The notes under the pieces were generated by a model. It made no database searches and was not told where the DNA came from. It was given only the letters and a program-made list of their open reading frames with translations. From the NCBI GenBank assembly GCA_947468665.1, contig CANILH010000003.1, positions 13,961 to 77,960 on the forward strand: a stretch of DNA of 64,000 bases, read 5' to 3'. Shown here piece after piece: positions 1-64,000 of the stretch. Origin of the DNA: Oligoflexales bacterium (lineage in GTDB: Bacteria; Bdellovibrionota_B; Oligoflexia; Oligoflexales; RGVZ01). Both the position numbers and the translations under genes were made by a program. How positions within the stretch are numbered: position 1 is the stretch's first letter; the number at the start of each line of letters is the position of its first letter.

Positions 1-166
1 GATAAAATTCCTCAATGGCTTTTAGATCGTCAGCTTCAAACAAAATATGGTTACCGCGAATAGCCTCATTATAGACAACACGCCAAACCATCGGCAGTGG
101 GAGCGGCGGGATATTAGACTCAAAAAAGTTCTCGTATACGGCAGCGTTGGACGCGGATCTGCTCAT
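1..166 (-). CDS. hypothetical protein, first 55 codons only (continues past left edge)
   Basis: Minus-strand frame open from ATG at 166..164 down to base 2 (MSRSASNAAVYENFFESNIPPLPLPMVWRVVYNEAIRGNH...). GGAG lies 7 nt upstream of the ATG. Below the 60-aa cutoff of the ORF track. Confidence 0.4.
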   Translation of the reverse strand, partial: MSRSASNAAVYENFFESNIPPLPLPMVWRVVYNEAIRGNHILFEADDLKAIEEFY

Positions 167-323
167 TTGGATACTCCACTACAGCGACAGGTTAGGACGG
201 CAACTCAATTCAGCCCGCACGTTCATCGCGCGGTCAGACTGACTATTGCAATCCCAAGACCAGAGGTCCTTGGAGTTAATTAGCTGATATTACAGCACCA
301 TCCGAAGCAGGGATGTCACATTT

Positions 324-890
324 TTAGACACTTTGAGTGGTTTTGAGACAGAAATCCACGGGTAAATCATGGGGTTCCCGGGGAAGTTCGGCAGCCCCTT
401 GGCATGGAGGGAACACCGCCGCGGCGACAAAACCGAGCCGCGGCTTGAACTCAGCCAGCCAGCGGTCGTAGTACCCACCACCATATCCAAGGCGAAAAAG
501 GTCTTTATCTACGGCCAGAGCCGGAACTACGGCACAGTCTCCCGCACGCGGAAAAACTATAATGGCATCAGCCTTCGGCTCCCGGACGCCGAAGCTTCCC
601 TCGTCAAGATCATCGGTTGGGTTCCAAAGAAAAAAGTCCATCTCACCGCCGGCACGGCTGCGGGGCAGAGCCACATGAAAAGGCGCGTGACTCAAAAAAG
701 ATTTAAGATACGAAAGTAAATCTGGCTCGCCGGGCAAAGCGGCATATAAAAATAGCACGCCGCTGAAGGATCTTGCGCGAAGCCTCGCAGAGAGATCTGC
801 CGCCATCTGCCTAGACCACGTGGACGCAGTCTCGGGCTCAATTTCAGATCTGACTATCCGGTAATGCCGACGCGATTCTTGTTTTGTCAT
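324..890 (-). CDS. 5-formyltetrahydrofolate cyclo-ligase (MTHFS/YgfA family)
   Basis: 188 aa. C-terminal signature PALAVDKDLFRLGYGGGYYDRWL matches the family G-x-G-x-GYYDR motif. Size is typical. Confidence 0.85.
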   Translation of the reverse strand: MTKQESRRHYRIVRSEIEPETASTWSRQMAADLSARLRARSFSGVLFLYAALPGEPDLLSYLKSFLSHAPFHVALPRSRAGGEMDFFLWNPTDDLDEGSFGVREPKADAIIVFPRAGDCAVVPALAVDKDLFRLGYGGGYYDRWLAEFKPRLGFVAAAVFPPCQGAAELPREPHDLPVDFCLKTTQSV

Positions 891-978
891 GAGTCACCCA
901 TAAGGAAAAACCCTTAAACGGCGCGGAATTTCAACCGCACTGTCATGGGTTTTATGCGACTGTGGATGAAGCCGCAAT

Positions 979-1012
979 AAAAAACCGCCGGTGTTATTCA
1001 CCGGCGGTTTTT
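979..1012 (-). terminator. rho-independent terminator (bidirectional-looking hairpin)
   Basis: Perfect 10-bp stem accgccggtg (984-993) / caccggcggt (999-1008) with loop ttatt. Flanked by an A-run on one side and a T-run on the other. Sits 20 bp downstream of the stop of the 1033..1956 gene. Confidence 0.7.
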
Positions 1013-1032
1013 AGCTGGATAAAAGCGGGCTA

Positions 1033-1956
1033 TTACTGAACAGTAACTGACGTCGGTTGTGAGTATTCCCAGCGTCCCGACACCTCAGAGAAAGCACCCA
1101 GACGCATTTTGTATTGACCCGCGGCGACTCCATTCAATTGTGCCTGAGAGCCGGAGCTTGAGAATTTAAATTGTGGGTTGGACCAGTCATCAGATTGGTT
1201 CAGCTCAACGCGGTAGTAAGCGACGCCTTTGTCGCCAGTCCATGAAACCACGCCACCAGTTCCAGCGAGCGTTCCACCAACGGCTGGGGCCGTGAGGGCA
1301 ACGTTGCGACGAACTGGAGCTGAAACGCTGAAAGAACGAACTTCGCTGCCACCCGCGTCGGACTCAACTTTCCAGAACCATTGACCTGGCCATGGATGAT
1401 GGAAGGAGTAGCTTGCTCCAGAAACCTTCACGCGCATGACTTCAGGCTGCATACTGCTGTGACGGGAGAAAACGATCGTTCCGGGTCCACCTTCCCAAGA
1501 GAACATCGCGGAACCTTGTGTCTCATCATAAGCGAGAGACGCGCTGGCTTCAGGCGCCGTCAATGTAATCGCGCCTGCCGCTGGAGCCGCTGCTGGAGTC
1601 TCAGCCACTGGTGCTTCCACTGGCGCAGCCACTGGTGCAGCCACTGGTGCAGCCACTGGTGCTGCGTCTTCAGCTGTCGCCGCGTCATCAGCAGTTTCCT
1701 CAGATCCCTCGTCACCACTTAGAACATACCATCCAACCGCGGCGCAAAGCACCAGAACGCCGATCATGATGTAAGTACGTGATTTACCCGAGCCGCTGAA
1801 GCTTCCATCTTTAAAAATCTGGGAGACAGCGTTCGTATTCGTGCCGAAGTTGCTGGTGAACTCACCTTTCAGGTCCGCGGTAAACGGATTGCTTTGGGTG
1901 CCACTCGCGGGCTGCGAATTAAATGTACTATTAGGCTGATTTGGCGCGGAGTTCAT
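1033..1956 (-). CDS. single-pass membrane protein with Ala/Pro repeat linker and two ~90-aa Ig/FN3-like repeats
   Basis: 307 aa. N/Q/S/T-rich N-terminus, TM segment IMIGVLVLCAAVGWYVL, acidic stretch, then (A)PVAA repeats. Followed by two similar beta-rich modules (ITLTAPE...FSV and VALTAPA...VTV). No recognisable catalytic motif. Confidence 0.55.
   Translation of the reverse strand: MNSAPNQPNSTFNSQPASGTQSNPFTADLKGEFTSNFGTNTNAVSQIFKDGSFSGSGKSRTYIMIGVLVLCAAVGWYVLSGDEGSEETADDAATAEDAAPVAAPVAAPVAAPVEAPVAETPAAAPAAGAITLTAPEASASLAYDETQGSAMFSWEGGPGTIVFSRHSSMQPEVMRVKVSGASYSFHHPWPGQWFWKVESDAGGSEVRSFSVSAPVRRNVALTAPAVGGTLAGTGGVVSWTGDKGVAYYRVELNQSDDWSNPQFKFSSSGSQAQLNGVAAGQYKMRLGAFSEVSGRWEYSQPTSVTVQ
1604..1663. 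repeat. 5 x 12-bp in-frame tandem repeat (encodes APVA units)
   Basis: Units are gccactggtgct / tccactggcgca / gccactggtgca / gccactggtgca / gccactggtgct, read directly from the sequence. Confidence 0.9.
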
Positions 1957-2321
1957 AACTCTACTCTCCTAGACTTGGTTAAGCTGCTGCGGAATGCGCT
2001 TACTTCTTCACCAAGTATACGGGGTGCGAGCAGGGCAAATCAAGAAAACGAACCTAAAAATTAGCGGTTGGACTCAGACGACGCCTGGAGACGAGTTGAA
2101 ACAGGGCGCATTCAAAGCGAATTCGATCAATTTTTGGTGTTATGCGGATTCTGCAGGCGAGCGCGAGCATTTCTGATTAAAAATTAAGCAAGAACCTTGC
2201 CCCTCCCCCCAAATGCACCTAAAACACACTGTTTTCATTTGAGAACCTATACCGCTAGAGGTATCGTTCAAGGACTGCAAGGCGCATTCATCAATGTCCA
2301 AATAATTTAGAGTGACCTGTT

Positions 2322-3668
2322 TTGGCTACCAAAACGACAAAACCATCTAAGTCTGGAGCCTCCGGTAAATCCTCCCTCAAAAGGTCGGGACACCAAGGGC
2401 CATTTCGAGTCGCAGCATGCTGGCCCCACCAGGAAGCCCCGTTGCTGCTGTCTATGGCAGGAGGAACGCAGACTGTAGTTGCGACATCGTTTACGCCAAT
2501 TCCCTATGACACCGTGGCATCAAACAATATCGATACGCTAAAAGACAATTCCTGTGATCCGGCATTTGCGGCCGATCTTCCACGATGGTTTATTCTATTA
2601 CCCTACGATACCTACGCCACAGGTCCCGACCTGCCTCTAATTGAGTCCGAACGCCCCATGGCCTGGGAAATCAAGGCCGCGCTTGTTTGGGATAGCGGAT
2701 CTACCGAGCCACGCTACATCGCGCGCGATGACGCCCATACTTCGCGGTTTCATTTGACGATGAAAACACATCTGAAGGACATCCTCTCGGACGCCAAAAA
2801 ATGGCTTCCACCAGCAATTAGACCGATGACACTTCTTCCCGGCACAAGTGACGATACCTATCTGGACTCGGCTCGCGCAATCATCAACAGCATCCGCGCG
2901 GGAGATTTCTACCAGGTGACCCTTCTTCGTTTCTTTAACGCGCCCCATGCCCATGGATGGGAGAATCTCTGCGCTCTCATGGAGTCAAACTCCGGACCTC
3001 ACGGCGCGCTGTTGACTCATGGCAGCCGCGTCGTGGCTTCCCTCAGTCCGGAGCGATTTGTGGAAATAACCCCAAATGGCTCCAGTTACCAAATTGAGAC
3101 CTGGCCCATCAAGGGTACAGCGGCAAGGATATTCAGTGATGAGACGCGCGACCGGGATGCGGGCGAAGCTCTCATAGCGAGCGCCAAAGACCAAGCCGAA
3201 CTGCGGATGATAATCGACCTGATGAGGAATGACTTAGCCCGCGTTTGTCAAAACGACTCCATCGAGGTACTGAGCTCAGGAGATCTAAAAGGATTTAAAC
3301 ACGTTTGGCATTTGGAAGGTCACGTCAAAGGGCGACTTACGCCGGGGCAGACATTGGGGCAGGTTCTTGCGATTCTTTGTCCAGGAGGCTCCATTACAGG
3401 CGCCCCAAAGATCGCCGCGATGAGACGAATCCGGTCTGACGAGGGTCAGAGCCGTGGGGTTTTTATGGGGAATTTTCTCCGGATTAATCATGATGGCACC
3501 CTGCGCTCAAATATCCTGATCAGGACGTTGCAAAGCGACAATTGGATGGCATCTGCCCGCTACGCGGCTGGCAGCGGTCTTGTTGTGAAGAGTATTCCCG
3601 AACAAGAACTTCTAGAAGTCCGTGCTAAATGCGCACCCGTCGCGTTACAGGAAGGTCTCTCGCAATGA
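2322..3668 (+). CDS. chorismate-binding enzyme, aminodeoxychorismate synthase component I-like (PabB/TrpE family)
   Basis: 448 aa with TTG start in the ORF track. Motifs GDFYQVTLL, SLSPERF, WPIKGTA, AELRMIIDLMRNDL and GGSITGAPK. No glutamine amidotransferase gene is adjacent, so the exact family member is uncertain. Confidence 0.7.
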   Translation: MATKTTKPSKSGASGKSSLKRSGHQGPFRVAACWPHQEAPLLLSMAGGTQTVVATSFTPIPYDTVASNNIDTLKDNSCDPAFAADLPRWFILLPYDTYATGPDLPLIESERPMAWEIKAALVWDSGSTEPRYIARDDAHTSRFHLTMKTHLKDILSDAKKWLPPAIRPMTLLPGTSDDTYLDSARAIINSIRAGDFYQVTLLRFFNAPHAHGWENLCALMESNSGPHGALLTHGSRVVASLSPERFVEITPNGSSYQIETWPIKGTAARIFSDETRDRDAGEALIASAKDQAELRMIIDLMRNDLARVCQNDSIEVLSSGDLKGFKHVWHLEGHVKGRLTPGQTLGQVLAILCPGGSITGAPKIAAMRRIRSDEGQSRGVFMGNFLRINHDGTLRSNILIRTLQSDNWMASARYAAGSGLVVKSIPEQELLEVRAKCAPVALQEGLSQ

Positions 3669-4975
3669 TACAATTTCCTGACACTACATCCCCGGAATTT
3701 CGCACTGAACACCGCAAATATTTGCAGGCGATCTCGATCTTTGTGATCTGCCTTGCCTTCATACATGTGGGGATATTGGCTTACGCCGGGGCTTACGGAA
3801 CCCTGATGTTGAATGCCGCGGCGGCCGGAACGATCACTTTTTTTACATATATTTTTTTCAGGACAGGCCGCATAAAAACCGCGGAAGTTCTTCTGTCTCT
3901 TGGCAGCGCCATATTCATTGGAATTTATTGCTATAACTCATCGGACGTCGGCAGCCCAAACTCACTGCTAATTCTTGTCGCGCTCCAGGCTCCACTTTTC
4001 ATGCCGCACCTTAATATCGCGTGGAATGTTGTCGGAATAGTAGTCCCTGTGATTATGTTCATCTTTCTCCAACAGCCAGGGTTCCACGTTCCGGAGCAAT
4101 TACTGCTCACTCCTGAGGCGGAAACCATGATCAACGCGGGGATCATCGCTAGCTGCACGGCATTTATCGCTCTGGCGGGCGTTTTTGGGATGCGTCGATT
4201 CATCGCCATGCGAAAACAACACCAGGAACGTGAGGCGCAATTGATTCATGCGTCAAAAATGGCGAGCCTGGGCGAGATGGCAGCCGGTATCGCTCACGAG
4301 ATAAACAATCCATTAACTATCCTCGTCGGTTTTTCCTGGAAGGCGCTTCGCGCCCTGGAAAACGGCTCTAATCTTGATCGCACCGAATTAACTGAATCAA
4401 TTAGAGTTATCACGGACACAACAAAACGAATTACCGACATTGTCCGTGGAGTGGGATCATTCTCTCGCGAAAGCTCGGAAGACCCCTTGGTACCAATACG
4501 CATCAGCTCTTTAATCAAGGACGCGACACTGTTGTGTAAACCTCGATTAAAAAAGCATCGGACGACATTGATAGTCGATGAGTCTCCACTTTTCGACGCA
4601 GAGATTCTCTCAATTCCGGTGCATTTGACGCAGGTCCTGGTAAACATCATCCAAAATGCCGCGGACGCGACCAGCGATGTCACACCTGTGAGCAAACGAA
4701 CCATCCAGGTGACATTCGAATCCCCCCAGGCTGACAGCATCCAGATTAAAATCACAGATTCCGGAGATGGCATTCCCAAGGAACTTGAACAAAAAATATT
4801 TGAGCCATTTTTCACAACCAAAGATGTCGGCCTCGGCACTGGCCTTGGTTTAAGCATCTCAAAAAATATTATGGGAAAATTAGGTGGAAGCCTGACTCTC
4901 AATCAGGAATCTGGTAAAACCTGTTTTATCATCACGACGCCCCGAGACCTTTCCACGCTTACGCTGAAAATTTAA
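3665..4975 (+). CDS. membrane sensor histidine kinase (HisKA + HATPase_c)
   Basis: H-box MAAGIAHEINNPL, N-box VLVNIIQNAADA, G-boxes ITDSGDGIP and GLGTGLGLSISKNIM. About 5-6 N-terminal TM helices. ATG at 3665 overlaps the upstream stop as ATGA, so it is preferred to the 3629 start in the ORF track. No response regulator is adjacent. Confidence 0.85.
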   Translation: MIQFPDTTSPEFRTEHRKYLQAISIFVICLAFIHVGILAYAGAYGTLMLNAAAAGTITFFTYIFFRTGRIKTAEVLLSLGSAIFIGIYCYNSSDVGSPNSLLILVALQAPLFMPHLNIAWNVVGIVVPVIMFIFLQQPGFHVPEQLLLTPEAETMINAGIIASCTAFIALAGVFGMRRFIAMRKQHQEREAQLIHASKMASLGEMAAGIAHEINNPLTILVGFSWKALRALENGSNLDRTELTESIRVITDTTKRITDIVRGVGSFSRESSEDPLVPIRISSLIKDATLLCKPRLKKHRTTLIVDESPLFDAEILSIPVHLTQVLVNIIQNAADATSDVTPVSKRTIQVTFESPQADSIQIKITDSGDGIPKELEQKIFEPFFTTKDVGLGTGLGLSISKNIMGKLGGSLTLNQESGKTCFIITTPRDLSTLTLKI

Positions 4976-4985
4976 GGAACGTTCC

Positions 4986-6995
4986 ATGACCACCATCGAT
5001 CAAATCTCAAAGAGCCCCCGCGTTAAGGTTGACGCATTTGAGACAAATCTTCCTGTCCCGCCAAAAATGGATTCCAAGTACCGCCGCGCACCCACCAGGG
5101 GCTATCACCTCGATGAGAAAGACACCAAGCTCGCTCTCGCGAACGCGCTGAGATATATTCACCCGAAATTTCACAAAGATCTTCTGCCGGAATTTCTTGA
5201 TGAGCTAAAAACACGTGGCAGGATCTACGGATACCGATTCAGGCCGGAAGGCGCGATCTTGGGACGGCCCGTTTCGGAGTACAAAGGAAAATGTCTGGCA
5301 GGCAAAGCCCTGCAGGTAATGATTGATAACAACCTTGATTTTGAGATAGCCCTTTATCCCTATGAATTGGTCACATATGGTGAGACCGGTCAGGTCTGCC
5401 AGAACTGGATGCAATACCTTCTGATTAAACGCCACCTGGAAGAACTCACGGACGACACGACGCTTGTACTTTACTCCGGTCACCCGGTGGGACTTTTCAA
5501 ATCCCACGCGGCGGCACCGCGGGTCATCACCACCAACGCGCTCATGATTGGCTTGTTCGATAACCCTAAAGACTGGCACCGCGCCGCCGCTATCGGTGTC
5601 GCTAATTACGGACAGATGACTGCTGGCGGGTGGATGTATATCGGTCCTCAGGGCATTGTACATGGAACCTTCAACACCATCATGCTCGCGGGTCGCCTGA
5701 AACATGGCCTCAAACACAACGAGAACATGGGCGGCCGCTTATTTGTCTCCAGTGGTCTTGGCGGCATGAGTGGCGCCCAGGGTAAAGCCGTCGCCATCGC
5801 CGGGTGTGCTGGAATCATCGCGGAAGTTGATCCATCACGAATCGAGACAAGACTCAGCCAGGGCTGGGTCGACGTCGTAGCTAAAACCGCGAAGGAAGCT
5901 TTTGATCTCGCAAGCGACGCTATGACCAAAAAACAAGGACGAGCCATCGCATTTGAGGGCAATATTGTTGACCTGCTTCAATACGCGGTCACAAATAGCG
6001 TCAAAATCGATCTTCTTACGGACCAGACTAGCTGCCACGCTGTATATGAGGGTGGCTACTGCCCCCAAGGGCTGACCTTTGGCGAACGTACAGAAATGCT
6101 CGCCACGGACATCACAAATTTCAATCAACTGGTGGATGTGTCACTTAAAAAACACTACTCCTTGATTCACGCACTGACAGAACGCGGTACTTACTTCTTT
6201 GACTACGGAAACGCCTTCATGAAAAGCGTCTTTGACTCTGGCGTAAAAGACATCGCCAAAAACGGCATGGACACCCGGGACGGGTTTATCTGGCCGAGTT
6301 ATGTGGAAGATATTCTGGGGCCCGAGCTTTTTGATTACGGCTACGGACCATTTCGCTGGGTCTGTCTTTCTGGCGACAATAAAGATCTACAAAAGACCGA
6401 CGCAGCCGCCGCAGAGGTAATCAAGACTCTCCGCGTCAAGATGCGTTATCAGGATGAGGACAACTACAACTGGGTACGGGACGCCGAAAAAAACAAACTG
6501 GTAGTTGGCACGAAATCCCGTATTCTTTACCAGGACGCCAAAGGCCGCCGCGCTATCGCACTGAAATTTAACGACATGGTTCGCAAAGGCGATGTCGGCC
6601 CCATCATGCTGGGCCGTGATCACCATGACACCGGCGGTACGGACTCTCCATTCCGGGAAACGAGCAACATCAAAGACGGGTCAAACATCATGGCCGACAT
6701 GGCGACCAATGTTTTCGCCGGTAACGCCGCCCGCGGCATGACACTTTGCGCCCTGCACAACGGCGGAGGTGTTGGCATCGGCAAGTCCATCAACGGAGGT
6801 TTTGGAATGCTGCTGGATGGATCCACTCGCGTGGATGCGATTCTTGATACGGCGATCCCGTGGGACGTCATGGGCGGCGTCGCGCGACGGGCCTGGGCCC
6901 AAAACCCCCACTCTATTGAGACATGTATTGAGTTTAATGAAGAAAATAACGGGCGTGGTGAGTACATTACGCTGCCTTGGCCTGTCGACATCTGA
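4986..6995 (+). CDS. hutU: urocanate hydratase, long (~670 aa) form
   Basis: 669 aa with conserved urocanase blocks (GQMTAGGWMYIGPQGIVHGT, GLGGMSGAQ, GRDHHDTGGTDSP). Carries a ~100-aa N-terminal extension relative to typical ~555-aa bacterial HutU. Confidence 0.9.
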   Translation: MTTIDQISKSPRVKVDAFETNLPVPPKMDSKYRRAPTRGYHLDEKDTKLALANALRYIHPKFHKDLLPEFLDELKTRGRIYGYRFRPEGAILGRPVSEYKGKCLAGKALQVMIDNNLDFEIALYPYELVTYGETGQVCQNWMQYLLIKRHLEELTDDTTLVLYSGHPVGLFKSHAAAPRVITTNALMIGLFDNPKDWHRAAAIGVANYGQMTAGGWMYIGPQGIVHGTFNTIMLAGRLKHGLKHNENMGGRLFVSSGLGGMSGAQGKAVAIAGCAGIIAEVDPSRIETRLSQGWVDVVAKTAKEAFDLASDAMTKKQGRAIAFEGNIVDLLQYAVTNSVKIDLLTDQTSCHAVYEGGYCPQGLTFGERTEMLATDITNFNQLVDVSLKKHYSLIHALTERGTYFFDYGNAFMKSVFDSGVKDIAKNGMDTRDGFIWPSYVEDILGPELFDYGYGPFRWVCLSGDNKDLQKTDAAAAEVIKTLRVKMRYQDEDNYNWVRDAEKNKLVVGTKSRILYQDAKGRRAIALKFNDMVRKGDVGPIMLGRDHHDTGGTDSPFRETSNIKDGSNIMADMATNVFAGNAARGMTLCALHNGGGVGIGKSINGGFGMLLDGSTRVDAILDTAIPWDVMGGVARRAWAQNPHSIETCIEFNEENNGRGEYITLPWPVDI

Positions 6996-7062
6996 TTGCA
7001 CAGTTGAGCCACTATATATCCCCAAAATCGCAGGCCGTTTTTGCTGACGGCACTTTCCGCGA

Positions 7063-7857
7063 TTAATTAGCGCGATTCACACCAACTTGAGGGCTGTGTG
7101 TCACATCTATTGGCACGCCAATCATGTTTTGTTTAACCTCGAAATTACCCATGGGGGCGAATGTTCCGCTGGCGTAACATTCATCGCCGCCATCACAAAC
7201 CTCAGTCCGCGTCCCGCACTTTTGATTTTCATCGGTAACGTAAACACGAAGTGCCGCTTTATGAGTGGTAATTGACAGGACTGTCTTTAGTGACTTTCCA
7301 TCGTTCTCGTATTCAATTGGTGTGAGATTAAAAAAAGCCTCGTTTCGTTCTGAAAGGTATGAGAACCCAAGCCCGGCGGTACCATCTTGCTTCGTTAATT
7401 GTTGGGCCTTCAAGCTATCAGAGTCAGAATAATGCCCAGACATCTCGGCGCCATTCCTGATTTCAGACGCGGGATCAAAGACCACCCAAAAAACCTGAAC
7501 TGGCATTCTTTTTGTGGAGACGTCGTTCTTTTTCTGCGCCGCGAATGCGCATATTCCATCAGGATTTCTACCGACAGCCGCGTCTATTAGGATCGCATCT
7601 TTCCATCTTGAGAACGTTATCGTGAGCAGAGACTTACGCTCAGCTTGCTCGTTTACTACCGGGGCAAAAGCGGCAGCGGGGGAGTCAGATACATGGCTGA
7701 CACCAACGGGTGATTTCGCGATGCCGCACGATGTCAGCACTATTGTCGCGAGGCAAACCGCCGCGAGGGTCTTTGTCGACATCTGGTCGGCCAGGGCGCT
7801 GGCCTTTTTGAGTGTTGAAAACATTTGAGGATCCTCCTGGTAAAGTTTTTGTGGCAA
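7063..7857 (-). CDS. hypothetical lipoprotein
   Basis: 264-aa ORF with lipobox-like IVLTSCG after a hydrophobic stretch. The real start is probably an internal Met (MFSTLKK or MSTKTL). No recognisable domain. Confidence 0.5.
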   Translation of the reverse strand: MPQKLYQEDPQMFSTLKKASALADQMSTKTLAAVCLATIVLTSCGIAKSPVGVSHVSDSPAAAFAPVVNEQAERKSLLTITFSRWKDAILIDAAVGRNPDGICAFAAQKKNDVSTKRMPVQVFWVVFDPASEIRNGAEMSGHYSDSDSLKAQQLTKQDGTAGLGFSYLSERNEAFFNLTPIEYENDGKSLKTVLSITTHKAALRVYVTDENQKCGTRTEVCDGGDECYASGTFAPMGNFEVKQNMIGVPIDVTHSPQVGVNRAN

Positions 7858-7871
7858 CTGGTCGTGTTTTA

Positions 7872-9290
7872 TTAATTTGCCCCGAGATTCAGCATCTTCG
7901 AAATTTTTGCTGTAACCGCGGCGAATTCAGACGGCTCACCGTTTATCGCCGTAATTGTCAGCTGATCGTCCCTGGCTGTCGCGGTCGCGAGACGAACCGG
8001 TAGCCACGCGGCCATTTTCTTCCTGAGCGGCTCGATCGCGAACGATTTGGAAGTCGCGATGAGCTTCCAGCGGGCAGTCAAATACTCGGTCAATTCAGCA
8101 TGAATCGCGCCAGAAGCTTGTTCTTTGGCTTCGAGAGCATCCGGGATAACAATGGTAAGGCCATTGGTTGGGTCGGCTTTCAGCGTCACAGGAACTGTGA
8201 CGAATATGTTTTTATAAGTTTTCCCGTTTGTCTCAATCTGATCGAAATTGAACGTTAAGCTGATCACATCGTCCTGGAATGTCACCTCGACCGGTTTCTC
8301 GGCTGAAAAACGCATAACAACTTCGTCAGGCGATCCAATCAGATCTTCGGGTATTTCATATTCACCATGGGCTTTGACCAATGCGGTCAGTATTTCCATG
8401 TCGGATAACGTGAGGCCGGCCATATAGACTTTGGTCAGGTCTTTGACATAGTCAGGTCTGATTCTTATCGCCGCGGCCTGATTTCCAGAGGGATTAAGCT
8501 GCAGACCTTGATGCTGGTCATTGCTTGGAACATAGACATAAGCTGTTTGGTTGGTCGAATAGAATTTCATGGCATGCGGAAGTAGTCCGCTTCCAGTTGT
8601 CGCCTTATAGATCCAATCTTTCCACATGGTCGTGACCTTTTGAACCATACCCACGGTTTTTGAGTCCAAAAGATCATTTATTGTAGTTACGGCGCGCTCT
8701 GAAATTTCGCGTTCATTTTTGGGAATTTGATTAGCCAATTCCTCTTGAGCTTTACGGTAACCAATTCTTGTCTTTAACCGGCGGAAGAGTCCTTCCGCCC
8801 AGACATCAAGATTATTTACAGTCAGCTTCGTGGCCGCGTTCGTCGATGCCCCATAAGACTTAAGCCCGGAGTCATCGAGAAAGAAACACTTATTAGACGA
8901 CGTGTGGGTAAGGGCAACAGCGTCAGTCCGGACGAAAACCCGCGCGGGACCAGCGATTTGAGCGTCGATGTCACTGTGAATAATTGTATTCGCGTTAAGA
9001 CAAAACCCCAGTCCCGACTTACCCGTGCGCCATGGATTTACCAGCGCATTGCCCTTAGCGTTAATTAATGTGGAAATATCGGCGCCTCCAATACTCGTAT
9101 TCACCTGCTGCGTCGTATTGATAGGTAACGTTGTAAGTTTATTCAAAAACTGGCCAGAGATCGCCAACTCAAGATTTGGCGGAGAGTCGGTTTGCGCCTG
9201 GAGGCATACCGGCGTAATGGACAAAAGACCAAGCGTTATCGCTTTAGCCACTAAGGCCCGGTGTTTGGATGCGTTAGCTGATGAGTTCAT
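7872..9290 (-). CDS. hypothetical secreted protein
   Basis: 472 aa. Signal-peptide-like N-terminus (ALVAKAITLGLLSITPVCLQAQT). Long uninterrupted ORF 14 bp upstream of the next gene. No recognisable motif. Confidence 0.55.
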   Translation of the reverse strand: MNSSANASKHRALVAKAITLGLLSITPVCLQAQTDSPPNLELAISGQFLNKLTTLPINTTQQVNTSIGGADISTLINAKGNALVNPWRTGKSGLGFCLNANTIIHSDIDAQIAGPARVFVRTDAVALTHTSSNKCFFLDDSGLKSYGASTNAATKLTVNNLDVWAEGLFRRLKTRIGYRKAQEELANQIPKNEREISERAVTTINDLLDSKTVGMVQKVTTMWKDWIYKATTGSGLLPHAMKFYSTNQTAYVYVPSNDQHQGLQLNPSGNQAAAIRIRPDYVKDLTKVYMAGLTLSDMEILTALVKAHGEYEIPEDLIGSPDEVVMRFSAEKPVEVTFQDDVISLTFNFDQIETNGKTYKNIFVTVPVTLKADPTNGLTIVIPDALEAKEQASGAIHAELTEYLTARWKLIATSKSFAIEPLRKKMAAWLPVRLATATARDDQLTITAINGEPSEFAAVTAKISKMLNLGAN

Positions 9291-9332
9291 ATTTATAGTC
9301 TCCTTTTTTCCTTAACTTTGTTACATGCCGTC

Positions 9333-10517
9333 TTAATCTCGCGAAATCGACTTCAGGCCTCGGTGTGTAAATGGAGTCATGTCCGTTCCATCAAGAGATT
9401 TGGACGCTGCCTCGGGCTTTAAGAGGACCCGGCCGTTGCAGGAGTCAGCATCTACACATGCCTTCACAGTCTTTCGACCGAACTCCAGAAGATCACGGGG
9501 GTTTACGGTACTGCGCTTGAAGGTGTCAAACCCCTCGCGACTCCCCTCGATTTTTACGTCATACCACCAGTTCAACTCCAGAAGGCGGCGATTTACATCG
9601 ATCAGGAAGATGTTTTTCAAAAATCTGTTTACGAGACGCGGCGCGAAATTGCCGCCGATACCAACCGTAAGTAACTCAGGATCCGCGAGTTTAAAGTCCT
9701 GAACAACGGCCTGCATGACAAGCCCACCCTGGTAACGCCTGCTCGCTGGCGGGGGGATGTCAAGAAACGCCGAAGGATTCGGTTCTGCGATTGCAGGGAA
9801 ATAAGTTGGCTCGGAAACTGAGGCGCGTACGGCGAACATAAGATCCGCGGCTGTTTTCACAAGCCGAATATCGCAAAGACGTCGTTCTTCGGGAACTTTT
9901 TGAAGATATGCGGCACCCGCCTCATTGGTAAAATAGGTACAGGCTTTTCCGAGGCGGTTTCCAGTCGCTATATCAAACACATCGAGCGTATCAAAGTTGA
10001 GTCGTTTTGAATTTGCCGGACGCAAGGTACCAGGAACTGTGTCGCGAACCACCTCGTCATTGGAAGCGATAATCGCAAATGGATGGGCTGTTGGGACGCA
10101 GGTGCCATTATTGGTAATCTTAAGGAGAAACGAGTCCAGGACCCGGATGTCTTTTTCGACGTTGATGCCAGCGAACATCTTAATGATTTTAGCGTTGTCA
10201 TCTTCGCCGAGCAGCGCCGGATTGAAAGTGGTGATCTCTCTTGTCGCTGCTTGTACTGACTGAGCGCTAAGACCATGACAGGCAAAGTATGCCGTTAATA
10301 CGGAACCTGAGCTGCTGCCGGTAAAGATCGTTGTTCCGATTTTTTCGGGGTCAAGTTTCGGATACAGTTGATCTAATACTCCGACATCAAAACTAAGAAG
10401 ACTGCCTTTCATCTCAAATGCCACTAGAATGTCTTGTTTAGCGTCCTGGGCAAAAAGACCCTCAGCCGGTAAAGCTAATACGGCAGCTAAGGCAATAATT
10501 TTAAAGAAATGGCGCAT
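9333..10517 (-). CDS. secreted patatin-like phospholipase (tentative)
   Basis: 394 aa. Signal peptide MRHFFKIIALAAVLALPAEGLFA. Nucleophile-elbow G-x-S-x-G in FTGSSSGSVLTAY, with a preceding Gly-rich region. The family call rests on motif only. Confidence 0.55.
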   Translation of the reverse strand: MRHFFKIIALAAVLALPAEGLFAQDAKQDILVAFEMKGSLLSFDVGVLDQLYPKLDPEKIGTTIFTGSSSGSVLTAYFACHGLSAQSVQAATREITTFNPALLGEDDNAKIIKMFAGINVEKDIRVLDSFLLKITNNGTCVPTAHPFAIIASNDEVVRDTVPGTLRPANSKRLNFDTLDVFDIATGNRLGKACTYFTNEAGAAYLQKVPEERRLCDIRLVKTAADLMFAVRASVSEPTYFPAIAEPNPSAFLDIPPPASRRYQGGLVMQAVVQDFKLADPELLTVGIGGNFAPRLVNRFLKNIFLIDVNRRLLELNWWYDVKIEGSREGFDTFKRSTVNPRDLLEFGRKTVKACVDADSCNGRVLLKPEAASKSLDGTDMTPFTHRGLKSISRD

Positions 10518-10676
10518 GGCAAACCCCCATTATCATTAGAACATCATACACGCATAGTAATTTATGAGAAGATTATAACAATCTATCATGAAGATGTAAA
10601 TATTATTAACAAAATATTATTATAATAAGTTTTAACTCGTTGAAATGAGCGCTGAAATGTATGAGGAAGGAGCCCC

Positions 10677-12317
10677 TCAGTGATGATGCTTATGCGCTGT
10701 CTTCTCGAGGTAGTAGTCGTAATTACCCTCGTAGATCCGCATTTCGCCGTGATCAATCTCGAACACCCGGTTAACGATACTTTTGAGGAAGTAGCGGTCG
10801 TGACTTACGATCATGACCGTTCCCTCAAATTCTTTAAGAGCGTTTAAAAGCGTCTCACGGCTGTCGATATCAAGGTGGTTTGTCGGTTCATCGAGTACCA
10901 GGAAGTTCACAGGAGTGGCGAGGATACAGGCCAGCATAACGCGGCTTTTCTCGCCGCCGGAAAGCATCCTGATTTTCTTCTCGATGTCGTCGCCTGAGAA
11001 CATAAATGTCCCAAGAAGATTCCTGAGATACCCAATTGATGCGGCCGGAAGACGGTTGCTGACTTCATCCCAGACGGTGTTCTCAGGGCTCAGAAGATCA
11101 CAGGAATACTGGGAGAAGTAGCCCATATTTACGCTGGCGCCGAGCGTTGCCTTGCCCGAAGTTTCCTTTACATCGCCCGTAACACATTTCAAAAGAGTAC
11201 TTTTTCCGGCGCCGTTAACACCGGTTATGGCAATTTTGTTCTGTCGCATGACCATTCCGGAAATGCCGCTAAAGACTTTTTTAACGCCACCTTCAGGCAA
11301 CGGGTATTCCTTCGCCACGGACTCGAGTTTTACAACATCGTTGCCGCTCCGTGGAGCGGGCGCAAAGTCAAACGAGAGTTTTTTGGTCTCAGGTGGCATG
11401 TCAAGACGCTCGATCTTGTCGAGTTTTTTGACCCGGGACTGAACCTGGGCGGCATGGGACGCGCGGGCCGCGAATTTCGCGATGAAGTCCTCTTCCTTGG
11501 CGAGCTGATCCTGCTGCCGTTTGAACGCGGCGATCTGCTGCTCGCGGCGGATCTCGCGATCTTTCACGTAAAAGTCATAGTTTCCGCTGTAGGTCGTGAT
11601 TTGCTTATTAGCGATCTCAACCGTACGGCCACAAATCCGGTTCATAAATTCCCGGTCGTGACTTGTCATAACAACCGCGCCCTTAAATCCCTTCAGCCAT
11701 TCCTCGAGCCAAATGATCGCCTCAATATCCAGGTGGTTTGTGGGCTCATCTATCAACAGGACATCTGGATTCAAAAGAAGAATCTGACCGAGAGCGATAC
11801 GCATCTTCCAGCCACCCGAGAAACTCTCGACCGGGTGATTATAGGTGTCCGGGCCGATACCGAGACCAGTTAAAATAGCCTGTGCCCTGGATTCAAGATC
11901 GTAACCACCGCGACTCTGGAATTCCATCTGAAGCTCACCAAAGCGCTCCATGAACTTCATCATCTCATCATCTTCCATGGGCTCCTCGCCAAAGCGACCC
12001 ATGCGTTCTTCCATTTTTGCCAGCTCAAGACCGATTTCTGAGACCTTACCAGCACCTGCCATACACTCCGCCAGCGCGCTGCGGCCGGCCATCTCGCCAA
12101 TATTCTGATCAAAGTAACCGACCAAAACACCGGGATCAACCGTGACGGTCCCGTCATCTAGATGCTCATCCCCCACGATCACTTTAAAGATCGTCGACTT
12201 ACCCGCGCCGTTTGGGCCAACCAGTCCGATTTTATCGCCTTGGCGAACAAGAAAGCTCGCTCCTTGATAAAGAACCCGGTCTCCATAGCGCTTGGTCGCG
12301 TTGCTTACATTGATCAT
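10677..12317 (-). CDS. ABC-F family ATPase (two fused ABC domains, no TM domain)
   Basis: Two Walker A sites (GPNGAGKST, GVNGAGKST), two signature motifs (FSGGWKMR, LSGGEKSR) and two Walker B sites (LLIDEPTNHLD, LVLDEPTNHLD). Start moved to the ATG at 12317, which has AGAGGA 5 nt upstream. Confidence 0.9.
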   Translation of the reverse strand: MINVSNATKRYGDRVLYQGASFLVRQGDKIGLVGPNGAGKSTIFKVIVGDEHLDDGTVTVDPGVLVGYFDQNIGEMAGRSALAECMAGAGKVSEIGLELAKMEERMGRFGEEPMEDDEMMKFMERFGELQMEFQSRGGYDLESRAQAILTGLGIGPDTYNHPVESFSGGWKMRIALGQILLLNPDVLLIDEPTNHLDIEAIIWLEEWLKGFKGAVVMTSHDREFMNRICGRTVEIANKQITTYSGNYDFYVKDREIRREQQIAAFKRQQDQLAKEEDFIAKFAARASHAAQVQSRVKKLDKIERLDMPPETKKLSFDFAPAPRSGNDVVKLESVAKEYPLPEGGVKKVFSGISGMVMRQNKIAITGVNGAGKSTLLKCVTGDVKETSGKATLGASVNMGYFSQYSCDLLSPENTVWDEVSNRLPAASIGYLRNLLGTFMFSGDDIEKKIRMLSGGEKSRVMLACILATPVNFLVLDEPTNHLDIDSRETLLNALKEFEGTVMIVSHDRYFLKSIVNRVFEIDHGEMRIYEGNYDYYLEKTAHKHHH

Positions 12318-12401
12318 GAGCGTCCTCTGTGAACTTGGGGTCAAAACGACCTGAAACTGAATAAAAAGAGGGCTCAATGTACACGAACACCCATGAATTT
12401 C

Positions 12402-12425
12402 AAAGCCCGCTCTACGGCGGGCTAT
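12402..12425 (-). terminator. putative terminator hairpin after the 806-aa gene
   Basis: 7-bp stem agcccgc (12404-10) / gcgggct (12417-23) with loop tctacg. Followed on the minus strand by TTTGAAATT. Lies 40 bp downstream of the stop at 12465. Confidence 0.45.
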
Positions 12426-12464
12426 GAAATATGAAATCTAATTAGTTATTAGATAGTTACAGAA

Positions 12465-14885
12465 TTAGGCCGCGATTGAACTCCGGCTTAACGCCATCTC
12501 AACTTGCCCTGACTGACGACGAATCTGATCCAGGTGCTCGGCCGCGAAAATACGATCATTGATGTCAATCAGGCGGATCGCGCCACTATTGGCGAGGTTT
12601 CTGACCCGCCCTAGAATACGCATTTCAGCCAACCGGTACCGTCCTTCATCAATGCCCGAAACCTGTTCAATATCTTCCATCCAGCTTTGGGAAAGCTCTG
12701 CGGGCGCTTTCGCAAGCAGAAGTTCCCTGATGTGGTCCGGCGAACCGATCAGGAAGGTCAGGAGATCCTCTCGCTCAAGTCCCATGACGATCTCAATCAG
12801 ATGACCATCTTTGATGTAAGGAAGCATCTCAACAGTGACCAATTTCAATTTGATGGCGCGCGACGCCTCAGGATTCGTCGTGACCAGGTCAGCCATAAGC
12901 GCTCGCTGTTCGTTCAGAGACGACTTCTCCAGCAGATCAATAATAATATCGCTTGATCGCAACTGTTCAGTATCGAATTCGGTGCGGGAGAGAACCTTTT
13001 TGTGAAGTGCCTTGGCGACGTTAGCGAGATACTCTTTAGGAATAGCGTTAGCCTTACAGAGCTCTCGCATGAGAGCCACCTTGGATTCTCCCTCGTACAT
13101 ATCAAAGACAGACCGCCGGCGATTATGATCGAGCTGCGTCAGAACAACACTCTGCACATGAGGTTTTTCCTCAGATACGAGTGCGAATATCTGGGTCGCG
13201 TCAAGGTTTTGGAGAAAATCAAATTGCTCAGCCCGCTTACGGGACATCACCCTTATCTCACTTGAGGTGACTTTGGTCTTTAACCCGTTCAGCAGATCAA
13301 GCGTCTGCTCGTCGGTGAACGCGAACGTTGACTTGTAATAAAACTCACTCAGATCATGCAAGTCTCTCTGAAGATTAGGATCATTCATCATGTCAAAAAT
13401 AATCATCGGCCCAAAAAGGTTAACGTACCGCGATGTCTGCTCCACACCTTCTTCCTGAAGCATGCGTGTAAAGGTATCCCGAGCGACTTTAGGGTTATCA
13501 GTGAAAGCCTTTAAAAGATCCTCACGCAAAAACTCAATTTTCATTTTGATTGATAATGATTCTCTTGATGTAGGCACGGACTGAGACTGCTGCGATTGCA
13601 TCGCGCCACCCTGACTCTGATGAGACTCGCCGCCCTGAGACGTCCCGAATCCGGCTGCTGAACCACGGGCATAGTTTCCCGCGGGCATCGCCTCCATCAT
13701 CATGCGGGCATCCTTGGACGCGGACGCGAATTTCATTATCATGGCGACAATGATTCCCGCCAGAACAAGAAATCCGGCAATATATGCCATGTATTCGTTA
13801 TTCTCACCGCCCTGCTTCTTCTCAGACGCGTTGATCTCCGCTGATTTCTCCGAGGAGAGGGCTGAATTGGAAATTGCCTTCTCTGAGGCGGACGACTTCT
13901 CTTTACTCGTCATGTTTGAGTTTTCTTTGGACTCTTTGGACTCGCTGCGCTCAGTAGCGCTCAACTCCTTTGAGTTTTGGCTGCTGCGATCTGTCGAATT
14001 TTGACTTGTGTTGGTAATAATTTCCTTGGTACTCGCGAGGTCACGGAAGATCTGCAACGTTTGGCGCAGGCGATCTAGTCCCCACGGATCCTGCGCTGAT
14101 TTCGAAGCATGGCTCTCGGGGAAATCCACGACCGAAACATTAACATTGATCGGGAACGCGAACCTCGTCTTCGCTTTGATCAGATTATAGATCTTCGAGC
14201 GATTGGCCTCTGGAAGTTTTTCGTCAATACTCAAATCAATATCAATATTTTCAATCCGAAGAATCCCACGACCGCCACGCTCACGGGTCAGCTCGCGCTC
14301 AGGAACTCCGCGAGCCTCATCGGGAGACACTAGTTTGCCATCCACTCCGACGTTTGCCAGTACACATTCCTGAGGACAGTAGCTGTCAATCGTCTGCTGC
14401 ACAGCGGCGTGGATACGCTGCTGGAGATTCATTTTGAGGCGGTCCTCGACCTCAGCCGACACACCGATCTGAGGAAACGCCACCGAGCTCCATCGGACTG
14501 TGGCCGCGGGAGATAAAGTTCTTACGGAGTTTGAAATAAGCCTGCCAAGACGCTCCTGATCCGCGGCTGTGACCCGGTCATCCACCTGGACATCGACTGT
14601 CAATTTCGAAACGCTGGCCTTGATACCGCTATCACCGGCGACACTCTCAAATCCTAATTCCTCGGATTCGCTGGCCGCCTCGCCAACCACAACGTCAACG
14701 TTAATGAGCTCACAGGCGTCCCCGCAATATTTTTGAAGTACAGCGGCAACCTTGTTTTTCGCGAGTTCCGTCGCTTCCTGCTCAACTTTGAACGCCTGCC
14801 CTGACGCGGCATACGCGGTCGTCACCGGCAAGGCGACCAGCGGGAAAGAGATTATCAATGCGCCTAAAAACAAGTTCACGTTCAC
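12465..14885 (-). CDS. bitopic membrane protein: periplasmic FliF/SctJ-like ring-building repeats fused to a cytoplasmic full-length FliG-like region
   Basis: 806 aa. Domain order:
- Signal/TM1: FPLVALPVTTAYA.
- Two tandem alpha-beta-beta-alpha-beta modules (QKYCGDACELINVDVVV...; DSYCPQECVLANVGVDG...).
- S/E/K low-complexity linker.
- TM: YMAYIAGFLVLAGIIVAMIMKF.
- Q/G-rich linker.
- FliG_M-like block: LVSEEKPHVQSVVLTQLDHNRRRSVFDMY.
- FliG_C-like block: VEMLPYIKDGHLIEIVMGLEREDLLTFLIGSP...WMEDIEQVSG...NLANSGAIRL. Confidence 0.6.
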   Translation of the reverse strand: MNVNLFLGALIISFPLVALPVTTAYAASGQAFKVEQEATELAKNKVAAVLQKYCGDACELINVDVVVGEAASESEELGFESVAGDSGIKASVSKLTVDVQVDDRVTAADQERLGRLISNSVRTLSPAATVRWSSVAFPQIGVSAEVEDRLKMNLQQRIHAAVQQTIDSYCPQECVLANVGVDGKLVSPDEARGVPERELTRERGGRGILRIENIDIDLSIDEKLPEANRSKIYNLIKAKTRFAFPINVNVSVVDFPESHASKSAQDPWGLDRLRQTLQIFRDLASTKEIITNTSQNSTDRSSQNSKELSATERSESKESKENSNMTSKEKSSASEKAISNSALSSEKSAEINASEKKQGGENNEYMAYIAGFLVLAGIIVAMIMKFASASKDARMMMEAMPAGNYARGSAAGFGTSQGGESHQSQGGAMQSQQSQSVPTSRESLSIKMKIEFLREDLLKAFTDNPKVARDTFTRMLQEEGVEQTSRYVNLFGPMIIFDMMNDPNLQRDLHDLSEFYYKSTFAFTDEQTLDLLNGLKTKVTSSEIRVMSRKRAEQFDFLQNLDATQIFALVSEEKPHVQSVVLTQLDHNRRRSVFDMYEGESKVALMRELCKANAIPKEYLANVAKALHKKVLSRTEFDTEQLRSSDIIIDLLEKSSLNEQRALMADLVTTNPEASRAIKLKLVTVEMLPYIKDGHLIEIVMGLEREDLLTFLIGSPDHIRELLLAKAPAELSQSWMEDIEQVSGIDEGRYRLAEMRILGRVRNLANSGAIRLIDINDRIFAAEHLDQIRRQSGQVEMALSRSSIAA

Positions 14886-14980
14886 TCCTGATGCTTTTGG
14901 ACATTTAAGGCATCGGAGAGAACGTGGAATACTTAACGGGGCAAAATTTGCCTGGCCGGGATCGGCCTGGATGGCAAAAA

Positions 14981-15979
14981 CTATTTAAGGGAGGTCTCAA
15001 TTTCTTTGGTTAAAGCCTCAACCGTATGGGCGCCCATATAGCGGCGGCCATTGATCAGAAGATAGGGAGTACCGCTTACGCCAACGCGTTCGCCCTCCTG
15101 ACGTCCTTTCTCAACCATGGTTTTGCCTTTTGTGCCATCGAAGCAAGTCTTGAACTTGGACTCATCCAGCTTTAATTCCTTGGCAAGCTTAGCAGGTGAG
15201 TCCTTATCGAGCGTCGCCTGACCATCGAAAGCCTTATAATGGTATTCCCAATATTTGCCCTGCTCTTCGGCGCAGTGACTACCCTCAGCCACAAGTTTAC
15301 TGATTCCGGACGGATTGATCGGGAAATCCAAATATACGAATTTGACCTTGTCTTTGAACTTCTCGGTGACTTTTTTGATGCTTTCCGACGCTACTTTACA
15401 ATGAGGACACTGAAAATCAGCAAACTCAAGGAGAGTTACCTTGGCGCCGTCTTTACCTTTGGATGGAAATCCATCCGCGTTAACAGTAACGATGGGAGAT
15501 TCGGGCTTAGGGAGGCTCAACGTGAATTTTTTGTCTTTTTTGATCTTCTCAATCAGATCATCACGTTTCTTCTTCATCTCTTCTTGTTTTACGATTTTGA
15601 CTATTTCGCCTTTGATCTGATCAAACTGATAGTTGGGCGGAATGCGTGTTTTGTTTGCCTCAAACCAGGTCTTTACTGCTTTATCGGAAGGCTCTTTGAC
15701 ATCAAGAAGTTTCTTCTCGATCTCATCACGGGGCTTATTCTGCTTTTTGGCTTCCTCAGTGACATGAATATCAAAAATCATATTGTCAACGGCCGCACGG
15801 GTTTGCTCATAGCTCTGCATCGAGATCTCAAACATCTGCTGCTGCTGCGCGGGCGTTAAATCTTTCTCGGTATATGACTTGCCACCCATAGTAAATAACC
15901 CATCGGCCAGCGCGGGACCCGCGATCATGAACGCGCTCGTAAGCAAAATTCGAATACTTCTCATGTTGATATCCTCCAA
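14981..15979 (-). CDS. DsbA-family thiol:disulfide oxidoreductase with long Lys/Glu-rich N-terminal region
   Basis: 332 aa. Signal peptide, then thioredoxin-fold active site EFADFQCPHCK. C-terminal GVSGTPYLLINGR is typical of the DsbA/DsbG-like family. Confidence 0.8.
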   Translation of the reverse strand: MEDINMRSIRILLTSAFMIAGPALADGLFTMGGKSYTEKDLTPAQQQQMFEISMQSYEQTRAAVDNMIFDIHVTEEAKKQNKPRDEIEKKLLDVKEPSDKAVKTWFEANKTRIPPNYQFDQIKGEIVKIVKQEEMKKKRDDLIEKIKKDKKFTLSLPKPESPIVTVNADGFPSKGKDGAKVTLLEFADFQCPHCKVASESIKKVTEKFKDKVKFVYLDFPINPSGISKLVAEGSHCAEEQGKYWEYHYKAFDGQATLDKDSPAKLAKELKLDESKFKTCFDGTKGKTMVEKGRQEGERVGVSGTPYLLINGRRYMGAHTVEALTKEIETSLK

Positions 15980-16027
15980 AGCTGTTACCGTTTCAAGGTA
16001 ACTCGCCCGGGAAAACGACGCAACAAA

Positions 16028-17059
16028 TTACAGACTTTGTGTGCCATTTACGGTGGCACTGACCTCAGATGAGGGCGCTACCGCGCCAGCCTTAACGTCG
16101 ACCATGCCAGTGGTTGAGAATTGGACAGGCCGCATCATAAAGTTATCAAACATCTCACGGACAATTTTCCATGCGCCTTCGGCGTCTTTACGAAGATAGA
16201 TCATTTTCCGGCCATCTGACCGAAAACGGCTATCACCGGAGAAATCCTGATTCATCATCGCCAGGGCGTATTTGGGATGAGTCAATACTCTAAGATTGGA
16301 CATTTTGACGGAGATTGTTTTGTAGGAGGCGAATACAGCCCTTTTATAGGACTCATAGGCGCCCTTACTTTTACCGGCGTTGTTAAAATCAGTGGCGTAA
16401 AAACTGATATAACGGGTGACGTCACGACTTGCCCACGCGTCAACCCAGCTAATCGAGGCTTTAGTAGCCCCCTGGACATCCTCGGGACGGTTAACCTCGG
16501 CTGCGTCACGCGCGATGACTACAACTCCATGGTTGGGCTGAAGCCACTGCGTCAAACTGGTAATTTCGGAATTTTGGAACGCCACACAACCCTCAGTCAC
16601 GCGCACGTCCTCAATCTTGCGATCTCCGACACCGTGCAGCCAGATTCCATAACCTGTTTTTCCGGAAACCTGATCCATGGGGTTTGGAAAGTTTAGAGGA
16701 ATCGCAAGAGGACCGTATTTATTTGGAGCTAATTGTTTTGCGGGAATAGTGCCCTGTGTAAAGTAAATACCCTCTGGCGTCTTGTTGTCGCCCTGGCGCT
16801 CCTTGTCACCATCGACTTTTCCTGTAGCGATTTTAAAGGTTCGCAGGACTCGCGCCGTAGAAGCGTCCTCAGGCAATGTACGGAGATCCGCCTTGCTGTG
16901 AGTCTTATCCACAGTAAGCATGATCATTTCCTCAACTTTTTCAGGCGAGGATTCGTTGGCGACCGCAAGCAACGGGCTAGCGATGCCCGATAGCAAGATG
17001 GGAAAGTATAGATATTCAAATCGTGCCTTACGCAACACGTTGTTTAACTCCCAGGACAT
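16028..17059 (-). CDS. L,D-transpeptidase (YkuD domain) with C-terminal NTF2/SnoaL-like domain
   Basis: Catalytic block GYGIWLHGVGD...VRVTEGCVAF (His and Cys of the YkuD motif). C-terminal ISWVDAWASRDVTRYISFYATDF...GAWKIVREMF resembles NTF2-like folds. Confidence 0.85.
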   Translation of the reverse strand: MSWELNNVLRKARFEYLYFPILLSGIASPLLAVANESSPEKVEEMIMLTVDKTHSKADLRTLPEDASTARVLRTFKIATGKVDGDKERQGDNKTPEGIYFTQGTIPAKQLAPNKYGPLAIPLNFPNPMDQVSGKTGYGIWLHGVGDRKIEDVRVTEGCVAFQNSEITSLTQWLQPNHGVVVIARDAAEVNRPEDVQGATKASISWVDAWASRDVTRYISFYATDFNNAGKSKGAYESYKRAVFASYKTISVKMSNLRVLTHPKYALAMMNQDFSGDSRFRSDGRKMIYLRKDAEGAWKIVREMFDNFMMRPVQFSTTGMVDVKAGAVAPSSEVSATVNGTQSL

Positions 17060-17196
17060 GAGATCGCATTAGTCTTAAGGTATCTTTTAATTGTGACGTA
17101 TTTCAATTTTAATAACAAGCGTCTGCTTGTAACTATCGCTGCTAACTACCCGCATTTGCCAAGAAATTGAAGCAAGACTGGGGATATAACCAGATT

Positions 17197-18273
17197 TTAG
17201 TCCTTGAAGGGCTCCAATGCCTTTATAATCTCAGCAAAATCCTCAGGCAATGTAGCCTCAAACTGTGTCCACTGTTTAGTCAAAGGATGACTGAACCCAA
17301 GCACCCAGGCATGAAGCATCTGCCGACCCACACCAGCGATCTTCGCCTCCAGTTCAGCTGGAAACACTCCCCGCCCGACACAAAGGGGTGCTTTGCCGTA
17401 CACCTGATCACCAACGATAGGCGAACCGAGGTCCCGGGCATGGATTCGGATCTGGTGGGTACGCCCCGTATGGAGTTTTAAGCTTACGAGCGAGAGCAAG
17501 CCTTTGTACTGGGACTCCCGCTTAAAAACAGTTCTGGAGAAACGAAAGCCTTGAAGCTCCACATCGCCAGAGACGCCTTCACGTTGCTTGCGATGCTCAT
17601 ATTGAGCAATGTCCATAGACGCAAAGCGAGTCCGTTCTCTCGGATCCCGGTGCAGATAACTATCCCGAACCCAGTCCCCTTCAGGAAAGGGACCATTCAT
17701 CAAGGCGATATACTGCCTAAAATTAGTCTTATCATGAAATTGTTTTGAAAGATCCGCATGCGCCATGTCTGATTTAGCGACGACCATCACGCCGGTCGTG
17801 TCTTTATCCAGACGATGCACGATACCCGGCCTAAGCGAGCTTTCGTCCTCATCATCATCAACAGCGCGGCCTTGTCCGAGCTTCCTACAGTGATGCAGGA
17901 GCCCGTGTACCAAAGTTGGTCCGGTCTCCCCGGCTCCTGGATGCACGGAGACGCCGGCCCGCTTATTCACGACAATGACATGATCATCCTCAAACAAAAT
18001 ATCCAGATCCATCGCGACAGGCTCAAGAAATGTGCGCGCCTGGGGAAGATCCTTGTAGCGGATAACGTCCCCTTCCCGAACCAGTTGCTTAACCTCTCCT
18101 GGCGTCCCGTTAACAAAAACGAGCCCTTGCTCAATCATGTCACGCACTTTGTTCCGCGAGACTCCGGAGAGTGCGCGGCTGAGGACCAGGTCCAAACGAA
18201 GGCGCCCCTCGTCGAGGGGCGCTACCGTGATTTCATGTTCTGTAGATGCCATTATTTTTGTCCAGCTTGCCAC
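17197..18273 (-). CDS. RluA/RluD-family pseudouridine synthase with S4 domain
   Basis: S4-like N-terminus (RLDLVLSRALSGVSRNKVRDMIEQGLVFVNG). Catalytic HRLDKDTTGVMVVAKS and C-terminal HTGRTHQIRIH. Overlaps the upstream gene by 22 bp unless the Met at 18252 is used. Confidence 0.9.
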   Translation of the reverse strand: MASWTKIMASTEHEITVAPLDEGRLRLDLVLSRALSGVSRNKVRDMIEQGLVFVNGTPGEVKQLVREGDVIRYKDLPQARTFLEPVAMDLDILFEDDHVIVVNKRAGVSVHPGAGETGPTLVHGLLHHCRKLGQGRAVDDDEDESSLRPGIVHRLDKDTTGVMVVAKSDMAHADLSKQFHDKTNFRQYIALMNGPFPEGDWVRDSYLHRDPRERTRFASMDIAQYEHRKQREGVSGDVELQGFRFSRTVFKRESQYKGLLSLVSLKLHTGRTHQIRIHARDLGSPIVGDQVYGKAPLCVGRGVFPAELEAKIAGVGRQMLHAWVLGFSHPLTKQWTQFEATLPEDFAEIIKALEPFKD

Positions 18274-18986
18274 GCCTCAAGTCGCGCGGCGTAGGCCGTC
18301 ACTATTCGTTCGAGGTTTGGAACATTGAGATAGCGCAAGTAACTGCGCATAAATCCCTTGACGTAAACCACTTGCGGCAAGGAATCGAACCGGTTGTTCT
18401 CCATTCCGCGAATATACTCAAGCAGTATTTTCGTCCGCTCCTGCATTTCCACCTGGCTGACCCCCGCCAACTCCCTCAGAGCTATTAGGATAGAGCCGTC
18501 AGCGACGTCACCCTCGTCCATCATGACCAAAAATTTATCCTGTAATCCTCGGTCGTTACTTCCGGCAGCCTGGGTTTTGATGATCTTAAGGGTGCTCCGG
18601 CTGGTTTGGATAATCTCGCTGGCAGCGTTCCCGGGAATTGGCTTCCACATATCAGCCTCGGCCGTCCACTCACTGGCCTCTGCCTTACCTGAGGCACCGA
18701 GCAACTTACGGTCGTAGGCCGCCCTTTGAATGTCGTCATTCAATACATTGAAGGCCTGATCAATCTCCGCAATCTGGCGGGATAAATCACCGGCTCCAGT
18801 CATCCCATAGAGGCCATCACGGCCATTGGAGTATAAATTTTTCAGCCGCAGATAAGATTCCCGAATCATAATTCGAGTCGCAGAGGGCTCCACGTTCAGC
18901 ACGTTATAGTGTGTAGAGATCGGAAACGACGGCGATACACCGGAACCGGAAGCCACCGTGTTTATGTCACAATTCTCGATATTCAT
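18252..18986 (-). CDS. J-like domain (no HPD) + RodZ-like helix-turn-helix protein
   Basis: 244 aa. N-terminal HYNVLNVEPSATRIMIRESYLRLKNLY...AFNVLNDDIQRAAYDRKL follows the J-domain pattern, but the HPD tripeptide is replaced (SNGRD). C-terminal LRELAGVSQVEMQERTKILLEYIRGMENNRFDSLPQVVYVKGFMRSYLRYL resembles the RodZ/Xre-type HTH. Confidence 0.55.
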   Translation of the reverse strand: MNIENCDINTVASGSGVSPSFPISTHYNVLNVEPSATRIMIRESYLRLKNLYSNGRDGLYGMTGAGDLSRQIAEIDQAFNVLNDDIQRAAYDRKLLGASGKAEASEWTAEADMWKPIPGNAASEIIQTSRSTLKIIKTQAAGSNDRGLQDKFLVMMDEGDVADGSILIALRELAGVSQVEMQERTKILLEYIRGMENNRFDSLPQVVYVKGFMRSYLRYLNVPNLERIVTAYAARLEAWQAGQK

Positions 18987-19042
18987 GCTTGAAAACCTCC
19001 ATGTCGCTTGTCTTTTGGATCAGAAAGCTAAGTTAAAATACT

Positions 19043-20206
19043 TCAGGGAGCTACGACCGGCATAGCACCCCTGATCAATCCGGAACTACCAACACCGCTA
19101 CCAGTGATGCTCACCCCGCAATGCCGGAGTAAATTATTGGTCGCATCACTAAGTCTCCTGACTATAATCGACTGCGGAAAATCAATCAGAAGCAAACGCT
19201 TATTACGCAGGCTCTTCCACGCGGTCTCATCATAGTTCAAGTATCCAAGATAAGCAGCCGAAAAACCAAAATATCTCTGTGCCGCCATTTCCATGGCTTT
19301 GCCGATGTCTATATCCGCCTGAGACCTGGTTTGGTTGATGACAATTCCCAGAAGTCGCCCCGAAAGGGCCGATGCCATAGGCCCCACGGTTCCGGGGTTT
19401 GCCTGAAACAGATAACGCAGCTTCTCGGTATAGCTTCGGCCAGGGGAGCCTGGGATCTCCTGATTAAGGGCGGTGAGGATGGCCTCCCCCTCCTCCATCC
19501 GGCCTAACCTGTGCGCCGCATGACGCAATGTCCTCATAAGACAGGCACGCATAAATAGGTAAGCGTTCTCAACGGAGGTAGGCTCTGGCAGAGCAGTAAT
19601 GACACCCGCGTGCGCGCAGCAAAACAGGTCAATTGTATGCCTGCTCGTTCCCGCGCCCAAATCCAGAATCACAACCTGATATCCGATATCACCCAACGAT
19701 GTTATGCCGCTCCAAAGCCGGCCAAAACCATCGCTCGAAAGACTATCCGAGATCGTCCACGCCTCATCACGCTGCGAAGATGCGATAGCGAGGCCCGGCA
19801 CGCTGGTCGGCGTCAAAACACCCGGCAAATCAGCTTTCCCCGCGACGAGCCAATCCCCAAGACTCGCGGGGACTGACGACATTCCAAAATATGTATGTAA
19901 ATTAGCTCCGCCACAGTCCAGATCGAGCGCGGCCACATTAAGACCAAGCCGGGCTAAGCGCGCAGCCAGATTCGCGGCTATTAGACTCTTGCCGACCCCC
20001 CCTTTGCCGCCTCCGACGGCGATGATCAATGGGCGGGACACCGATGGGGCCACACACTGCGCTGGCAAACCAAGGCTCCAGCCCCGATGGCGAAGTGTCA
20101 TCATTGGAGTTGGCAGTTCTAATGGTACGCGGGCGAATACTCCCGGCTTAGGCGCGTTATGATCGATATTCATTGAAGCGCCAGCCGCATATCGTGAGTT
20201 AAGCAT
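19043..20206 (-). CDS. MinD/ParA/FlhG-family P-loop ATPase with ~65-aa N-terminal extension
   Basis: Deviant Walker A IIAVGGGKGGVGKSLIAANLA. Also ALDLDCGGANLH and VVILDLGAGTS, typical of MinD/FlhG-type ATPases. Alternative start at the Met at 20173. Confidence 0.8.
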   Translation of the reverse strand: MLNSRYAAGASMNIDHNAPKPGVFARVPLELPTPMMTLRHRGWSLGLPAQCVAPSVSRPLIIAVGGGKGGVGKSLIAANLAARLARLGLNVAALDLDCGGANLHTYFGMSSVPASLGDWLVAGKADLPGVLTPTSVPGLAIASSQRDEAWTISDSLSSDGFGRLWSGITSLGDIGYQVVILDLGAGTSRHTIDLFCCAHAGVITALPEPTSVENAYLFMRACLMRTLRHAAHRLGRMEEGEAILTALNQEIPGSPGRSYTEKLRYLFQANPGTVGPMASALSGRLLGIVINQTRSQADIDIGKAMEMAAQRYFGFSAAYLGYLNYDETAWKSLRNKRLLLIDFPQSIIVRRLSDATNNLLRHCGVSITGSGVGSSGLIRGAMPVVAP

Positions 20207-20434
20207 ATGATCCAGTTCCTTCCCGAGTCCGCGACCCCAAGGTGACCTGACGGGGCACCCCCAACGTCAGACTACAAACCGCTGTCATCAGGCCTATTTT
20301 TGAGACCATCAGGACAGACTACCATTTCCGCGAAACTGCTGACAACTTTTGCGCAAAATTCCGGAAGAATATTTTTTAACAAAATTGGAGAGCGTCCTCT
20401 GGGATATATTTCGAGGATTTAAACAAACCAAGGC

Positions 20435-20995
20435 CTACTTTACTGGCAAAACAAGGGCTAACAGCAACGCTGCGCCCAAGACGACATAGAGACCTACGCC
20501 CCTCGCAATGAGCCAGTACAATGTGCTTTTGCGCATCGCGGCCCACGCGACAATTACCCCGTGTGCGATGAAGGCGAATACCATCATAAGATCTAGCCTG
20601 GCCATGCGCTTCAAAAACATGCCATCACTCAACACCCATTGCTTATCGGGTGGCATCAGACCCTTAACCTTTGGAAGCATCTGCAAGAGCAGCGGATCGC
20701 CGGACCACTGAAACCAACCCATTGTCACGGCGAAAACTCCCGCCATGACCACCGGCTGAAACTTGAACAGCCGGTCGTCTTTCATTCTGACACTGATCAA
20801 CCCCATGGCAAGAATCAGTCCTAGAGAGATCCATGTGGTCTTATCCACCTCTCCGTAGTGCTGCCAACTCCATGCAGCCTCAAACAGCGCGAAAATAATC
20901 GCTGCGATTATCGCCGTACGCATACCGGCAAAGATATCCACTATGGCAAATACGATCAGCGGCAGGAGCCCCTGGAGAGCGAAATCAAATGTCAT
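20435..20995 (-). CDS. polytopic inner-membrane protein (YciB/IspZ-like, tentative)
   Basis: 186 aa with about 5 hydrophobic helices. Size and N-terminal LLPLIVFAIVDIF pattern are reminiscent of septation protein A. No strong motif. Confidence 0.35.
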   Translation of the reverse strand: MTFDFALQGLLPLIVFAIVDIFAGMRTAIIAAIIFALFEAAWSWQHYGEVDKTTWISLGLILAMGLISVRMKDDRLFKFQPVVMAGVFAVTMGWFQWSGDPLLLQMLPKVKGLMPPDKQWVLSDGMFLKRMARLDLMMVFAFIAHGVIVAWAAMRKSTLYWLIARGVGLYVVLGAALLLALVLPVK

Positions 20996-21141
20996 CGTGA
21001 AATCTCCTCATGGTATCAAAATCTTGACACATTTATTCCGGGAATGACACGGCATAAAATATATAAGAGTGATAATTTATAGTGGTGAAATACGTTTACG
21101 CCCGGATCCCCCGCGCATTCGCGTTTTGAGAGGATGTTTTT

Positions 21142-22596
21142 ATGGTCCCAGATGCCGTCATCAATCAACTTAAAGCCCAAAAAACCGAGTATGACCTCAT
21201 TGTCATCGGAAGCGGACCGGCGGGCATTCAGGCCGCGGTTCAGGCCGCCAAGTTGAAAAAATCCGTTTGTATCATCGAGAAAATGCCGGATCAACTTGGA
21301 GGCGCCTGGATTCACACGGGCACTCTCCCCTCTAAAACCATCAGGGAAAGCCTGGAGGCTATTCATGCCATCAGACATCACGTTGGACACGGTTGGGTAG
21401 AGCGCATCGTCGAGGACCTCAGCACCTCGAAACTCTACCGACGTGCACAAAAAGTATCGAACGACGAGGAGTCCCTCGTCCGCCGCTACACAAAGAAAAA
21501 TAATATTGAGATATGTGGCGGTCTCGCGGCTTTTATTGACCAAAACACACTGCGAATCACGCCCGCACAAGGCCCCGCATACGAGCTCCGCGGGACTAAC
21601 TTCGTTATCGCGACGGGATCCAGGCCAAGACGCCCGGATAACATTCCGTTTGATGGTTGGCGCGTCGTGGACAGCGATGAAATCCTCAAACTCGAGTCGG
21701 TTCCACGACATATGATTATCTACGGAGCGGGAGTCATCGGCTGCGAATACGCATGTATCTTCGGGGCACTTGGGGTTGATACAATTCTCGTAGACTCAAG
21801 AGACCGTCTTCTCGCTATGTCTGACGCCGAGGTCGTGAAATCCCTTGAGAACGCGATGACAGACATCGGCATCAAAATAAAATTTAAACAGGACCTGAAG
21901 ACAATCACCCCAAAAGGCCCAAGAGTCTCAGTTCAACTTACCGATGAGACCATCGAGACGGACGTCCTGTTTTTTGCTGCCGGCCGGATCTCAAACTCAG
22001 AGAATATGGGCCTTGAAAAAATCGGCGTCAAGGTCAATGACCGCGGTGTCATTTCCGTCAATGACGCGTTTCAAACCTCAATTCCACACATATACGCGGC
22101 CGGCGACGTGATCGGCCCGCCCGCCCTCGCCGCGACATCCGCGCAGCAAGGACGCTTTTGCGCCCTTCACGCGTTCGCAACCATCAAAAGTGAGTTTCCC
22201 AAACACTTCCCGATCGGCGTTTACACCATTCCGGAATTGTCGAGTGTTGGCCCGACCGAGGAACAACTTAAAGAATCAGGCATGGATTTCGTCGTGGGGC
22301 GCGCGGGTTACAGTGAGATAGCCCGCGGCTACATTAAAGGTGACAGTCACGGCATGCTGAAATTACTTGTGGAGCGTAAAACTCACAAAATTCTTGGAAT
22401 TCATATCGTGGGTGAAGGGGCAGCGAATCTCGTTCATATTGGCCTGGCTTTCATGCTTAAAGACGGTGTCGCAAATGACCTCATCAACATGATTTTCAAC
22501 TACCCGACACTTGCCGAGGCGTACCGGATCGCGGCATTTAACGCCCTTAATAAAATTTATCCGGATGGTCGAATTTTGCCAGCGCCTCAGACCTGA
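21142..22596 (+). CDS. sthA: soluble pyridine nucleotide transhydrogenase (SthA/UdhA type flavoprotein)
   Basis: 484 aa. FAD fold YDLIVIGSGPAGIQAA and GGAWIHTGTLPSKTIRE (redox-active Cys pair absent, as in SthA). Also HMIIYGAGVIGCEYACIF, AAGDVIG and FNYPTLAEAYRIAAFNALNKI. Confidence 0.85.
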   Translation: MVPDAVINQLKAQKTEYDLIVIGSGPAGIQAAVQAAKLKKSVCIIEKMPDQLGGAWIHTGTLPSKTIRESLEAIHAIRHHVGHGWVERIVEDLSTSKLYRRAQKVSNDEESLVRRYTKKNNIEICGGLAAFIDQNTLRITPAQGPAYELRGTNFVIATGSRPRRPDNIPFDGWRVVDSDEILKLESVPRHMIIYGAGVIGCEYACIFGALGVDTILVDSRDRLLAMSDAEVVKSLENAMTDIGIKIKFKQDLKTITPKGPRVSVQLTDETIETDVLFFAAGRISNSENMGLEKIGVKVNDRGVISVNDAFQTSIPHIYAAGDVIGPPALAATSAQQGRFCALHAFATIKSEFPKHFPIGVYTIPELSSVGPTEEQLKESGMDFVVGRAGYSEIARGYIKGDSHGMLKLLVERKTHKILGIHIVGEGAANLVHIGLAFMLKDGVANDLINMIFNYPTLAEAYRIAAFNALNKIYPDGRILPAPQT

Positions 22597-22605
22597 AAAA
22601 TAATC

Positions 22606-23655
22606 TCAATTAATCCGCTGATACATGTCCTGAGGAAAACGCTCGCTGTATTCAGCCACGCCAGCCCGCATCTGATCAAACGTTTTGGCCTTCATCGTGA
22701 CTTTCCAGAAACTATGTCCAAACATAAACCACTTTGATCCCGTAGCGGCGTAAAAACGAAGCTTCTGAATACCGTATTCCTCAACGCCATCACCCTCGCC
22801 AAAGTACCTCTCAACGAGATCAATCAAATTAAGAAACGCCCGATGATACTCACGCCCCTCCTCAGAAGGAGTCCGCGGCGCCCGCTCACCCTCCCTGCCA
22901 GGTGGAGCGTTTTCAATGCCCATATCCTCGGCGATTTGCCACAAAATCCATGGTCTCGCGGTCGCGGCGCGGGCGATCATGGCCCCGGCGCAGCCATAGT
23001 CTCTAACAATCCTCATCGCGTCTTCGGAAGTTTGAATGTCACCATTGGCGACAACGGGTATTTTTCTTGCGAGGGCGACCTCACCAACCACATCCCAGTT
23101 TGCCGGCCCCTCATGTTTCGCTGCCCGGGGCCGCGCGTGAATTGTAAGCCAATCAGCGCCAGCGTCCTCAAGGGCCGCGGTAAAATGAAGCAAGTAGTTT
23201 TTATCAACATCTTTGTCGGCGCCGCCCCGCAGCTTGACGCTGACCGGACGATCAGTGTGCCGTTTCGCCATGCGCACGACATCGGCCGCGTAAGCGGCGT
23301 CACCCATCAACCGCACACCCCAGTTATGCCGAAGCACATGAGACTGGGGGCATCCCATATTAATATCAAAACCCCAAGGCGAAAGAGGCGTTAGTTTTTT
23401 GATGCTTGGCCCAATAAACTGCTCTTCATTTCCGAGCAACTGAGGCACAAAAAAACGCTCGCCCTCTGAGACACGAAGCTCCCTCGTCAAGTGAAGGCGC
23501 TCGCTAGGAAGCTTTCTTGTTGAGAGCATCTCCGTAAACCGGATCGCCTCGACCGCCTCGGGTGTATATGAGCGCATCAACTCACGAAACGCTACGTGAC
23601 TGATTCCAACCATCGGAGCGATCATAAACGGGAAATTAACATTAAGACGGCGCAT
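22606..23655 (-). CDS. tRNA-dihydrouridine synthase (Dus family)
   Basis: 349 aa. Motifs MIAPMVGISHVAFRELMR, FDINMGCPQ, VSVKLRGG and LTIHARPR are typical Dus TIM-barrel motifs. Confidence 0.85.
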   Translation of the reverse strand: MRRLNVNFPFMIAPMVGISHVAFRELMRSYTPEAVEAIRFTEMLSTRKLPSERLHLTRELRVSEGERFFVPQLLGNEEQFIGPSIKKLTPLSPWGFDINMGCPQSHVLRHNWGVRLMGDAAYAADVVRMAKRHTDRPVSVKLRGGADKDVDKNYLLHFTAALEDAGADWLTIHARPRAAKHEGPANWDVVGEVALARKIPVVANGDIQTSEDAMRIVRDYGCAGAMIARAATARPWILWQIAEDMGIENAPPGREGERAPRTPSEEGREYHRAFLNLIDLVERYFGEGDGVEEYGIQKLRFYAATGSKWFMFGHSFWKVTMKAKTFDQMRAGVAEYSERFPQDMYQRIN

Positions 23656-23842
23656 GCCGAACTACCCCCAGAACGTTGATTCAACCAGCATGCGGCTTTT
23701 CGCTCAAAAATACCCAATAATCCATTCAATTCACTCGCTTTACGATAATGACGGCAAAAACAACTCCCTGAAGTTTCACCCGCACAGAGCAAGGTGATAC
23801 AATTAAAAAGCAATTTAAACAAAGCCTTAGGACGAAAGAATT

Positions 23843-24181
23843 ATGTCATCCGAACCAGAAGAACAGAAAATATCGGCGATCATGACGCCCTTAAAGGACT
23901 TTATTAAGGATTCCACTAAGGTCTCAGACCTGTTCGGCGACAAACGTTTTAATGAGCGGGGCGTCATGTTTGTCGTTGACGCCTCCGGAAAACTATTGGG
24001 CGCCCTTCGCGAACGACGTATTGTCGCTTGCCGCCACTTAATTAAAGTGGGCCGCGAAAACTTGCCAAAGTCATACCTCGATTTACTCGACACAATCAAA
24101 AACAATGCCTTTCGCTGTTTTGTAGCCGCCGAGCTCGTTAGCCTTGTCGATCAATTATTAAGAGACGAGTGTTCAGCGTGA
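23843..24181 (+). CDS. small hypothetical protein (possible single CBS-like module)
   Basis: 112-aa ORF overlapping the next gene by 13 bp. MTPLKDFI...VMFVVDASGKLLGAL is CBS-like, but the match is weak. Confidence 0.35.
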   Translation: MSSEPEEQKISAIMTPLKDFIKDSTKVSDLFGDKRFNERGVMFVVDASGKLLGALRERRIVACRHLIKVGRENLPKSYLDLLDTIKNNAFRCFVAAELVSLVDQLLRDECSA

Positions 24182-27105
24182 GAACCACTTTATTTCCATA
24201 CATTTTTTGCGCCACACTGACTGTTTTCCTTACCGTCCTTTGCGGCACCCCTGCAAACGCCTTGCCCATTGGTTTTGGTTATAACCAGGGTGACATTGAA
24301 TTCATGGAGTTAAAATCCGCGAATTTTACGGTCTACCACGACAAAAGAACGCCTGAGGACGCAAAGCTGGCCCTCCGCTCCCTTGAGGCGGCGCGTCCGA
24401 ATCTTGAGCGGTGGTTTCAGGTCTCTCGCTCAAGCCCATTGATTGTCAACATGTCAGCGGCAAGCGACAATGCGTCGTTCGCGAACTTTATCACTGATTC
24501 TATCGAACTTCAGACCCTCGGACAGGGAGGACGGGATCTCGCATGGCACGAGTACACCCACTCGATGATGTACCGGCACCTGGACAACTGGTTCGGTCCT
24601 GCGGGAGCGATTTTACATTTGCCGTGGATGGAAGCTTGGTTTCTTGAGGGACTCGCGGAAGCCCTGAGTGTCTCCGTTGGATCCGATGAACAGGCAGGCA
24701 TAGAGCGGTATCAGGCGCTTACCGGCAACTGGCCGACCTGGGATCATATCCATAGCTTATACACAAGCGGACCATTTAACTTTCAAGGCTACGCGACAAG
24801 TGGTGGATTTGTGGCCTGGCTGCTGAGATTTAACGACGCCGAGAAACTCCCCGCGATGCTTAAGGAGTTTAAATCGAAATCTATGCCATGGTATTGGCCA
24901 TGGGCGTTCACGCCGTTCAATGGTTTTTGGCCAATGGAGGCCGCGCTGAAGTCCATGACCGCCAAATCAGGCCGCGAACTGTATGAGCAGTATAAAATTG
25001 ACTCCGCCGCATTCTGGAAAAAGCAGGTCACAACGCCAATTCTATCAATCAACATCCCCGCGAAAGACCTCACTGATTCCCCATTAACCTGGACGGTTCA
25101 CGATGGAAAACTGGCGAAAGCAACTCCGCCAGAAGACTCCGCCAGTGCGCAATTCGCCGATTCGTCCACCGGCAAAGCCTGGGTCGAAGAGTACTATCCC
25201 AAAGCCAATCAACGCCGCTACCGGGTCGTCCTCGCAGAAAAAGGAAAAAAGCATCGATCAATCAATCGGGGCAGCATCTGGACAGATGGACCATGGCTTA
25301 CGGCTAAGGATGCCTGGTGGCTTGAGACGACGTTTGAGACAGCGCAACTCTGTCACGCTCCGCGGGATACATTTAGGAAAACCAATGTCGTCTGCGTAAT
25401 CACCTCGACCGTGCCCACGCATTTGCGCCTACTTGGCCAGCTTAAAGACACGAATGGACAATACACGACCACTATCTGGCTTGCCAGAGACCACGAAACT
25501 CTGAAAGGAGACATCCATGAAATCCTCGAGGTCATTCTCTCATCAGGTGCCCAGAGAGTTTACAAGTCTCCGGTTGGAGGACGCCCCCTCAGCGTGGCAT
25601 CGACACCGAATGGACGCTGGTTGCTTGCTGGAAGCAAATCATGGCGGCACGTGATTAAACTCGGTAAAAACGACCAGTGTGAGGGAATCGTTGAGATCGC
25701 CGACTTTCCAGTCCGGCTGGTTGACTCGTCAGGTGACTTGCCCCACGTCGTACTCTACACCAAAGACGGCTACACGGCGGTTCCTTTGCCGGCGAAAGAT
25801 TTTCCCTTGAAACCATGTCGCCAAATGTCTGAAAGATCATCTCCACTTCTCGCCGCGACACGCTCCGCAAAACTGCTTTCTTTTAATGAGGCAATACAGG
25901 CATCAAACACTTGGACAGACTCCGACACGTCACTCCCAAACGCAAAGGCCACCGACAATAAACCCATGCCAACTGAAGCCCTGCAGACGACAGCAAATTA
26001 TACTGAGACATCTGCTGAAAAATCTGCTGAGCAAAATGCTGACGAGCCCGTCTCAAAGCCCACAACCTGGAGAGGTCGCCCGATTTTCGCGTTCCCGTGG
26101 ATTGGCGCAGACGACGCCATGGGTCCCCAGATCGGGATTATCTCAGTTCCATTGATGGATCAAATGCAAAACGAGACTCTCCGCGCGACCGTTCTGGTCG
26201 GAACCGTCAGTCACTTCCCCTATCAGGATCTCACCATCACAACCAATCGCTTCACGCCAACCTGGTCTTTGACAGGTTTTCGCGCGCAGACATACAACGG
26301 TCGCTACCGGGACTCATCCACCAACCAGATTCTCAACAAATATATGGAAGAGTCAGGCGCGCATATAGACGGTTCACTAAGCCAATACTGGTCTCGTCGC
26401 TCCATAGACTGGAACTGGGGCATTAAAACATCTCACTTGAAACCCTACATCGGTCCATCAAGACGCCATGGCCACCTGAACGAGCCCTATGCCAACATAA
26501 CGGTTTCCGTGAATAACGGTCACAAACTCTACGCGAGCACATCACTAAAAGGACGGGTCGCGCCTCCGTCGATGAACAAAGAATTCCAGTATGATGTTCT
26601 CGGCGCGGGCGTCCTTGGGGGCGCAAAAATTGGCAGCGGAAAGGTTGAACTCGGCCTCGATGGCAGCCGGACCCGGGGACCCAAAAGACAAGATCTTCAG
26701 GAGATGTACTCGCCTCTTAAAACCCTCATTCCTGGAAGTGGTGGCGGATATAATCAAACAAGCTTCGCGGTCACACCGGACAACGGTCTCTTTACCCCGG
26801 TCTTTGGCGAGAACCAAGCCCGGGCCAGACTCTTCGCGACACATCCTATAATAGAGCACGTTGATAAATTCGCGGGCCTCCTCTATCTGGACAGCCTGGA
26901 TCTCAGCGGCTTCTTTAATTACGGTACCGCATGGCGGGGGAGCCAATCCCCCAAAAAGAAAAACCTTATTCCCGCCCAAGGTTACAATGTGGACCTTTTC
27001 ATGGACAACAAAGGCGTCCGTTTCAACCTCGGCCTTGGCACTGGCCAAGTTCTAGGCAGGCCCTGGCAGGGCTACTGGACCTTTGGCTTTGACGCCCTCT
27101 TTTAA
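24169..27105 (+). CDS. large envelope protein: N-terminal Peptidase_MA-like zinc-protease domain and C-terminal beta-barrel-like region
   Basis: 978 aa. Signal peptide, HExxH in LAWHEYTHSMMY, followed by PWMEAWFLEGLAEAL (gluzincin third-ligand pattern). The C-terminal ~330 aa has alternating beta-strand patterns and ends ...GYWTFGFDALF (aromatic terminal residue typical of OM barrels). Confidence 0.55.
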   Translation: MFSVRTTLFPYIFCATLTVFLTVLCGTPANALPIGFGYNQGDIEFMELKSANFTVYHDKRTPEDAKLALRSLEAARPNLERWFQVSRSSPLIVNMSAASDNASFANFITDSIELQTLGQGGRDLAWHEYTHSMMYRHLDNWFGPAGAILHLPWMEAWFLEGLAEALSVSVGSDEQAGIERYQALTGNWPTWDHIHSLYTSGPFNFQGYATSGGFVAWLLRFNDAEKLPAMLKEFKSKSMPWYWPWAFTPFNGFWPMEAALKSMTAKSGRELYEQYKIDSAAFWKKQVTTPILSINIPAKDLTDSPLTWTVHDGKLAKATPPEDSASAQFADSSTGKAWVEEYYPKANQRRYRVVLAEKGKKHRSINRGSIWTDGPWLTAKDAWWLETTFETAQLCHAPRDTFRKTNVVCVITSTVPTHLRLLGQLKDTNGQYTTTIWLARDHETLKGDIHEILEVILSSGAQRVYKSPVGGRPLSVASTPNGRWLLAGSKSWRHVIKLGKNDQCEGIVEIADFPVRLVDSSGDLPHVVLYTKDGYTAVPLPAKDFPLKPCRQMSERSSPLLAATRSAKLLSFNEAIQASNTWTDSDTSLPNAKATDNKPMPTEALQTTANYTETSAEKSAEQNADEPVSKPTTWRGRPIFAFPWIGADDAMGPQIGIISVPLMDQMQNETLRATVLVGTVSHFPYQDLTITTNRFTPTWSLTGFRAQTYNGRYRDSSTNQILNKYMEESGAHIDGSLSQYWSRRSIDWNWGIKTSHLKPYIGPSRRHGHLNEPYANITVSVNNGHKLYASTSLKGRVAPPSMNKEFQYDVLGAGVLGGAKIGSGKVELGLDGSRTRGPKRQDLQEMYSPLKTLIPGSGGGYNQTSFAVTPDNGLFTPVFGENQARARLFATHPIIEHVDKFAGLLYLDSLDLSGFFNYGTAWRGSQSPKKKNLIPAQGYNVDLFMDNKGVRFNLGLGTGQVLGRPWQGYWTFGFDALF

Positions 27106-27199
27106 GGTTGTCTGAAAACTCGTCCTCCGCTAGTTTGGCGTCTGCTTGAATCATTAAGTAGATGGCGACCATCCAGATGCCGCCCGGAGGAATATAGCA

Positions 27200-28009
27200 A
27201 TGGGACTCTTTACTGGTAAAAAAGGCATCATTATGGGTGTCGCCAACGAATACTCTCTCGCCTCCGGCGTGGCGGACTTCCTCAAAAAAGAAGGCGCTGA
27301 GATCGGCCTGAGTCACCTGCCAGATAAAGAAGGCGGCCCCGCTAAAATGCTCCGCCGCGTCATGCGTGTTGCCGAACCACTCGGAATCACATTTGTCAGG
27401 CCATGCGACGTAAGCAATGACGCCGACATTGCCCGCTTCTTCGGCGAAGTGCGTGAACAGTTTGGAACTATTGATTTCTTTGTACACTCAATCGCTTACG
27501 CCCCCATGGACGACATCAAGTGTGCCACCATTGACGCCAGCCGCGCTGGTTTCCTTAACGCGATGGACATCAGCTGCTACAGCTTTATCGCCTGTGCCCG
27601 CGCCGCAGCTCCCCTCATGGAAAAGGGCGGATCGATGGCGACTATGACCTACTACGGCGGCGAGCGGGTCGTCGGCGGATACAACCTCATGGGTCTCTGC
27701 AAAGCAGCTCTTGAATCCGCTACGAAATATCTTGCCTGGGATCTTGGGCCTAAAGGCATCAGAGTTAACGCGGTAAGTGCCGGCCCCGTCAAAACACTTG
27801 CGTCATCAGCAGTTGGAGCTGGTGAGATGCTTGACATGTATCAGTCCATCGCCCCCATGGGACGCAACATCAGCGCTGCGGAAGTTGGTAAATCTACAGG
27901 GTTTCTTCTCAGTGATCTGGCCTCTGCTACAACTGGCGAGACGCTCCACGTTGATTGTGGATATCATGTGATGGGAAGTCCGGGTCGGGCCCTCCTCAAC
28001 GATAAATAA
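27200..28009 (+). CDS. fabI: enoyl-ACP reductase FabI
   Basis: 269 aa. Motifs GKKGIIMGVANEYSLASGVA, catalytic Y..M.....K in YNLMGLCKAALES, and AVSAGPVKTLA. Confidence 0.9.
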   Translation: MGLFTGKKGIIMGVANEYSLASGVADFLKKEGAEIGLSHLPDKEGGPAKMLRRVMRVAEPLGITFVRPCDVSNDADIARFFGEVREQFGTIDFFVHSIAYAPMDDIKCATIDASRAGFLNAMDISCYSFIACARAAAPLMEKGGSMATMTYYGGERVVGGYNLMGLCKAALESATKYLAWDLGPKGIRVNAVSAGPVKTLASSAVGAGEMLDMYQSIAPMGRNISAAEVGKSTGFLLSDLASATTGETLHVDCGYHVMGSPGRALLNDK

Positions 28010-28242
28010 CCCCCCCCCGTACCCTTCATTGCGGCGTTTAGCTAAAATCAGGTACTTACGACGGCCTGTTCTCATCAAATTCTAATTATTAACAATTCTC
28101 ATCGGATTCTAATGATTATCTAAACATTCAAAATTACTTAACAAATAATTTTAAGCTTGCAATAGAGTTACCCTTTCCCGTAAACCGGTAGGACAAGAAA
28201 TAATCACTGATGATTTTTTGAACTGGGCTGGAGGGGACAACA

Positions 28243-28992
28243 ATGCAAGTTTCATTGCAGGGTAAAAACATACTCATCACGGGTGGCGTCCGGGGAATTG
28301 GGCGAGCCATGACTGAAGCTGCGGCAAAAGCCGGCGGGCACGTCATAGCAACTTATTTGAGCAACGAGGCTACGGCGAAAGACGTCATAGGCGGCCTTCA
28401 ATCACAGGGTCTTAATGTCCATGCTTGCAAACTTGATGTTCGCGACTCCAAACAAGTCGACGAGGCTGTTGCCGCTCTCGAATCCGAGTACGGCCCGATC
28501 GAAGTGCTTATCAATAACGCCGGAATCGTCAAAGACGGTTTACTCATGGCAATGGAAGACGACGACTGGAATGACGTGCTCAATACGAACCTTGGTGGCG
28601 CGTTCCATGTTACGAGAGCAGTCGCGCGACAGATGATTCGTGCCCGTCGCGGTCAGATCATTAACATTTCCTCAGTCGCGGCATCTCGACCGGGTCGCGG
28701 TCAAGTCAACTATGCGGCCTCCAAAGGCGGTATTGAGGCTGCCACCAAGGCGCTCGCCGTTGAACTCTCATCACGCAACATTCGCGTTAACTGCATCGCT
28801 CCCGGTGTCATCACCACAGAAATGAGCCAGGACGTGCGCGAGGCGGCCGGGGATAAAATCCTCGAAAGCATTCTCCTGAAGCGGTTCGGAAACCCGGAAG
28901 ACATCGCCAATATGGCGGTATTTCTGGCATCTGATCTCGCTTCATACATCACGGGCGAAGTTATCCACATTGATGGTGGATTGAAGCTGTAA
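28243..28992 (+). CDS. fabG: 3-oxoacyl-ACP reductase (FabG-type SDR)
   Basis: 249 aa. Motifs GKNILITGGVRGIGRA, NNAG, S..(13)..YAASKGG and PGVITTEM. Confidence 0.85.
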   Translation: MQVSLQGKNILITGGVRGIGRAMTEAAAKAGGHVIATYLSNEATAKDVIGGLQSQGLNVHACKLDVRDSKQVDEAVAALESEYGPIEVLINNAGIVKDGLLMAMEDDDWNDVLNTNLGGAFHVTRAVARQMIRARRGQIINISSVAASRPGRGQVNYAASKGGIEAATKALAVELSSRNIRVNCIAPGVITTEMSQDVREAAGDKILESILLKRFGNPEDIANMAVFLASDLASYITGEVIHIDGGLKL

Positions 28993-29041
28993 CAAGGCTA
29001 TTCGTAACAACGATTTTATTAACGTAAGAAAGGAACACATC

Positions 29042-29479
29042 ATGCAAACCACATTCGAGAAAATCCAGGACATCGTCGTAGAAGCTCTCTACTGCGATAA
29101 AGAGCAGGTAACCCGCGAAGCAAACCTGATGGCCGATCTTGGAGCAGAGAGTATTGATTTCCTCGATATCGTATTCCGTCTTGAAAAAGCGTTCGGTATC
29201 AAAATGCCAAAAGGTGACATTGAGCTCCGAGCCAGAGGCGACCTCGCCGAGGGTGAGTTCGAGGTTCACGGCGTCCTTCAGGAAAAAGGTCTCGCGCGCC
29301 TGAAAGCCATTATGCCAGAGGTCGATCCAACTAAAGTTAAAGCAGGTCTGCGTGTCAAAGACATCGCGACACTCTTTACCGTCGCTACTTTTGAGCGCAT
29401 GGTTCTCGAGCGTTTGGGCGACCAACCTCAGGCGACCACGACTACAGCACCAGCACGGGCCTCATTGGGCACCGTCTGA
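29042..29479 (+). CDS. acyl carrier protein, extended form (145 aa)
   Basis: Phosphopantetheine site LGAESIDFLDIVFRLEKAFGI (Ser in the D/E-S-x-D context). A ~45-aa insertion lies before the last helix, plus a Thr/Ala-rich tail. Canonical ACPs are ~78 aa. Confidence 0.75.
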   Translation: MQTTFEKIQDIVVEALYCDKEQVTREANLMADLGAESIDFLDIVFRLEKAFGIKMPKGDIELRARGDLAEGEFEVHGVLQEKGLARLKAIMPEVDPTKVKAGLRVKDIATLFTVATFERMVLERLGDQPQATTTTAPARASLGTV

Positions 29480-29524
29480 ATTTATAAACCCTGAGATCTT
29501 CAACCAAATGAGGAAATCCCGGTA

Positions 29525-30385
29525 ATGCGTTTCTTATTCGTCAGTCAAATAACCCAAATTGACGGCCAGAAAATCCGCGGTCAGGTGGAGTTTTCTGACC
29601 AAGAGCCGTGGCGTCATACAAATGCCAAAGGCGACGTCTGTATCAATAACAGTGTCGTCTCTGAGGCTGTTGGGCAACTTGTGTCCTGGATGGCGCTCCG
29701 CGACAATGACTTCAAGGGTCGCCCGGTATTCCTGTTCCTGGACCGCATCCATTTTCAGGGCAGCGTGCCTGCTCCCGGAGTTGTTGACCTTGAGGCCTGG
29801 ATCAGCAACCGCGACGAGGACTCGTTTATCTTCTCTGGTACGGCGAAGGTTAACGGTCAAACAGTTCTGGAGATTACTGACAGCGGCGGATACTTCATGC
29901 CACTCGCAGAGCTGGAGGATCCCGCTGTCACCCGCCAGCGTTTTGAAACGCTGACCTCAACAGGCATCGGGGCGAACCCTTCAGGACCTCAATTTGACAC
30001 CACTCAGCTGGTTGATGAGATTAAAGACCTAACTCCTGGTCAGACGGTCTCGGCTATTAAAGTAATGCGACTGGACGAGCCGTTCTACGCCGATCACTTT
30101 CCAAGATTTCCTGTTACGCCAATCGTGGTCATCAACGAGATGATCATGGAAGCCACGAGGCGAATGATGACCGGGATCGGCGCTGAGCCGGGCTCCAAGT
30201 CGCGCGGAATCGAGCCGGTCGCGGTTCAAGATCTCAAAATAAAGTCGTTTATCCGCCCAGGCGATACGGCAATAACAAATGTAAAAGTTGTCGAACGAAT
30301 TGGCGACGAGTTTGAGGCCATTTCAGAGATTCTTATCAACAAAAAAAGAATCCTGCGCGGTCGCTATCGCTATCGTTTTATTTGA
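29525..30385 (+). CDS. double-hotdog beta-hydroxyacyl-ACP dehydratase (FabA/FabZ-like)
   Basis: 286 aa, twice FabZ length. The C-terminal half carries FYADHFPRFPVTPIVVINEMIMEA (His-Phe-Pro dehydratase motif). The N-terminal half lacks it. Confidence 0.65.
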   Translation: MRFLFVSQITQIDGQKIRGQVEFSDQEPWRHTNAKGDVCINNSVVSEAVGQLVSWMALRDNDFKGRPVFLFLDRIHFQGSVPAPGVVDLEAWISNRDEDSFIFSGTAKVNGQTVLEITDSGGYFMPLAELEDPAVTRQRFETLTSTGIGANPSGPQFDTTQLVDEIKDLTPGQTVSAIKVMRLDEPFYADHFPRFPVTPIVVINEMIMEATRRMMTGIGAEPGSKSRGIEPVAVQDLKIKSFIRPGDTAITNVKVVERIGDEFEAISEILINKKRILRGRYRYRFI

Positions 30386-30408
30386 CGGCAACATTAAAGG
30401 AGAATCAC

Positions 30409-31674
30409 ATGCGTTCACAAAAAAGACGCGTTGTCATTACAGGCGTTGGCGCTGTGACACCAGCCGGCAACACCATGAACGAAACCTGGAACGGCATTAT
30501 CGAGGGCAAAAAAAACGTCCGCCCCATTGAGATGTTTGAGGCATCGGCCTTCCCGTGTAATTTCGCGTACCAGGTCAGAGACTTCGAACTCAATCGACTG
30601 GGTCTTGAAGATCCTGAGCGTCCAAAACTTCTTAATCGCGCCGGAGAATTCGGCTGGAACGCGGCCATCGAGGCGGCGACCCAATCCAATATTCTGGAAA
30701 ATGGCCAAACCAATCCGCTCCGAACCGCTGTTTGTCTGGGAGTTGGCGTTGGCAGTCCAACGCTGGCCTGGCATCAATCGGTTTACATGACCGAAAAATT
30801 CGACGGTGACGATTATACTCCTTACCACCGTAAACACTTCCCAAATACACTTTCGACTCTCGTCGCTAGCCTGGTCAATGCGAAAGGCGCGACCGTGACT
30901 ATACATACCGCATGCGCGTCTTCCGGCCAGGCGCTGGGAGAGGCTTATGACATGATCGTCTGTGGTGACTATGACGTTGTCATGACGGGCGGCGCTGACT
31001 CCATGATCAATCCATTCCAGATGGCCGGGTTTTGCCTTTTGGGCGCTCTGTCATCACGGAGTTCCAATCCACAAAGCGCGTCCCGTCCATTTGACGCCGA
31101 TCGTGACGGATTTGTACTCGGCGAGGGTGCCTGCATGTTCGTTTTTGAGGACTATGATCACGCCAAAGCAAGAGGCGCGACGATCATTGGTGAAATTTGT
31201 GGTTACGGTGTAACCGAATCCGCTTACCGGATTACCGATCTCCACCCAGAGGGACGTGGTGTTATCGAGTCAATGGAAACAGCGTTAAAGGACGCGGGTA
31301 TAAGTCCGGAACAGGTCGGCTACATTAACGCCCACGGCACGTCGACACTTCTGAACGATAAAGTCGAATCCCTCGCGATCAGCAAAGTGTTCAACCGTGA
31401 CACCTGCCAAACCAAAGTTTCCAGCACCAAGAGTACGACAGGACATTTAATCTCCGCCGCCGGCGCTATCGAATTCGCGGTAGCCATGATGTCCCTGAAA
31501 CACCAGGTATTCCCACCATCGGTTAACTTAATCAATCAGGACACCTCCTGTGAGATCAATCTGACACCATCAACCCCAACCCCAACGCCAATGACCGCGT
31601 CCTACGCGCTTTCCAACTCGGTCGGTTTTGGCGGATCAAACACCTCGCTTATCGCGCGGAGGGTCCAGCTATGA
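30409..31674 (+). CDS. beta-ketoacyl-ACP synthase (FabF/KAS II-like, catalytic)
   Basis: Cys-His-His triad contexts all present: HTACASSGQALG, INAHGTSTLLND and STKSTTGHLISAAG. ATG at 30409 has AAAGGAGA 5 nt upstream, so it is preferred to the TTG at 30382. Confidence 0.9.
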   Translation: MRSQKRRVVITGVGAVTPAGNTMNETWNGIIEGKKNVRPIEMFEASAFPCNFAYQVRDFELNRLGLEDPERPKLLNRAGEFGWNAAIEAATQSNILENGQTNPLRTAVCLGVGVGSPTLAWHQSVYMTEKFDGDDYTPYHRKHFPNTLSTLVASLVNAKGATVTIHTACASSGQALGEAYDMIVCGDYDVVMTGGADSMINPFQMAGFCLLGALSSRSSNPQSASRPFDADRDGFVLGEGACMFVFEDYDHAKARGATIIGEICGYGVTESAYRITDLHPEGRGVIESMETALKDAGISPEQVGYINAHGTSTLLNDKVESLAISKVFNRDTCQTKVSSTKSTTGHLISAAGAIEFAVAMMSLKHQVFPPSVNLINQDTSCEINLTPSTPTPTPMTASYALSNSVGFGGSNTSLIARRVQL

Positions 31675-32855
31675 CAAATAACAATAATCAACGCCAGGTG
31701 GTTGTCACCGGTCTCGGTATGCTAACAGCCCATGGCCTTGGCGTTAGCGCCAACCTTGAGCCATTTACCGCCACGCACACGCGAAAAACTCAGGAAGACC
31801 TGAAAGTCGTTGGCTTCAATCCGGCACCGCACCTTACAGACCGCAAAGTCGTTAAAGTGGTTTCCCACCGCGACGTACTTGGCCTTGTGGCATTTGAGGA
31901 ATGCGTCAGGAATTCCGGTTTATCCTCAAAAACCATCAATCCTGACCGGACTGGTCTTTACGTTGGAGCGCCACCATCGTCCTGCGTTGACCATCACAAT
32001 TATAATGAGAGCATTGAGGCCTCAATTGATCAGATCGGCAAACTGAACGAGAGAATTTTCGGTGATCACTTCCGCTCGGCAAGCCCGACGACTTTGCTTA
32101 CTGGTCTTCCCAATAACGTGCTCTGTTATGGCGCCAAGACACTCGATGCCCGTGGACCAAACTCAAACTATACGACTCTCGAGTCGAGCGCGCACATGGC
32201 CATTATAGGTGCAATCCGTTCCATCAGGCTTGATCGCCTTGATTGCGCGATCGCTGGTGGCTATACAGCCCATAGCGATAAGGTATTCGCCGCGGCGATG
32301 AAGCAACGCGGCATGGCCGACGGCACCCCGATCGCTGAGGGCGCGGCATTTGCGACTCTTGAGACACGTGAGAATGCCGAAAAACGCGGCGCGACTGTAC
32401 TGTGTGAGATTCTGGCATGTGGCGCCGCGAGTGACGCCACCGGACCATACCGCTCCAACTCTGCTGACCCAGCTCTCACCGAGCTAATACGCCAGACGAT
32501 GGCTAACGCCGGCATTTCAATGGACCAAATCGAGGTGGCCATGACAACAGGAAGCGGCATCGCTTGCGTCGAAGACGCAGAATCCGTGTCGATCAATCAA
32601 ATTTGGAATGCCGCGTATAAACCCGTGATCGCGTCGACCGCGACCCGCTGGGGAAACCTTATGGAAGCCGGCGGTGTCGCCGATATCGGATTCCTTCACA
32701 CCTGCTACGCGCATAAATCCATTCCCGAGTCCACCGCGGTCGGTGATTTGGGTCGTTTATCCAGTTTTGACGCGACACGCGGCCATGCTTTAATCCTAAG
32801 ATCAACACCATGGGGTGAATACTCCTGTGTCATCATCAAATTGGAGAATCTATGA
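31671..32855 (+). CDS. KS-like partner lacking the catalytic triad (chain-length-factor-like)
   Basis: 394 aa with thiolase-fold layout (QVVVTGLGMLTAHG at the N-terminus). The Cys position reads TTLESSAHMA. The two His positions read AMTTGSGI and ASTATRWGNL. The start overlaps the KS stop by 4 bp. Confidence 0.7.
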   Translation: MTNNNNQRQVVVTGLGMLTAHGLGVSANLEPFTATHTRKTQEDLKVVGFNPAPHLTDRKVVKVVSHRDVLGLVAFEECVRNSGLSSKTINPDRTGLYVGAPPSSCVDHHNYNESIEASIDQIGKLNERIFGDHFRSASPTTLLTGLPNNVLCYGAKTLDARGPNSNYTTLESSAHMAIIGAIRSIRLDRLDCAIAGGYTAHSDKVFAAAMKQRGMADGTPIAEGAAFATLETRENAEKRGATVLCEILACGAASDATGPYRSNSADPALTELIRQTMANAGISMDQIEVAMTTGSGIACVEDAESVSINQIWNAAYKPVIASTATRWGNLMEAGGVADIGFLHTCYAHKSIPESTAVGDLGRLSSFDATRGHALILRSTPWGEYSCVIIKLENL

Positions 32856-33223
32856 AGGGAATCGGTGTTGACACAGTTGCCATGACCAAATTTCAGAACG
32901 TCATGGTTGGTTCGGGAAGCGGATTTATCGAGCATGTATTTACCTCTAATGAGCGTAAGTACTGCGCTGGATCAGCTAATCCCTGCGAGTCATTTGCCGG
33001 TCATTTTGCCGCCAAAGAAGCGCTGGTCAAAGCCATTCCAGCACTTCGGAGTCACGGCATTGACTGGAAGGATATTGAGGTAACTCACAATAATTTCGGC
33101 GCGCCTCAATTCATCGTAAACGACCGTATCAAAGAAAACCTCGAGCGGATCAACGCCTCGTCGATCCTTCTGTCTATCTCCCACACTCACGAAACAGCCG
33201 TCGCGATGGTAGCGGTTCTCTAA
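32852..33223 (+). CDS. acpS: holo-ACP synthase (4'-phosphopantetheinyl transferase, AcpS type)
   Basis: 123 aa. Motifs MKGIGVDTV, FAAKEALVKA, GAPQF and LSISHTHETAVAMV. 4-bp overlap with the upstream gene. Confidence 0.85.
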   Translation: MKGIGVDTVAMTKFQNVMVGSGSGFIEHVFTSNERKYCAGSANPCESFAGHFAAKEALVKAIPALRSHGIDWKDIEVTHNNFGAPQFIVNDRIKENLERINASSILLSISHTHETAVAMVAVL

Positions 33224-34393
33224 ATGAAAGGACAGCCCATGAATATATTGGTCACCGGAGGAAGCGGATTCCTTGGAACAGCGTTGCTCCCGAAACTCGT
33301 CAAAGACAAAAACGTCGCTCGCGTCATTTTATTGATGCGCGACTCGATGCGCGAAACCGCCATCGAGCGTCTTACCGGCCTCATTAACAACGTGTTTATA
33401 CCCGCTGACCGCGCACTGGCTCAAAATAAAATTGAGATTATCGCCGGCGACCTAACTCTCGACAACATGGGTTTTGACCCGTTTACCATGGAGCGTCTGA
33501 GTGGCGAATGTACGCATATTCTTCATATTGGCGCCAGCACCGACTTTGCCGCGCCTCTTGATCTCTCACGTCACATCAATGTTGACGGAACCAGAAAACT
33601 GCTGGAATTTGCGCTGATTTGTCAGCGCAAGGGAAAACTTCAGCGCCTTGACTATGTCTCAACAGCGTTTGTCGCCGGCACAAAATCAGGAATTGTCACC
33701 GAGGACGATCTTGAGCGCGACCAGAAATTCGCGAACTCATACGAACAAAGTAAGTATGAAGCTGAGATTCTGGTCCGAGAGCATATGGACTTTCTGCCAA
33801 TCACCATTCTGCGCCCATCAATCGTAGTTGGCGACTCGCGCAATGGCTTCACGCCGCACTTTAAGGTCTTATATTGGCCGCTACAGCTTCTCTCCAAAAA
33901 CATATTACCATTTGTGCCATGTCGCCGGGGTGCCCGCCTTGATATCGTGCCCGTGGACTTCGTCGCGACAGCGATGCACAAAATCATGAACTCGCCGACC
34001 AGTCTGGGCCAGACTCTCTATCTTACCGCGGGCGCGAATCAGACCATTCGAATTGACCATTTCCTCGATAACGCGTTCCGCCAAACTAAGATTCAGAGGC
34101 GGCCGTTGATTCCTATCTGGATGTTTAAGGTTCTCCGTGGGACGTGGCTTCGTAAAGTTATGTCAGAGAGCTTCTGGGAAACATGCCAGCTCGCGTCCGT
34201 CTATAATGATTACCTTGCGGGTACAAACGTGACGTTTGACAACTCCAAATCAACTAAGTTTCTCAGATCAGTTGGAGCCCGTCCGGCCCCTCATTGGGGC
34301 ACCTACGGCGACGCCATCCTGAAATTTTGTACTGAGAGCCGCTGGGGAAAACGCCTCGCCATGCCGGAGTGTGAGTACCGTAATCCAGTGTGA
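33224..34393 (+). CDS. stand-alone thioester/fatty-acyl reductase (NAD_binding_4, extended SDR)
   Basis: Motifs NILVTGGSGFLGTALLPKL, YEQSKYEAE (YxxxK), ILRPSIVVGDSRNG and LDIVPVDFVATAM. Alternative start at the ATG at 33239. Immediately follows acpS. Confidence 0.75.
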   Translation: MKGQPMNILVTGGSGFLGTALLPKLVKDKNVARVILLMRDSMRETAIERLTGLINNVFIPADRALAQNKIEIIAGDLTLDNMGFDPFTMERLSGECTHILHIGASTDFAAPLDLSRHINVDGTRKLLEFALICQRKGKLQRLDYVSTAFVAGTKSGIVTEDDLERDQKFANSYEQSKYEAEILVREHMDFLPITILRPSIVVGDSRNGFTPHFKVLYWPLQLLSKNILPFVPCRRGARLDIVPVDFVATAMHKIMNSPTSLGQTLYLTAGANQTIRIDHFLDNAFRQTKIQRRPLIPIWMFKVLRGTWLRKVMSESFWETCQLASVYNDYLAGTNVTFDNSKSTKFLRSVGARPAPHWGTYGDAILKFCTESRWGKRLAMPECEYRNPV

Positions 34394-34491
34394 TGACGCT
34401 GAATGGCGACTTCAGCTAATTAGCGAACCTCAAATCCAAACATCATTCCGGTCCCGAGATGCTCGCTGATATGACAGTGTCCCATCCAGCG
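34366..34491. repeat. direct repeat copy A (126 bp) bracketing the low-GC insertion
   Basis: Matches 36201-36326 at a constant offset of 1835 bp with 5 mismatches. 82 bp (34381-34462) are identical. Contains the live 3' end of the reductase gene plus a dead copy of the multicopper oxidase 3' end. Confidence 0.95.
34420..34491 (-). pseudogene. orphan 3'-terminal fragment (23 codons + stop) of the multicopper oxidase gene
   Basis: The minus strand reads RWMGHCHISEHLGTGMMFGFEVR*, identical in protein to the C-terminus of the 36255..37763 gene. The upstream sequence diverges abruptly at 34492. Confidence 0.85.
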
Positions 34492-34567
34492 CCGACGCTG
34501 TGGACCGCCGAAACAGCGACATGGTATGCATCCGCAAACCCCTGCTTTTGCGAGGCGCGTAACATAG

Positions 34568-35053
34568 TCAAACTTTGATCTTTTTAAGGATCTCACGCAG
34601 GTGTAAAAGGGCCTCTTTGTCCTTTGGACGTGACATTATTTCCTTAATGCTTATTAGATCCTCTAATGACACAACTTTGCAGTCATGACCGTATAGCCTT
34701 ATTGTGACTGCGCGACGACTTACAGCTTGAAAATCGCCAATTGGCTGTAGCTCAGACATCATATCGAGAATCCCAAGACTTGTTTCCAAGTAAATATTCT
34801 TGAGTTCATTACTTCGTTTGGGGTGATCAAGAAATGAAGGCTTGAAATTGGGATTCATTCTAAACCTTGGGTCGAGGTCTTTCAGAGCTTCTCGTAATTT
34901 TGCAATCTGCAAATCGTCAAAGAAAACACAGACATCGACATCTTGTGTAACGAGTGGGGAACCGTGAACAACACAAGCAAGCCCGCCGGCAAGAACAAAA
35001 TCCACATCATGGTCGAGGAGTCTTTTAAGCAGGGCCTTTAGATTGTCGCGCAT
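34568..35053 (-). CDS. nucleotidyltransferase-fold protein (toxin-antitoxin-type small NTase)
   Basis: 162 aa from the ATG at 35053 (AAGGAG 4 nt upstream). Motif DVDFVLAGGLACVVHGSPLVTQDVDVCV (GG-x-A-x3-HG-x7-D-x-D) and C-terminal VSLEDLISIKEIMSRPKDKEALLHL. About 37-40% GC against ~52% in the flanks. Confidence 0.65.
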   Translation of the reverse strand: MRDNLKALLKRLLDHDVDFVLAGGLACVVHGSPLVTQDVDVCVFFDDLQIAKLREALKDLDPRFRMNPNFKPSFLDHPKRSNELKNIYLETSLGILDMMSELQPIGDFQAVSRRAVTIRLYGHDCKVVSLEDLISIKEIMSRPKDKEALLHLREILKKIKV

Positions 35054-35237
35054 AGTACTCCTTGCCTGCTTGCATAAGATCATTAACAAGTTCGCGGGCC
35101 AGTTCATGAGCATCCATCCTTTGCTCATGCGTAAGAGACAAAAGATGCGCGACAAGCGAGGCATCAATATGAACAACATCCCCTTGGCCTCGGTCAAGTG
35201 TATTGATTGGATCTGCTAAGTCTCTTTGGGTCACCAA
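35025..35237 (-). CDS. small partner protein of the NTase (putative cognate antitoxin/toxin)
   Basis: 70 codons with a TTG/GVG-type start and AAGGAA 9 nt upstream. Overlaps the NTase start by 29 nt. Helical sequence LTHEQRMDAHELARELVNDLMQAGKE. No independent homology is recognisable by eye. Confidence 0.4.
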   Translation of the reverse strand: MVTQRDLADPINTLDRGQGDVVHIDASLVAHLLSLTHEQRMDAHELARELVNDLMQAGKEYYARQSKGPA

Positions 35238-35902
35238 AATTGCAACTTCCTTGCCTATTTATAGTTATGTTGGCCAAACTTCGAAAGAACCTAAAACTAT
35301 GCCCATCCTGCTTGACGTGCTTTGAAAATCTTTCCATCAACTGCCATGTCAAATTCCCTAAGCTCCACCCCAAATGTATTCTTATGAGCTCGCATTGTTC
35401 CCGACCGAATGAACACCAAGATGGGTAAATTAGATCACTGATGAAGTACCAATCCCTCCGCCAGTATTACCAACTCCTGCGCTGGAGTTACATGAAATAT
35501 TGTCGTTTGCTTGCGCTCTAAGTAACGGGACAAGTGCCATTATCCAAGACGTTCCAACCTACCAATTTTACATGTTAATTCTAGTCTTCGCAAAGGGTTC
35601 TGACGCCATTTGGTGTGATTTTCAGATCTTAGCGTTGCTGCTGATTACGAAACCTGAATTTGGGCACAAAGTGCACAAATCTTCAGATTGGCTGGATACT
35701 TTGTGCACAAAACTCCCTTATTCCACGCCTCACAAATTGCCTGAAAATTGGCGCCAAAAAAATCTTTAGAAGTAGAAACAGCTATTTAGCTTCGATTTCT
35801 ATCGCTTCGTCAAAAGTTGGCACGCTTCGACCCCCTTTACTTATTGAGGGCTGAAAATACTCACGCGCCGATGTTGGCGCCAGGAACAAGGGGTGTGAGG
35901 TC

Positions 35903-36108
35903 ATGCAAAGAAAAAGATGCGCAATCAATTTACCAGTTGATGCGTTCACAACGTGCCCGTCATGTCGCAGCTCGGACTATCTCCGAGAAATATCTTCGAT
36001 GTCTACTGCCACTGCTGTGGCTGGGATAGCTCGTCAGCATTTGTGGAAGCCGGTGGTCTCGATGATCTGATCTTCGAATATGAAATGGATCTTAAGCGAA
36101 TGGCTTGA
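35903..36108 (+). pseudogene. possible frameshifted Cys4 zinc-ribbon gene
   Basis: Frame 1 (35903-36070) begins MQRKRCAINLPVDAFTTCPSCRSSDYLRE.... Frame 3 (35962-36108) continues ...NIFDVYCHCCGWDSSSAFVEAGGLDDLIFEYEMDLKRMA. Joined near 35985-35990 they give CPSC-x13-CHCC. Neither half reaches 60 aa. Confidence 0.25.
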
Positions 36109-36200
36109 AAACGTCTTGCGGATCGGCGTGAGCGCTTGGTTGACGGGCTGATTGTTGATTACAGTATCGCAGCGTGACTTTTTGGACAGAACGCGGTACG

Positions 36201-36326
36201 GGAGTATGAGTACCATAATCCAGTGTGATGACGCTGAATGGCGACTTCAGCTAATTAGCGAACCTCAAATCCAAACATCATTCCGGTCCCGAGATGTTCG
36301 CTGATATGGCAGTGCCCCATCCAGCG
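36201..36326. repeat. direct repeat copy B (126 bp)
   Basis: Partner of 34366-34491. Contains the live 3' end of the multicopper oxidase gene and a dead, diverged copy of the reductase tail (…REYEYHNPV* versus live …PECEYRNPV*). Confidence 0.95.
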
Positions 36327-37763
36327 ACCAGGGTTTTGATTGTCCAAAACGACTTCAACGGACTGACCAGCCGGGACAAGTACGGTGTCTTTATAAACCC
36401 AATTTGACTCTGGTTTGTCATTGCGCGAGAGCACGACGAACCGCTGCCCATGAAAATGCATCGGGTGCTGCATGGGATGATGCTTGCCGTCATTAACGAT
36501 CCGGATTTTGACCGGCTTATTGCGGGTGAAAATCCAATTGATGTCCATATTCTCTTTACCGGTGTCGGCGTCAATGACGCGCCACGAGACGTCCTTATCA
36601 GTCATATCCTCACTCATACCTGGCATGGGGTCTTCCCATTCGATGCCATCAGAGCCCATTGACCCGCTCATGACGTGATCGGCGTGTTGACCTCTGAGGG
36701 TCGCGTCAATTTTCATCGTATAATCGGGTTTAGCGTCGCGCAGTGCGAGTAATGGCTTGATCTCAGCCATAATCGCGGGTCGCTCCATCAGGGAATTAAA
36801 CGGAGGGTGAGGACTTGCCAGACGTGACTTCGCTCCGACAGTCACGCGCCCAAGGATTTGTTTTACTTTAGGGCCAATATTCTCAAGCCTTGAGACACCC
36901 TTTTCCTTAAACAGAACGTCCACCACGGCACGCTCACTGGGGGCAAGGACAATCTCATCAACAAGTGAGTCCTTCGTATAAAGCCCTCCGTCCGCGCCAA
37001 CCAGCTTCATCTGAGTGCCCGTGAAGCGTAGCTTAAATGGCCGGGCATTGGCCGTATTCGTAAGCCAAAATCTTATGACGTCATCCTGCCGGGCTTTGGT
37101 CGTCCACGCGGCCTTGTTATTGACAAGATTAATTGAGCCATAACGCCCCATAAGAGCATAAGATAACGTGCCCTCCTTAAATCCCGGCAGTTTGCCATCC
37201 TCAACAAGAAGATCATCGATAACAAGAACCTCCTCACGGTCAACTTTAGGGAGTTGTGAAAGATCGCTGTCAACAACCCAGTAGTTACCCTGCAAACCCA
37301 TTTCCTGACCGTACTCGTCGCTCATGTGCGGGTGGTACCAAAAAAGCCCCGCGTCCGGAAACTTGAGGTCATAGACATGAGAGGCGCCATCAAGAATTGG
37401 CTCCTGACCAATGCCAACAACCCCGTCATTTTTGTCGTCAACCCGTAAACCATGGGAGTGTAGTGACGTGGGCTCACCAGTTTTATTTATCAATTTTAAT
37501 TTTATTTTCGCCCCTTTGGGCGCGACAATCATGGGTCCGGGAATCATGCCGTTATAAGCTAGTCTGGTGATCCAGCGCTTACCGATTTTATCCCGTACAA
37601 AACCCTCCGTAAGGTCAATAGAGTCACCGTCCTTGACGCGGATAATCTCTGATGCCACTGCGGTGGGAAGCCCCGATGGCGGGGGGATTTTCCGCGCTCC
37701 TGCCGCGAATGCCGCCGGAGTCAAAAACACAGAAATGGCCAGAAAAACCCGTGGCAGGGGCAT
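36255..37763 (-). CDS. multicopper oxidase (CueO/CopA-like)
   Basis: Copper-ligand motifs HSHGLRV, WYHPH, HPMHFHGQ and HCHISEHLGTGMM. Signal peptide from the Met at 37763 (MPLPRVFLAISVFLTPAAFAAG), preferred to the ORF-track start at 37817. Confidence 0.9.
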   Translation of the reverse strand: MPLPRVFLAISVFLTPAAFAAGARKIPPPSGLPTAVASEIIRVKDGDSIDLTEGFVRDKIGKRWITRLAYNGMIPGPMIVAPKGAKIKLKLINKTGEPTSLHSHGLRVDDKNDGVVGIGQEPILDGASHVYDLKFPDAGLFWYHPHMSDEYGQEMGLQGNYWVVDSDLSQLPKVDREEVLVIDDLLVEDGKLPGFKEGTLSYALMGRYGSINLVNNKAAWTTKARQDDVIRFWLTNTANARPFKLRFTGTQMKLVGADGGLYTKDSLVDEIVLAPSERAVVDVLFKEKGVSRLENIGPKVKQILGRVTVGAKSRLASPHPPFNSLMERPAIMAEIKPLLALRDAKPDYTMKIDATLRGQHADHVMSGSMGSDGIEWEDPMPGMSEDMTDKDVSWRVIDADTGKENMDINWIFTRNKPVKIRIVNDGKHHPMQHPMHFHGQRFVVLSRNDKPESNWVYKDTVLVPAGQSVEVVLDNQNPGRWMGHCHISEHLGTGMMFGFEVR

Positions 37764-37999
37764 GGCGCAAGAACCCGGACGAATCCGCAAAATATTATTA
37801 TTTACCAATAATTTCATGATGTAACCTCATTCATTCCGCTTATAAACTAAAATCACTCGACAGACTGCCTTGAAGTTTGGCACAAAGGTGGCAGTTCTGG
37901 CCACAATGAAACATCGCCGGAGGTCGAGGATCAAGTATGTCGGTAGTCGGTCAAACAGAAAGCTCACAGCGTGGTGACGGGCTATTCGCCTGGCACGTG

Positions 38000-38371
38000 A
38001 TGTCCCATGACGTTGATGTAGCCGTCGTTCCGGAGTACCTGCCGGAGCGGTCGAGTCCGGAGCGCAATTTTTACTCGTATGCGTATTATGTGACGGTGAC
38101 AAATTTCGGCACTGAACCTATTCAATTGAACAGGCGACATTGGATTATTACTGACGGAAACGGTTTCGTTGAGAACATCGAGGGCGAGGGAGTCGTGGGC
38201 GAGCAACCTTGGATAGCCCCAGGGGCGACTTACGGATACGAGAGCGGCTGCCCGCTGCGCACTCCAACTGGAAACATGCGGGGTTGGTATCACTTCCAAA
38301 CAAAAAGCGGCATCCATTTCAAATCACGGATACCGCTATTTTTTCTACGCACAAACAGTTTGCGCCACTGA
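38000..38371 (+). CDS. apaG: ApaG (DUF525) protein
   Basis: 123 aa from the ATG at 38000. Colinear with ApaG: YSYAYYVTVTNFGTEPIQLNRRHWIITDGNG...GEGVVGEQPWIAPGATYGYESG...PTGNMRGWY. Confidence 0.85.
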   Translation: MSHDVDVAVVPEYLPERSSPERNFYSYAYYVTVTNFGTEPIQLNRRHWIITDGNGFVENIEGEGVVGEQPWIAPGATYGYESGCPLRTPTGNMRGWYHFQTKSGIHFKSRIPLFFLRTNSLRH

Positions 38372-38389
38372 TGATTTTCTGGTGTTTTT

Positions 38390-38890
38390 TTAGCGGCCTT
38401 TGCCGTTCTCGATAAGTTCGCGGCGGTAAAAAGGCTTACCGTTGATGGCGAGTGACACATAAAAGCCATCCAGATCATACCCAAGCTGGGAGATCATGGC
38501 GCGCAACTGCGGCCAAAGTGCATCCTCTGAAATGCCAAGCTTATTTGGAGCGTGCGGGGCGATATATCCAACAACGGCCGTAGCCGGCTGAAACTGACCC
38601 GGAATCATTATAAATGAAATCTCACCAACGGGATCCCGCAGTACCTGTCCGTCACTGAGAACACCGCGTACGGTCCATACTTCAGCCTGCTCAGAGATCA
38701 CCATGCGATCACCGAGTCCAACAACGATAATCTCACCAGTGGTAGTTTCACCGGTCGTAGGCTCAGAAGACGCGCCCTTAACCGCCTTAAGGTGGCGGGC
38801 TCGGCTTGTAATTGATCGTTCCGTAAACATCAACAGTATCCAATCCCCTGTGCGACAGCGTTTGCAGGTATTTTGTCTGGGGGCGAACAA
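38390..38890 (-). CDS. hypothetical protein
   Basis: 166-aa ORF, possibly starting at the Met at 38830. No recognisable motif. Convergent with apaG. Confidence 0.4.
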   Translation of the reverse strand: MFAPRQNTCKRCRTGDWILLMFTERSITSRARHLKAVKGASSEPTTGETTTGEIIVVGLGDRMVISEQAEVWTVRGVLSDGQVLRDPVGEISFIMIPGQFQPATAVVGYIAPHAPNKLGISEDALWPQLRAMISQLGYDLDGFYVSLAINGKPFYRRELIENGKGR

Positions 38891-38994
38891 ACCGCATATG
38901 GCGGGTGCCTGTCAAGCAAAAGCAACACTCTGTCTGCTGAGAGCGCCTATAACGCGTCTGGGGACAAAATAAGGCAAAAAAATATGATTAAAAA

Positions 38995-39966
38995 TTAGTC
39001 TTTAACATAAAGAAGGCCGCGCTTACCACGCTGGGGCCTACTATGCTTTACCAATGATTTCTTGGGATTAGTCGCACGATTGGCCGCGAATTTTGTGGAG
39101 TGCTTTCCGTGCTGCTTTGCATGCTGCTTTGCAGGCAAGCCTGCCATGGCGACAGAGACTGGCGCGACTGGTCTGACTTGTGCCACGGTCTTGTGTCGCA
39201 GGTAAATTTCTGGATCCACGGGTTTGTTATCAGTGTTGCGTATTTCAAAATGAAGATGCGCGCCCCGCGCGTTTCCAGTCCGACCCACCTTAGCAATAAA
39301 GTCTCCCTGATGGACCTTGTCATGCCGCTTGGCGATTAGTTTGCTTGCATGGGCATAAAGGGTCATAAATTGACCGTGATCAACCACGACGGTATTCCCA
39401 TACCCATGCTGCCGTCCGGAAAAAATAACCTCACCATCCCCTGACGCGATAATAGGTGTACCGACATTCGCGATAATATCGATTCCCTTATGCTGACGGC
39501 GGCCACGTTTTCCAAAGTGGCTGGAGATGCCTCCTTCAACCGGATAAATTAGCTCGGTAGGTTCTGATGGGCGTGAACCATAAAGAAGGCCTTTTTTACG
39601 GGAGGATAAAAACTCACTGTCCTCATCATCACCCTGATCGTCAGAAGCGGTCTCTTCGGCGGTCTCACGATGTATTAAATTAGCCGCGCCAGGCCCAAAT
39701 TTTACTGTTAACTCCTGGCCAATATGGATGCGATTGTCGACCAATTGATCACGATTAAGAGCGGCGATCGATGTCCAGTCAGTGTCGTATTTTTTGGCAA
39801 GAGAATTCAGTGTGTCGTCTTTTTTTACTACGATAATTACTGTATTCCCGCGGGAACCTATCGTTGCGCAACCGGAGCCCGCAATAAGAGCTAAAACCAG
39901 AGCCAGTCCTGTCTGTCGTACCATACCGAGCATCTCCCTTCTCACCGTCAGGAGCCGGAGTACCAA
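38995..39966 (-). CDS. LysM + M23 peptidase lipoprotein (NlpD-like murein endopeptidase/activator)
   Basis: Lipobox LIAGSGC. LysM block VVKKDDTLNSLAKKYDTDWTSIAALN. M23 motifs HKGIDI, GDGEVIFSG, GYGNTVVVDHG, TLYAHAS and GRTGNARGAHLHFEI. Directly downstream of surE, as in many proteobacteria. Confidence 0.85.
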   Translation of the reverse strand: MVLRLLTVRREMLGMVRQTGLALVLALIAGSGCATIGSRGNTVIIVVKKDDTLNSLAKKYDTDWTSIAALNRDQLVDNRIHIGQELTVKFGPGAANLIHRETAEETASDDQGDDEDSEFLSSRKKGLLYGSRPSEPTELIYPVEGGISSHFGKRGRRQHKGIDIIANVGTPIIASGDGEVIFSGRQHGYGNTVVVDHGQFMTLYAHASKLIAKRHDKVHQGDFIAKVGRTGNARGAHLHFEIRNTDNKPVDPEIYLRHKTVAQVRPVAPVSVAMAGLPAKQHAKQHGKHSTKFAANRATNPKKSLVKHSRPQRGKRGLLYVKD

Positions 39967-40776
39967 TCATGAGCCCTTGAAGGCCTGATCAAATACTCCC
40001 GCAAGTTTAGTCTCGAACAGCGCATTACCCTGTTCGTCCAAAAAGCTGGGGCGCAAGACCGACATGGTCACAAACCCCTGATCAATCATGACGCAGTCGG
40101 AGTTGGGGATGTCCTCGAACATCTCGCCTCCAGCGCCGATCCAATAGTAGGCCCGGCCTCGAGGGTCTGTACCCTCCTGCATCTCATCCTCGTAGATACG
40201 CCTGCCAAGCGAAGTGACCGCGATGCCCTTAAGCTTCTCAAACGGAAGATTCGGAACATTAACGTTCACAAGCGACGTACGGGTGACATCACCCAATACC
40301 TCTGGCCGCTCAAGCAGCATCCGCACCACCTTGGCCGCAGACTCATAGTGAAGATGGTCTTGCGCCTTACCGTACGTGGACACAGCGATGGACGGTATAT
40401 TATGAAGGGTTCCCTCCATAGCCGCCGCGACAGTCCCTGAGTAGATGGTATCTACACCTAGGTTAGCACCTCGGTTAATGCCGCTCAATACCCAAGTTGG
40501 CTTGCGATGAAGTAACTTACGGATCGCGAGCATCACGCAATCGGCGGGAGTCCCCTCAACCGCATAAATATTTGGCTCTATTTGTTCCATTCTCAAGGGC
40601 AGGTGAATTGAGATTGCATGACTTGTGGCCGAGCGTTCGACATGCGGCGCGACGATCACGACATCGCCTAGATCTTTCACCGCGGCTGCGAGCGCCCGCA
40701 AACCCGGGGCGTGAACACCATCGTCATTACTGATTAGAAATAATGGCTTTTGCGGCACTTGTTGGCTCCAGTCCAA
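39967..40776 (-). CDS. surE: 5'/3'-nucleotidase SurE
   Basis: 269 aa. Motifs FLISNDDGVHAPGLRAL, SGINRGANLG and YSGTVAAAMEG. Confidence 0.9.
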   Translation of the reverse strand: MDWSQQVPQKPLFLISNDDGVHAPGLRALAAAVKDLGDVVIVAPHVERSATSHAISIHLPLRMEQIEPNIYAVEGTPADCVMLAIRKLLHRKPTWVLSGINRGANLGVDTIYSGTVAAAMEGTLHNIPSIAVSTYGKAQDHLHYESAAKVVRMLLERPEVLGDVTRTSLVNVNVPNLPFEKLKGIAVTSLGRRIYEDEMQEGTDPRGRAYYWIGAGGEMFEDIPNSDCVMIDQGFVTMSVLRPSFLDEQGNALFETKLAGVFDQAFKGS

Positions 40777-40892
40777 AAATAAAGAACTGGTAAATTACTG
40801 GACGGTGGGCAAATTGGCAAGTAGCCCGGTAATGCTCTGAAGATTGCGTGACCACTTTGATTAAAAACAGCGCAGACCTGGCCAATTAACAG

Positions 40893-41174
40893 TCAAACAG
40901 AGCGAGATTGAATCGCGTTAGCGCAAGTTTCAAGCATTTTATCAGGCTCAGAGGGGCGCGTCATCGGCTGACGCGTCATCAGATGGCGTATCTCCCCGGT
41001 CGCCGTAAGTCCGTCCGTGACCGGCATCTGGAGATCCATAAAATCCGCCAAAAATATAGGTAGTACCCACTTTTGTGACCACAATGAATTCAATGAATGA
41101 TCATCGGAATTCTTGTCTATAGCAGTAGGGTTGGCAAGCAGCCTCTGCTCGGTGTTTTGCGAAGCACCAAGCAA
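40893..41174 (-). pseudogene. possible relic of a response-regulator receiver domain
   Basis: The ORF translation contains DFMDLQMPVTDGLTATGEIRHL, close to the receiver phospho-acceptor block D-x-x-MP-x-x-DG-x-x-A-x-x-x-IR. The DD-to-D spacing is too short, however, and the rest of the fold is missing. Sits in a 410-bp gap. Confidence 0.25.
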
Positions 41175-41186
41175 AGGCGACTTTGA

Positions 41187-43400
41187 TTATAGAGGGTTAA
41201 ATACGAACGGATAGTTAACTGTGACCGGCTGACCACCGCGAGGTTTCGGGAAGTCCCAGCGCTGAATATGCCCGGTGACACAGCCACGCATAACGGAGTC
41301 ATTTAATGTCGCCTCTGCTACGTTCACGCTTGAGACATTTCCTGACAGCGCCACCGTGAAGTTAACCGAGATTTTTCCGGAGGCACTTGGTGAACGTTGG
41401 AGAAGTTGCTCGTAACAGTGACGAATTTCGTTCAGGTGGGCACGAATCACGGCCATGATTTCCTGCGCGGTCAAACCACCGCTCACGCCCATATCTCCCG
41501 GAGGAATTGTCACGTTCGCGCGACCATGTCCTCCAGTGCCGCCTTTACCATTACCGGATCCTGATCCCGATCCGAATCCAGGACCACCACCGGATCCGCC
41601 AAAGCCGCCGCTTCCGCCCTGGCCTCCGCCCTCGCCACCAGATCCCGATCCGAAGTTATTCGCCGCGCCGCCTGCTCCCGCGAGCCCAAGGGACTTGCCG
41701 CCACCAGCGCCACCCATACCGTAAGTTTTAGCTCCGGAACCGGAGCCTCCGCCGGCACCGCCGCTCGCACTCTGGAAGTTTGTCTGAATCGCGCCTGGTC
41801 CTGTTTTGTTGAGTACCTTGCCAACCCCAAGTCCAAGCTTATCCAGATTCACACCGGAGGCCTTATTGTTATTGACACCTTCCACGCCCTGTACACTGGA
41901 ACTCTGATTACCTTTGATCGCACCGCCGGTCTGATTATTACCCGATCCCTTGGGGCCTCCAGCGGCTCCGAGTGGCTTGTTATTTTTCTCACCGGCATAT
42001 TTAAAGTCCGGTTTCTTGGCGCCTGTTGACTCCATTCCAGCCGTCGCTTTGCTTAGGCTCGAAAGATTGCTCTTCGGCTTGTCGGCTGGTTTTGATTCCT
42101 GAGGCTTCGCGGTCGGAGCTGGCGGAGTCGGTTTAGTCTGCATAGTTTGAGCCATTTGAGGCTTCTCAACCGGTTTCTCTACCGGCTTGGGCTGCTCAAC
42201 TTTCTCTTTCTCAACCGGCTTAGCTGGAGCGACTGGTTTTGGCTTAGGTGGTGGAGGTGGTTTTGGAGTCTTCGGAGGCTCTTTTTTCTCCTCAACTTTA
42301 ACCTCAGGTTTTTTTGGCTCAGGTTTTTTCTCCTCGGGTTTTTTCTGTTCCTGAGGTACTTCCGCATAAGCGAAAATTTCCTGCTCGTCTTCCTTATCCT
42401 TTGGTGGATTGGACATCCACAAAGCCGGAACAACAAGGAAATACAGGAACATCGCGGCCAATGTTATCCAGACAAGCACGGGGTCTTTTGGACCGCTGCG
42501 TTTGAGATCAATCTCTGGAGGCCGGACGAATAACAAGAAATAACGCACGCTGCCGAACTTAATGTGCGCAATGTCGCGACGATCCAGAGTGACGCTTCCC
42601 TCACCGTCAATTTTCTCGACCTTACCGCCACGACGCACGCGGGTATCCATTCCTTTGAGAAGCTTTAGTTTGTAACCACCGTTTGAGCTGAAACGAGCTA
42701 GCGTATGCTTGATGAAGTGCTCGTCACCCACTGATATAAAGTGCGCGTGCGGAGTCACACCGATCGTTACGTGATCGTAATCCTTAAATTGCGGATGGAA
42801 TAAATCCACATCAAGAACAGAATCACCCCAATAGGCGACGACCTCAAGAATGTCACCTGTCGGCCGCGCGTCGCGCGGTGAGAATAGAATATTTTTCTGG
42901 ACCCGACGCTCGGCTTCTTTTCCTGGCGTCTCCTGGCGAACTGTCGCTGAACCACCCGCCTTAGCGGCTGACGCGCTCTTGGCCGGTGCGTTTGATGATT
43001 CCGCGCGCATCGTTTCTGCCAAAGGTTTACCTGGGGACCAAGGAGGTGGTGCCTGAGTCGATGATCCGACAATTCCTGGCATTGGCGGCGGGGGGACAAA
43101 TTGCGCCTGCTCGGCGAACTCTACGATAACACTGCCCACCGAGATTTTATCACCGACTTTAAGCGGAGCCTCTACATCAATCAAAACTCCATTAACTTTG
43201 ACGCCCGTCTCACTTCCAACGTCAGTCACAACCCAGCGTCCAGTCTCAACCTCCTCAACAAGCGCGTGGATAGGATCCACGCCGGGCGCTCTCATGACAA
43301 CATGATTTGAGGGCAAAGTCCCGATCATCATACGAGACTGATCAATCGGAACTGTCCGGGGTAACTGCCCTGAAATCTGGAATCGCAACTCGAATGCCAT
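41187..43400 (-). CDS. FHA-domain / TM / Pro-Lys-rich / Gly-rich / TonB_C-like protein (GltG/PglI-like gliding motor component)
   Basis: 737 aa. Domain order:
- N-terminal FHA pattern: MMIGTLPSNHVVMRAPGVDPIHALVEEVETGRWVVTDVGSETGVKVNG.
- TM: VLVWITLAAMFLYFLVVPALW.
- TonB-like KPEPKKPEVKVEEKKEPPKTPKPPPPPKPKP.
- About 90 aa of G/S-rich sequence.
- C-terminal IRHCYEQLL...GKISVNFTV...GCV...WDFP domain, typical of the AgmX/PglI/TonB_C class. Confidence 0.7.
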   Translation of the reverse strand: MAFELRFQISGQLPRTVPIDQSRMMIGTLPSNHVVMRAPGVDPIHALVEEVETGRWVVTDVGSETGVKVNGVLIDVEAPLKVGDKISVGSVIVEFAEQAQFVPPPPMPGIVGSSTQAPPPWSPGKPLAETMRAESSNAPAKSASAAKAGGSATVRQETPGKEAERRVQKNILFSPRDARPTGDILEVVAYWGDSVLDVDLFHPQFKDYDHVTIGVTPHAHFISVGDEHFIKHTLARFSSNGGYKLKLLKGMDTRVRRGGKVEKIDGEGSVTLDRRDIAHIKFGSVRYFLLFVRPPEIDLKRSGPKDPVLVWITLAAMFLYFLVVPALWMSNPPKDKEDEQEIFAYAEVPQEQKKPEEKKPEPKKPEVKVEEKKEPPKTPKPPPPPKPKPVAPAKPVEKEKVEQPKPVEKPVEKPQMAQTMQTKPTPPAPTAKPQESKPADKPKSNLSSLSKATAGMESTGAKKPDFKYAGEKNNKPLGAAGGPKGSGNNQTGGAIKGNQSSSVQGVEGVNNNKASGVNLDKLGLGVGKVLNKTGPGAIQTNFQSASGGAGGGSGSGAKTYGMGGAGGGKSLGLAGAGGAANNFGSGSGGEGGGQGGSGGFGGSGGGPGFGSGSGSGNGKGGTGGHGRANVTIPPGDMGVSGGLTAQEIMAVIRAHLNEIRHCYEQLLQRSPSASGKISVNFTVALSGNVSSVNVAEATLNDSVMRGCVTGHIQRWDFPKPRGGQPVTVNYPFVFNPL

Positions 43401-43544
43401 ACGAAACCTTTACCACTGAAATTTCCCCGTGATTATCACGGAAAACGTCACACTCTCAAAAAACAAGTCCGCGAATAATATGAATGCGAAACTTTCCTTA
43501 TATTATCCCATAAGTTAGCCACACACCAAAGGAACACCACAATC

Positions 43545-44708
43545 TTATTGCGGATTCGCCTGGCCGGCCCCTGCTGCTTTCTGGTGGCCGGTAGCACCAG
43601 ACGGCTGCTGCACCCCACCAGAGGCCCCTGCGGGAGTTTGCTTCGCCTTTTCGGTCTCCGCCTTGGCCTTGCGATCTTCCGCCTCCTTAGACGCCTTCAT
43701 CTGAGAGGCTCGCGCCTCCTCGGAGTCTATCGCGCCAAGAAGCTTGCCGGACTTCTCGTCCCACACAGCTGCGCCACCCGCGACTGCCATGGCTTTGTTG
43801 AGATAGTCGCGCGCCTTCTTGTAGTCTTTCTTGCCTTGCCAGGCGTTGATCCCGCAGTTAATCAATGTCGGCTTATGTTTCGGGTGTTTGGACAGCACTT
43901 TGTCACAAATGCCCTCCGCTTTATCGACCTCACCCTCCAGACGAAGCACTGAGACCAATCCCGATTCCACATACCAGTCGTCTTGCATGCTACCGAGTGC
44001 TTTTTTGGCCGTCGCGGCGTCTCCACCCTGCAGCGCGAGAAAACCAATGTTCAACAGCGCGGGCTTGTAGTCAGAGCTTGCCGCCAGCGCCTCTTTGAAC
44101 ATGACTATTGCTTCCGGGATACGCTCCATACGGATTGCCATAACGCCCTTTGCGTTGATCGCCGACGCTTTAATACTGCCATTTTTCGACTTAATGAGTT
44201 TATCGAGCCAAAACTCCGCGAACGCGAGCCGACCGGACTGAACACCCGTCAGACCTAACTCAAGCTGCACCAACTCCGGAACCTCGTGATCCACGTTTTT
44301 TGCCATCTCCAAATCCGCTATCGCCTTGGCCTCAACCATCACCTCATTTGGAGACCGCCCAGCAAGCCGATTCGCGGAAATCACTGCCGCAAGTGTATTG
44401 ATGTCTTTTGATTTACCCCCGCCGTATTGCCCTGAGAAATCGGCCGCCCGGGCCTTATCAATTGCTTTTGATGTGAACCCATTATTGGAGAGACTTGTAA
44501 TCAGCACACGGCGATCCCCGGACATGGATGTCGATGCGGAGTCATCTTTCGCGTCAGGCGTCGCGCCACCCGCCGACGAGCTCACGGGATCACGTGCTTT
44601 TTTGGATGACTTACCGTCGCCACTACAGCCGTTCAGAAACAAGATGCCAGTCAGGGCACAAACCGAGCTCCGGATAAGGCCGCTTGTTAAAGTCATGTTC
44701 ATCATCAC
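43545..44708 (-). CDS. TPR-repeat lipoprotein
   Basis: 387 aa. Lipobox FLNGCSG. TPR-like A/L/Y periodicity, e.g. AKGVMAIRMERIPEAIVMFKEALAASSDYKPALLNIGFLAL. K/E/A-rich tail. 4-bp overlap with the upstream gene. Confidence 0.65.
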   Translation of the reverse strand: MMMNMTLTSGLIRSSVCALTGILFLNGCSGDGKSSKKARDPVSSSAGGATPDAKDDSASTSMSGDRRVLITSLSNNGFTSKAIDKARAADFSGQYGGGKSKDINTLAAVISANRLAGRSPNEVMVEAKAIADLEMAKNVDHEVPELVQLELGLTGVQSGRLAFAEFWLDKLIKSKNGSIKASAINAKGVMAIRMERIPEAIVMFKEALAASSDYKPALLNIGFLALQGGDAATAKKALGSMQDDWYVESGLVSVLRLEGEVDKAEGICDKVLSKHPKHKPTLINCGINAWQGKKDYKKARDYLNKAMAVAGGAAVWDEKSGKLLGAIDSEEARASQMKASKEAEDRKAKAETEKAKQTPAGASGGVQQPSGATGHQKAAGAGQANPQ

Positions 44709-47700
44709 TCACCCGCCTTTCCGCTAACTGCCTGAATAAGAGGTGATGAAACCTCACTGCTTATGAAGTCTGGCATCAAAGCGACATCCTCAAAACTTAG
44801 TTTCTGACCTGATATTCTAGCCAGCCCGGAAACTGATCTGCCAGCCCACTCGTTATAAACCGAGTATTTACTGATCGAATCTACAGCGAACTGGTAATAT
44901 TTTTTCGCCTCCACGCGGGCAGCCTGAACCTGTGGTGCCAGCTCTTTTTTTACATCCTCGATACTCGCCCCTGCAATGCCAGGTGGATTATCGAGATCAT
45001 TGGCCAAAAGCTCCCGCGCGTAACCCATCTGATACAGCGCAGCGACACCCCAGTAAGCGTCTTTCGTTGCAAGCACCTCGTTATAAGACTTGTCGACTGT
45101 GGGAATGGCTCCCGCTTTCTTTTGAATTGAGGCGGCGAGGTTGTCAACGGTCCCTCCAACAAGCTTTGTCGCCGCGAACCGCGGCATAATGGTATTGGCG
45201 TTGTTAAACACCAGCTCACCAACATAGCGACTGGCCTCAGCCCCGACTTTTCCACCAGCTTTCCGGTACGAACCCATCATCTCCTGAGCAGCCTGCTGCC
45301 CCGCGGCGCCCTTGCCATTAGAGGCATTGTAAATCCTGTGGAACGCGATAACGCGCTCCTCTGGAGAAACGTTAAACTTCAGATAGGCCTGCGAAATCAG
45401 CTGCTGCATCCGTGAATAATTTTTGGAGTACTCAGCTTCACGCACCATGCGGTCAATGAAGCCCTTCGCGCCCTCGGGATCAGTCTTGGCAAGAGTCATA
45501 CAAGTTGAGAGCGCCTTTTCATCGGCCATCGCAACCTGCAGTTCGCAGGCTCGGCCGACAGCCGGCAATGATGATTTGTCTTTAGGGAATCGCTGAGCGT
45601 ACGCCAGATAGTAACTGGCCGCTGTCGTGAACTCGAGCCGCTTGTCGGTCAATTTTGCCAGCTGAAGCAACGACTCTTGATACCCCTCAGACTTGGGATA
45701 AGTTTTAACGACCACGGCGTAAGCGCCGATACCGGCCGCGATCATGCCGGCCTTAACGTAATCCACGCCGGCGTTGTACATAAGCTTATCGGCGTCAGGA
45801 GAGTTTGGATGCTTTTTGGCCTGATCCTCGTATGCCTTGGCCCGCTTACCGCCATCTGAGATTTTCTTGATTTCATCGATTTCCGCACCGCGTCTAAGCT
45901 CGCGAAGCTTGTCACCAAGCTTCCCTTTTTGGTAGGCGGGAATTTTCAGGAGCGCATCAGCGATCTGAACCAGCGACTTAGTGTCACCGCTATAGAGCGG
46001 AATCAGCCACTCCACCGCTTCCGGGCCGATCTTCTCATTAGGGTACTTTTGGGCGATGTTGTAGAGAAGTTTTTTGGATTTATCTTTATCAGCGGTCCGG
46101 TAATAAATCGCCGTTGCGTAGATATCACATTCTTTGCCGGACTTTTTGTCGTCCGCATACCATTTCCCGTATTCGCTACAAGCCTGAACATAGGCCGTCG
46201 CGCGTGGTGAAAGTGGTCTGGCTGCCTTGCTGAAATCTGGCGTAAGTTTTAGTAAAACCTTATATTCCGGCTCAAAATCAAGACCATAGCTGTCCAGCAT
46301 GTACCGAGCCGCGTCCCTGTGAAGGCTGACGACTTTATTTCCTGGCTGAATGATCTGGACGGCCTTGTCTTTACCAAGGGCCGCGACCTCAAAATAAAGC
46401 TTCCCTGCCTCACGATATTTCTTCTGGGCGAAGAGAATGTCGGCCATGTTGAATTTGACCTCAGGCATTTCTTTGGAGTTCGGATAATACTTCAAGAACA
46501 GCGTGTAGACACGTAGAGACTCTGCGTAAGTGCCGTCATTATCGTCTTTTTGCCCGGTTTTATGCAGAACTTTCGCGTAATAAATAATGGTGTCTTTTAT
46601 TTTTATCTGGACTCCGTCAATTAGTACCTGATCACCCTTGTTGGCCGTGACCCAAGCGCTGCCTGGTCCGTAAGTTTTTGGATAGGCTTCGAGTTCCTTG
46701 AACATGTCCCCAAATTTATTGAGGTCAAAGTAAAGTGAAATGATGTCCTTCTGCGTGTCCGGTGTATCCGCAGCGGTCGGATATAATCCCTGATAACGCT
46801 TATAGACCCGTACGGCCTCGTTAAACTTACCGGCGTCAACCAGCGCGCCACCAAGCTGATTCAGGAACTTCCCGATATACTTCTCCCCGCCGTGCTGACG
46901 GTAATAAGTTATAGCTTCCTCAACCTGTTTGATTTCCACCCAAGCGAAAACCATATCTTTCAGGCCTTCTTCTTTCAGCTGGTCGGACCCCTTCTGTTTA
47001 TTGGATGTGGCCACATCAACTGTTTTTTTCCAGTAAGCAAGGGACTCCGGGTAATTTCCGAGGTTATATGAGCACCAACCAAGCTTGAAGAGTGACCAGC
47101 CGAACCCGCGGCTGGTCTTATAGCGAAGTGCTTGTTTGTAGTTATTGGTCGCGTTGCGGTAATCGTGTTTCTCAAAAAAGAAATCTCCCAACTGGAAATA
47201 GGCCTCACCGGCTTTATTGCTATTGGGATATTTCTGAATCAAGTCACTGTATACCCGGGCGCTCTCCTTATCCTGGCCGAGATACTGCAACGCCAGACCC
47301 TGATTGAACATCAGGCCGTCGGCGTTTTTAGTGTTAGGAAACTGTTTCATCACATAAGCGGATTTCGACGCCACTTGCTTCCACACACCTTTGGACGTGT
47401 TGTTATTGACCTGGGGAGAGTTTCCTTTACGCCCGGCACGCTCCCACGCGGTGTAGGCCTGATCGTAGCGACGAAACTCAGTATTTGCCTCGTAGACGGC
47501 GTTCTCCAAATATAGATTTACAAGACGCTCTAACATTTGAAGCCTGGCTGACGACTTGGGGGGCAGAGTTTTTTCGGTGCGCTCATAAAACGCGATGGTT
47601 TTTTTAATTTCCACCGACAGTTTACCCTCTGTCGCGACAACAAACGCCTCTCCACGGCCCATACTTGGGCCAGAGGCCTTCGCTGCTTCGCCTTTTTCGC

Positions 47701-47863
47701 GTTTTTCCACCTTAACGCTATTGAGATTGACCTCATGGTGATCCTTCTTACGGGCATCCTCATTCGCGGCATACGCCGCGGGCGCAGCAAGGCCAGCGAC
47801 CAGCATCAATCCGAGTGAGAAATTATTTAAGGACATTCCATTCCCTCTCATGTGATTTTGCAT
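44705..47863 (-). CDS. very large TPR-repeat periplasmic protein (GltD/AgmU-like)
   Basis: 1052 aa. Signal peptide LMLVAGLAAPAAYA. Repeated TPR signatures throughout (YPNSNKAGEAYFQLGDFFFEKHDYRNATNNYKQAL, etc.). Confidence 0.65.
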   Translation of the reverse strand: MQNHMRGNGMSLNNFSLGLMLVAGLAAPAAYAANEDARKKDHHEVNLNSVKVEKREKGEAAKASGPSMGRGEAFVVATEGKLSVEIKKTIAFYERTEKTLPPKSSARLQMLERLVNLYLENAVYEANTEFRRYDQAYTAWERAGRKGNSPQVNNNTSKGVWKQVASKSAYVMKQFPNTKNADGLMFNQGLALQYLGQDKESARVYSDLIQKYPNSNKAGEAYFQLGDFFFEKHDYRNATNNYKQALRYKTSRGFGWSLFKLGWCSYNLGNYPESLAYWKKTVDVATSNKQKGSDQLKEEGLKDMVFAWVEIKQVEEAITYYRQHGGEKYIGKFLNQLGGALVDAGKFNEAVRVYKRYQGLYPTAADTPDTQKDIISLYFDLNKFGDMFKELEAYPKTYGPGSAWVTANKGDQVLIDGVQIKIKDTIIYYAKVLHKTGQKDDNDGTYAESLRVYTLFLKYYPNSKEMPEVKFNMADILFAQKKYREAGKLYFEVAALGKDKAVQIIQPGNKVVSLHRDAARYMLDSYGLDFEPEYKVLLKLTPDFSKAARPLSPRATAYVQACSEYGKWYADDKKSGKECDIYATAIYYRTADKDKSKKLLYNIAQKYPNEKIGPEAVEWLIPLYSGDTKSLVQIADALLKIPAYQKGKLGDKLRELRRGAEIDEIKKISDGGKRAKAYEDQAKKHPNSPDADKLMYNAGVDYVKAGMIAAGIGAYAVVVKTYPKSEGYQESLLQLAKLTDKRLEFTTAASYYLAYAQRFPKDKSSLPAVGRACELQVAMADEKALSTCMTLAKTDPEGAKGFIDRMVREAEYSKNYSRMQQLISQAYLKFNVSPEERVIAFHRIYNASNGKGAAGQQAAQEMMGSYRKAGGKVGAEASRYVGELVFNNANTIMPRFAATKLVGGTVDNLAASIQKKAGAIPTVDKSYNEVLATKDAYWGVAALYQMGYARELLANDLDNPPGIAGASIEDVKKELAPQVQAARVEAKKYYQFAVDSISKYSVYNEWAGRSVSGLARISGQKLSFEDVALMPDFISSEVSSPLIQAVSGKAGE

Positions 47864-47899
47864 CCCTCCTGGGGCGCGTCGGAAAATAAAGCGTTAAGT

Positions 47900-49468
47900 T
47901 TATTTTTTCGCGGCACCGGGCTTATTCCCCGGCATATTACATTTGTCGTCGAGGTTATAGACGTAATAACCCAGCTCATCTTCCCAATACTCACCCTGGA
48001 ATGGCCAGTACTCAAGCTGTTGATCGATCTGGAGAGGTTGCAGACCACCAATAAAAACTTTGCGGTCATTAGCCTGAGTCACGTTCAGGCTCCGACGGAT
48101 CGTGTCAACCCGCCCCTCGAACATATCCGCTTGAATTAGTTTTGTCTGATTGGAGAGAGTTCTCAGATACTCTAGTGAGGCGGCCGCCTGATCAAACAGT
48201 TTGTCTCCGGAGTCGGCTTTCGCGACCTGTTTCTTTTTTGAGAGGAAATCCTTTAGATCCTCGGTCAACCCCGAACTCCCCCATTTACCACCTATTCCAC
48301 TCAGGCGCGCAATTTCAGCATCAGAATAACGAACCGCGCGGGCCGACTCCTTGTATGCGTCCGAGCGACTAAGGGCGTCGAGAATGGACCATGCGCTCCG
48401 GAATGAGTTCAGATTACCGTTGCGGTAGTCATAAACAAGTCTGAACATTTCGCTTTTTTTGCCTTTATATTCCGTTAGAAGGCCTGAAATATCCTTAAAT
48501 ACCGGTTTATATCGATCACGGAATTTTTCAAGGCTCGCCTGGACCTCATCATAGCGACAAAGGCGCAAATAGGTAATCGCCTGCAGAATATAGCTCTCCG
48601 GAAAAAACCTGTTCTCGAAAAACGGTGAGTGCAACGTGTGAATATTTCCCAACACGTTGTTATGTTTTGTCATCAAAAAGAACGCCCATCCGGACTCAAA
48701 AATCGCCTCAAGCCAGTTATCAGATTCTCTGGGGATCTGCGCATAAAACTGCAAAGACTGGCTGAAATTTTTAGTCTCGTAATGGACACGGGCGATATTC
48801 AGGTTCGCCTGCTCACGGACCCACTCATCGGCTCCCGACGCGCCACGGGTGGCCTCAAAATAGCTGATTGCGCGGCTGTGCGCTCCCGCCCTATTGGCGA
48901 TCACACCAAGGTGAAATTGCGCCTTCGCGAAGTATGAGCTCCCGGACGGCACCCGTTTAAAAAAATCGGCAGCTTTCTCAAATTTCTGCTGCTCAAATGA
49001 CTCCGCACCCAGGTAATAGAAATAAAACCCACGAGCGGCCCCGGGAATATTCTCGGGCGCGACATTAGATCCACGCACAAGCTGAACGATATGTGATTGA
49101 CCTAGGGCAGCGGTATTATTGATCGTACCCAGCTCCTCAAGAGCTCTCCGGAAATAGGGATTGCCGGGTCCTGGCCCCCTGCGGACGACCTGTGAGAAGT
49201 ATTTTGATGCCGAGTAATAAAACCCTAACGACTGAAGGCTTTTGCCAAGGCCCCACTCGGAATAGATCTTCTCCTGGGCCGATTTTGGTGAAGAGTACGA
49301 CTGAAAATACTCCCCAGCGGCGCCAACGTAATCACGGCGCGCCATGAGTTGCTGGCCCGCCTGATAATTCGCCATGCCAGCCGTGGACATCAAGCTTACC
49401 TGAGCCGCGACAGCGGCCGCTACGAGTCTGAATTTTTTATGTGCTGAGATATTCATCGCGCCCCTCAC
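47900..49468 (-). CDS. TPR-repeat periplasmic protein (GltE/GltC-like)
   Basis: 522 aa with a signal peptide. TPR-like repeats (YVGAAGEYFQSYS..., FEKAADFFKRVPSGSSYFAKAQFHLGV...). 4-bp overlap with the upstream barrel gene. Confidence 0.6.
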   Translation of the reverse strand: MRGAMNISAHKKFRLVAAAVAAQVSLMSTAGMANYQAGQQLMARRDYVGAAGEYFQSYSSPKSAQEKIYSEWGLGKSLQSLGFYYSASKYFSQVVRRGPGPGNPYFRRALEELGTINNTAALGQSHIVQLVRGSNVAPENIPGAARGFYFYYLGAESFEQQKFEKAADFFKRVPSGSSYFAKAQFHLGVIANRAGAHSRAISYFEATRGASGADEWVREQANLNIARVHYETKNFSQSLQFYAQIPRESDNWLEAIFESGWAFFLMTKHNNVLGNIHTLHSPFFENRFFPESYILQAITYLRLCRYDEVQASLEKFRDRYKPVFKDISGLLTEYKGKKSEMFRLVYDYRNGNLNSFRSAWSILDALSRSDAYKESARAVRYSDAEIARLSGIGGKWGSSGLTEDLKDFLSKKKQVAKADSGDKLFDQAAASLEYLRTLSNQTKLIQADMFEGRVDTIRRSLNVTQANDRKVFIGGLQPLQIDQQLEYWPFQGEYWEDELGYYVYNLDDKCNMPGNKPGAAKK

Positions 49469-50214
49469 ATGAAATATCCAGCGCCGAGCTGCATGGTAAT
49501 GTTGGTCTGTGTATTGCTGGTTTTGTCGGCTGTCGTTGGGACACAGGCCCCATCTGCCATATTGTACGCGAAAATGTGCGCTCGGACATCCCAGCGTAAA
49601 CTCAGCTTTTTGTCCATAAACACACGCTGCCCAACGCCCCCGAAAAATGTCGGATAAGACTTGGTCTGCGGAGATGGGGGCGGATCGATAGTAACATCAG
49701 CGGCGTCACCGGGCTTCGGACAATGGTCGTAGAGGTAATTGACCCCTGTCAAACCAACTCCACCCGATAGGAACATATCAATATAAATAAGTTGTCCCGA
49801 TGTCAGTTGATATTTTCCATATATAGGAGTGTAGAGCGCACCGCCCTCCATGAAATACTGGGTGCGGAGAATTTGCGTTTTAATTTTAAAATTTGAGTCG
49901 AGCGCTCGTTTGTCATCTTTATCAATTGAAAACCCATAAGCCAGAGCGCCTTCCATGGCCAGTGTCTCACTAAAATGGTAGTCGAGTATTCCAGTCGCGA
50001 GGTACGTGTAAATAAACGGTTGGTTCATTACAACGCTCAGCTGGGCGCCCGTCTCAAGACGTCCCGTCTTAGTGAAGTATTTGGGGCGGATAACCCTGAT
50101 CTCATACTTATCAAACTGCTCCGCGGCGACGGCGGTCGTGGCGGATAGAACAAGACTCACAGCCGTAACAGCCGCCATTAATTTTGACATTAGATAAGGC
50201 GCGAGTCGGGTCAT
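49465..50214 (-). CDS. small outer-membrane beta-barrel protein (GltA/GltB-like)
   Basis: 249 aa. Signal peptide AVSLVLSATTAVAAEQ. Alternating hydrophobic beta-strand pattern ending QLGAGYFM. 2-bp gap to the upstream ExbD-like gene. Confidence 0.55.
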   Translation of the reverse strand: MTRLAPYLMSKLMAAVTAVSLVLSATTAVAAEQFDKYEIRVIRPKYFTKTGRLETGAQLSVVMNQPFIYTYLATGILDYHFSETLAMEGALAYGFSIDKDDKRALDSNFKIKTQILRTQYFMEGGALYTPIYGKYQLTSGQLIYIDMFLSGGVGLTGVNYLYDHCPKPGDAADVTIDPPPSPQTKSYPTFFGGVGQRVFMDKKLSLRWDVRAHIFAYNMADGACVPTTADKTSNTQTNITMQLGAGYFM

Positions 50215-50216
50215 AA

Positions 50217-50723
50217 TCAGTGTAGTTCCTTTTGAACCATTAGCTTAAACTGCACAAATTCAGCCTGCTGGGCGGAAAGCATAATCCGCTTCATCAGTTT
50301 GAATCGATGCCCCTTGTCCATCTCCATGGTCAGCGCGCCGGTACTGCCTTTGGCGTTTGGGTCATCCGTTCTTATGTTTTTGCTGAGTCGTTTAGTCGCG
50401 TCGGCGAGCTTTTTAAGCTCATCAAAAACAGGATAAATCGCCCCCTGGGTACGCTCTTTCTCAGGAACATCGCCGGCCTGAATATCAGCGACTTTTTTGT
50501 CATTAACCCTGATCTCGGTCTTCGTAACGACAATGGTAGGGACCTCATCAAGGGCTACAATAGTGCTGGATTCAGGTAGTTCAACCCCGGCGTCCACGTC
50601 GTGAGAAACCGGATCACTGGAGAAACTCATCAAAAGAAAACATATGAGAATCGAGAAAATATCGAGCATCGGGTACAAGTTAAGAGTCAGGGTGTCTTTA
50701 CTGCTGCCGCCTACACTTGCCAT
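50217..50723 (-). CDS. ExbD/TolR-family protein (AglS/AglQ-like)
   Basis: 168 aa. Family N-terminal TM motif LNLYPMLDIFSILICFLLMSF, followed by a periplasmic alpha/beta domain. Confidence 0.8.
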   Translation of the reverse strand: MASVGGSSKDTLTLNLYPMLDIFSILICFLLMSFSSDPVSHDVDAGVELPESSTIVALDEVPTIVVTKTEIRVNDKKVADIQAGDVPEKERTQGAIYPVFDELKKLADATKRLSKNIRTDDPNAKGSTGALTMEMDKGHRFKLMKRIMLSAQQAEFVQFKLMVQKELH

Positions 50724-50784
50724 ATCTCACTCCTAAGACTTACTCGATATCATTACTGTCAATTCCACCGTCCAAGAATCGCGA

Positions 50785-51387
50785 TTACTTCAGCATCACG
50801 CTTCCCATGACGATCTTTGGATAGAGAAATGTCTTCGCGTCCAACTCAGCCCTATCCTTGTTTTTCGCATCCTTTACCGGTGGGAAAACCGGGTCACTCT
50901 CAATCCGGAGCATGACCGAGTCAAGGACTGCGGAAAGCGACTCCCAATTCACGTCATCGTCGCTATAAACAGTTGCCTTATCGGTATCCGCGTTTTTCTT
51001 TCTTACATCAGAAAGCTTCTGATGCAAAAGCTTCCTCCCTTCGGGATTATTTGGGAACGGAAATTTCTGAAGCTGTTCCGGAGGCCTTGTATAAGACGTC
51101 TGAACTTCAACTTGGTCCTTGGTCACGTCAACACTCAATTGAAACACACGACTGTCTTTTGGGTCATCTGGCGGCGGGGAGTTGGAAAGAAACGGAATCT
51201 GGACTTCCAGCACACCCACGGACAAAAATACCGCTGTAAACAGCAGGAACGTGTTCAACATCGAAAAGATATCGATGAACGGCATGATGTTCAGCTCGAT
51301 TTCTTTATAATCTATCCTATGTCTTTTCTTTTTCCTGGACACTGAGTCGTCCTCCGGTGAAATACCCTCCGCGCGCTCAAAAAACAC
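50785..51387 (-). CDS. ExbD/TolR-family protein, second copy (AglQ/AglS-like)
   Basis: 200 aa. Motif IELNIMPFIDIFSMLNTFLLFTAVF. Confidence 0.75.
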   Translation of the reverse strand: MFFERAEGISPEDDSVSRKKKRHRIDYKEIELNIMPFIDIFSMLNTFLLFTAVFLSVGVLEVQIPFLSNSPPPDDPKDSRVFQLSVDVTKDQVEVQTSYTRPPEQLQKFPFPNNPEGRKLLHQKLSDVRKKNADTDKATVYSDDDVNWESLSAVLDSVMLRIESDPVFPPVKDAKNKDRAELDAKTFLYPKIVMGSVMLK

Positions 51388-51455
51388 GGAAGGGCTTCAG
51401 CAAATCCAACAATTCACGGGAACTCGCGATGCGACGCGACGCCCACTAGCACATC

Positions 51456-52121
51456 TCACTCAGCGCGGTCAGAACCACCACGGTGAATTTTCATTTTGCG
51501 GTTATAGAGCATATGAAGAAGACGCGCCGCGTTGGCGTTGATGTCATCAACAATAGAGGTCTGCTTTGTCATAAGAATACCGTACGACAGCAGAATCACA
51601 AGCGCTGTACCAAGACCGAAAGATGTCGCTACAAGAGCTTCCGCGATACCCTCGGCGAGGAGCGTCTGCTTCTGAGCACCAGTGGCATTGGCGACAGCAG
51701 CGAACGATCTCATCAGACCAAAAAGCGTACCGAGAAGTCCGCACAGTGTTGCCACGTTAGCGGTCGTACCAAGAAATCCAGTACGCATTGTTACTTTCGG
51801 AATCGCTTCAAGGGTCGCGAACTCCATAGCAAGTTCGATTTCCTCAACGGAATCATTCGCGCGCATCAGACCTTGTACCAAAACTTCAGGGAGAAGTTTG
51901 GGCTTCGCGCGGCGGCAAAGACGAATCGCGTTCTCTATCGAGTTATTCATGACCATTTTTTGAATATTACTCATAAATACAGCGCTATTCGCCAGGTCAT
52001 ATTGCACCCAGTAGCGGAAGACGCGCTCAATAATGAGCGCCAATGAAATAACTGCGGTCAACGAAATGGCCGCCATAACTGGGGCTCCGCCCTGATGAAA
52101 CAACTGTTGGATTTTCTCCAT
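51456..52121 (-). CDS. MotA/TolQ/ExbB-family proton channel (AglR-like)
   Basis: 221 aa. Three TM helices with the conserved C-terminal block LCGLLGTLFGLMRSF...LAEGIAEALVATSFGLGTALVILLSY. Confidence 0.9.
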   Translation of the reverse strand: MEKIQQLFHQGGAPVMAAISLTAVISLALIIERVFRYWVQYDLANSAVFMSNIQKMVMNNSIENAIRLCRRAKPKLLPEVLVQGLMRANDSVEEIELAMEFATLEAIPKVTMRTGFLGTTANVATLCGLLGTLFGLMRSFAAVANATGAQKQTLLAEGIAEALVATSFGLGTALVILLSYGILMTKQTSIVDDINANAARLLHMLYNRKMKIHRGGSDRAE

Positions 52122-52363
52122 GATTCCGTCTCCTAAAATCGAGCCAAATTTGCTAATGCGTGGCTTTTACTGATATTTTACGGATCAGAGGGCACTGCTG
52201 TCAACGTTGGCTGAAATATTTCGCCGAGGGGTGGAATTCTAGCCAAGTCTGGTTTAGACTGGTGCGATAATGAACCGATAACGTTGAATTTTTGTGCAGA
52301 TTGAATTTAATTACCAATGTTTTCTCATCCTGAGGCAGTACCGTAACGGGAGAAGTGGCATTC

Positions 52364-52849
52364 ATGAAACACAGTCAGTCAGATAATGAGCTTCCAGTAT
52401 TCTTCACCAAGCACAGGGAGTTGCTGGCGTGGGCGCGTAAAAACGCGCTCTGGCCCTACCCCTTCGGCACAGCATGCTGTGGAATCGAGTATATGTCCGT
52501 TGTTGGACCTAAGTACGATATCGCGCGCTTTGGCGCTGAGGTTGTTCGCTTCTCACCGAGACAGGCAGACTTGATGATCGTAGCCGGCACGATTACCGAG
52601 AAGATGGCGCCAGTAATTAAAAAGGTTTACGACCAAATGGCGGAGCCCAAATGGGTGATGGCTATGGGTGCCTGTGCGTCCAGCGGTGGGTTTTACCGGG
52701 CGTACCACGTGCTTCAAGGGGTTGATCGCATCATTCCCGTTGATGTCTACGTCGCCGGGTGCCCTCCAACACCAGAAGCAGTCATAGCGGGGCTCATGAT
52801 CCTGCAGGATAAAATCTCGGCTGACGCCAAAAAACCAGTTGGAGTCTGA
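52364..52849 (+). CDS. nuoB: NADH:quinone oxidoreductase subunit B-like protein (NuoB/NQO6 family), solitary
   Basis: All four N2-cluster Cys contexts are present: [20 protein letters not shown] and [13 protein letters not shown] at 52364 has GGGAGA 10 nt upstream. No nuoA, nuoC or nuoD is on either side. Confidence 0.85.
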
Positions 52850-52856
52850 GGCTACG

Positions 52857-53828
52857 ATGCCGACCACACGGCCTACTATTATATTCGCTGAAATACCCGG
52901 AAGAAAATCCCTCGGATCGGCCGCGGCGATTATGGTCGCCGCGAATGGCTGGAACATGATTTGCGTGTCGGGCGTGTCACAGGCGCGGGAATCCCTTAAT
53001 TCCGTTAAGAACATCAAAGCTATTGTCACCAATGAGCCCAGCCAGGAGCTATTTGATGCCGCGCGTAAATCATCGGATCAAATCATAACGATCTTGGTGA
53101 CAGATATGCCGATTCAGCAATACTGCGCAGCCTTGGGAGATAATGATTTACTGCTTTTGGATCATGTGGTCGCGAACTTTGACTCTGACTGGGCCGCGTC
53201 TGATCTCGCGATAACCCTTCAAAAAATCATCCGCAAGGATCTCTTTGGCATTGAGAAATATCTCAGTCCGGGAACGACCATTCAGACCAGAACCATCAAA
53301 GGCTCCTCGGCCAGGGACCCCACAAATAAAGAAGTCCAGGAGTGGGCTGAGTCCTGCGGCTTGGGTAAAAACATAGCGCGCCTGGCATACGGAATCAGTG
53401 AGGAACTCCTCATGAATGCAATCTATGACGCACCTGTCGCGGGGGGGCGAACTCACTACGAGGCCATGGACCGCCATGCGCCCAGGGAATTGGCACCCGA
53501 GGACTGGCCCACCCTTAGATTCGGTGTAGATGACCGCTTATTTGCCATTTCGATCACAGATCCATTCGGGGCATTTTTGCGGGAGCGCTGGTTTACCTAC
53601 CTCCGTAAGGCCCTGAAACGCAATGATTCGGAGTCTTTGATTGACACTAAAAAAGGCGGAGCGGGTCTTGGTTTGTTTAAAATGCTTTACAGCAGCCATG
53701 GGGTAGTCTGTAATGTCAATCCTGGGAAAACCACTGAAGTTATTATATTGATCTCGTTCCAGCACCCGATTCGTGATTTTATTCATACGCCCAGATCAAT
53801 CCATTACTTCAATGCGTCGTCCCACTGA
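52857..53828 (+). CDS. pseudo-receiver + GHKL-type ATPase (anti-sigma-kinase-like) protein
   Basis: The N-terminal ~120 aa is receiver-like (TIIFAEIPG...KAIVTNEP...ITILVTD) but has Asn where the phospho-Asp is expected. C-terminal N-box-like ISEELLMNAIYDA, G1-like ISITDPFGAF and G2-like KKGGAGLGLFKM. 7-bp gap after nuoB. Confidence 0.5.
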   Translation: MPTTRPTIIFAEIPGRKSLGSAAAIMVAANGWNMICVSGVSQARESLNSVKNIKAIVTNEPSQELFDAARKSSDQIITILVTDMPIQQYCAALGDNDLLLLDHVVANFDSDWAASDLAITLQKIIRKDLFGIEKYLSPGTTIQTRTIKGSSARDPTNKEVQEWAESCGLGKNIARLAYGISEELLMNAIYDAPVAGGRTHYEAMDRHAPRELAPEDWPTLRFGVDDRLFAISITDPFGAFLRERWFTYLRKALKRNDSESLIDTKKGGAGLGLFKMLYSSHGVVCNVNPGKTTEVIILISFQHPIRDFIHTPRSIHYFNASSH

Positions 53829-53884
53829 TCCATTTTTTCAACAGGTTATAACGAACCGTTTTTTTAAATCAGGGAGTGAGTCAC

Positions 53885-55111
53885 ATGGCAAAGATTAAAG
53901 TCAAAAATCCAGTCGTAGAGATGGACGGCGATGAGATGACCCGCATCATTTGGTCAGAGATCAAGAGCAAGCTCATTCATCCTTTTCTTGAGATCGACAT
54001 AAAGTATTTCGATCTGGGCATGGAAAACCGCGATAAAACCGACGACAAAGTCACGATTGATGCGGCTGAGGCCATCAAGAAATACGACGTCGGCATCAAA
54101 TGCGCGACGATCACACCGGATGAGGCCCGCGTTAAAGAATTCAACCTCAAGAAAATGTGGAAAAGCCCCAACGGCACAATCCGTAATATTCTTGGCGGCA
54201 CCGTTTTCCGCGAGCCGATCATATGCACCAACGTTCCCCGGATTGTCCCAAACTGGAAAAAACCAATTGTCGTGGGACGTCACGCCCACGCGGATCAGTA
54301 TAAAGCGACTGACGTTCTGATTCCAGGCGCTGGAAAACTAAAAATGGTGTTTGAGCCAGCAGGCGGTGGCGCTGCTCAAACCTGGGAAGTCATGGACTTC
54401 AAAAGTCCTGGCATCGCTATGGGAATGTATAATACGGACGAGAGCATCGATGGCTTCGCGAGAAGCTGCTTCGTGTACGGCCTTAACCGTAAATACCCTG
54501 TCTATCTCTCCACAAAGAATACGATTCTTAAAGTCTACGATGGCCGTTTTAAAGATATTTTCCAGCAGGTTTTCGACAAGGAGTTCAAAGACCAGTTCGC
54601 CAAGGCGGGCATCACCTATGAGCACCGCCTGATCGATGATATGGTAGCTGCGGTTCTTAAGTGGGAAGGTGGAATCCTTTGGGCCTGTAAAAACTACGAT
54701 GGCGACGTACAGTCTGACACCGTTGCACAAGGTTTCGGCTCTCTTGGACTGATGACATCTGTTCTCTTGTGTCCAAATGGCCGCACAATTGAGACAGAGG
54801 CCGCTCACGGCACAGTGACCCGTCACTTCCGCGAGCATCAAAAAGGCAAATCAACATCCACCAACCCGATCGCGTCGATCTTCGCGTGGACACAGGGTCT
54901 CTCGCACCGTGGCAAACTTGACGGAACTCCTGAAGTCTCCGAGTTCGCCAAAAAGCTTGAGCAGGTCTGCGTAGAAACCGTTGAGGCCGGTCACATGACC
55001 AAAGACCTCGCCGTTTGTATCCATGGGAACACACCACCGGCGAGCAGCTATATGAACACGAATGATTTCCTTAGTAAGCTGGCTGAGAATCTTCAGAAGA
55101 AGATGAGATAA
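53885..55111 (+). CDS. icd: NADP-dependent isocitrate dehydrogenase, eukaryote-like (IDH1/2-type) homodimeric form
   Basis: About 408 aa. N-terminus [23 protein letters not shown]. Also KCATITPDE and [25 protein letters not shown] lies 8 nt upstream of the ATG at 53885. Confidence 0.9.
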
Positions 55112-55115
55112 GAAT

Positions 55116-55931
55116 TCACTTAATTAATATGGCGTAGCCCTCAAACGTACTCGATATCGTCGCTTTTAGCCTTGCCCGTGTTGCGCCCATAAGGGCCCCA
55201 GAGACATTGACCTGAGACTTGATCAGATAAACTCCGTCTACTTTTCCGGTTGAGCTTTCCCAAGCCAGAAGCAAAGCCGAAAATTGCTTGAGCGGAGAAT
55301 AATTCAGGGGTGCCACCATTGAGTCAATTTTCAACATAACGTCCTGACCCTCAATCATTCCATAAGAAGTCAACGCCTTCATGTCTGCCCGGATACCCCA
55401 CTCTGGCACCGCCTCCTGCAGATACTCACAGGAATCATCGTCTTTCGTTGACACGCTGATTGATTCTACAGACTGAAGCCCGAGTCCGCCTACCTTCGCC
55501 CGAAGTGACTCAAAATCATCACAAAACATCTGACCAATGGACGAGATCTTAGAGAATGTGCCCGCCAGCGAGAATCCTGACGCGTAATAAAGGGTCTTAT
55601 CATGCTCGGTGAAAAATTCGGTAATTACGACTGAACCGCGACCTTCATAGGCCTTGGATTTCAGAGCGGCAAACCCACCGCGGTCACAAAGCCACTGAAT
55701 CTGTGACGGTACCGCGTCACCGGCGAAATTCTCAGACTTGAGAGCTTCGCATAAACTATCTGTTGTCGCCGGACGCGCGCCCATGCCTGCTACCTGTTCC
55801 CCAGCAGCGTTCTCGTCAGCGCCCCCGGCTGGGTCCGTTTTGATATTAGCGCGCGCAGCGCGCGGAGCCGTTGTCTTGCAAGATGAAATTACGTAAAGCG
55901 CGATCACCGTCATCAAAAGAGTAAGTCGCAA
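55116..55931 (-). CDS. hypothetical lipoprotein
   Basis: 271 aa. Lipobox YVISSCK. No recognisable domain. Convergent with icd, with a 4-bp gap. Confidence 0.45.
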   Translation of the reverse strand: MRLTLLMTVIALYVISSCKTTAPRAARANIKTDPAGGADENAAGEQVAGMGARPATTDSLCEALKSENFAGDAVPSQIQWLCDRGGFAALKSKAYEGRGSVVITEFFTEHDKTLYYASGFSLAGTFSKISSIGQMFCDDFESLRAKVGGLGLQSVESISVSTKDDDSCEYLQEAVPEWGIRADMKALTSYGMIEGQDVMLKIDSMVAPLNYSPLKQFSALLLAWESSTGKVDGVYLIKSQVNVSGALMGATRARLKATISSTFEGYAILIK

Positions 55932-56113
55932 TGAACACCTCAGCCGAAAATATTCCCAATCTGGTCCGCGAGTAACCCCCGGACATCCCGGGCTTTACGC
56001 ACGTTGGTTATCGGACTAATCGGCCCCGGCTTAAGTTAAATGAATATTTCCAGCGATTGAATCCCGCTCCGATGGCTTGAATAAAACCGTAAATAATCGA
56101 GATAAACCAGCTA

Positions 56114-57100
56114 TTACGCCTCGTTGATCAGGCGCCAAGATCGGACGCCATCCGCAAAAACTTTCAAATAACTCATTTTAGGCTCAATGGCCTTTTGGTT
56201 GACGCTGTCCCAAAAGCCTGGGATCGTCAATTGCGCCTCGCCAAGTTTATACCAAGGGATACTTGGATAAACATGATGAATGGAATGAAAACACAGATCG
56301 TTGAAAAGCCAGCGTGAGAACCAACCAGCCCGGATATTGCGACACGACATCGCCTGCCGACAAACCATATCAGCGTTTCGTCCTTCCCAAAGGCCATAGT
56401 GCTCAGCCAGGGCGCGCATTTGAATCAAGCCCCCTGATATTCTCTCCACAATCAGGTAAGATACCAGGAACTCGCCGACCACGTCAAAATACAGGCATAC
56501 TGCCATCTGGGTGCTGAACGTAAGCAGAACACCCCAAAAATCCTTTCGCATCGCGATTGTGAATTGAGGATATTTAGAACTAAGACGCCGCGCGGCAATC
56601 CATTGCCTCGCGATCATCCCAAAACCGCCAAACACGAAAATATTAATCAACCACTGATGCCTGATATACCACCGCCCCATAATTCCGGCTTTATCATACT
56701 CCGACTTTCGGAACGTAGGCCGCTCTGGATCCTCAAAATCCCGTCCAAGCATCCCGTGATGCAACTTATGAATTTCAATATAAGTCACAAAAGGCGCATA
56801 GACATTCCATGACCAAAATCGTCCCCACCAGTCATCAAATCGTTTAATTCCCGTGTAAGTCCTGTGAATGCAATCATGCCCAGTCACAAGTACAGCCGTA
56901 TAGACAAAAGCGAACGGGATGGTCGCCAACACCGCGAGCCTGTAGTCATGCTGCCAGAATACGATGACAGCGCCTGCAAGCCCCGCGAGAGTCAGTGTAT
57001 GAATAAAGGCGTGTGTAAGGCCCTGGGTTGGCGACATTGCGCTCATCTGGGCGAGGGTGCGGGCAAGCTTCTGGCTATTGGTCAATACGGGCATGGTCAT
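56114..57100 (-). CDS. membrane fatty-acid desaturase
   Basis: Three His boxes (HDCIH, HKLHH, HSIHHVYP) and several TM helices. Confidence 0.85.
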   Translation of the reverse strand: MTMPVLTNSQKLARTLAQMSAMSPTQGLTHAFIHTLTLAGLAGAVIVFWQHDYRLAVLATIPFAFVYTAVLVTGHDCIHRTYTGIKRFDDWWGRFWSWNVYAPFVTYIEIHKLHHGMLGRDFEDPERPTFRKSEYDKAGIMGRWYIRHQWLINIFVFGGFGMIARQWIAARRLSSKYPQFTIAMRKDFWGVLLTFSTQMAVCLYFDVVGEFLVSYLIVERISGGLIQMRALAEHYGLWEGRNADMVCRQAMSCRNIRAGWFSRWLFNDLCFHSIHHVYPSIPWYKLGEAQLTIPGFWDSVNQKAIEPKMSYLKVFADGVRSWRLINEA

Positions 57101-57127
57101 TACTGATTCCCTGATGTTTGTTTAAAA

Positions 57128-57748
57128 TTATTTCGTTTTTTTTGATTTATTTTTTTTAGTGTTATGAGCTTTGGAACGCTTTACGGGTTTCGCTGAATCC
57201 TCGTCAGTCGCGTTCGAGAACGAGGACGGACGTGACTTGACGAGCCATCTTGATCGAATCCACTGCCCCTCATCAAGTTTGGCCCAACCACCGTGAATCT
57301 TAACGTGAACCTCATCACCACCTTTCAGACTGCCAACAATTTTTGAGAAGCGATTGGGTTGAGAGCGAATATTGAGTGTCGCGGCCTCAATGAACTTTTT
57401 CTGAGGCCCACTGCCGACTTTCGCCGGAGCGGACGCGTCCGTGGTTGCCTCTGGCAGCGGGCTTTCTGGCACCACTTGCCCACTGCGGACGTCGAGGGTG
57501 GCGTCCCTCACAGGTTTAGCATCAGGATTACTTTCAGAGCTACTTTCTGACTTAGCTTGCGGCTCCGGTGCCGGACCATCGGTATCCTTAGGCAAGACAG
57601 GCTCGTCCTTCGGAATCGCCTTTTGATCCGGATCTATCCTGCTCAGATCACCACCAGACACCGGCTCCTCGGGTTGCGTCTTTGAGCACCCGTAAAACGC
57701 CAGCGTAAAACAAACCATAAAAAATTGAACGCGAACAAATCCTGGCAT
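57128..57748 (-). CDS. SH3b-domain lipoprotein with basic tail
   Basis: Lipobox AFYGCSK. Pro/Glu-rich linker. SH3_3-like ATLNIRSQPNRFSKIVGSLKGGDEVHVKIHGGWAKL. KKNKSKKTK tail. Confidence 0.6.
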   Translation of the reverse strand: MPGFVRVQFFMVCFTLAFYGCSKTQPEEPVSGGDLSRIDPDQKAIPKDEPVLPKDTDGPAPEPQAKSESSSESNPDAKPVRDATLDVRSGQVVPESPLPEATTDASAPAKVGSGPQKKFIEAATLNIRSQPNRFSKIVGSLKGGDEVHVKIHGGWAKLDEGQWIRSRWLVKSRPSSFSNATDEDSAKPVKRSKAHNTKKNKSKKTK

Positions 57749-57771
57749 TTATAACACCTATTCAGCGAAAG

Positions 57772-58092
57772 TTAATTCTGGCTGGCTTCCTCAACCATTG
57801 CCTTAAGCTTCTCAAGTCCCTTAAATCCCTCAAGGCGCCCTTTCATCTCCTTGGCGATGAAGACGAAAAATACCGGAAGCACCTCTGATTCTGTAATCTC
57901 AAGAATCTCCGGATGATCATCCGTACAAATCTGCGCGAACACAAGTCCGTGCTGATCCGCGGCCTCGATACGCTCGATAGCGGGAATCGACAGCTTGCAG
58001 GCTCCGCAGCCCTTTTTCCAGAGCTTCAAAAACACTTTATCACCAGCGTCGAGGTGCTTTTGGAGGTCATCCGGGGTCCAGTCTCGCATCAT
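57772..58092 (-). CDS. thioredoxin-fold protein (CGAC active site)
   Basis: 106 aa. FLKLWKKGCGACKLSIP sits in the position of the Trx WCGPCK motif. Confidence 0.7.
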   Translation of the reverse strand: MMRDWTPDDLQKHLDAGDKVFLKLWKKGCGACKLSIPAIERIEAADQHGLVFAQICTDDHPEILEITESEVLPVFFVFIAKEMKGRLEGFKGLEKLKAMVEEASQN

Positions 58093-58171
58093 GCTCTCCT
58101 ACTTGAGTTTGACTGTTTGATTCTGCATCAGTATCGACCAAAACCTCAAGTAATTCCTGACTTGCGCCAGG

Positions 58172-58214
58172 CTGAAAATCAGATAGTATGCACCCGTCAA
58201 AGATCTGAAATCAG
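58172..58214 (+). promoter_or_regulatory. pair of CTGA-A(2-3)-TCAG palindromes upstream of the ABC importer operon (possible operator)
   Basis: ctgaaaatcag (58172-58182) and ctgaaatcag (58205-58214), 25-65 bp upstream of the start at 58239. Sequence observation only. Confidence 0.2.
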
Positions 58215-58238
58215 CATTTATTATTGAATTGAAAGGTC

Positions 58239-59561
58239 ATGTCTCCTATGAAAATCTCCCATGGCTCCCTGTTATTTGCGGCCGCTCTCTCAGCTCTCAC
58301 ATCACAAACAGCCCGCTCTGCTGAAAAAGTAGTCATCATTTCGCCGCACCGCAAGTCAATTCAGAACGAATACATCCCAACCTTCAAAAACTGGTACAAA
58401 ACAAAATACAAGACTGACGTTGAAGTTGAGTGGATTGACCAGGGCGGCAGCAATGACGACGTGAAGTTCATCAAGACCAAGTTTGAGGCCAATCCCAAAA
58501 CCTCAGGCATCGATATTTTCTGGGGCGGCGGGACAACGACTCATACCGAAATCGCGGCTGCGAAAATGGCGGACAAGCTAAAACTTTCCCCAGAGACTCA
58601 AAAGCAGATCCCCAAAATGGTCGGCGGCATGCCTACAATGAACAAAGAAGGCACGTATGTCTCTCAAGCCCTCTCGTCATTCGGGATTTTCTACAACAAA
58701 GCCATTCTAAAAATCGAAAAACTTCCAGCGCCAACCACATGGGAATCCCTCGCTGACGCTAAATACCGCGACAAACTGATTTTGACCGACTCCCGTAAAT
58801 CAGGCTCCGCAAGCGTTACCAATCACGTAATTCTTGAAAGCCTTGGCTGGGACAAGGGATTTGAGCTTCTGACTGCGATGAGCGGCAACGCGCGACAGTT
58901 CACCCAATCGAGCTCTGACGTGATCAAAGCAATTGTCTCTGGTGATGCCGCAGCGACCCTTGCGATTGACTTCTACGCACTAGCGAAAATTGGCGACCTC
59001 GGCGCAGATAAACTTGGATTTATTCTTCCTGAAGCCAAAACCATCATTGAGGGCGACCCCGTAACGATTCTTAAAGGCGCTCCTAACCGCCTCGTTGCTG
59101 ACCGCTTTGTTGAGTACATCATGTCACCAGAAGGTCAGGTCATCCTGATGCTTCCTAAAGGCGCCGCGGGCGGACCAAAAGCGGAGACTCTCGGTCGACT
59201 TGCCGTAAATACCGAAGCATACAAGATGACCGAGGGCAAACGAGTCAATCCGATGAACCCATTTACGGCCAAGGGGTTCATGACTTATGATTCAGAGAAG
59301 CAGGCGAAAACCCGCAAAGTTCTGGACGATCTTATTGGAGCCCAATTCATCGACAGCCACAAAGAGCTGCGGGATGCGTGGACTCGAGTGATCAAGGCTG
59401 GCTCAAAACCAGCTGATATCAAAGCGCTTTCTAAAATGCCCGCAACAGCCGCCGACGTTCTTAAACTAAGCGATAAATGGGACGACGCTGTATTCCGCAA
59501 CGAAACTATCAATGCTTGGGTAAAGTTCGCTCAAGCCAAGTACGCCGCCGTCGCCAAGTAA
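58239..59561 (+). CDS. ABC transporter periplasmic substrate-binding protein (family-1, iron(III)/polyamine-like)
   Basis: 440 aa with a signal peptide. First gene of an SBP-ATPase-permease operon. General SBP_bac_1-like composition. Substrate not determinable by eye. Confidence 0.7.
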   Translation: MSPMKISHGSLLFAAALSALTSQTARSAEKVVIISPHRKSIQNEYIPTFKNWYKTKYKTDVEVEWIDQGGSNDDVKFIKTKFEANPKTSGIDIFWGGGTTTHTEIAAAKMADKLKLSPETQKQIPKMVGGMPTMNKEGTYVSQALSSFGIFYNKAILKIEKLPAPTTWESLADAKYRDKLILTDSRKSGSASVTNHVILESLGWDKGFELLTAMSGNARQFTQSSSDVIKAIVSGDAAATLAIDFYALAKIGDLGADKLGFILPEAKTIIEGDPVTILKGAPNRLVADRFVEYIMSPEGQVILMLPKGAAGGPKAETLGRLAVNTEAYKMTEGKRVNPMNPFTAKGFMTYDSEKQAKTRKVLDDLIGAQFIDSHKELRDAWTRVIKAGSKPADIKALSKMPATAADVLKLSDKWDDAVFRNETINAWVKFAQAKYAAVAK

Positions 59562-59570
59562 TCTCAGTAG

Positions 59571-59612
59571 GTTACCCGTGTAATGGCCTGCCAGCGGGCC
59601 TTTCCGGGTAAC
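59571..59612 (+). terminator. intra-operon hairpin (attenuator/partial terminator) between SBP and ATPase genes
   Basis: Outer 8-bp stem gttacccg (59571-78) / cgggtaac (59605-12) encloses a GC-rich inner hairpin (ggcc...ggcc). Followed by the T-rich tctattctt. Confidence 0.35.
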
Positions 59613-59710
59613 TCTATTCTTGAACTAATTATAGATTTTATGTTACTAGCGGACTCCCTTAGAATCCGCCTTCTTTTGTATTAAATTATACGCACGGAGT
59701 GACTACCCCG

Positions 59711-60802
59711 ATGGAAGTTGTTTTTAAGAACGTCACCAAGCGCTACGGTAAAACCGTCGCCGTTGGAAATCTGAACCTAACAGTAAAATCTGGCGCTCTT
59801 CACTTCTTACTCGGGCCTTCCGGCTGCGGCAAAACAACAACACTTCGTATGCTCGCGGGACTTGAGTCTGTCACCGAGGGCCAGATTCTTTTTGACGGCA
59901 AGGATGTCACCCGCCTGCCCGCCGCTGATCGTGGCATTGGAATGGTGTTTCAGAATTACGCCCTCTGGCCACACATGACAGTCCTCAAAAACATCGAATA
60001 CGGCCTGAAGCTACGAAAACTCCCTAAATCCGAGATAGAATCACGTATTAAGGAGGTTCTGCATATCACGCAATTGACAAGGTTCGTTGACCGCCTGCCG
60101 GGACAGCTTTCCGGTGGTCAGCAGCAGCGTGTCGCCCTGGCCCGGGCACTCGCGATCCGTCCCAATGTCCTCCTCCTCGATGAGCCACTCTCCAACCTTG
60201 ACGCCAAACTCCGTCACGAGATGCGGGACAACATCAGCCGCATCCACAAAAAAACCGGCATTACAACCGTGTACGTCACTCACGACCAAAAAGAAGCCCT
60301 CAGCATGGGAAGCGATATTTCCATCATGCACTCCGGTATTTTGGTTCAGACTGCGCCCCCGCGGGAACTCTACAAGAACCCCGAGTCGCCATTTGTCGCC
60401 GGATTTATAGGTGAGACAAATATTATCCACGGTACATACAAAGGCAAAGACGGCAACGACCACCTGGTTGACACCGCCCTTGGCGTGATTCGCTCTGAGC
60501 GTAAATTTGGTGACTTCAAGGCCGGCAGCGGCGTATTCATCTCGATCCGCCCTGAATCCGTGGAACTTGCCCTCAAGCAATCCCCAAACGAGACCAATTG
60601 TTTTGAGATGACGCTTAGTCATCTCACGTACCTTGGCGACAGCGAGCAATTGCAATTCACCAAAGGCGATACCGTCATTAAAGCGAATTTATTTAACGCC
60701 CTCGATCATGGCCTTTCCGATGGCGATGGGGCCCGCGTTCGCTTCCCCAAAGACGCGACATTAGTGCTTCCTCCCGACATGCAGCTCGGAGCGGGGACCT
60801 GA
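59711..60802 (+). CDS. ABC transporter ATP-binding protein (PotA/FbpC/MalK-like with C-terminal regulatory/TOBE-like domain)
   Basis: Walker A GPSGCGKTT, Q-loop, signature LSGGQQQRVALARAL, Walker B LLLDEPLSNLD and H-loop VTHDQ. ATG at 59711 follows GGAG. Confidence 0.9.
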   Translation: MEVVFKNVTKRYGKTVAVGNLNLTVKSGALHFLLGPSGCGKTTTLRMLAGLESVTEGQILFDGKDVTRLPAADRGIGMVFQNYALWPHMTVLKNIEYGLKLRKLPKSEIESRIKEVLHITQLTRFVDRLPGQLSGGQQQRVALARALAIRPNVLLLDEPLSNLDAKLRHEMRDNISRIHKKTGITTVYVTHDQKEALSMGSDISIMHSGILVQTAPPRELYKNPESPFVAGFIGETNIIHGTYKGKDGNDHLVDTALGVIRSERKFGDFKAGSGVFISIRPESVELALKQSPNETNCFEMTLSHLTYLGDSEQLQFTKGDTVIKANLFNALDHGLSDGDGARVRFPKDATLVLPPDMQLGAGT

Positions 60803-60806
60803 TCCA

Positions 60807-62528
60807 ATGGCAACAACCTCCGTTGAGACGTCCTCACCACTAAAACGACTTATGAGTAACCTGCTGGGTTACGGAACTGTGGCCGTAACGATCATTATGA
60901 TCGGCGTATTCCTGCTTCTTCCGATGTCGAAAGTCATGATTAAGGCCTTCTATAACGGCGACACATTTACCCTCGACTACTTTCGCCTTCTCTTTGACAA
61001 TCACCTGATGGTTGAGGCGATGATCAACTCCTGCTGGGTGGCGTTCGCCACGACAATTGTCTGCACTCTGGTAGCTTTGCCTCTAGCTGTAATCGGCAGC
61101 AAATTTGATTTCCCAGGAAAGGGCCTCCTCTTGGGCCTCCTCCTGGTACCCATGGTCATGCCGCCCTTTGTTGGGGCCATTGGTTTTCAGAGATTTTTCG
61201 CCCGTTATGGCAGCGTAAATTTAATGCTCATCAACGCCAAAATAATCGAAACACCAATTGATTGGCTTGGCGATGCCAACAAGTTCTGGGCCGTTGTCAT
61301 CCTTGGCGTCATGCATTTATACCCGATTATGTACCTAAACCTCGCTGCCGCCCTCGCCAACGTAGATCCCTCATTAGAGGAAATGGCCACCACACTCGGC
61401 GTCAAAAAATGGCGTCAATTCAAAGATATTGTCTGGCCTCTGGCACGCCCAGGATATTTTGCGGGAGCGATCATCGTATTCATCTGGTCGCTGACCGACC
61501 TCGGGACTCCGCTGCTCATAGGCTATCAGGATGTGATTCCGGTCCGGATCTTTAACATGGTCAGCGACATTAACGAGAACCCCATGGGTTTTGCGCTGGT
61601 GTTTATGGTTATTATGTTGACCGTAGGATTTTTCCTGCTGTCAAAGAGCACACTCAACGGCAAAAAATACGACATGATGGCCCGCGGCCACGTAACGAGC
61701 GCTGTCCGCAAAACAGGGCCATTGGGTACAATCGTCATTTATGCCACTCTGCTTTCGGTTATTTTATTCGCGCTCTTCCCGCATGTGAGCGTATTGATCA
61801 CAAGTTTGTCCCATAACTGGTTTATGACGCCACTGCCGGTCGAATATACGCTTGAGCACTATGCGAAAGTCTTTAATCAGGATCTCCCGCTGCGCGGCAT
61901 CGAGAACAGTCTATTCCTCGCCTCGCTCTCGACCTTGACGGATGTCATACTTGGCTGTCTCGTGGCATACGTGATCGTTCGTAAATTGCTCCCAATGACC
62001 GGACTGCTTGATTCTATCGTCATGATTCCCCTGGCACTGCCCGGTATCGTTCTGGCGTTTGGCTACGTTATTACATTTAGCGGGACATTCCTGGATCCGA
62101 TGGAAAACCCCGTTCCTTTGCTCGTTATCGCGTACGCCATCCGGCGTCTTCCATACATGGTTCGCTCAGCGTCCGCTGGTCTTCAGCAGACTAGCACCAG
62201 CCTTGAGGAGGCCTCGGCGACATTTGGCGCAAGCCGCTTCTACACGTTGCGCAAGATCACGCTTCCACTTGTGCTCGCCAACGTTATAGCCGGAAGTCTT
62301 TTGTGCTTTGCCTATGCGATGCTGGATGTTTCTGACAGCATGATTCTCGCGATGAAAGACCAGTTCTATCCGATTACCAAAGTCATTTACGCGCTTTATC
62401 TGGAACAAGGCAGCGGCGAGTTTGTCGCATCTGCGCTTGGCATGATTTCCATGGGAATCCTGACCATCTGCATTATGGGCGCCTCAGTGGTACTGGGCAA
62501 AAAAATGGGTGAGCTGTTTAAGAGCTGA
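60807..62528 (+). CDS. fused double-domain ABC transporter permease (FbpB-like)
   Basis: 573 aa, about 12 TM helices. Two EAA-loop-like regions (LEEMATTLGVKKWRQFKDIVWPLARP and LEEASATFGASRFYTLRKITLPLV). Confidence 0.85.
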   Translation: MATTSVETSSPLKRLMSNLLGYGTVAVTIIMIGVFLLLPMSKVMIKAFYNGDTFTLDYFRLLFDNHLMVEAMINSCWVAFATTIVCTLVALPLAVIGSKFDFPGKGLLLGLLLVPMVMPPFVGAIGFQRFFARYGSVNLMLINAKIIETPIDWLGDANKFWAVVILGVMHLYPIMYLNLAAALANVDPSLEEMATTLGVKKWRQFKDIVWPLARPGYFAGAIIVFIWSLTDLGTPLLIGYQDVIPVRIFNMVSDINENPMGFALVFMVIMLTVGFFLLSKSTLNGKKYDMMARGHVTSAVRKTGPLGTIVIYATLLSVILFALFPHVSVLITSLSHNWFMTPLPVEYTLEHYAKVFNQDLPLRGIENSLFLASLSTLTDVILGCLVAYVIVRKLLPMTGLLDSIVMIPLALPGIVLAFGYVITFSGTFLDPMENPVPLLVIAYAIRRLPYMVRSASAGLQQTSTSLEEASATFGASRFYTLRKITLPLVLANVIAGSLLCFAYAMLDVSDSMILAMKDQFYPITKVIYALYLEQGSGEFVASALGMISMGILTICIMGASVVLGKKMGELFKS

Positions 62529-62541
62529 GTTTCGCCAGCGT

Positions 62542-63855
62542 TTAGGCGGCGTTGATTGCCTCATGCGACGCGTCGGGATCGATGAAATACAAGCGGTCAT
62601 GATCAATGTCGCGGATTTTTTTGCCAGGCTCAAGAACGAACTCCTGAACCGCGAACGGCCTGGTGATGTCCAGGAGAACCGCGGACCCGAAAACAACACG
62701 ATCTCTCTCTCCGTGATTCATGCGGATCAGTTTACCGGCGCCCTGAATCCTCCGTGCCCGTCCGGGAACCTCGCCCAAAGCCGTGACCTTTTGATGTCCG
62801 ACCGGACCCATCATCCCAATCAGAGCGTCACCACAAGAGACGCCAATATCGATAGCTTCAGGAAGTCCATAACGAGCGACAAACTCCCGCTTTCCAAGAA
62901 TCAAATCATAGGAAAATTGAAGCGATTGATTGACCAGGTCATTCTTGTCACCCACGTCCTTTGAGTAAATCACTACAAAGAACTCATCGGCAATCCAGTC
63001 GGTATAATAATTACCATCAGGAAAGGCATTAGATAATATGCTCTCGCACATATCATAATAATCACCGAGGCCCTTCGAGAGCGATTCGACCGACATTGTC
63101 TCACTCAGAGCCTGATATCCGCGCCAATCCGAGCTAATACAGACACATCGTCTGGAGCGTGGCGCAAAAGCCTCAGATATACTGATGTTTCCGGACGCTG
63201 ACTGCCTGACTATTTTCGCGGGGGCGGCGCGAATCAGCAAATTGTACTCAAGGCGGGCCATCCTGACATATTGCGCCTTATGGGCCTGTGTAAACACGAA
63301 GCTGGCGATCGAGGCAACGCTATTAATTAGTCCAAGTAAAAATCCGAGTTTATGACCGCCAAACGCCCAATAGCCAAGACCGCAACAAATCGACATCCAA
63401 AGTACATGAAGTTTTTTGCTTCCGGGATCCATCAGCAGTGCAAACATACAGATCATAATGGCGGCTGCCCCGGATATAAAAATTCCCTCAGGATCACCCT
63501 GGGCAATATAACGCCTCGCAGAGATAGAATACGCCACAGGGATAATGATCAGCAAAACGGGATAAACATGACGAATAAGCATCTCCCGCGCGGGGGTCTC
63601 AATTATCATCGCGAGGCAAAGCAGCCCGCTGATAACATGCGTCGCTATCAATTGGGCCGCCATGTCCGGAAGAGCGACAAATGGCATAATCGACGCGGCG
63701 AAAATATGAAAGGCGACAGCAACCTTAAGAGTGACCTCTGTTTGCTCAAGATGGCGGCGCGTCATTCTCGCAGCAACGAAAAACCGCTCGTCTGCCGACG
63801 CGACGTCTACCGTGATTTGACTTAAAAAACGCCGGACTCCCATAGGCCCTCCCAT
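62542..63855 (-). CDS. membrane-anchored class III nucleotidyl cyclase (adenylate/guanylate cyclase domain)
   Basis: 437 aa. The N-terminal ~200 aa holds about 6 TM helices. The C-terminal part is colinear with the class III CHD: CVCISSDWRGYQALSE, DWIADEFFVVIYS, IDIGVSCGDALIGMMG and VTALGEVPGRARRIQ. Confidence 0.65.
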   Translation of the reverse strand: MGGPMGVRRFLSQITVDVASADERFFVAARMTRRHLEQTEVTLKVAVAFHIFAASIMPFVALPDMAAQLIATHVISGLLCLAMIIETPAREMLIRHVYPVLLIIIPVAYSISARRYIAQGDPEGIFISGAAAIMICMFALLMDPGSKKLHVLWMSICCGLGYWAFGGHKLGFLLGLINSVASIASFVFTQAHKAQYVRMARLEYNLLIRAAPAKIVRQSASGNISISEAFAPRSRRCVCISSDWRGYQALSETMSVESLSKGLGDYYDMCESILSNAFPDGNYYTDWIADEFFVVIYSKDVGDKNDLVNQSLQFSYDLILGKREFVARYGLPEAIDIGVSCGDALIGMMGPVGHQKVTALGEVPGRARRIQGAGKLIRMNHGERDRVVFGSAVLLDITRPFAVQEFVLEPGKKIRDIDHDRLYFIDPDASHEAINAA

Positions 63856-64000
63856 TTAGCGGTATCGGACATGCTGATCATTCCTTGATAGGCAGAATCT
63901 GCCGGGCGCGACCTGTCCGGCTAAGAGCCTCAGTCCGGCATTTTCGCGAGCAGCGGATTATCCGCCCTTCGCGTAAGCATGCCCCGCATGATCCGCGGAG

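What the first reader, a model, noticed from the sequence alone, without database searches (positions are those of the whole stretch)
12465..14885. FliF/SctJ-like ring repeats fused to a complete FliG-like rotor module, outside any flagellar or T3SS locus
One 806-aa ORF combines several elements in this order.
- A signal peptide or TM1.
- Two tandem ~100-aa modules. Each has the alpha-beta-beta-alpha-beta order of ring-building motifs and starts its first strand with Y-C-x3-4-C-x-L-x-N-V (QKYCGDACELINVDVVV; DSYCPQECVLANVGVDG).
- An S/E/K low-complexity spacer.
- One TM helix.
- A Q/G-rich spacer.
- About 330 aa colinear with whole FliG. The middle domain is LVSEEKPHVQSVVLTQLDHNRRRSVFDMYEGESKVALMRELCK, compared with the FliG EHPQ-type block. 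The C-terminal domain is VTVEMLPYIKDGHLIEIVMGLEREDLLTFLIGSP...SQSWMEDIEQVSGID...RVRNLANSGAIRL, compared with FliG F-x-FEDL..LDD.SIQ..L.EV...DL..ALKG.S....L.EDME..GPV...R.L...GEI.

This has the same topology as an MS-ring protein covalently joined to its switch/rotor protein. The neighbours, however, are DsbA-like, L,D-transpeptidase, RluD and ABC-F genes, and the gene ends in its own terminator hairpin. The only stator-like genes in the window are the TolQ/ExbD-type motor genes at 50.2-52.1 kb. A rotor-like partner for a non-flagellar MotA/TolQ-family motor, or a new envelope-spanning ring machine, is a possibility I cannot find described.
Basis: partly seen in the sequence, partly recalled or inferred. 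Interest (0 to 1): 0.8.

Follow-up and report, generated by a model that had tools for sequence, protein, structure and literature searches.

The report
Membrane-anchored FliF/FliG-like rotor protein
This gene encodes a single membrane protein that joins two ring-protein-like modules outside the cell membrane to a copy of the flagellar rotor protein FliG inside. In related bacteria it sits in an operon with its own MotA/MotB motor genes and no other flagellar parts, which points to an undescribed motor-driven envelope machine.

Summary
Window 12465-14885 (-) encodes an 806-aa protein with these parts, in order:
- a signal peptide
- two homologous alpha-beta-beta-alpha-beta modules, each with an invariant C-x3-C
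- an S/E/K-rich spacer
- one TM helix
- a Q/G-rich spacer
- a FliG-like region: Pfam FliG_M and FliG_C pass their cut-offs, and Foldseek aligns it to full-length FliG

The periplasmic half is closest in fold to the FliF MS-ring, but it has no sequence match to FliF or SctJ.

The family is confined to Oligoflexia. In Oligoflexales, including this window, the gene follows a conserved ParA-like / DnaJ-HTH / RluD / Ldt / DsbA block. In Silvanigrellales-type relatives it lies immediately downstream of a PomA-like MotA and a MotB, with start and stop codons overlapping. A distant one-module family in high-GC bacteria has the same MotA-MotB-fusion order inside a conserved operon of about 11 genes, most with no Pfam match.

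The MotA E98 / FliG R281 charge pair is reversed on both partners in the Oligoflexia family. It is kept in the distant family.

Best reading: this is the rotor-like partner of a dedicated MotAB stator in an undescribed envelope machine. Four things remain unshown: the stator in this genome, ring formation, rotation, and what the machine drives.

The parts
12465..14885 (-). Whole ORF, 806 aa. The likely true start is the GTG at 14879 (804 aa), with AGGAG at 14885-14889.
14808..14885 (-). Sec-type signal peptide, residues 1-26, ending in AYA|AS.
   Evidence: Read from the sequence; composition; low pLDDT over residues 1-26.
14484..14801 (-). Periplasmic module 1, residues 29-134. Alpha-beta-beta-alpha-beta fold with invariant C54-x3-C58.
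14127..14462 (-). Periplasmic module 2, residues 142-253. Homologous to module 1, with invariant C170-x3-C174.
   Evidence: (hhalign E=1.6e-14)
14016..14096 (-). The most conserved segment of the protein, residues 264-290 (DPWGLDRLRQTLQIFRDLAxTKEII). It is a periplasmic helix just before the spacer.
   Evidence: Invariant D266, P267, L273, L277, F280, T286, K287 and E288; helix 270-285.
13803..14015 (-). S/E/K-rich disordered periplasmic spacer, residues 291-361.
13689..13802 (-). Single transmembrane helix, residues 362-399, with a hydrophobic core at about 365-386. K/R residues follow on the cytoplasmic side.
13572..13688 (-). G/S/Q-rich disordered cytoplasmic spacer, residues 400-438.
13209..13571 (-). 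FliG_N-like helical domain, residues 439-559. The similarity is at fold level only.
   Evidence: Foldseek aligns 318 columns to full-length FliG 3hjl; no Pfam FliG_N hit.
12921..13208 (-). FliG_M-like domain, residues 560-655. It has a partial EHPQR-like motif: E573 and Q578 are invariant.
12510..12920 (-). FliG_C-like domain, residues 656-792.
12648..12710 (-). Equivalent of the FliG torque helix, residues 726-746 (KAPAELSQSWMEDIEQVSGID). It is uniformly acidic: E730 aligns to FliG R281, E737/D738 to D288/D289, and D746 to R297.
12404..12423 (-). GC-rich hairpin 3' of the stop codon (AGCCCGC-N6-GCGGGCT), with a weak T-tract.
14981..15979 (-). Upstream DsbA-like periplasmic thiol-disulfide oxidoreductase (CPHC). 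It is adjacent to the target in 27 Oligoflexales loci. It is a plausible helper for the four invariant periplasmic cysteines, but this is inferred and not shown.
16028..20995 (-). Conserved co-directional synteny block upstream in Oligoflexales: IspA-like, ParA/MinD-like, DnaJ+HTH_25, RluD, and L,D-transpeptidase with an NTF2-like domain. A functional link to the target is not shown.

Best explanation
The gene encodes the Oligoflexales ortholog of a single-chain, membrane-anchored rotor-like protein.

**Anatomy.** After signal-peptide cleavage, the protein has two parts on either side of one TM helix.
- In the periplasm, a flexible S/E/K-rich tether holds two tandem FliF/SctJ-like modules.
- In the cytoplasm there is a FliG-like N-M-C unit.

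**Shown.**
- In sister lineages this protein is co-transcribed, and probably translationally coupled, with a dedicated PomA/MotA-MotB stator.
- The same operons also carry two conserved envelope proteins: an unk418-like periplasmic protein and a TPR lipoprotein.

**Inferred.**
- The MotA cytoplasmic loop engages the acidic torque-helix equivalent of the FliG-like C domain, as in the flagellar motor. Proton or sodium flow through MotAB would then move or rotate an oligomer of this protein in the inner membrane.
- The periplasmic modules would pass that motion to periplasmic or outer-membrane partners.
- The machine has no export apparatus, rod, hook or filament genes in its operon, so it is most likely a flagellum-independent envelope machine.
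- In the Oligoflexia family the MotA E98 / FliG R281 salt bridge is charge-reversed on both partners. That would insulate this motor from the canonical flagellar rotor and stator where both exist in one cell.

**In this window's clade.** The gene has been separated from the stator genes. It sits after a conserved DsbA-like / L,D-transpeptidase block, and its stator must be encoded elsewhere in the genome.
For: **Architecture.**
- FliG_M and FliG_C pass their Pfam cut-offs.
- FliG chains are the best PDB matches by sequence.
- FliG chains are the best PDB matches by fold.
- FliF is the best fold match for the periplasmic half: 7bk0_B E=1.7e-7.
- The two periplasmic modules are homologous to each other.

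**Real, constrained family.**
- 71 full-length clusters range from 100% to 30% identity, with 51 invariant residues.
- 67 genomic loci were found, all in Oligoflexia.

**Stator linkage.**
- About 17 Silvanigrellales-type loci carry MotA-MotB-target, and two more fragments carry MotB-target.
- Further lineages show the same order.
- The MotB stop and target start overlap as ATGA.
- The MotA is PomA-like over its full length, E=2.5e-30.
- The MotB has a plug and an OmpA domain.

**Independent replication.**
- The periplasmic profile finds only 168 proteins among 1.84 billion. Among them is a one-module family of 530-610 aa with the same layout.
- All 8 loci of that family that cover this position have MotA-MotB-fusion, inside a conserved operon of about 11 genes. 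In L077 the stop and start overlap as TGATG.
- Five genes are homologous one for one between the two operon types.

**Charge co-variation at the known MotA-FliG contact (pairings as stated in 10.1101/2024.07.22.604496).**
- The R90 : D288/D289 pair is kept everywhere.
- The E98 : R281 pair is kept in canonical proteins and in the one-module family.
- In the Oligoflexia family, position 281 is E/D in 35/35 sequences, and MotA has lost the Glu and gained K/R.

**No flagellar genes.** None is present in the window.

**Phenotype.** Oligoflexus tunisiensis carries the gene (L038) but is non-motile, and no flagella were seen (PMC4179278 and PMC5154148).
Against: - No MotAB, unk418-like or TPR partner gene lies in this 64-kb window or within 10 kb of the target in any Oligoflexales locus.
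- Stand-alone MotAB pairs of the same stator family exist, but I could not show that they come from target-bearing genomes.
- RBM similarity is fold-level only. TM-scores are 0.25-0.46, OsmC-like folds score nearly as well, and there is no sequence match to FliF or SctJ.
- Ring formation, rotation and the driven output are all untested.
- Long disordered tethers on both sides of the TM helix look poor for transmitting torque.
- The charge co-variation depends on alignments of short, divergent segments. The Oligoflexia MotA also has a conserved acidic residue two positions after the Arg.
- Silvanigrellales are flagellated, and one locus has FlgE/FlgD genes 3-8 kb away, so a flagellum-associated role is not excluded.
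Confidence: 0.65

Rival explanations
1. It is a flagellum-associated accessory. It could be an extra membrane ring or stator-docking platform, or a second rotor, that works with the flagellar motor of flagellated Oligoflexia rather than as a separate machine.
For: - Silvanigrellaceae are motile and have flagellar genes (PMC7386786).
- Locus L070 has FlgE, FlgD and an FliK-like gene 3-8 kb from the operon.
- The associated MotA is of the flagellar PomA type.
- TPR and periplasmic scaffold proteins next to stators recall MotX/MotY and PflA/PflB (my own knowledge).
Against: - No flagellar gene lies inside the conserved cassette in about 45 operon-type loci.
- The one-module operon of about 11 genes has no flagellar domain.
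- The gene is kept in non-motile, aflagellate-looking O. tunisiensis.
- The reversed E98/R281 pair argues for insulation from the canonical FliG and MotA rather than cooperation with them.
Confidence: 0.15
2. It is a TonB/TolA-like energy transducer rather than a ring. Individual molecules would be pushed by MotAB through their FliG-like domain. The long periplasmic tether would then carry the N-terminal module to outer-membrane partners.
For: - It is a single-pass protein with a long, low-complexity periplasmic spacer. The spacer is S/E/K-rich here and Pro/Lys/Glu-rich in the one-module family.
- The one-module operon includes proteins with weak OMP beta-barrel hits.
- All other non-flagellar 5:2 motors (Ton, Tol, Agl-Glt, GldLM) work through such transducers (my own knowledge).
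Against: - TonB and TolA are engaged through their TM helix inside the ExbB/TolQ pentamer, not through a FliG-like domain.
- The protein keeps all three FliG domains, which in flagella polymerise into a ring.
- The periplasmic fold is closest to ring-forming FliF, and no TonB or TolA structure appears among the top matches.
Confidence: 0.15
3. It is simply this lineage's own fused FliF-FliG, that is, the flagellar MS-ring and rotor in one chain.
For: - The topology equals an MS-ring protein joined to FliG.
- Engineered FliF-FliG fusions are functional (PMC7355467; PDB 8z4d).
- JGI annotates homologs as FliG.
Against: - The TIGR00207 FliG equivalog scores 47 bits against a cut-off of 226.7.
- There is no YscJ_FliF or FliF sequence match.
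- It has only two short modules and no sequence-detectable RBM3/collar region.
- It is never next to fliE, fliH, fliM, fliN or export genes in about 90 loci.
- The torque-helix arginines are replaced by acidic residues.
- It is present in a non-flagellated species.
- Caveat: I could not scan whole genomes to demonstrate a separate canonical fliF/fliG.
Confidence: 0.04
4. In Oligoflexales the protein has lost its motor role. It now acts as a cell-envelope or cell-shape scaffold or sensor together with the neighbouring DsbA-like, L,D-transpeptidase, RodZ-like and ParA-like genes. The FliG-like part would then be only a helical-repeat interaction or MgtE_N-like sensing domain.
For: - The gene is unlinked from MotAB in every Oligoflexales locus. 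It is instead embedded in a co-directional block conserved in 25-31 loci.
- FliG and MgtE_N are homologous folds. The one-module family often scores better on MgtE_N.
Against: - The torque-helix equivalent is as strongly conserved in Oligoflexales as in the operon-type lineages. P728 and W735 are invariant, E730 and E737 nearly so, and the net charge is -3 to -4. That implies the same partner surface is still under selection.
- MgtE_N scores only 12.4 bits here, below its cut-off.
- The block contains housekeeping genes (RluD, IspA), so it may be mere synteny.
Confidence: 0.1

Closest known systems
Flagellar MS-ring/C-ring pair FliF + FliG, including engineered FliF-FliG fusion proteins (e.g. 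PDB 8z4d)
   Same: - The order of parts is the same: periplasmic alpha-beta-beta-alpha-beta modules, a TM helix, then cytoplasmic FliG N-M-C domains.
- FliG_M and FliG_C are detectable by sequence.
- FliF is the best fold match for the periplasmic half.
- It is partnered with a PomA/MotA-MotB stator in relatives.
- The R90 : D288/D289-type charge pair is kept.
   Different: - It is one natural polypeptide, with a cleavable signal peptide in place of FliF TM1.
- It has two duplicated modules with C-x3-C motifs, and no sequence similarity to FliF.
- Long disordered tethers flank the TM helix.
- The FliG R281 and R297 positions are acidic.
- The EHPQR motif is only partly kept.
- No fliM/fliN, export gate, rod, hook or filament genes are in the operon.
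- It scores far below the FliG equivalog threshold.
SctJ/PrgK/EscJ inner-membrane ring lipoprotein of injectisomes
   Same: - Same topology: N-terminal secretion signal, two tandem RBM-type modules in the periplasm, a linker, and a C-terminal TM helix.
- PrgH/PrgK and YscD appear among the fold matches (E about 4e-3).
   Different: - No lipobox and no sequence match to YscJ_FliF.
- It has a cytoplasmic FliG-like region of about 400 aa instead of a short tail.
- No T3SS genes are nearby.
Non-flagellar 5:2 ion-driven motors with their transducers (ExbBD-TonB, TolQR-TolA, AglRQS-GltG/J, GldLM, ZorAB)
   Same: - A MotA/ExbB-family motor is encoded next to a single-pass inner-membrane protein that reaches across the periplasm through a low-complexity spacer.
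- It sits in operons with TPR proteins and possible outer-membrane proteins.
   Different: - The stator here is of the flagellar PomA/MotB-plug/OmpA type, not the ExbB/TolQ type.
- The driven protein carries a FliG-like domain, which none of those systems has.
- No TonB_C or TolA domain is present.
- No Zorya components were found in PADLOC.
MgtE N-terminal domain (distant homolog of FliG)
   Same: It has the same helical-repeat superfamily fold. The one-module relatives often hit MgtE_N.
   Different: - The window protein scores 12.4 bits, below the 25.9 cut-off.
- It has no CBS or MgtE transporter domains.
- All top sequence and fold matches are FliG.

Membership tests
FliG (flagellar rotor/switch protein) | FliG_M (PF14841) and FliG_C (PF01706) domains above Pfam gathering scores | tested here: met
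   FliG_M scores 28.7 against a cut-off of 25; FliG_C scores 33.9 against 23.3. PDB FliG 3hjl matches at E=1e-9.
FliG (flagellar rotor/switch protein) | FliG_N domain that binds the FliF C-terminus | tested here: inconclusive
   There is no Pfam FliG_N hit. However, Foldseek aligns 318 of 321 columns of full-length FliG 3hjl. Here the domain is covalently tethered to the TM helix.
FliG (flagellar rotor/switch protein) | Orthology-level score on the NCBIfam equivalog TIGR00207 | tested here: not met
   47.1 bits against a cut-off of 226.7.
FliG (flagellar rotor/switch protein) | Torque-helix charge pattern K264 / R281 / D288 / D289 / R297 | tested here: not met
   The aligned residues are I713 / E730 / E737 / D738 / D746. 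Position 281 is E/D in 35/35 sequences, and position 297 is D/E in 30/35.
FliG (flagellar rotor/switch protein) | EHPQR motif for FliM binding | tested here: inconclusive
   E573 is present in 35/35 sequences, K574 in 22/35, P575 in 19/35, and Q/H576 in 24/35. Arg is seen in most sequences at the column I aligned by eye to R160. No FliM gene is nearby.
FliG (flagellar rotor/switch protein) | Soluble cytoplasmic protein encoded in a flagellar gene cluster (fliF-fliG-fliH...) | tested here: not met
   The protein has a signal peptide and a TM helix. No flagellar genes are present in the 64-kb window or inside the cassette in related loci.
FliG (flagellar rotor/switch protein) | Functional partnership with a MotA/MotB stator | tested here: inconclusive
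   Operon linkage with overlapping stop and start codons is seen in relatives, together with charge co-variation. This is not seen in the window or in any Oligoflexales locus. No interaction was measured.
FliF / SctJ ring-building-motif proteins (Pfam YscJ_FliF) | Sequence match to YscJ_FliF or to any solved FliF/SctJ chain | tested here: not met
   No Pfam hit in residues 1-470. The profile of the periplasmic region finds no PDB sequence at E<=10. The distant hits of that profile are not FliF.
FliF / SctJ ring-building-motif proteins (Pfam YscJ_FliF) | Alpha-beta-beta-alpha-beta RBM fold, with ring proteins as nearest structural neighbours | tested here: inconclusive
   The secondary-structure order is met twice at high pLDDT. 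The best Foldseek hits are FliF 7bk0_B at E=1.7e-7 and 6scn_A at 2e-6, with PrgH/K and YscD at about 4e-3. However, TM-scores are 0.25-0.46, and OsmC/Ohr folds score at about E=1e-3.
FliF / SctJ ring-building-motif proteins (Pfam YscJ_FliF) | Secretion signal, tandem periplasmic modules and a C-terminal TM helix | tested here: met
   The signal is a Sec-type signal peptide, not a lipobox.
FliF / SctJ ring-building-motif proteins (Pfam YscJ_FliF) | Assembly into a homo-oligomeric ring | not testable with these tools
   No multimer prediction or experiment was available.
MgtE_N-domain proteins | MgtE_N (PF03448) above its gathering score, with CBS and MgtE transporter domains | tested here: not met
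   12.4 bits against a cut-off of 25.9, and no CBS or MgtE domain. No MgtE structure appears among the top sequence or fold matches.
Ton/Tol/Agl-Glt-type transducers | TonB_C or TolA C-terminal domain, partnered with ExbB/ExbD-type proteins | tested here: not met
   No such domain is present. The partner stator in relatives has MotB_plug and OmpA domains and is PomA-like. The window's ExbB/ExbD cluster has its own FHA/TonB_C protein.
Zorya or other anti-phage defence systems | Match to ZorA/ZorC/ZorD or other PADLOC models | tested here: not met
   No PADLOC hit for the target, the MotA or the unknown partners. Only generic MotB-to-ZorB similarity was found.

The most novel reading that the evidence does not exclude
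The protein is the rotor of an autonomous, flagellum-independent, MotAB-powered rotary machine of the cell envelope. This would be a ring of single-chain FliF/FliG-like subunits, turned by flagellar-type stators and coupled to periplasmic and outer-membrane partners. It exists in at least two deep families: two-module in Oligoflexia, and one-module in high-GC bacteria. It would be the first non-flagellar use of the FliG-MotA torque interface. It could be either an exaptation of flagellar parts or a surviving relative of the rotor-stator module from which the flagellar motor was built.
Probability: 0.45. Interest if true: 0.92.

Novelty: new variant of a known kind. Interest (0 to 1): 0.85.

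Why it matters
**Current view.** Flagellar-type MotAB/PomAB stators and FliG are regarded as specific to the flagellum. The recent stator phylogeny treats the flagellar-type clade as flagellum-associated (PMC12505986). A survey of flagellar loss only raises the possibility that rotor proteins could have alternative functions (PMC12199754).

**What is different here.** A conserved, stator-linked FliG-like protein is welded to a FliF-like periplasmic part. Its operons have no export apparatus, rod, hook or filament genes.

**If it is an independent machine, it would:**
- give a minimal natural rotor-stator module for study
- be a case of engineered-looking orthogonality, because the salt bridge is reversed on both partners
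- provide a new data point for the long-standing question of how the flagellar motor was assembled from simpler parts

**Testability.** Silvanigrella and Fluviispira strains are cultured, so the idea can be tested directly.

Tried and rejected
**1. Is the stator just outside the window?** Close relatives showed a Clp fragment about 10 kb beyond the target, and stand-alone MotAB pairs sit next to ClpS-ClpA. Reading 10 kb beyond the window's left edge showed ClpB and an M28 peptidase, with no MotAB.

**2. Linking stand-alone MotAB loci (L071, L073) to target-bearing genomes.**
- The adjacent gene of about 304 aa (HTH/ImmA-like) resembles the gene next to the target only in L039, which is too weak to use.
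- Source records gave no organism names.

**3. The window's ExbB/ExbD genes as the partner.** They are ExbD-type, with no plug or OmpA domain. They lie in their own TPR / OMP / FHA-TonB_C cluster, and no homolog of the cassette partners is in the window.

**4. Defence-system reading (Zorya).** PADLOC found nothing relevant.

**5. Sequence-level RBM homology.** There is no Pfam hit and no PDB hit with the family profile. The 530-610-aa hits of the profile looked like FliF by length, but they turned out to be a one-module FliG-like family.

**6. Identifying the unknown partners.** unk213 and unk418 have no Pfam, PDB or PADLOC match.

**7. Searches that failed outright.**
- A broad alignment of the one-module family was too divergent for the metagenome scan, so a tighter one was used.
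- The supplement of the Silvanigrellaceae paper, which lists flagellar genes, is not held.

**8. Literature searches.** I looked for a described membrane-anchored FliG or a non-flagellar MotAB-FliG pairing and found nothing.

Full report
**1. The observation**

Window 12465-14885 (-) is an 806-aa ORF.
- An AGGAG lies 5 nt before the second GTG at 14879. The identical database protein P0001 has 804 aa. The real start is therefore probably two codons in.
  - a Sec-type signal peptide, residues 1-26
  - two modules of about 105 aa, at residues 29-134 and 142-253
  - an S/E/K-rich spacer, residues 286-361
  - one TM helix, residues about 362-399
  - a G/S/Q-rich spacer, residues 400-438
  - an all-helical region, residues 439-792
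- The Cys motifs are C-x3-C in both modules, and all four cysteines are invariant in 35 of 35 homologs.
- The two modules are homologous to each other, so this is a tandem duplication (hhalign probability 98.3%, E=1.6e-14).
- The 3' hairpin exists at 12404-12423 but has no proper T-tract, and the terminator scan did not call it.
- A second imperfect GC-rich hairpin lies between the DsbA-like gene and the target. The gene may therefore be transcribed on its own; I did not test this.

**2. The cytoplasmic half is FliG-like, not merely helical**

- Pfam FliG_M (28.7 bits, cut-off 25) and FliG_C (33.9 bits, cut-off 23.3) both pass. MgtE_N does not (12.4 bits, cut-off 25.9).
- All significant PDB sequence matches are FliG. 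The best is 3hjl at E=1e-9, aligning residues 558-772 to FliG 113-327.
- A full-length AlphaFold2 model has mean pLDDT 74, with the folded parts at 85-94. It matches full-length FliG over 318 of 321 columns (3hjl E=4e-9; Salmonella C-ring chains 7e-8 to 2e-6).
- It is not an orthologous FliG. The NCBIfam equivalog TIGR00207 gives 47 bits against a cut-off of 226.7.

**3. The periplasmic half is FliF/SctJ-like in topology and fold only**

- A separate model of residues 27-290 (pLDDT 83) ranks FliF first: 7bk0_B E=1.7e-7, 6scn_A 2e-6, and the RBM3/collar chain 6sd1_A 5e-4. YscD and PrgH/PrgK follow at about 4e-3.
- TM-scores are low (0.25-0.46), and generic alpha-beta-beta-alpha-beta folds such as OsmC/Ohr also score at about 1e-3.
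- There is no Pfam hit in residues 1-470. A family profile of this region matches no PDB sequence at all.
- The ring-building-motif reading is therefore reasonable but not proven. Ring formation could not be tested.

**4. The family and where it occurs**

- The homolog search returned 71 full-length clusters from 100% down to 30% identity, all from metagenomes or MAGs. Some are annotated by JGI as FliG. An alignment of 35 of them has 51 invariant residues.
- A scan of one genome per species found 67 loci. The labelled records are Oligoflexales, Oligoflexus, Pseudobacteriovorax or Silvanigrellales/Silvanigrellaceae. The rest carry generic or evidently loose MAG labels.
- The cultured Oligoflexus tunisiensis Shr3 carries the gene (L038).

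**5. Two kinds of gene context**

- **Oligoflexales, including this window.** The gene ends a conserved co-directional block: IspA-like, ParA/MinD-like, DnaJ+HTH_25, RluD, L,D-transpeptidase, then usually a DsbA-like gene, then the target.
  - The block is found in 25-31 loci, down to 37% target identity.
  - Downstream there is often a cNMP-binding protein, a CBS-domain enzyme and PilMNOPQ.
- **Silvanigrellales-type lineages.** The gene is the last member of a cassette: Trx-like, unk213, unk418, unk281 (a TPR lipoprotein), MotA, MotB, target.
  - About 17 loci carry it, and two more fragments have MotB-target.
  - The MotB stop and target start overlap as ATGA.
  - More lineages with MotA only 46-52% identical have the same order.
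  - L062 has a rearranged version: unk418, unk281, target, cNMP-binding gene, MotA, MotB.

**6. The stator is of the flagellar type**

- The operonic MotA aligns over its full length to Vibrio PomA (E=2.5e-30) and to other solved flagellar MotA proteins.
- The MotB has a MotB_plug and an OmpA domain, and it keeps the AYAD motif with the channel Asp.
- MotA homologs form a closed group: 84 clusters at 43% identity or more, then a drop to 32%.
- PADLOC finds no defence system.

**7. A second, much more distant family repeats the pattern**

- A profile of the periplasmic region, searched against 1.84 billion representative proteins, found only 168 hits. After the two-module family comes a tier of 530-610-aa proteins that match one module.
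- Their layout is as follows:
  - a signal peptide
  - one module with the same RLCPGRCEL and PGFE motifs
  - a Pro-rich spacer
  - a TM helix
  - a FliG_C/MgtE_N-like C-terminal region
- Twelve loci of this family were read, on contigs with GC from 0.47 to 0.74 (several contigs are near-duplicates). One of them is a 7.5-Mb assembly. They share a conserved operon of about 11 genes, with the order g557, g226, g701, g319a, g441, TPR, MotA, MotB, fusion, g319b, g178.
  - All 8 loci that cover both positions have MotA-MotB-fusion.
  - The other four are contig-end fragments that keep the same order.
  - In L077 the stop and start overlap as TGATG.
- Five genes are homologous one for one with the Silvanigrellales cassette:
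  - g441 to unk418, E=7e-14
  - TPR to unk281, E=8.5e-13
  - MotA to MotA, 30% identity
  - MotB to MotB, 33% identity
  - fusion to fusion, E=4e-12
- In the 7.5-Mb assembly the g441-like and TPR proteins are fused into one 689-aa protein. Some operon members have weak outer-membrane beta-barrel hits, below the Pfam cut-off.

**8. Charge co-variation at the known torque interface**

The canonical contacts are MotA R90 with FliG D288/D289, and MotA E98 with FliG R281 (10.1101/2024.07.22.604496; PMC12505986).

| Group | FliG-side positions | MotA side |
|---|---|---|
| Canonical FliG and MotA/PomA | K264 / R281 / D288 / D289 / R297 | R...L-E |
| One-module family | Arg at or next to 281, Glu at 289, usually K/R near 297 | V-R-R-[DE]-[KR]-G...L-E in most of 8 loci (the Arg and the L-E in all 8) |
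| Oligoflexia two-module family (window, O. tunisiensis, Pseudobacteriovorax) | E/D at 281 in 35/35, E at 288 in 34/35, D/E at 297 in 30/35; net helix charge -3 to -4 in 34/35 | Arg kept in most; L-E replaced by L-A-[QRK]-x-[KR] |

- One salt bridge is therefore kept and the other is reversed on both partners. That is the pattern expected if the two proteins touch as in the flagellar motor. It would also insulate this pair from a canonical rotor and stator in the same cell.
- Caveats: the segments are short and divergent, and the alignment can shift by a residue or two. The Oligoflexia MotA also has a conserved acidic residue two positions after the Arg.

**9. What this means for the gene in the window**

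- The window protein has the full, strongly conserved acidic helix, with P728 and W735 invariant. The same partner surface still seems to be under selection.
- No MotAB, unk418-like, TPR or unk213 gene is in the 64 kb, in the 10 kb beyond its left edge, or within 10 kb of the target in any Oligoflexales locus.
- Stand-alone MotAB pairs of the same stator family, carrying the same basic signature, occur next to ClpS-ClpA. They are candidates for the unlinked stator, but I could not show that they come from target-bearing genomes.
- The window's ExbB-ExbD-ExbD genes at 50.2-52.1 kb belong to a different cluster, with an OMP, three TPR proteins and an FHA/TonB_C protein.

**10. Relation to flagella**

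- The window has no flagellar or T3SS gene.
- Silvanigrellaceae are motile and have flagellar genes (PMC7386786). One locus has FlgE, FlgD and an FliK-like gene 3-8 kb away.
- O. tunisiensis carries the gene but is non-motile, and no flagella were seen (PMC4179278 and PMC5154148).
- The gene's presence therefore does not track flagellation. A flagellum-associated role in flagellated lineages is still not excluded. I could not check whole genomes for a separate canonical fliF/fliG.

**11. Mechanism, with what is shown and what is inferred**

- **Shown:** the domain architecture; family conservation; operon linkage to a flagellar-type stator and to two conserved envelope proteins in two deep families; and co-variation at the stator contact residues.
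- **Inferred:**
  - The FliG-like C domain is engaged by MotA.
  - The protein oligomerises through its FliG-like and RBM-like parts.
  - Ion flow moves or rotates this assembly.
  - The periplasmic modules pass the motion to periplasmic or outer-membrane partners.
  - The neighbouring DsbA-like protein may oxidise the four invariant cysteines.
- **Unknown:** stoichiometry, whether anything rotates, and what the output is.

**12. Novelty**

Searches of the held literature found engineered FliF-FliG fusions (PMC11481574; PMC7355467). They also found general remarks that rotor proteins without a filament might have other functions (PMC12199754). I found no description of a natural membrane-anchored FliF/FliG-like protein, or of a non-flagellar MotAB-FliG pairing. 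I rate it a new variant of a known kind, namely a rotor-stator motor. There is a substantial chance that it is a separate machine.

Noticed in passing
window 41187-52121 (-): Co-directional cluster: ExbB (51456-52121), two ExbD genes, a weak OMP beta-barrel protein, three TPR proteins (one of 1052 aa) and a 737-aa FHA + TonB_C protein. The layout resembles Agl/Glt gliding or Tol/Ton-type trans-envelope systems. It is not related to the MotAB cassette.
   Followed up: partly
L068:5479-6120 (+) and orthologs in L045-L070: unk213, the second gene of the Silvanigrellales-type cassette, is a soluble helical E/L/R-rich protein with no database match. Its mean pairwise identity is 91%, where MotA is 63% and the target is 48%. 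This constraint is unexplained.
   Followed up: partly
L089:6226-8295 (+): In a 7.5-Mb assembly, the g441/unk418-like protein and the TPR lipoprotein of the cassette are fused into one 689-aa protein. This Rosetta-stone hint suggests the two act together.
   Followed up: partly
L012-L042 (16 loci) and L062: A cNMP-binding protein of about 188 aa lies next to the target in many Oligoflexales loci, in either orientation. In L062 it lies between the target and MotA. PilMNOPQ often follows 2-3 kb further on.
   Followed up: partly
L018, about 10001-15500: One Oligoflexales MAG has two full-length copies of the target family. They are in convergent orientation and separated by an NFACT-type gene.
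   Followed up: no
window 7063-10517 (-): Three ORFs with no Pfam match (264, 472 and 394 aa) are inserted between the ABC-F gene and the urocanase gene, compared with close relatives L004 and L008.
   Followed up: no
window 24169-27105 (+): A 978-aa ORF with no Pfam match at E<=1e-5.
   Followed up: no
window 27200-34393 (+): Lipid-synthesis block: two enoyl/ketoacyl-ACP reductase-like genes, a FabA-like dehydratase, two ketoacyl synthases and an NAD_binding_4 fatty-acyl reductase-like gene.
   Followed up: no
window 14886-14980 (-): An imperfect GC-rich hairpin (CCAGGCCG-ATCC-CGGCCAGG) followed by CAAATTTTG lies between the DsbA-like stop and the target start. It may separate the two transcription units.
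   Followed up: no

Follow-up and report, generated by a model that had tools for sequence, protein, structure and literature searches.

How did a small islet of foreign DNA, with no mobility gene of its own, come to lie between two copies of the junction at which two convergent host genes end? The locus belongs to a 64-kb window, i.e. the whole stretch of DNA that was analysed, from an uncultured freshwater Bdellovibrionota/Oligoflexia-like bacterium. We read it as a foreign chromosomal fragment of ∼1.7 kb that was inserted at the convergent-gene junction with duplication of 126 bp of the target, an event of the type termed 'insertion with long target duplication', and we put the probability of this reading at roughly 0.6. 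It is directly supported by the anatomy of the locus, the foreign origin of the insert, the identity of its cargo as judged from the fold, the lack of the islet in relatives and the finding that long target duplications recur around this cassette in other phyla.

Anatomy of the duplicated gene junction

The islet has a T-C-T structure, in which T1 and T2 are the two copies of the target and C is an insert without a mobility gene (Table 1). Realignment of T1 and T2 gave 121 identical positions out of 126 at an offset of 1835 bp, with mismatches at 34371, 34380, 34462, 34474 and 34480. These coordinates, the offset and the number of mismatches agree exactly with the original prediction; the identical core, given there as 82 bp, measures 81 bp (34381–34461). 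Each copy contains 28 bp of the 3′ end of the reductase gene (stop codon at 34391–34393), a 26-bp spacer with a GCTGAA/TTCAGC hairpin and 72 bp of the 3′ end of the oxidase gene, encoding WMGHCHISEHLGTGMMFGFEVR*, so the repeated unit is the junction of the two convergent genes, as had been proposed. The oxidase fragment in T1 still matches Cu-oxidase_2 (E 5.9e-6), and the reductase fragment in T2 carries C→Y and R→H changes. Because 126 bp of the target were duplicated, the insertion disrupted neither of the host genes nor the terminator hairpin that they share. No further copy of the repeat was found in the 64-kb window, in which it is unique (two copies) rather than dispersed.

The mismatches between T1 and T2 sit toward the edges of the repeat, and a stretch of ≥81 bp without a mismatch has a probability of 0.03 if they are placed at random. 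This edge clustering is a pattern that is also given by att-type exchange between diverged sites. The three differences in the oxidase part are all synonymous, and derivation of the oxidase fragment from a foreign allele was considered for this reason. When polarity was assigned by comparison with a related locus (L002), the functional gene had the derived state at two of the three positions and the fragment at one, counts that are too small to favor a foreign allele over in situ duplication followed by drift.

Table 1. Coordinates of the islet and of the host genes on either side of it
Feature	Position	Strand	Remarks
Left host gene, thioester-reductase family	33239–34393	+	Final gene in a lipid cluster of polyketide/aryl-polyene-like type
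T1, left copy of the target duplication	34366–34491		Functional reductase 3′ end 34366–34393; hairpin 34398–34416; non-functional 72-bp oxidase 3′ fragment 34420–34491
Inserted DNA, 1709 bp	34492–36200		GC 45.3%
Orphan GC-rich segment between T1 and the cassette, 74 bp	34492–34565		GC 59.5%
Two-gene cassette module, 702 bp	34566–35267	−	DNA 93.6–94% identical to a copy in another genomic context (L019–L021)
Nucleotidyltransferase gene, 161 aa	34568–35053	−	DUF6036/DUF2204 match; GG...DxD motif kept; predicted MenT1-toxin-like fold
Small partner gene, 70 aa, presumed antitoxin	35025–35237	−	Overlaps the start of the nucleotidyltransferase gene
Orphan AT-rich non-coding stretch	35268–35743		Inverted repeat 35659–35672/35698–35711
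Decayed zinc-ribbon gene and upstream region	35744–36108	+	ORF pieces 35903–36070 and 35953–36108 overlap, with a frameshift between them
T2, right copy of the target duplication	36201–36326		Non-functional reductase 3′ fragment 36201–36228; hairpin 36233–36251; functional oxidase 3′ end 36255–36326
Right host gene, multicopper oxidase	36255–37817	−	Accessory; missing from relatives at 70% identity

Independent assemblies of the locus

The original prediction had named an assembly artefact, i.e. collapsed or chimeric reads at the repeat, as an alternative origin of the duplication, and many short contigs do break in or near the repeat (L001, L017, L026, L028 and L034–L037). However, three independent contigs from different samples and assemblers, L009 (181 kb), L012 (MEGAHIT-style k141) and L013, span both copies and carry the same five variants, and each of the individual junctions was seen in more than 15 further contigs. 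An artefact is therefore effectively refuted. One short contig (L016) has a junction of a different kind, in which the end of the islet, one T and the start of the islet follow one another. The variant pattern of this T is a hybrid, as expected from recombination within the core, and on the basis of its sequence the contig may represent the junction of a circle or of a tandem array. It could instead be a mis-join in the de Bruijn graph, as the 81-bp identical core is longer than common k values.

The insert is a mosaic with a single intact gene pair

The insert's GC content averages 45.3%, with the lowest 200-bp windows at ∼40.5%, and that of the 10-kb flanks is 52%. The drop against flanks of ∼52% that had originally been noted is real, but it is smaller than the hand-counted 37–40% suggested. 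The islet is acquired DNA, as first proposed: its GC content is below that of the flanks and it is absent from relatives. It is a mosaic of intact antitoxin-like and nucleotidyltransferase genes, orphan AT-rich DNA and a frameshifted zinc-ribbon pseudogene. The first 22 bp of the GC-rich segment next to T1 match the oxidase sequence that follows T2 at 12 of 22 positions (p 0.003), and neither blastn nor tblastx found a relative of the AT-rich stretch in any fetched locus. The zinc-ribbon pseudogene is homologous to intact proteins of 81–115 aa (e.g. P0242), and its DNA is 80% identical to that of L187. Its product apparently ends early, since the 91-aa P0242 extends ∼27 residues beyond the stop codon at 36106–36108. 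Truncation near the junction suggests that the insert ends in an arbitrary fragment rather than at a defined element end. The antitoxin-like gene and the MenT-like nucleotidyltransferase gene are the only intact cargo, and the remainder of the islet is decayed.

Searches of PADLOC, PHROGs and NCBIfam with the cargo gave nothing significant (a weak match to AbiEii had an E value of 0.013), and a sequence search of the PDB was empty, so a comparison of folds was needed. The AlphaFold model of the nucleotidyltransferase has a pLDDT of 90.5, and its top PDB matches are MenT1 structures 8an5_B (E 3.6e-7, TM 0.63) and 8an4, with TM scores of 0.63–0.65. Residues G23, G24, D38 and D40 show no variation among 25 homologs. 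Between the window and the L019 copy, the gene has 15 synonymous and 7 non-synonymous differences, and it is under purifying selection. The small partner gene, whose product has a conserved helical motif ([IL]DxSL..NLxLSxEERIxxHExA), lies upstream of the nucleotidyltransferase gene and overlaps it in 79 of 82 loci. The toxin-antitoxin-like nucleotidyltransferase pair of the original prediction is borne out by this conserved partner and by the MenT1 fold, and the predicted fold identifies the cargo as a MenAT-like toxin-antitoxin pair. Like M. tuberculosis MenT1/MenA1 (PDB 8an5 and 8an4; PMC10435456, PMC7450476), it combines a small upstream partner with an overlapping gene for a nucleotidyltransferase of ∼160–190 aa that has the predicted MenT1 fold and keeps GG...DxD. 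It differs from MenT1/MenA1 in that identity is only ∼22%, the Pfam assignment is DUF6036/DUF2204 rather than DUF1814, no similarity to MenA1 is detectable in the partner, and toxicity and tRNA modification are presumed for the pair.

The gene slot in related genomes

The islet is missing from relatives at 89% and 70% protein identity. In L002, the reductase, a histidine kinase and the oxidase follow in this order with no repeat. ApaG comes directly after the reductase in L003–L007, and the slot downstream of the reductase in L008 holds other genes. The reductase end is single-copy in L002–L008, as is the oxidase end in L002. A search for an empty site (reductase-T-oxidase) found none: a scan of contigs by the reductase gave nothing, the JGI metagenomes searched by the oxidase contained only relatives of ≤62% identity, and look-ups of the exact reductase and oxidase proteins returned only occupied sites or contigs broken at the repeat. 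The ancestral order that had been deduced, with the two genes converging on a 26-bp spacer, is what both copies of the repeat logically imply, but the relative at 89% identity has a histidine kinase at this junction and those at 70% have no oxidase. Because no empty site was found and a different gene occupies the junction in the nearest relative, target duplication in the window is a step that we infer.

The variable contents of the slot, from nothing in L003–L007 to the islet plus the oxidase in the window, raise the possibility that the islet arrived by homologous replacement in a 'minimal mobile element' slot and that the 126-bp repeat is a separate local tandem duplication. Minimal mobile elements of naturally competent bacteria, reportedly described by Saunders and Snyder in 2002, likewise occupy a variable slot between conserved genes and differ in content among close relatives. 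However, their exchange by flanking homology leaves no target duplication. A double crossover in the flanks creates none either, which also speaks against import of the islet together with its flanks from a relative, one of the two routes suggested in the original prediction. Two independent events would have to meet exactly at the ends of the insert, and this coincidence would have had to repeat itself at the cassette in eight further genomes (see below), which makes this origin rather improbable.

Mobility functions and the integrase-bearing copy of the cassette

In agreement with what had first been noted, domain and repeat searches found no transposase or integrase domain within the insert and no terminal inverted repeats around the islet. 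The window contains no tRNA or tmRNA target, a search of Rfam gave only a chance match at the level of miRNAs, and a scan for promoters and terminators found sites no more numerous than in shuffled sequences. The earlier judgment that a transposase target duplication would not reach 126 bp is upheld. The repeat lengths of 126 bp here and 30–264 bp elsewhere, together with the lack of a transposase domain and of terminal inverted repeats, led us to reject a transposon or insertion sequence. An integron/attC reading was also rejected, as single-stranded folds of both repeat strands and of the insert ends were no better than those of shuffled sequences (z of −0.4 and −0.1 for the repeat) and the repeat is composed of the 3′ ends of two coding regions. 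The islet resembles integron toxin-antitoxin cassettes in its compact unit of ∼0.7 kb with its own putative promoter and in the ∼100-bp repeats at its ends. It differs from them in that the repeat consists of host gene ends with no attC-like hairpin (z ∼0) and in that the window has neither IntI nor a cassette array.

A further candidate is a decayed integrase-driven element, similar to a cis-mobilisable element, whose attachment site mimicked the gene junction. Site-specific recombination in the 81-bp core would then have produced attL and attR, and the integrase part would have been lost later or would act in trans from another part of the genome. Many genomic islands are bounded by long direct repeats, and L019–L021 contain a cassette of 94% identity with a 420-aa tyrosine integrase and a small ORF resembling an excisionase ∼0.8 kb away. 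The perfect core with mismatches only at the edges, the weak similarity over 22 bp past one edge and the resemblance of the L016 junction to attP would also fit. However, tblastn with the L019 integrase found no homolog in the 64-kb window, the integrase-bearing L019 locus shares only the 702-bp cassette with the window and has no repeat resembling T, and the other gene of the islet is a truncated pseudogene that is cut near the junction. Since a copy that matches the cassette at 94% identity lies in another setting, the cassette moves as a tight unit. A phage or plasmid vector was considered and rejected, as IMG/VR gave no relative and only two plasmid matches, both distant, were obtained.

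Long duplications flanking the cassette in other genomes

In a first scan with 460 random control placements, the cassette was flanked in 8 of 77 species genomes by direct repeats of 30–264 bp that exceeded the 99th percentile of these controls. In five of these eight cases, the downstream copy begins 1–17 bp past the stop codon of the toxin gene. With gene-anchored controls, the repeats were found in 8 of 73 species, compared with 2 of 331 neighboring ORFs (Fisher p 2.7e-5). Species with a tightly flanked cassette include members of Opitutaceae, Gammaproteobacteria and Bdellovibrionota. The duplications are of local host sequence and are unrelated from site to site. In L164 (CobW), L149 (phosphatidylserine decarboxylase) and L134 (alpha/beta hydrolase), the upstream copy corresponds to the genuine 3′ end of an ordinary gene of the host, and the upstream ORF in L183 has no Pfam match. 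The five tightly flanked loci that were examined closely (L129, L134, L149, L164 and L183) have inserts of 683–790 bp, and in four of them the insert's GC content is 5–10 points below that of the surroundings, with no drop in L129. No conserved cassette termini were detected across the repeat-flanked cases.

An attachment site carried by the element cannot explain local host repeats of 30–264 bp that hug the cassette, and together with the lack of an integrase in the window this makes an integrase-driven origin unlikely. The islet still shares with cis-mobilisable elements and degenerate attL/attR islets its small size, the lack of recombination genes, the long repeats over gene 3′ ends and a possible circular junction; what sets it apart is that the window has no cognate integrase and that repeats elsewhere are unrelated local sequences of variable length. 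That the same cassette occurs in other phyla between long duplications of local targets which are unrelated to one another places the window case in the category of 'insertion with long target duplication'. The 1709-bp insert of the window is far larger than those elsewhere, and one repeat is ∼1.1 kb from the cassette, so the cassette here may be a mere passenger of the inserted fragment.

Proposed course of the insertion

For an insertion with long target duplication, the first duplication would have come from a process of the host rather than from a transposase or integrase. It could have begun with a widely staggered break and its fill-in, with a switch of template in the course of repair or replication, or with illegitimate circularization and then a single crossover. 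Once formed, the 81-bp perfect core could allow RecA-dependent excision to a circle of C and one T, or tandem amplification. A single crossover could then return such a circle to an empty junction. The Campbell-type integration that had been suggested originally fits re-integration and spread of this kind once a one-repeat circle exists, and L016 has such a junction, but it leaves the origin of the first duplication unexplained. Recombination between the repeats would delete what is probably an addiction module and would be counter-selected, which could be why an unstable T-C-T structure has been retained and has become fixed in the population.

A bolder possibility, which we regard as tentative, is that the antitoxin and MenT-like pair is itself a minimal mobile element of ∼0.7 kb that has no recombinase and spreads across phyla by long target duplications of variable length. 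Circles and tandem arrays would be intermediates of its transfer and amplification, and L016 would be their first natural trace. If this were true, and since its toxin would target tRNA rather than DNA, such insertions would reflect a host-repair pathway that addiction modules of any kind exploit or survive, and would not be a by-product of restriction cleavage.

Relation to restriction-modification insertions and implications

Insertions with long target duplication were described for restriction-modification complexes, which lie between variable duplications of ∼100 bp and have no mobility genes (Nobusato et al. 2000, Gene 259:99; PMC2853133; PMC3874152). Furuta, Abe and Kobayashi (2010; PMC2853133) recognized them by a complete addiction unit with no mobility gene, an insert of <20 kb, a repeat of >30 bp that is unique in the genome and its alignment with a single-copy sequence at the empty site of a related genome without the insert, and tied them to DNA double-strand breaks made by the restriction enzyme. 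The islet combines an intact gene pair and no mobility gene with an insert of 1709 bp and a repeat of 126 bp. It resembles the restriction-modification insertions in having a small addiction-type unit, no transposase or integrase and an insert with a GC content unlike that of the genome. In both, the repeats are copies of the local target that range from tens to hundreds of bp depending on the site, frequently overlap a host gene at its 3′ end and could support amplification or excision. It differs in that the cargo is a MenAT-like pair, that the searches turned up no empty site for this locus and that the insert in the window also holds decayed passenger DNA. As the toxin class, by analogy, would act on tRNA and not on DNA, the double-strand-break property proposed by Furuta et al. 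would fall away here.

Insertion with long target duplication is a rare phenomenon, known since 2000 and documented essentially only for restriction-modification systems. What is new here is a toxin-antitoxin cassette with the same signature, which is recurrent and statistically supported in distant phyla. Its recurrence around a toxin of a class that would act on tRNA weakens the DNA-breakage hypothesis and points to a general pathway of the host, with addiction preserving what it produces, or to a new, recombinase-free form of mobility. Being compact, widespread and bounded by datable repeats, the cassette would be a usable system for the study of how such insertions form and whether they are excised as circles. 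For the uncultured freshwater Bdellovibrionota/Oligoflexia-like bacterium, this reading would account for a small variable islet in an otherwise syntenic region.

Structure of the duplicated junction and the insert

The insert, here called the islet (34492-36200), lies between the convergent genes of a thioester reductase (33239-34393, + strand) and a multicopper oxidase (36255-37817, - strand). As originally predicted, it is bracketed by two copies of a 126-bp direct repeat, T1 (34366-34491) and T2 (36201-36326), which align at a constant 1835-bp offset with five mismatches (34371, 34380, 34462, 34474 and 34480; 121/126 identity); the mismatch-free core is 81 bp long (34381-34461) and not 82 bp. 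The composition of the unit (28 + 26 + 72 bp) agrees with the earlier reading of the repeat as the convergent 3'-end junction with its 26-bp spacer. No third copy was found within the 64-kb window. Both host genes are intact and the repeat is made of native gene ends: T1 contains the functional reductase end and a nonfunctional oxidase fragment, and T2 contains a nonfunctional reductase fragment (C to Y and R to H) and the functional oxidase end, so the arrangement is repeat-insert-repeat. The 1709-bp insert is foreign and partly decayed. Its GC content is 45.3%, compared with 52% in the 10-kb flanks on each side; the drop noticed earlier is real, though not as deep as the hand counts of 37-40% indicated, and the lowest 200-bp windows reach ~40.5%.

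Beyond one repeat edge, weak similarity runs 22 bp further (12/22, p = 0.003), which may have been left by an illegitimate joint guided by homeology. The mismatches between T1 and T2 are concentrated at the repeat edges (p = 0.03), a pattern that subsequent gene conversion of the core and a crossover of diverged copies would explain equally well.

Features of the islet and components of the repeat
Feature	Position	Strand	Description
Reductase part of repeat	stop 34391-34393		terminal 28 bp of thioester-reductase-family gene
Spacer part of repeat			26 bp; hairpin GCTGAA...TTCAGC, 6-bp stem
Oxidase part of repeat			terminal 72 bp of convergent multicopper oxidase gene; translation in either copy: WMGHCHISEHLGTGMMFGFEVR and a stop
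GC-rich segment	34492-34565		74 bp
Nucleotidyltransferase gene	34568-35053	-	161 aa; Pfam DUF6036/DUF2204
Small partner gene	35025-35237	-	70 aa; overlaps nucleotidyltransferase gene
Orphan AT-rich DNA			~480 bp; contains inverted repeat 35659-35711
Decayed zinc-ribbon gene	35903-36108		frameshift-split; product appears to end early

The islet carries a predicted MenAT-like toxin-antitoxin pair

The GG and DxD motifs of the nucleotidyltransferase are invariant across its homologs. The closest fold to its AlphaFold model (pLDDT 90.5) is the MenT1 toxin of M. tuberculosis MenAT1 (8an5_B, E = 3.6e-7, TM 0.63-0.65), and the small partner gene is located upstream of the nucleotidyltransferase gene in 79/82 loci. 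The toxin-antitoxin-like pair of the original prediction is retained, and the cassette formed by the two genes is predicted to be a MenAT-like toxin-antitoxin pair. MenT toxins extend tRNA 3' ends, thereby blocking translation (PMC10435456, PMC7450476). The predicted toxin gene differs from its closest relative by 15 synonymous and 7 non-synonymous codon changes, which indicates purifying selection. The antitoxin-like partner gene appears to evolve much faster, with 13 non-synonymous and 3 synonymous codon differences from its closest relative in contig L019 (5817-6029), mainly in the N-terminal third; alternatively, its real start may lie downstream of the called TTG.

The remainder of the insert contains a decayed zinc-ribbon gene, for which intact homologs of 81-115 aa exist (e.g. 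P0242). One contig with the intact gene, L187, is 80% identical in DNA to window 35744-36087, and a second small CxxC...CxxC protein gene adjoins the zinc-ribbon gene there (L187 695-919). Only a handful of relatives of this family were observed among 1.8 billion representative proteins. The 14-bp inverted repeat of the orphan AT-rich part (TTTGGGCACAAAGT / ACTTTGTGCACAAA) bears three GTGCACAAA-like motifs and resembles an operator or iteron; neither a relative nor a function could be found for it. In line with the original prediction, no integrase, transposase or terminal inverted repeat was found at the islet, nor was a tRNA or Rfam element. An attC site was rejected, since the fold of the repeat is not attC-like.

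The arrangement is fixed in the population

The exact nucleotidyltransferase, reductase and oxidase protein sequences recur in metagenomes of several sample series, on dozens of contigs. Both repeat copies are spanned, with the same five variants, by the 181-kb contig L009 (100% identical to the window across 5.5 kb), by L012, a k141-style contig from another study, and by a third contig, L013. An assembly artefact, considered in the original prediction, is thereby excluded, and the islet with its repeat is fixed in the population. Numerous shorter contigs end within or beside the repeat, as expected at such a repeat size.

Contig L016 (1227 nt) runs with zero mismatches from islet 36139-36200 through a hybrid repeat into islet 34492-35530, and the hybrid has right-copy variants at its left side and left-copy variants at its right side. 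Recombination of the two copies would be expected to yield just such a junction, in the form of an excised circle or a tandem duplication; we treat the contig as a lead and not as evidence. It is also expected from an assembler mis-resolving a loop with an 81-bp core longer than k; contig L034 begins at 36139 too, hinting at a graph branch point. With L016 and L034 both beginning at 36139 and L010 ending at 36177, a polymorphism or graph branch just within the right end of the islet is suggested for the KAVA23-1 samples.

The slot downstream of the reductase is variable

The contig of the 98%-identical strain (L001) terminates within the repeat. In L002, with reductase identities of 89% (protein) and 81% (DNA), reductase and oxidase are separated by the gene of a 568-aa histidine kinase (1812-3518), and there is no repeat. 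In L003-L007 (70%-identical reductases) the reductase is directly followed by ApaG (see L003 9164-9411), NlpD and SurE, with no oxidase, and L008 has different genes downstream. As its contents differ among these relatives, the slot is variable. The islet is specific to the species-level lineage of the window. Replacement of slot contents through flanking homology accounts for the variability of the region, but it leaves the duplication unexplained.

An ancestral direct reductase/oxidase junction, as originally proposed, is implied by both repeat copies, but it was not observed in any genome examined; the search for an empty site likewise yielded no reductase-repeat-oxidase contig without the islet among contigs with the identical reductase or oxidase. 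When the five differences between T1 and T2 were polarized with L001 and L002 as outgroups, 3/5 derived states were in the nonfunctional fragments and 2/5, both synonymous, in the functional oxidase. This is compatible with duplication in situ and ~2-4% divergence thereafter, since the L002 lineage branched off.

Gene content changes especially often at this slot, and the multicopper oxidase gene, too, is accessory. Upstream of the islet (27200-34393) lies a polyketide/aryl-polyene-like lipid cluster with ketoreductases, an acyl carrier protein, an ApeI-like FabA dehydratase, two ketosynthases, a phosphopantetheinyl transferase and the terminal thioester reductase; the gene calls of the conspecific contigs L010/L023 and L011/L024 show one of the ketosynthase genes as split or shortened.

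The cassette as a tight unit

Only 34566-35267 is shared with the closest cassette copies (L019-L021; 93.6-94% DNA identity). The homology extends from 2 bp past the predicted toxin stop to 20-30 bp before the partner start, and from these limits the cassette appears to move as a tight unit. In L019-L021 the pair has another neighbourhood, ~0.8 kb from a tyrosine integrase. In L019 (3607-5015) the enzyme has 420 aa and is adjacent to a 49-aa excisionase-like ORF; all three contigs end ~1.3 kb beyond the cassette, possibly at a repeat. An integrase-driven origin that left a cis-mobilisable remnant keeps some weight, as the closest cassette copy adjoins an integrase and a core with diverged edges resembles an attachment site. 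However, there is no shared element backbone, and this origin does not explain why the repeats of other genomes are local and variable (see below). No homolog of the L019 integrase was found anywhere in the 64-kb window. The cassette family is common in Bdellovibrionota/Oligoflexia and extends to Opitutaceae, Gammaproteobacteria and further groups; IMG/VR contains no member, and plasmids almost none.

Long target duplications around the cassette in other genomes

When 80 genome loci were compared with themselves, direct repeats bracketed the cassette in many of them. Scores above the 99th percentile of 460 random control placements were obtained for 8/77 loci, and repeats of at least 40 bits flanked 8/73 cassettes compared with 2/331 neighbouring ORFs (Fisher p = 2.7e-5). 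In L164, L183, L149, L134 and L129 the inserts (683-790 bp) reach 30-135 bp upstream of the partner gene, and on the other side the downstream repeat starts 1-17 bp past the predicted toxin stop. In three of these loci an ordinary host gene has its genuine 3' end in the upstream copy (CobW in L164, phosphatidylserine decarboxylase in L149, alpha/beta hydrolase in L134); the L183 upstream ORF had no Pfam match. The downstream copy has decayed, with 75-90% identity and indels. Except in L129, the GC content of the inserts is 5-10 points lower than that of their surroundings. Because the repeats are unrelated from genome to genome and vary in length (30-264 bp), they are duplications of each local target and not part of the cassette, and the family recurrently bears long target duplications across phyla. 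In L156 (Opitutaceae, 5379-7954), a 100-200-bp target, which is the 5' end of a gene for a small membrane protein, is present in three copies that separate the cassette from a second, unrelated insert, suggesting either that insertion happened repeatedly at one site or that crossing-over was unequal.

Origin and significance

The feature in the window matches the insertion with long target duplication described by Kobayashi's group for restriction-modification systems, with repeats of 46 to >400 bp that often overlap a gene 3' end and repeat-flanked units able to amplify (PMC2853133; PMC3874152). We classify it as a long-target-duplication insertion with a MenAT-like toxin-antitoxin cassette as its cargo. 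The original interpretation as acquired DNA without a transposase stands, but it left the origin of the duplication incomplete; the Campbell-type integration proposed there is possible for re-integration and is likewise incomplete on the origin. In the mechanism we propose, a donor-chromosome fragment with the cassette and its then-neighbours, including the zinc-ribbon gene, would have entered the convergent junction and thereby duplicated 126 bp of it; these neighbours would have decayed, and the addiction pair would have been kept under selection.

No long-target-duplication insertion of a toxin-antitoxin system was reported in the literature searched, which is absence of evidence within that scope only. 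The published hypothesis links the class to DNA breakage by the restriction enzyme; a cassette with a toxin from a tRNA-acting class does not fit it. A general host process may make such insertions, with addiction modules preserving them because recombination between the repeats would delete the module and kill the cell; or the cassette may have a mobility of its own that has so far gone unrecognised. The recurrence of these duplications around the cassette family across phyla is the part worth following up.
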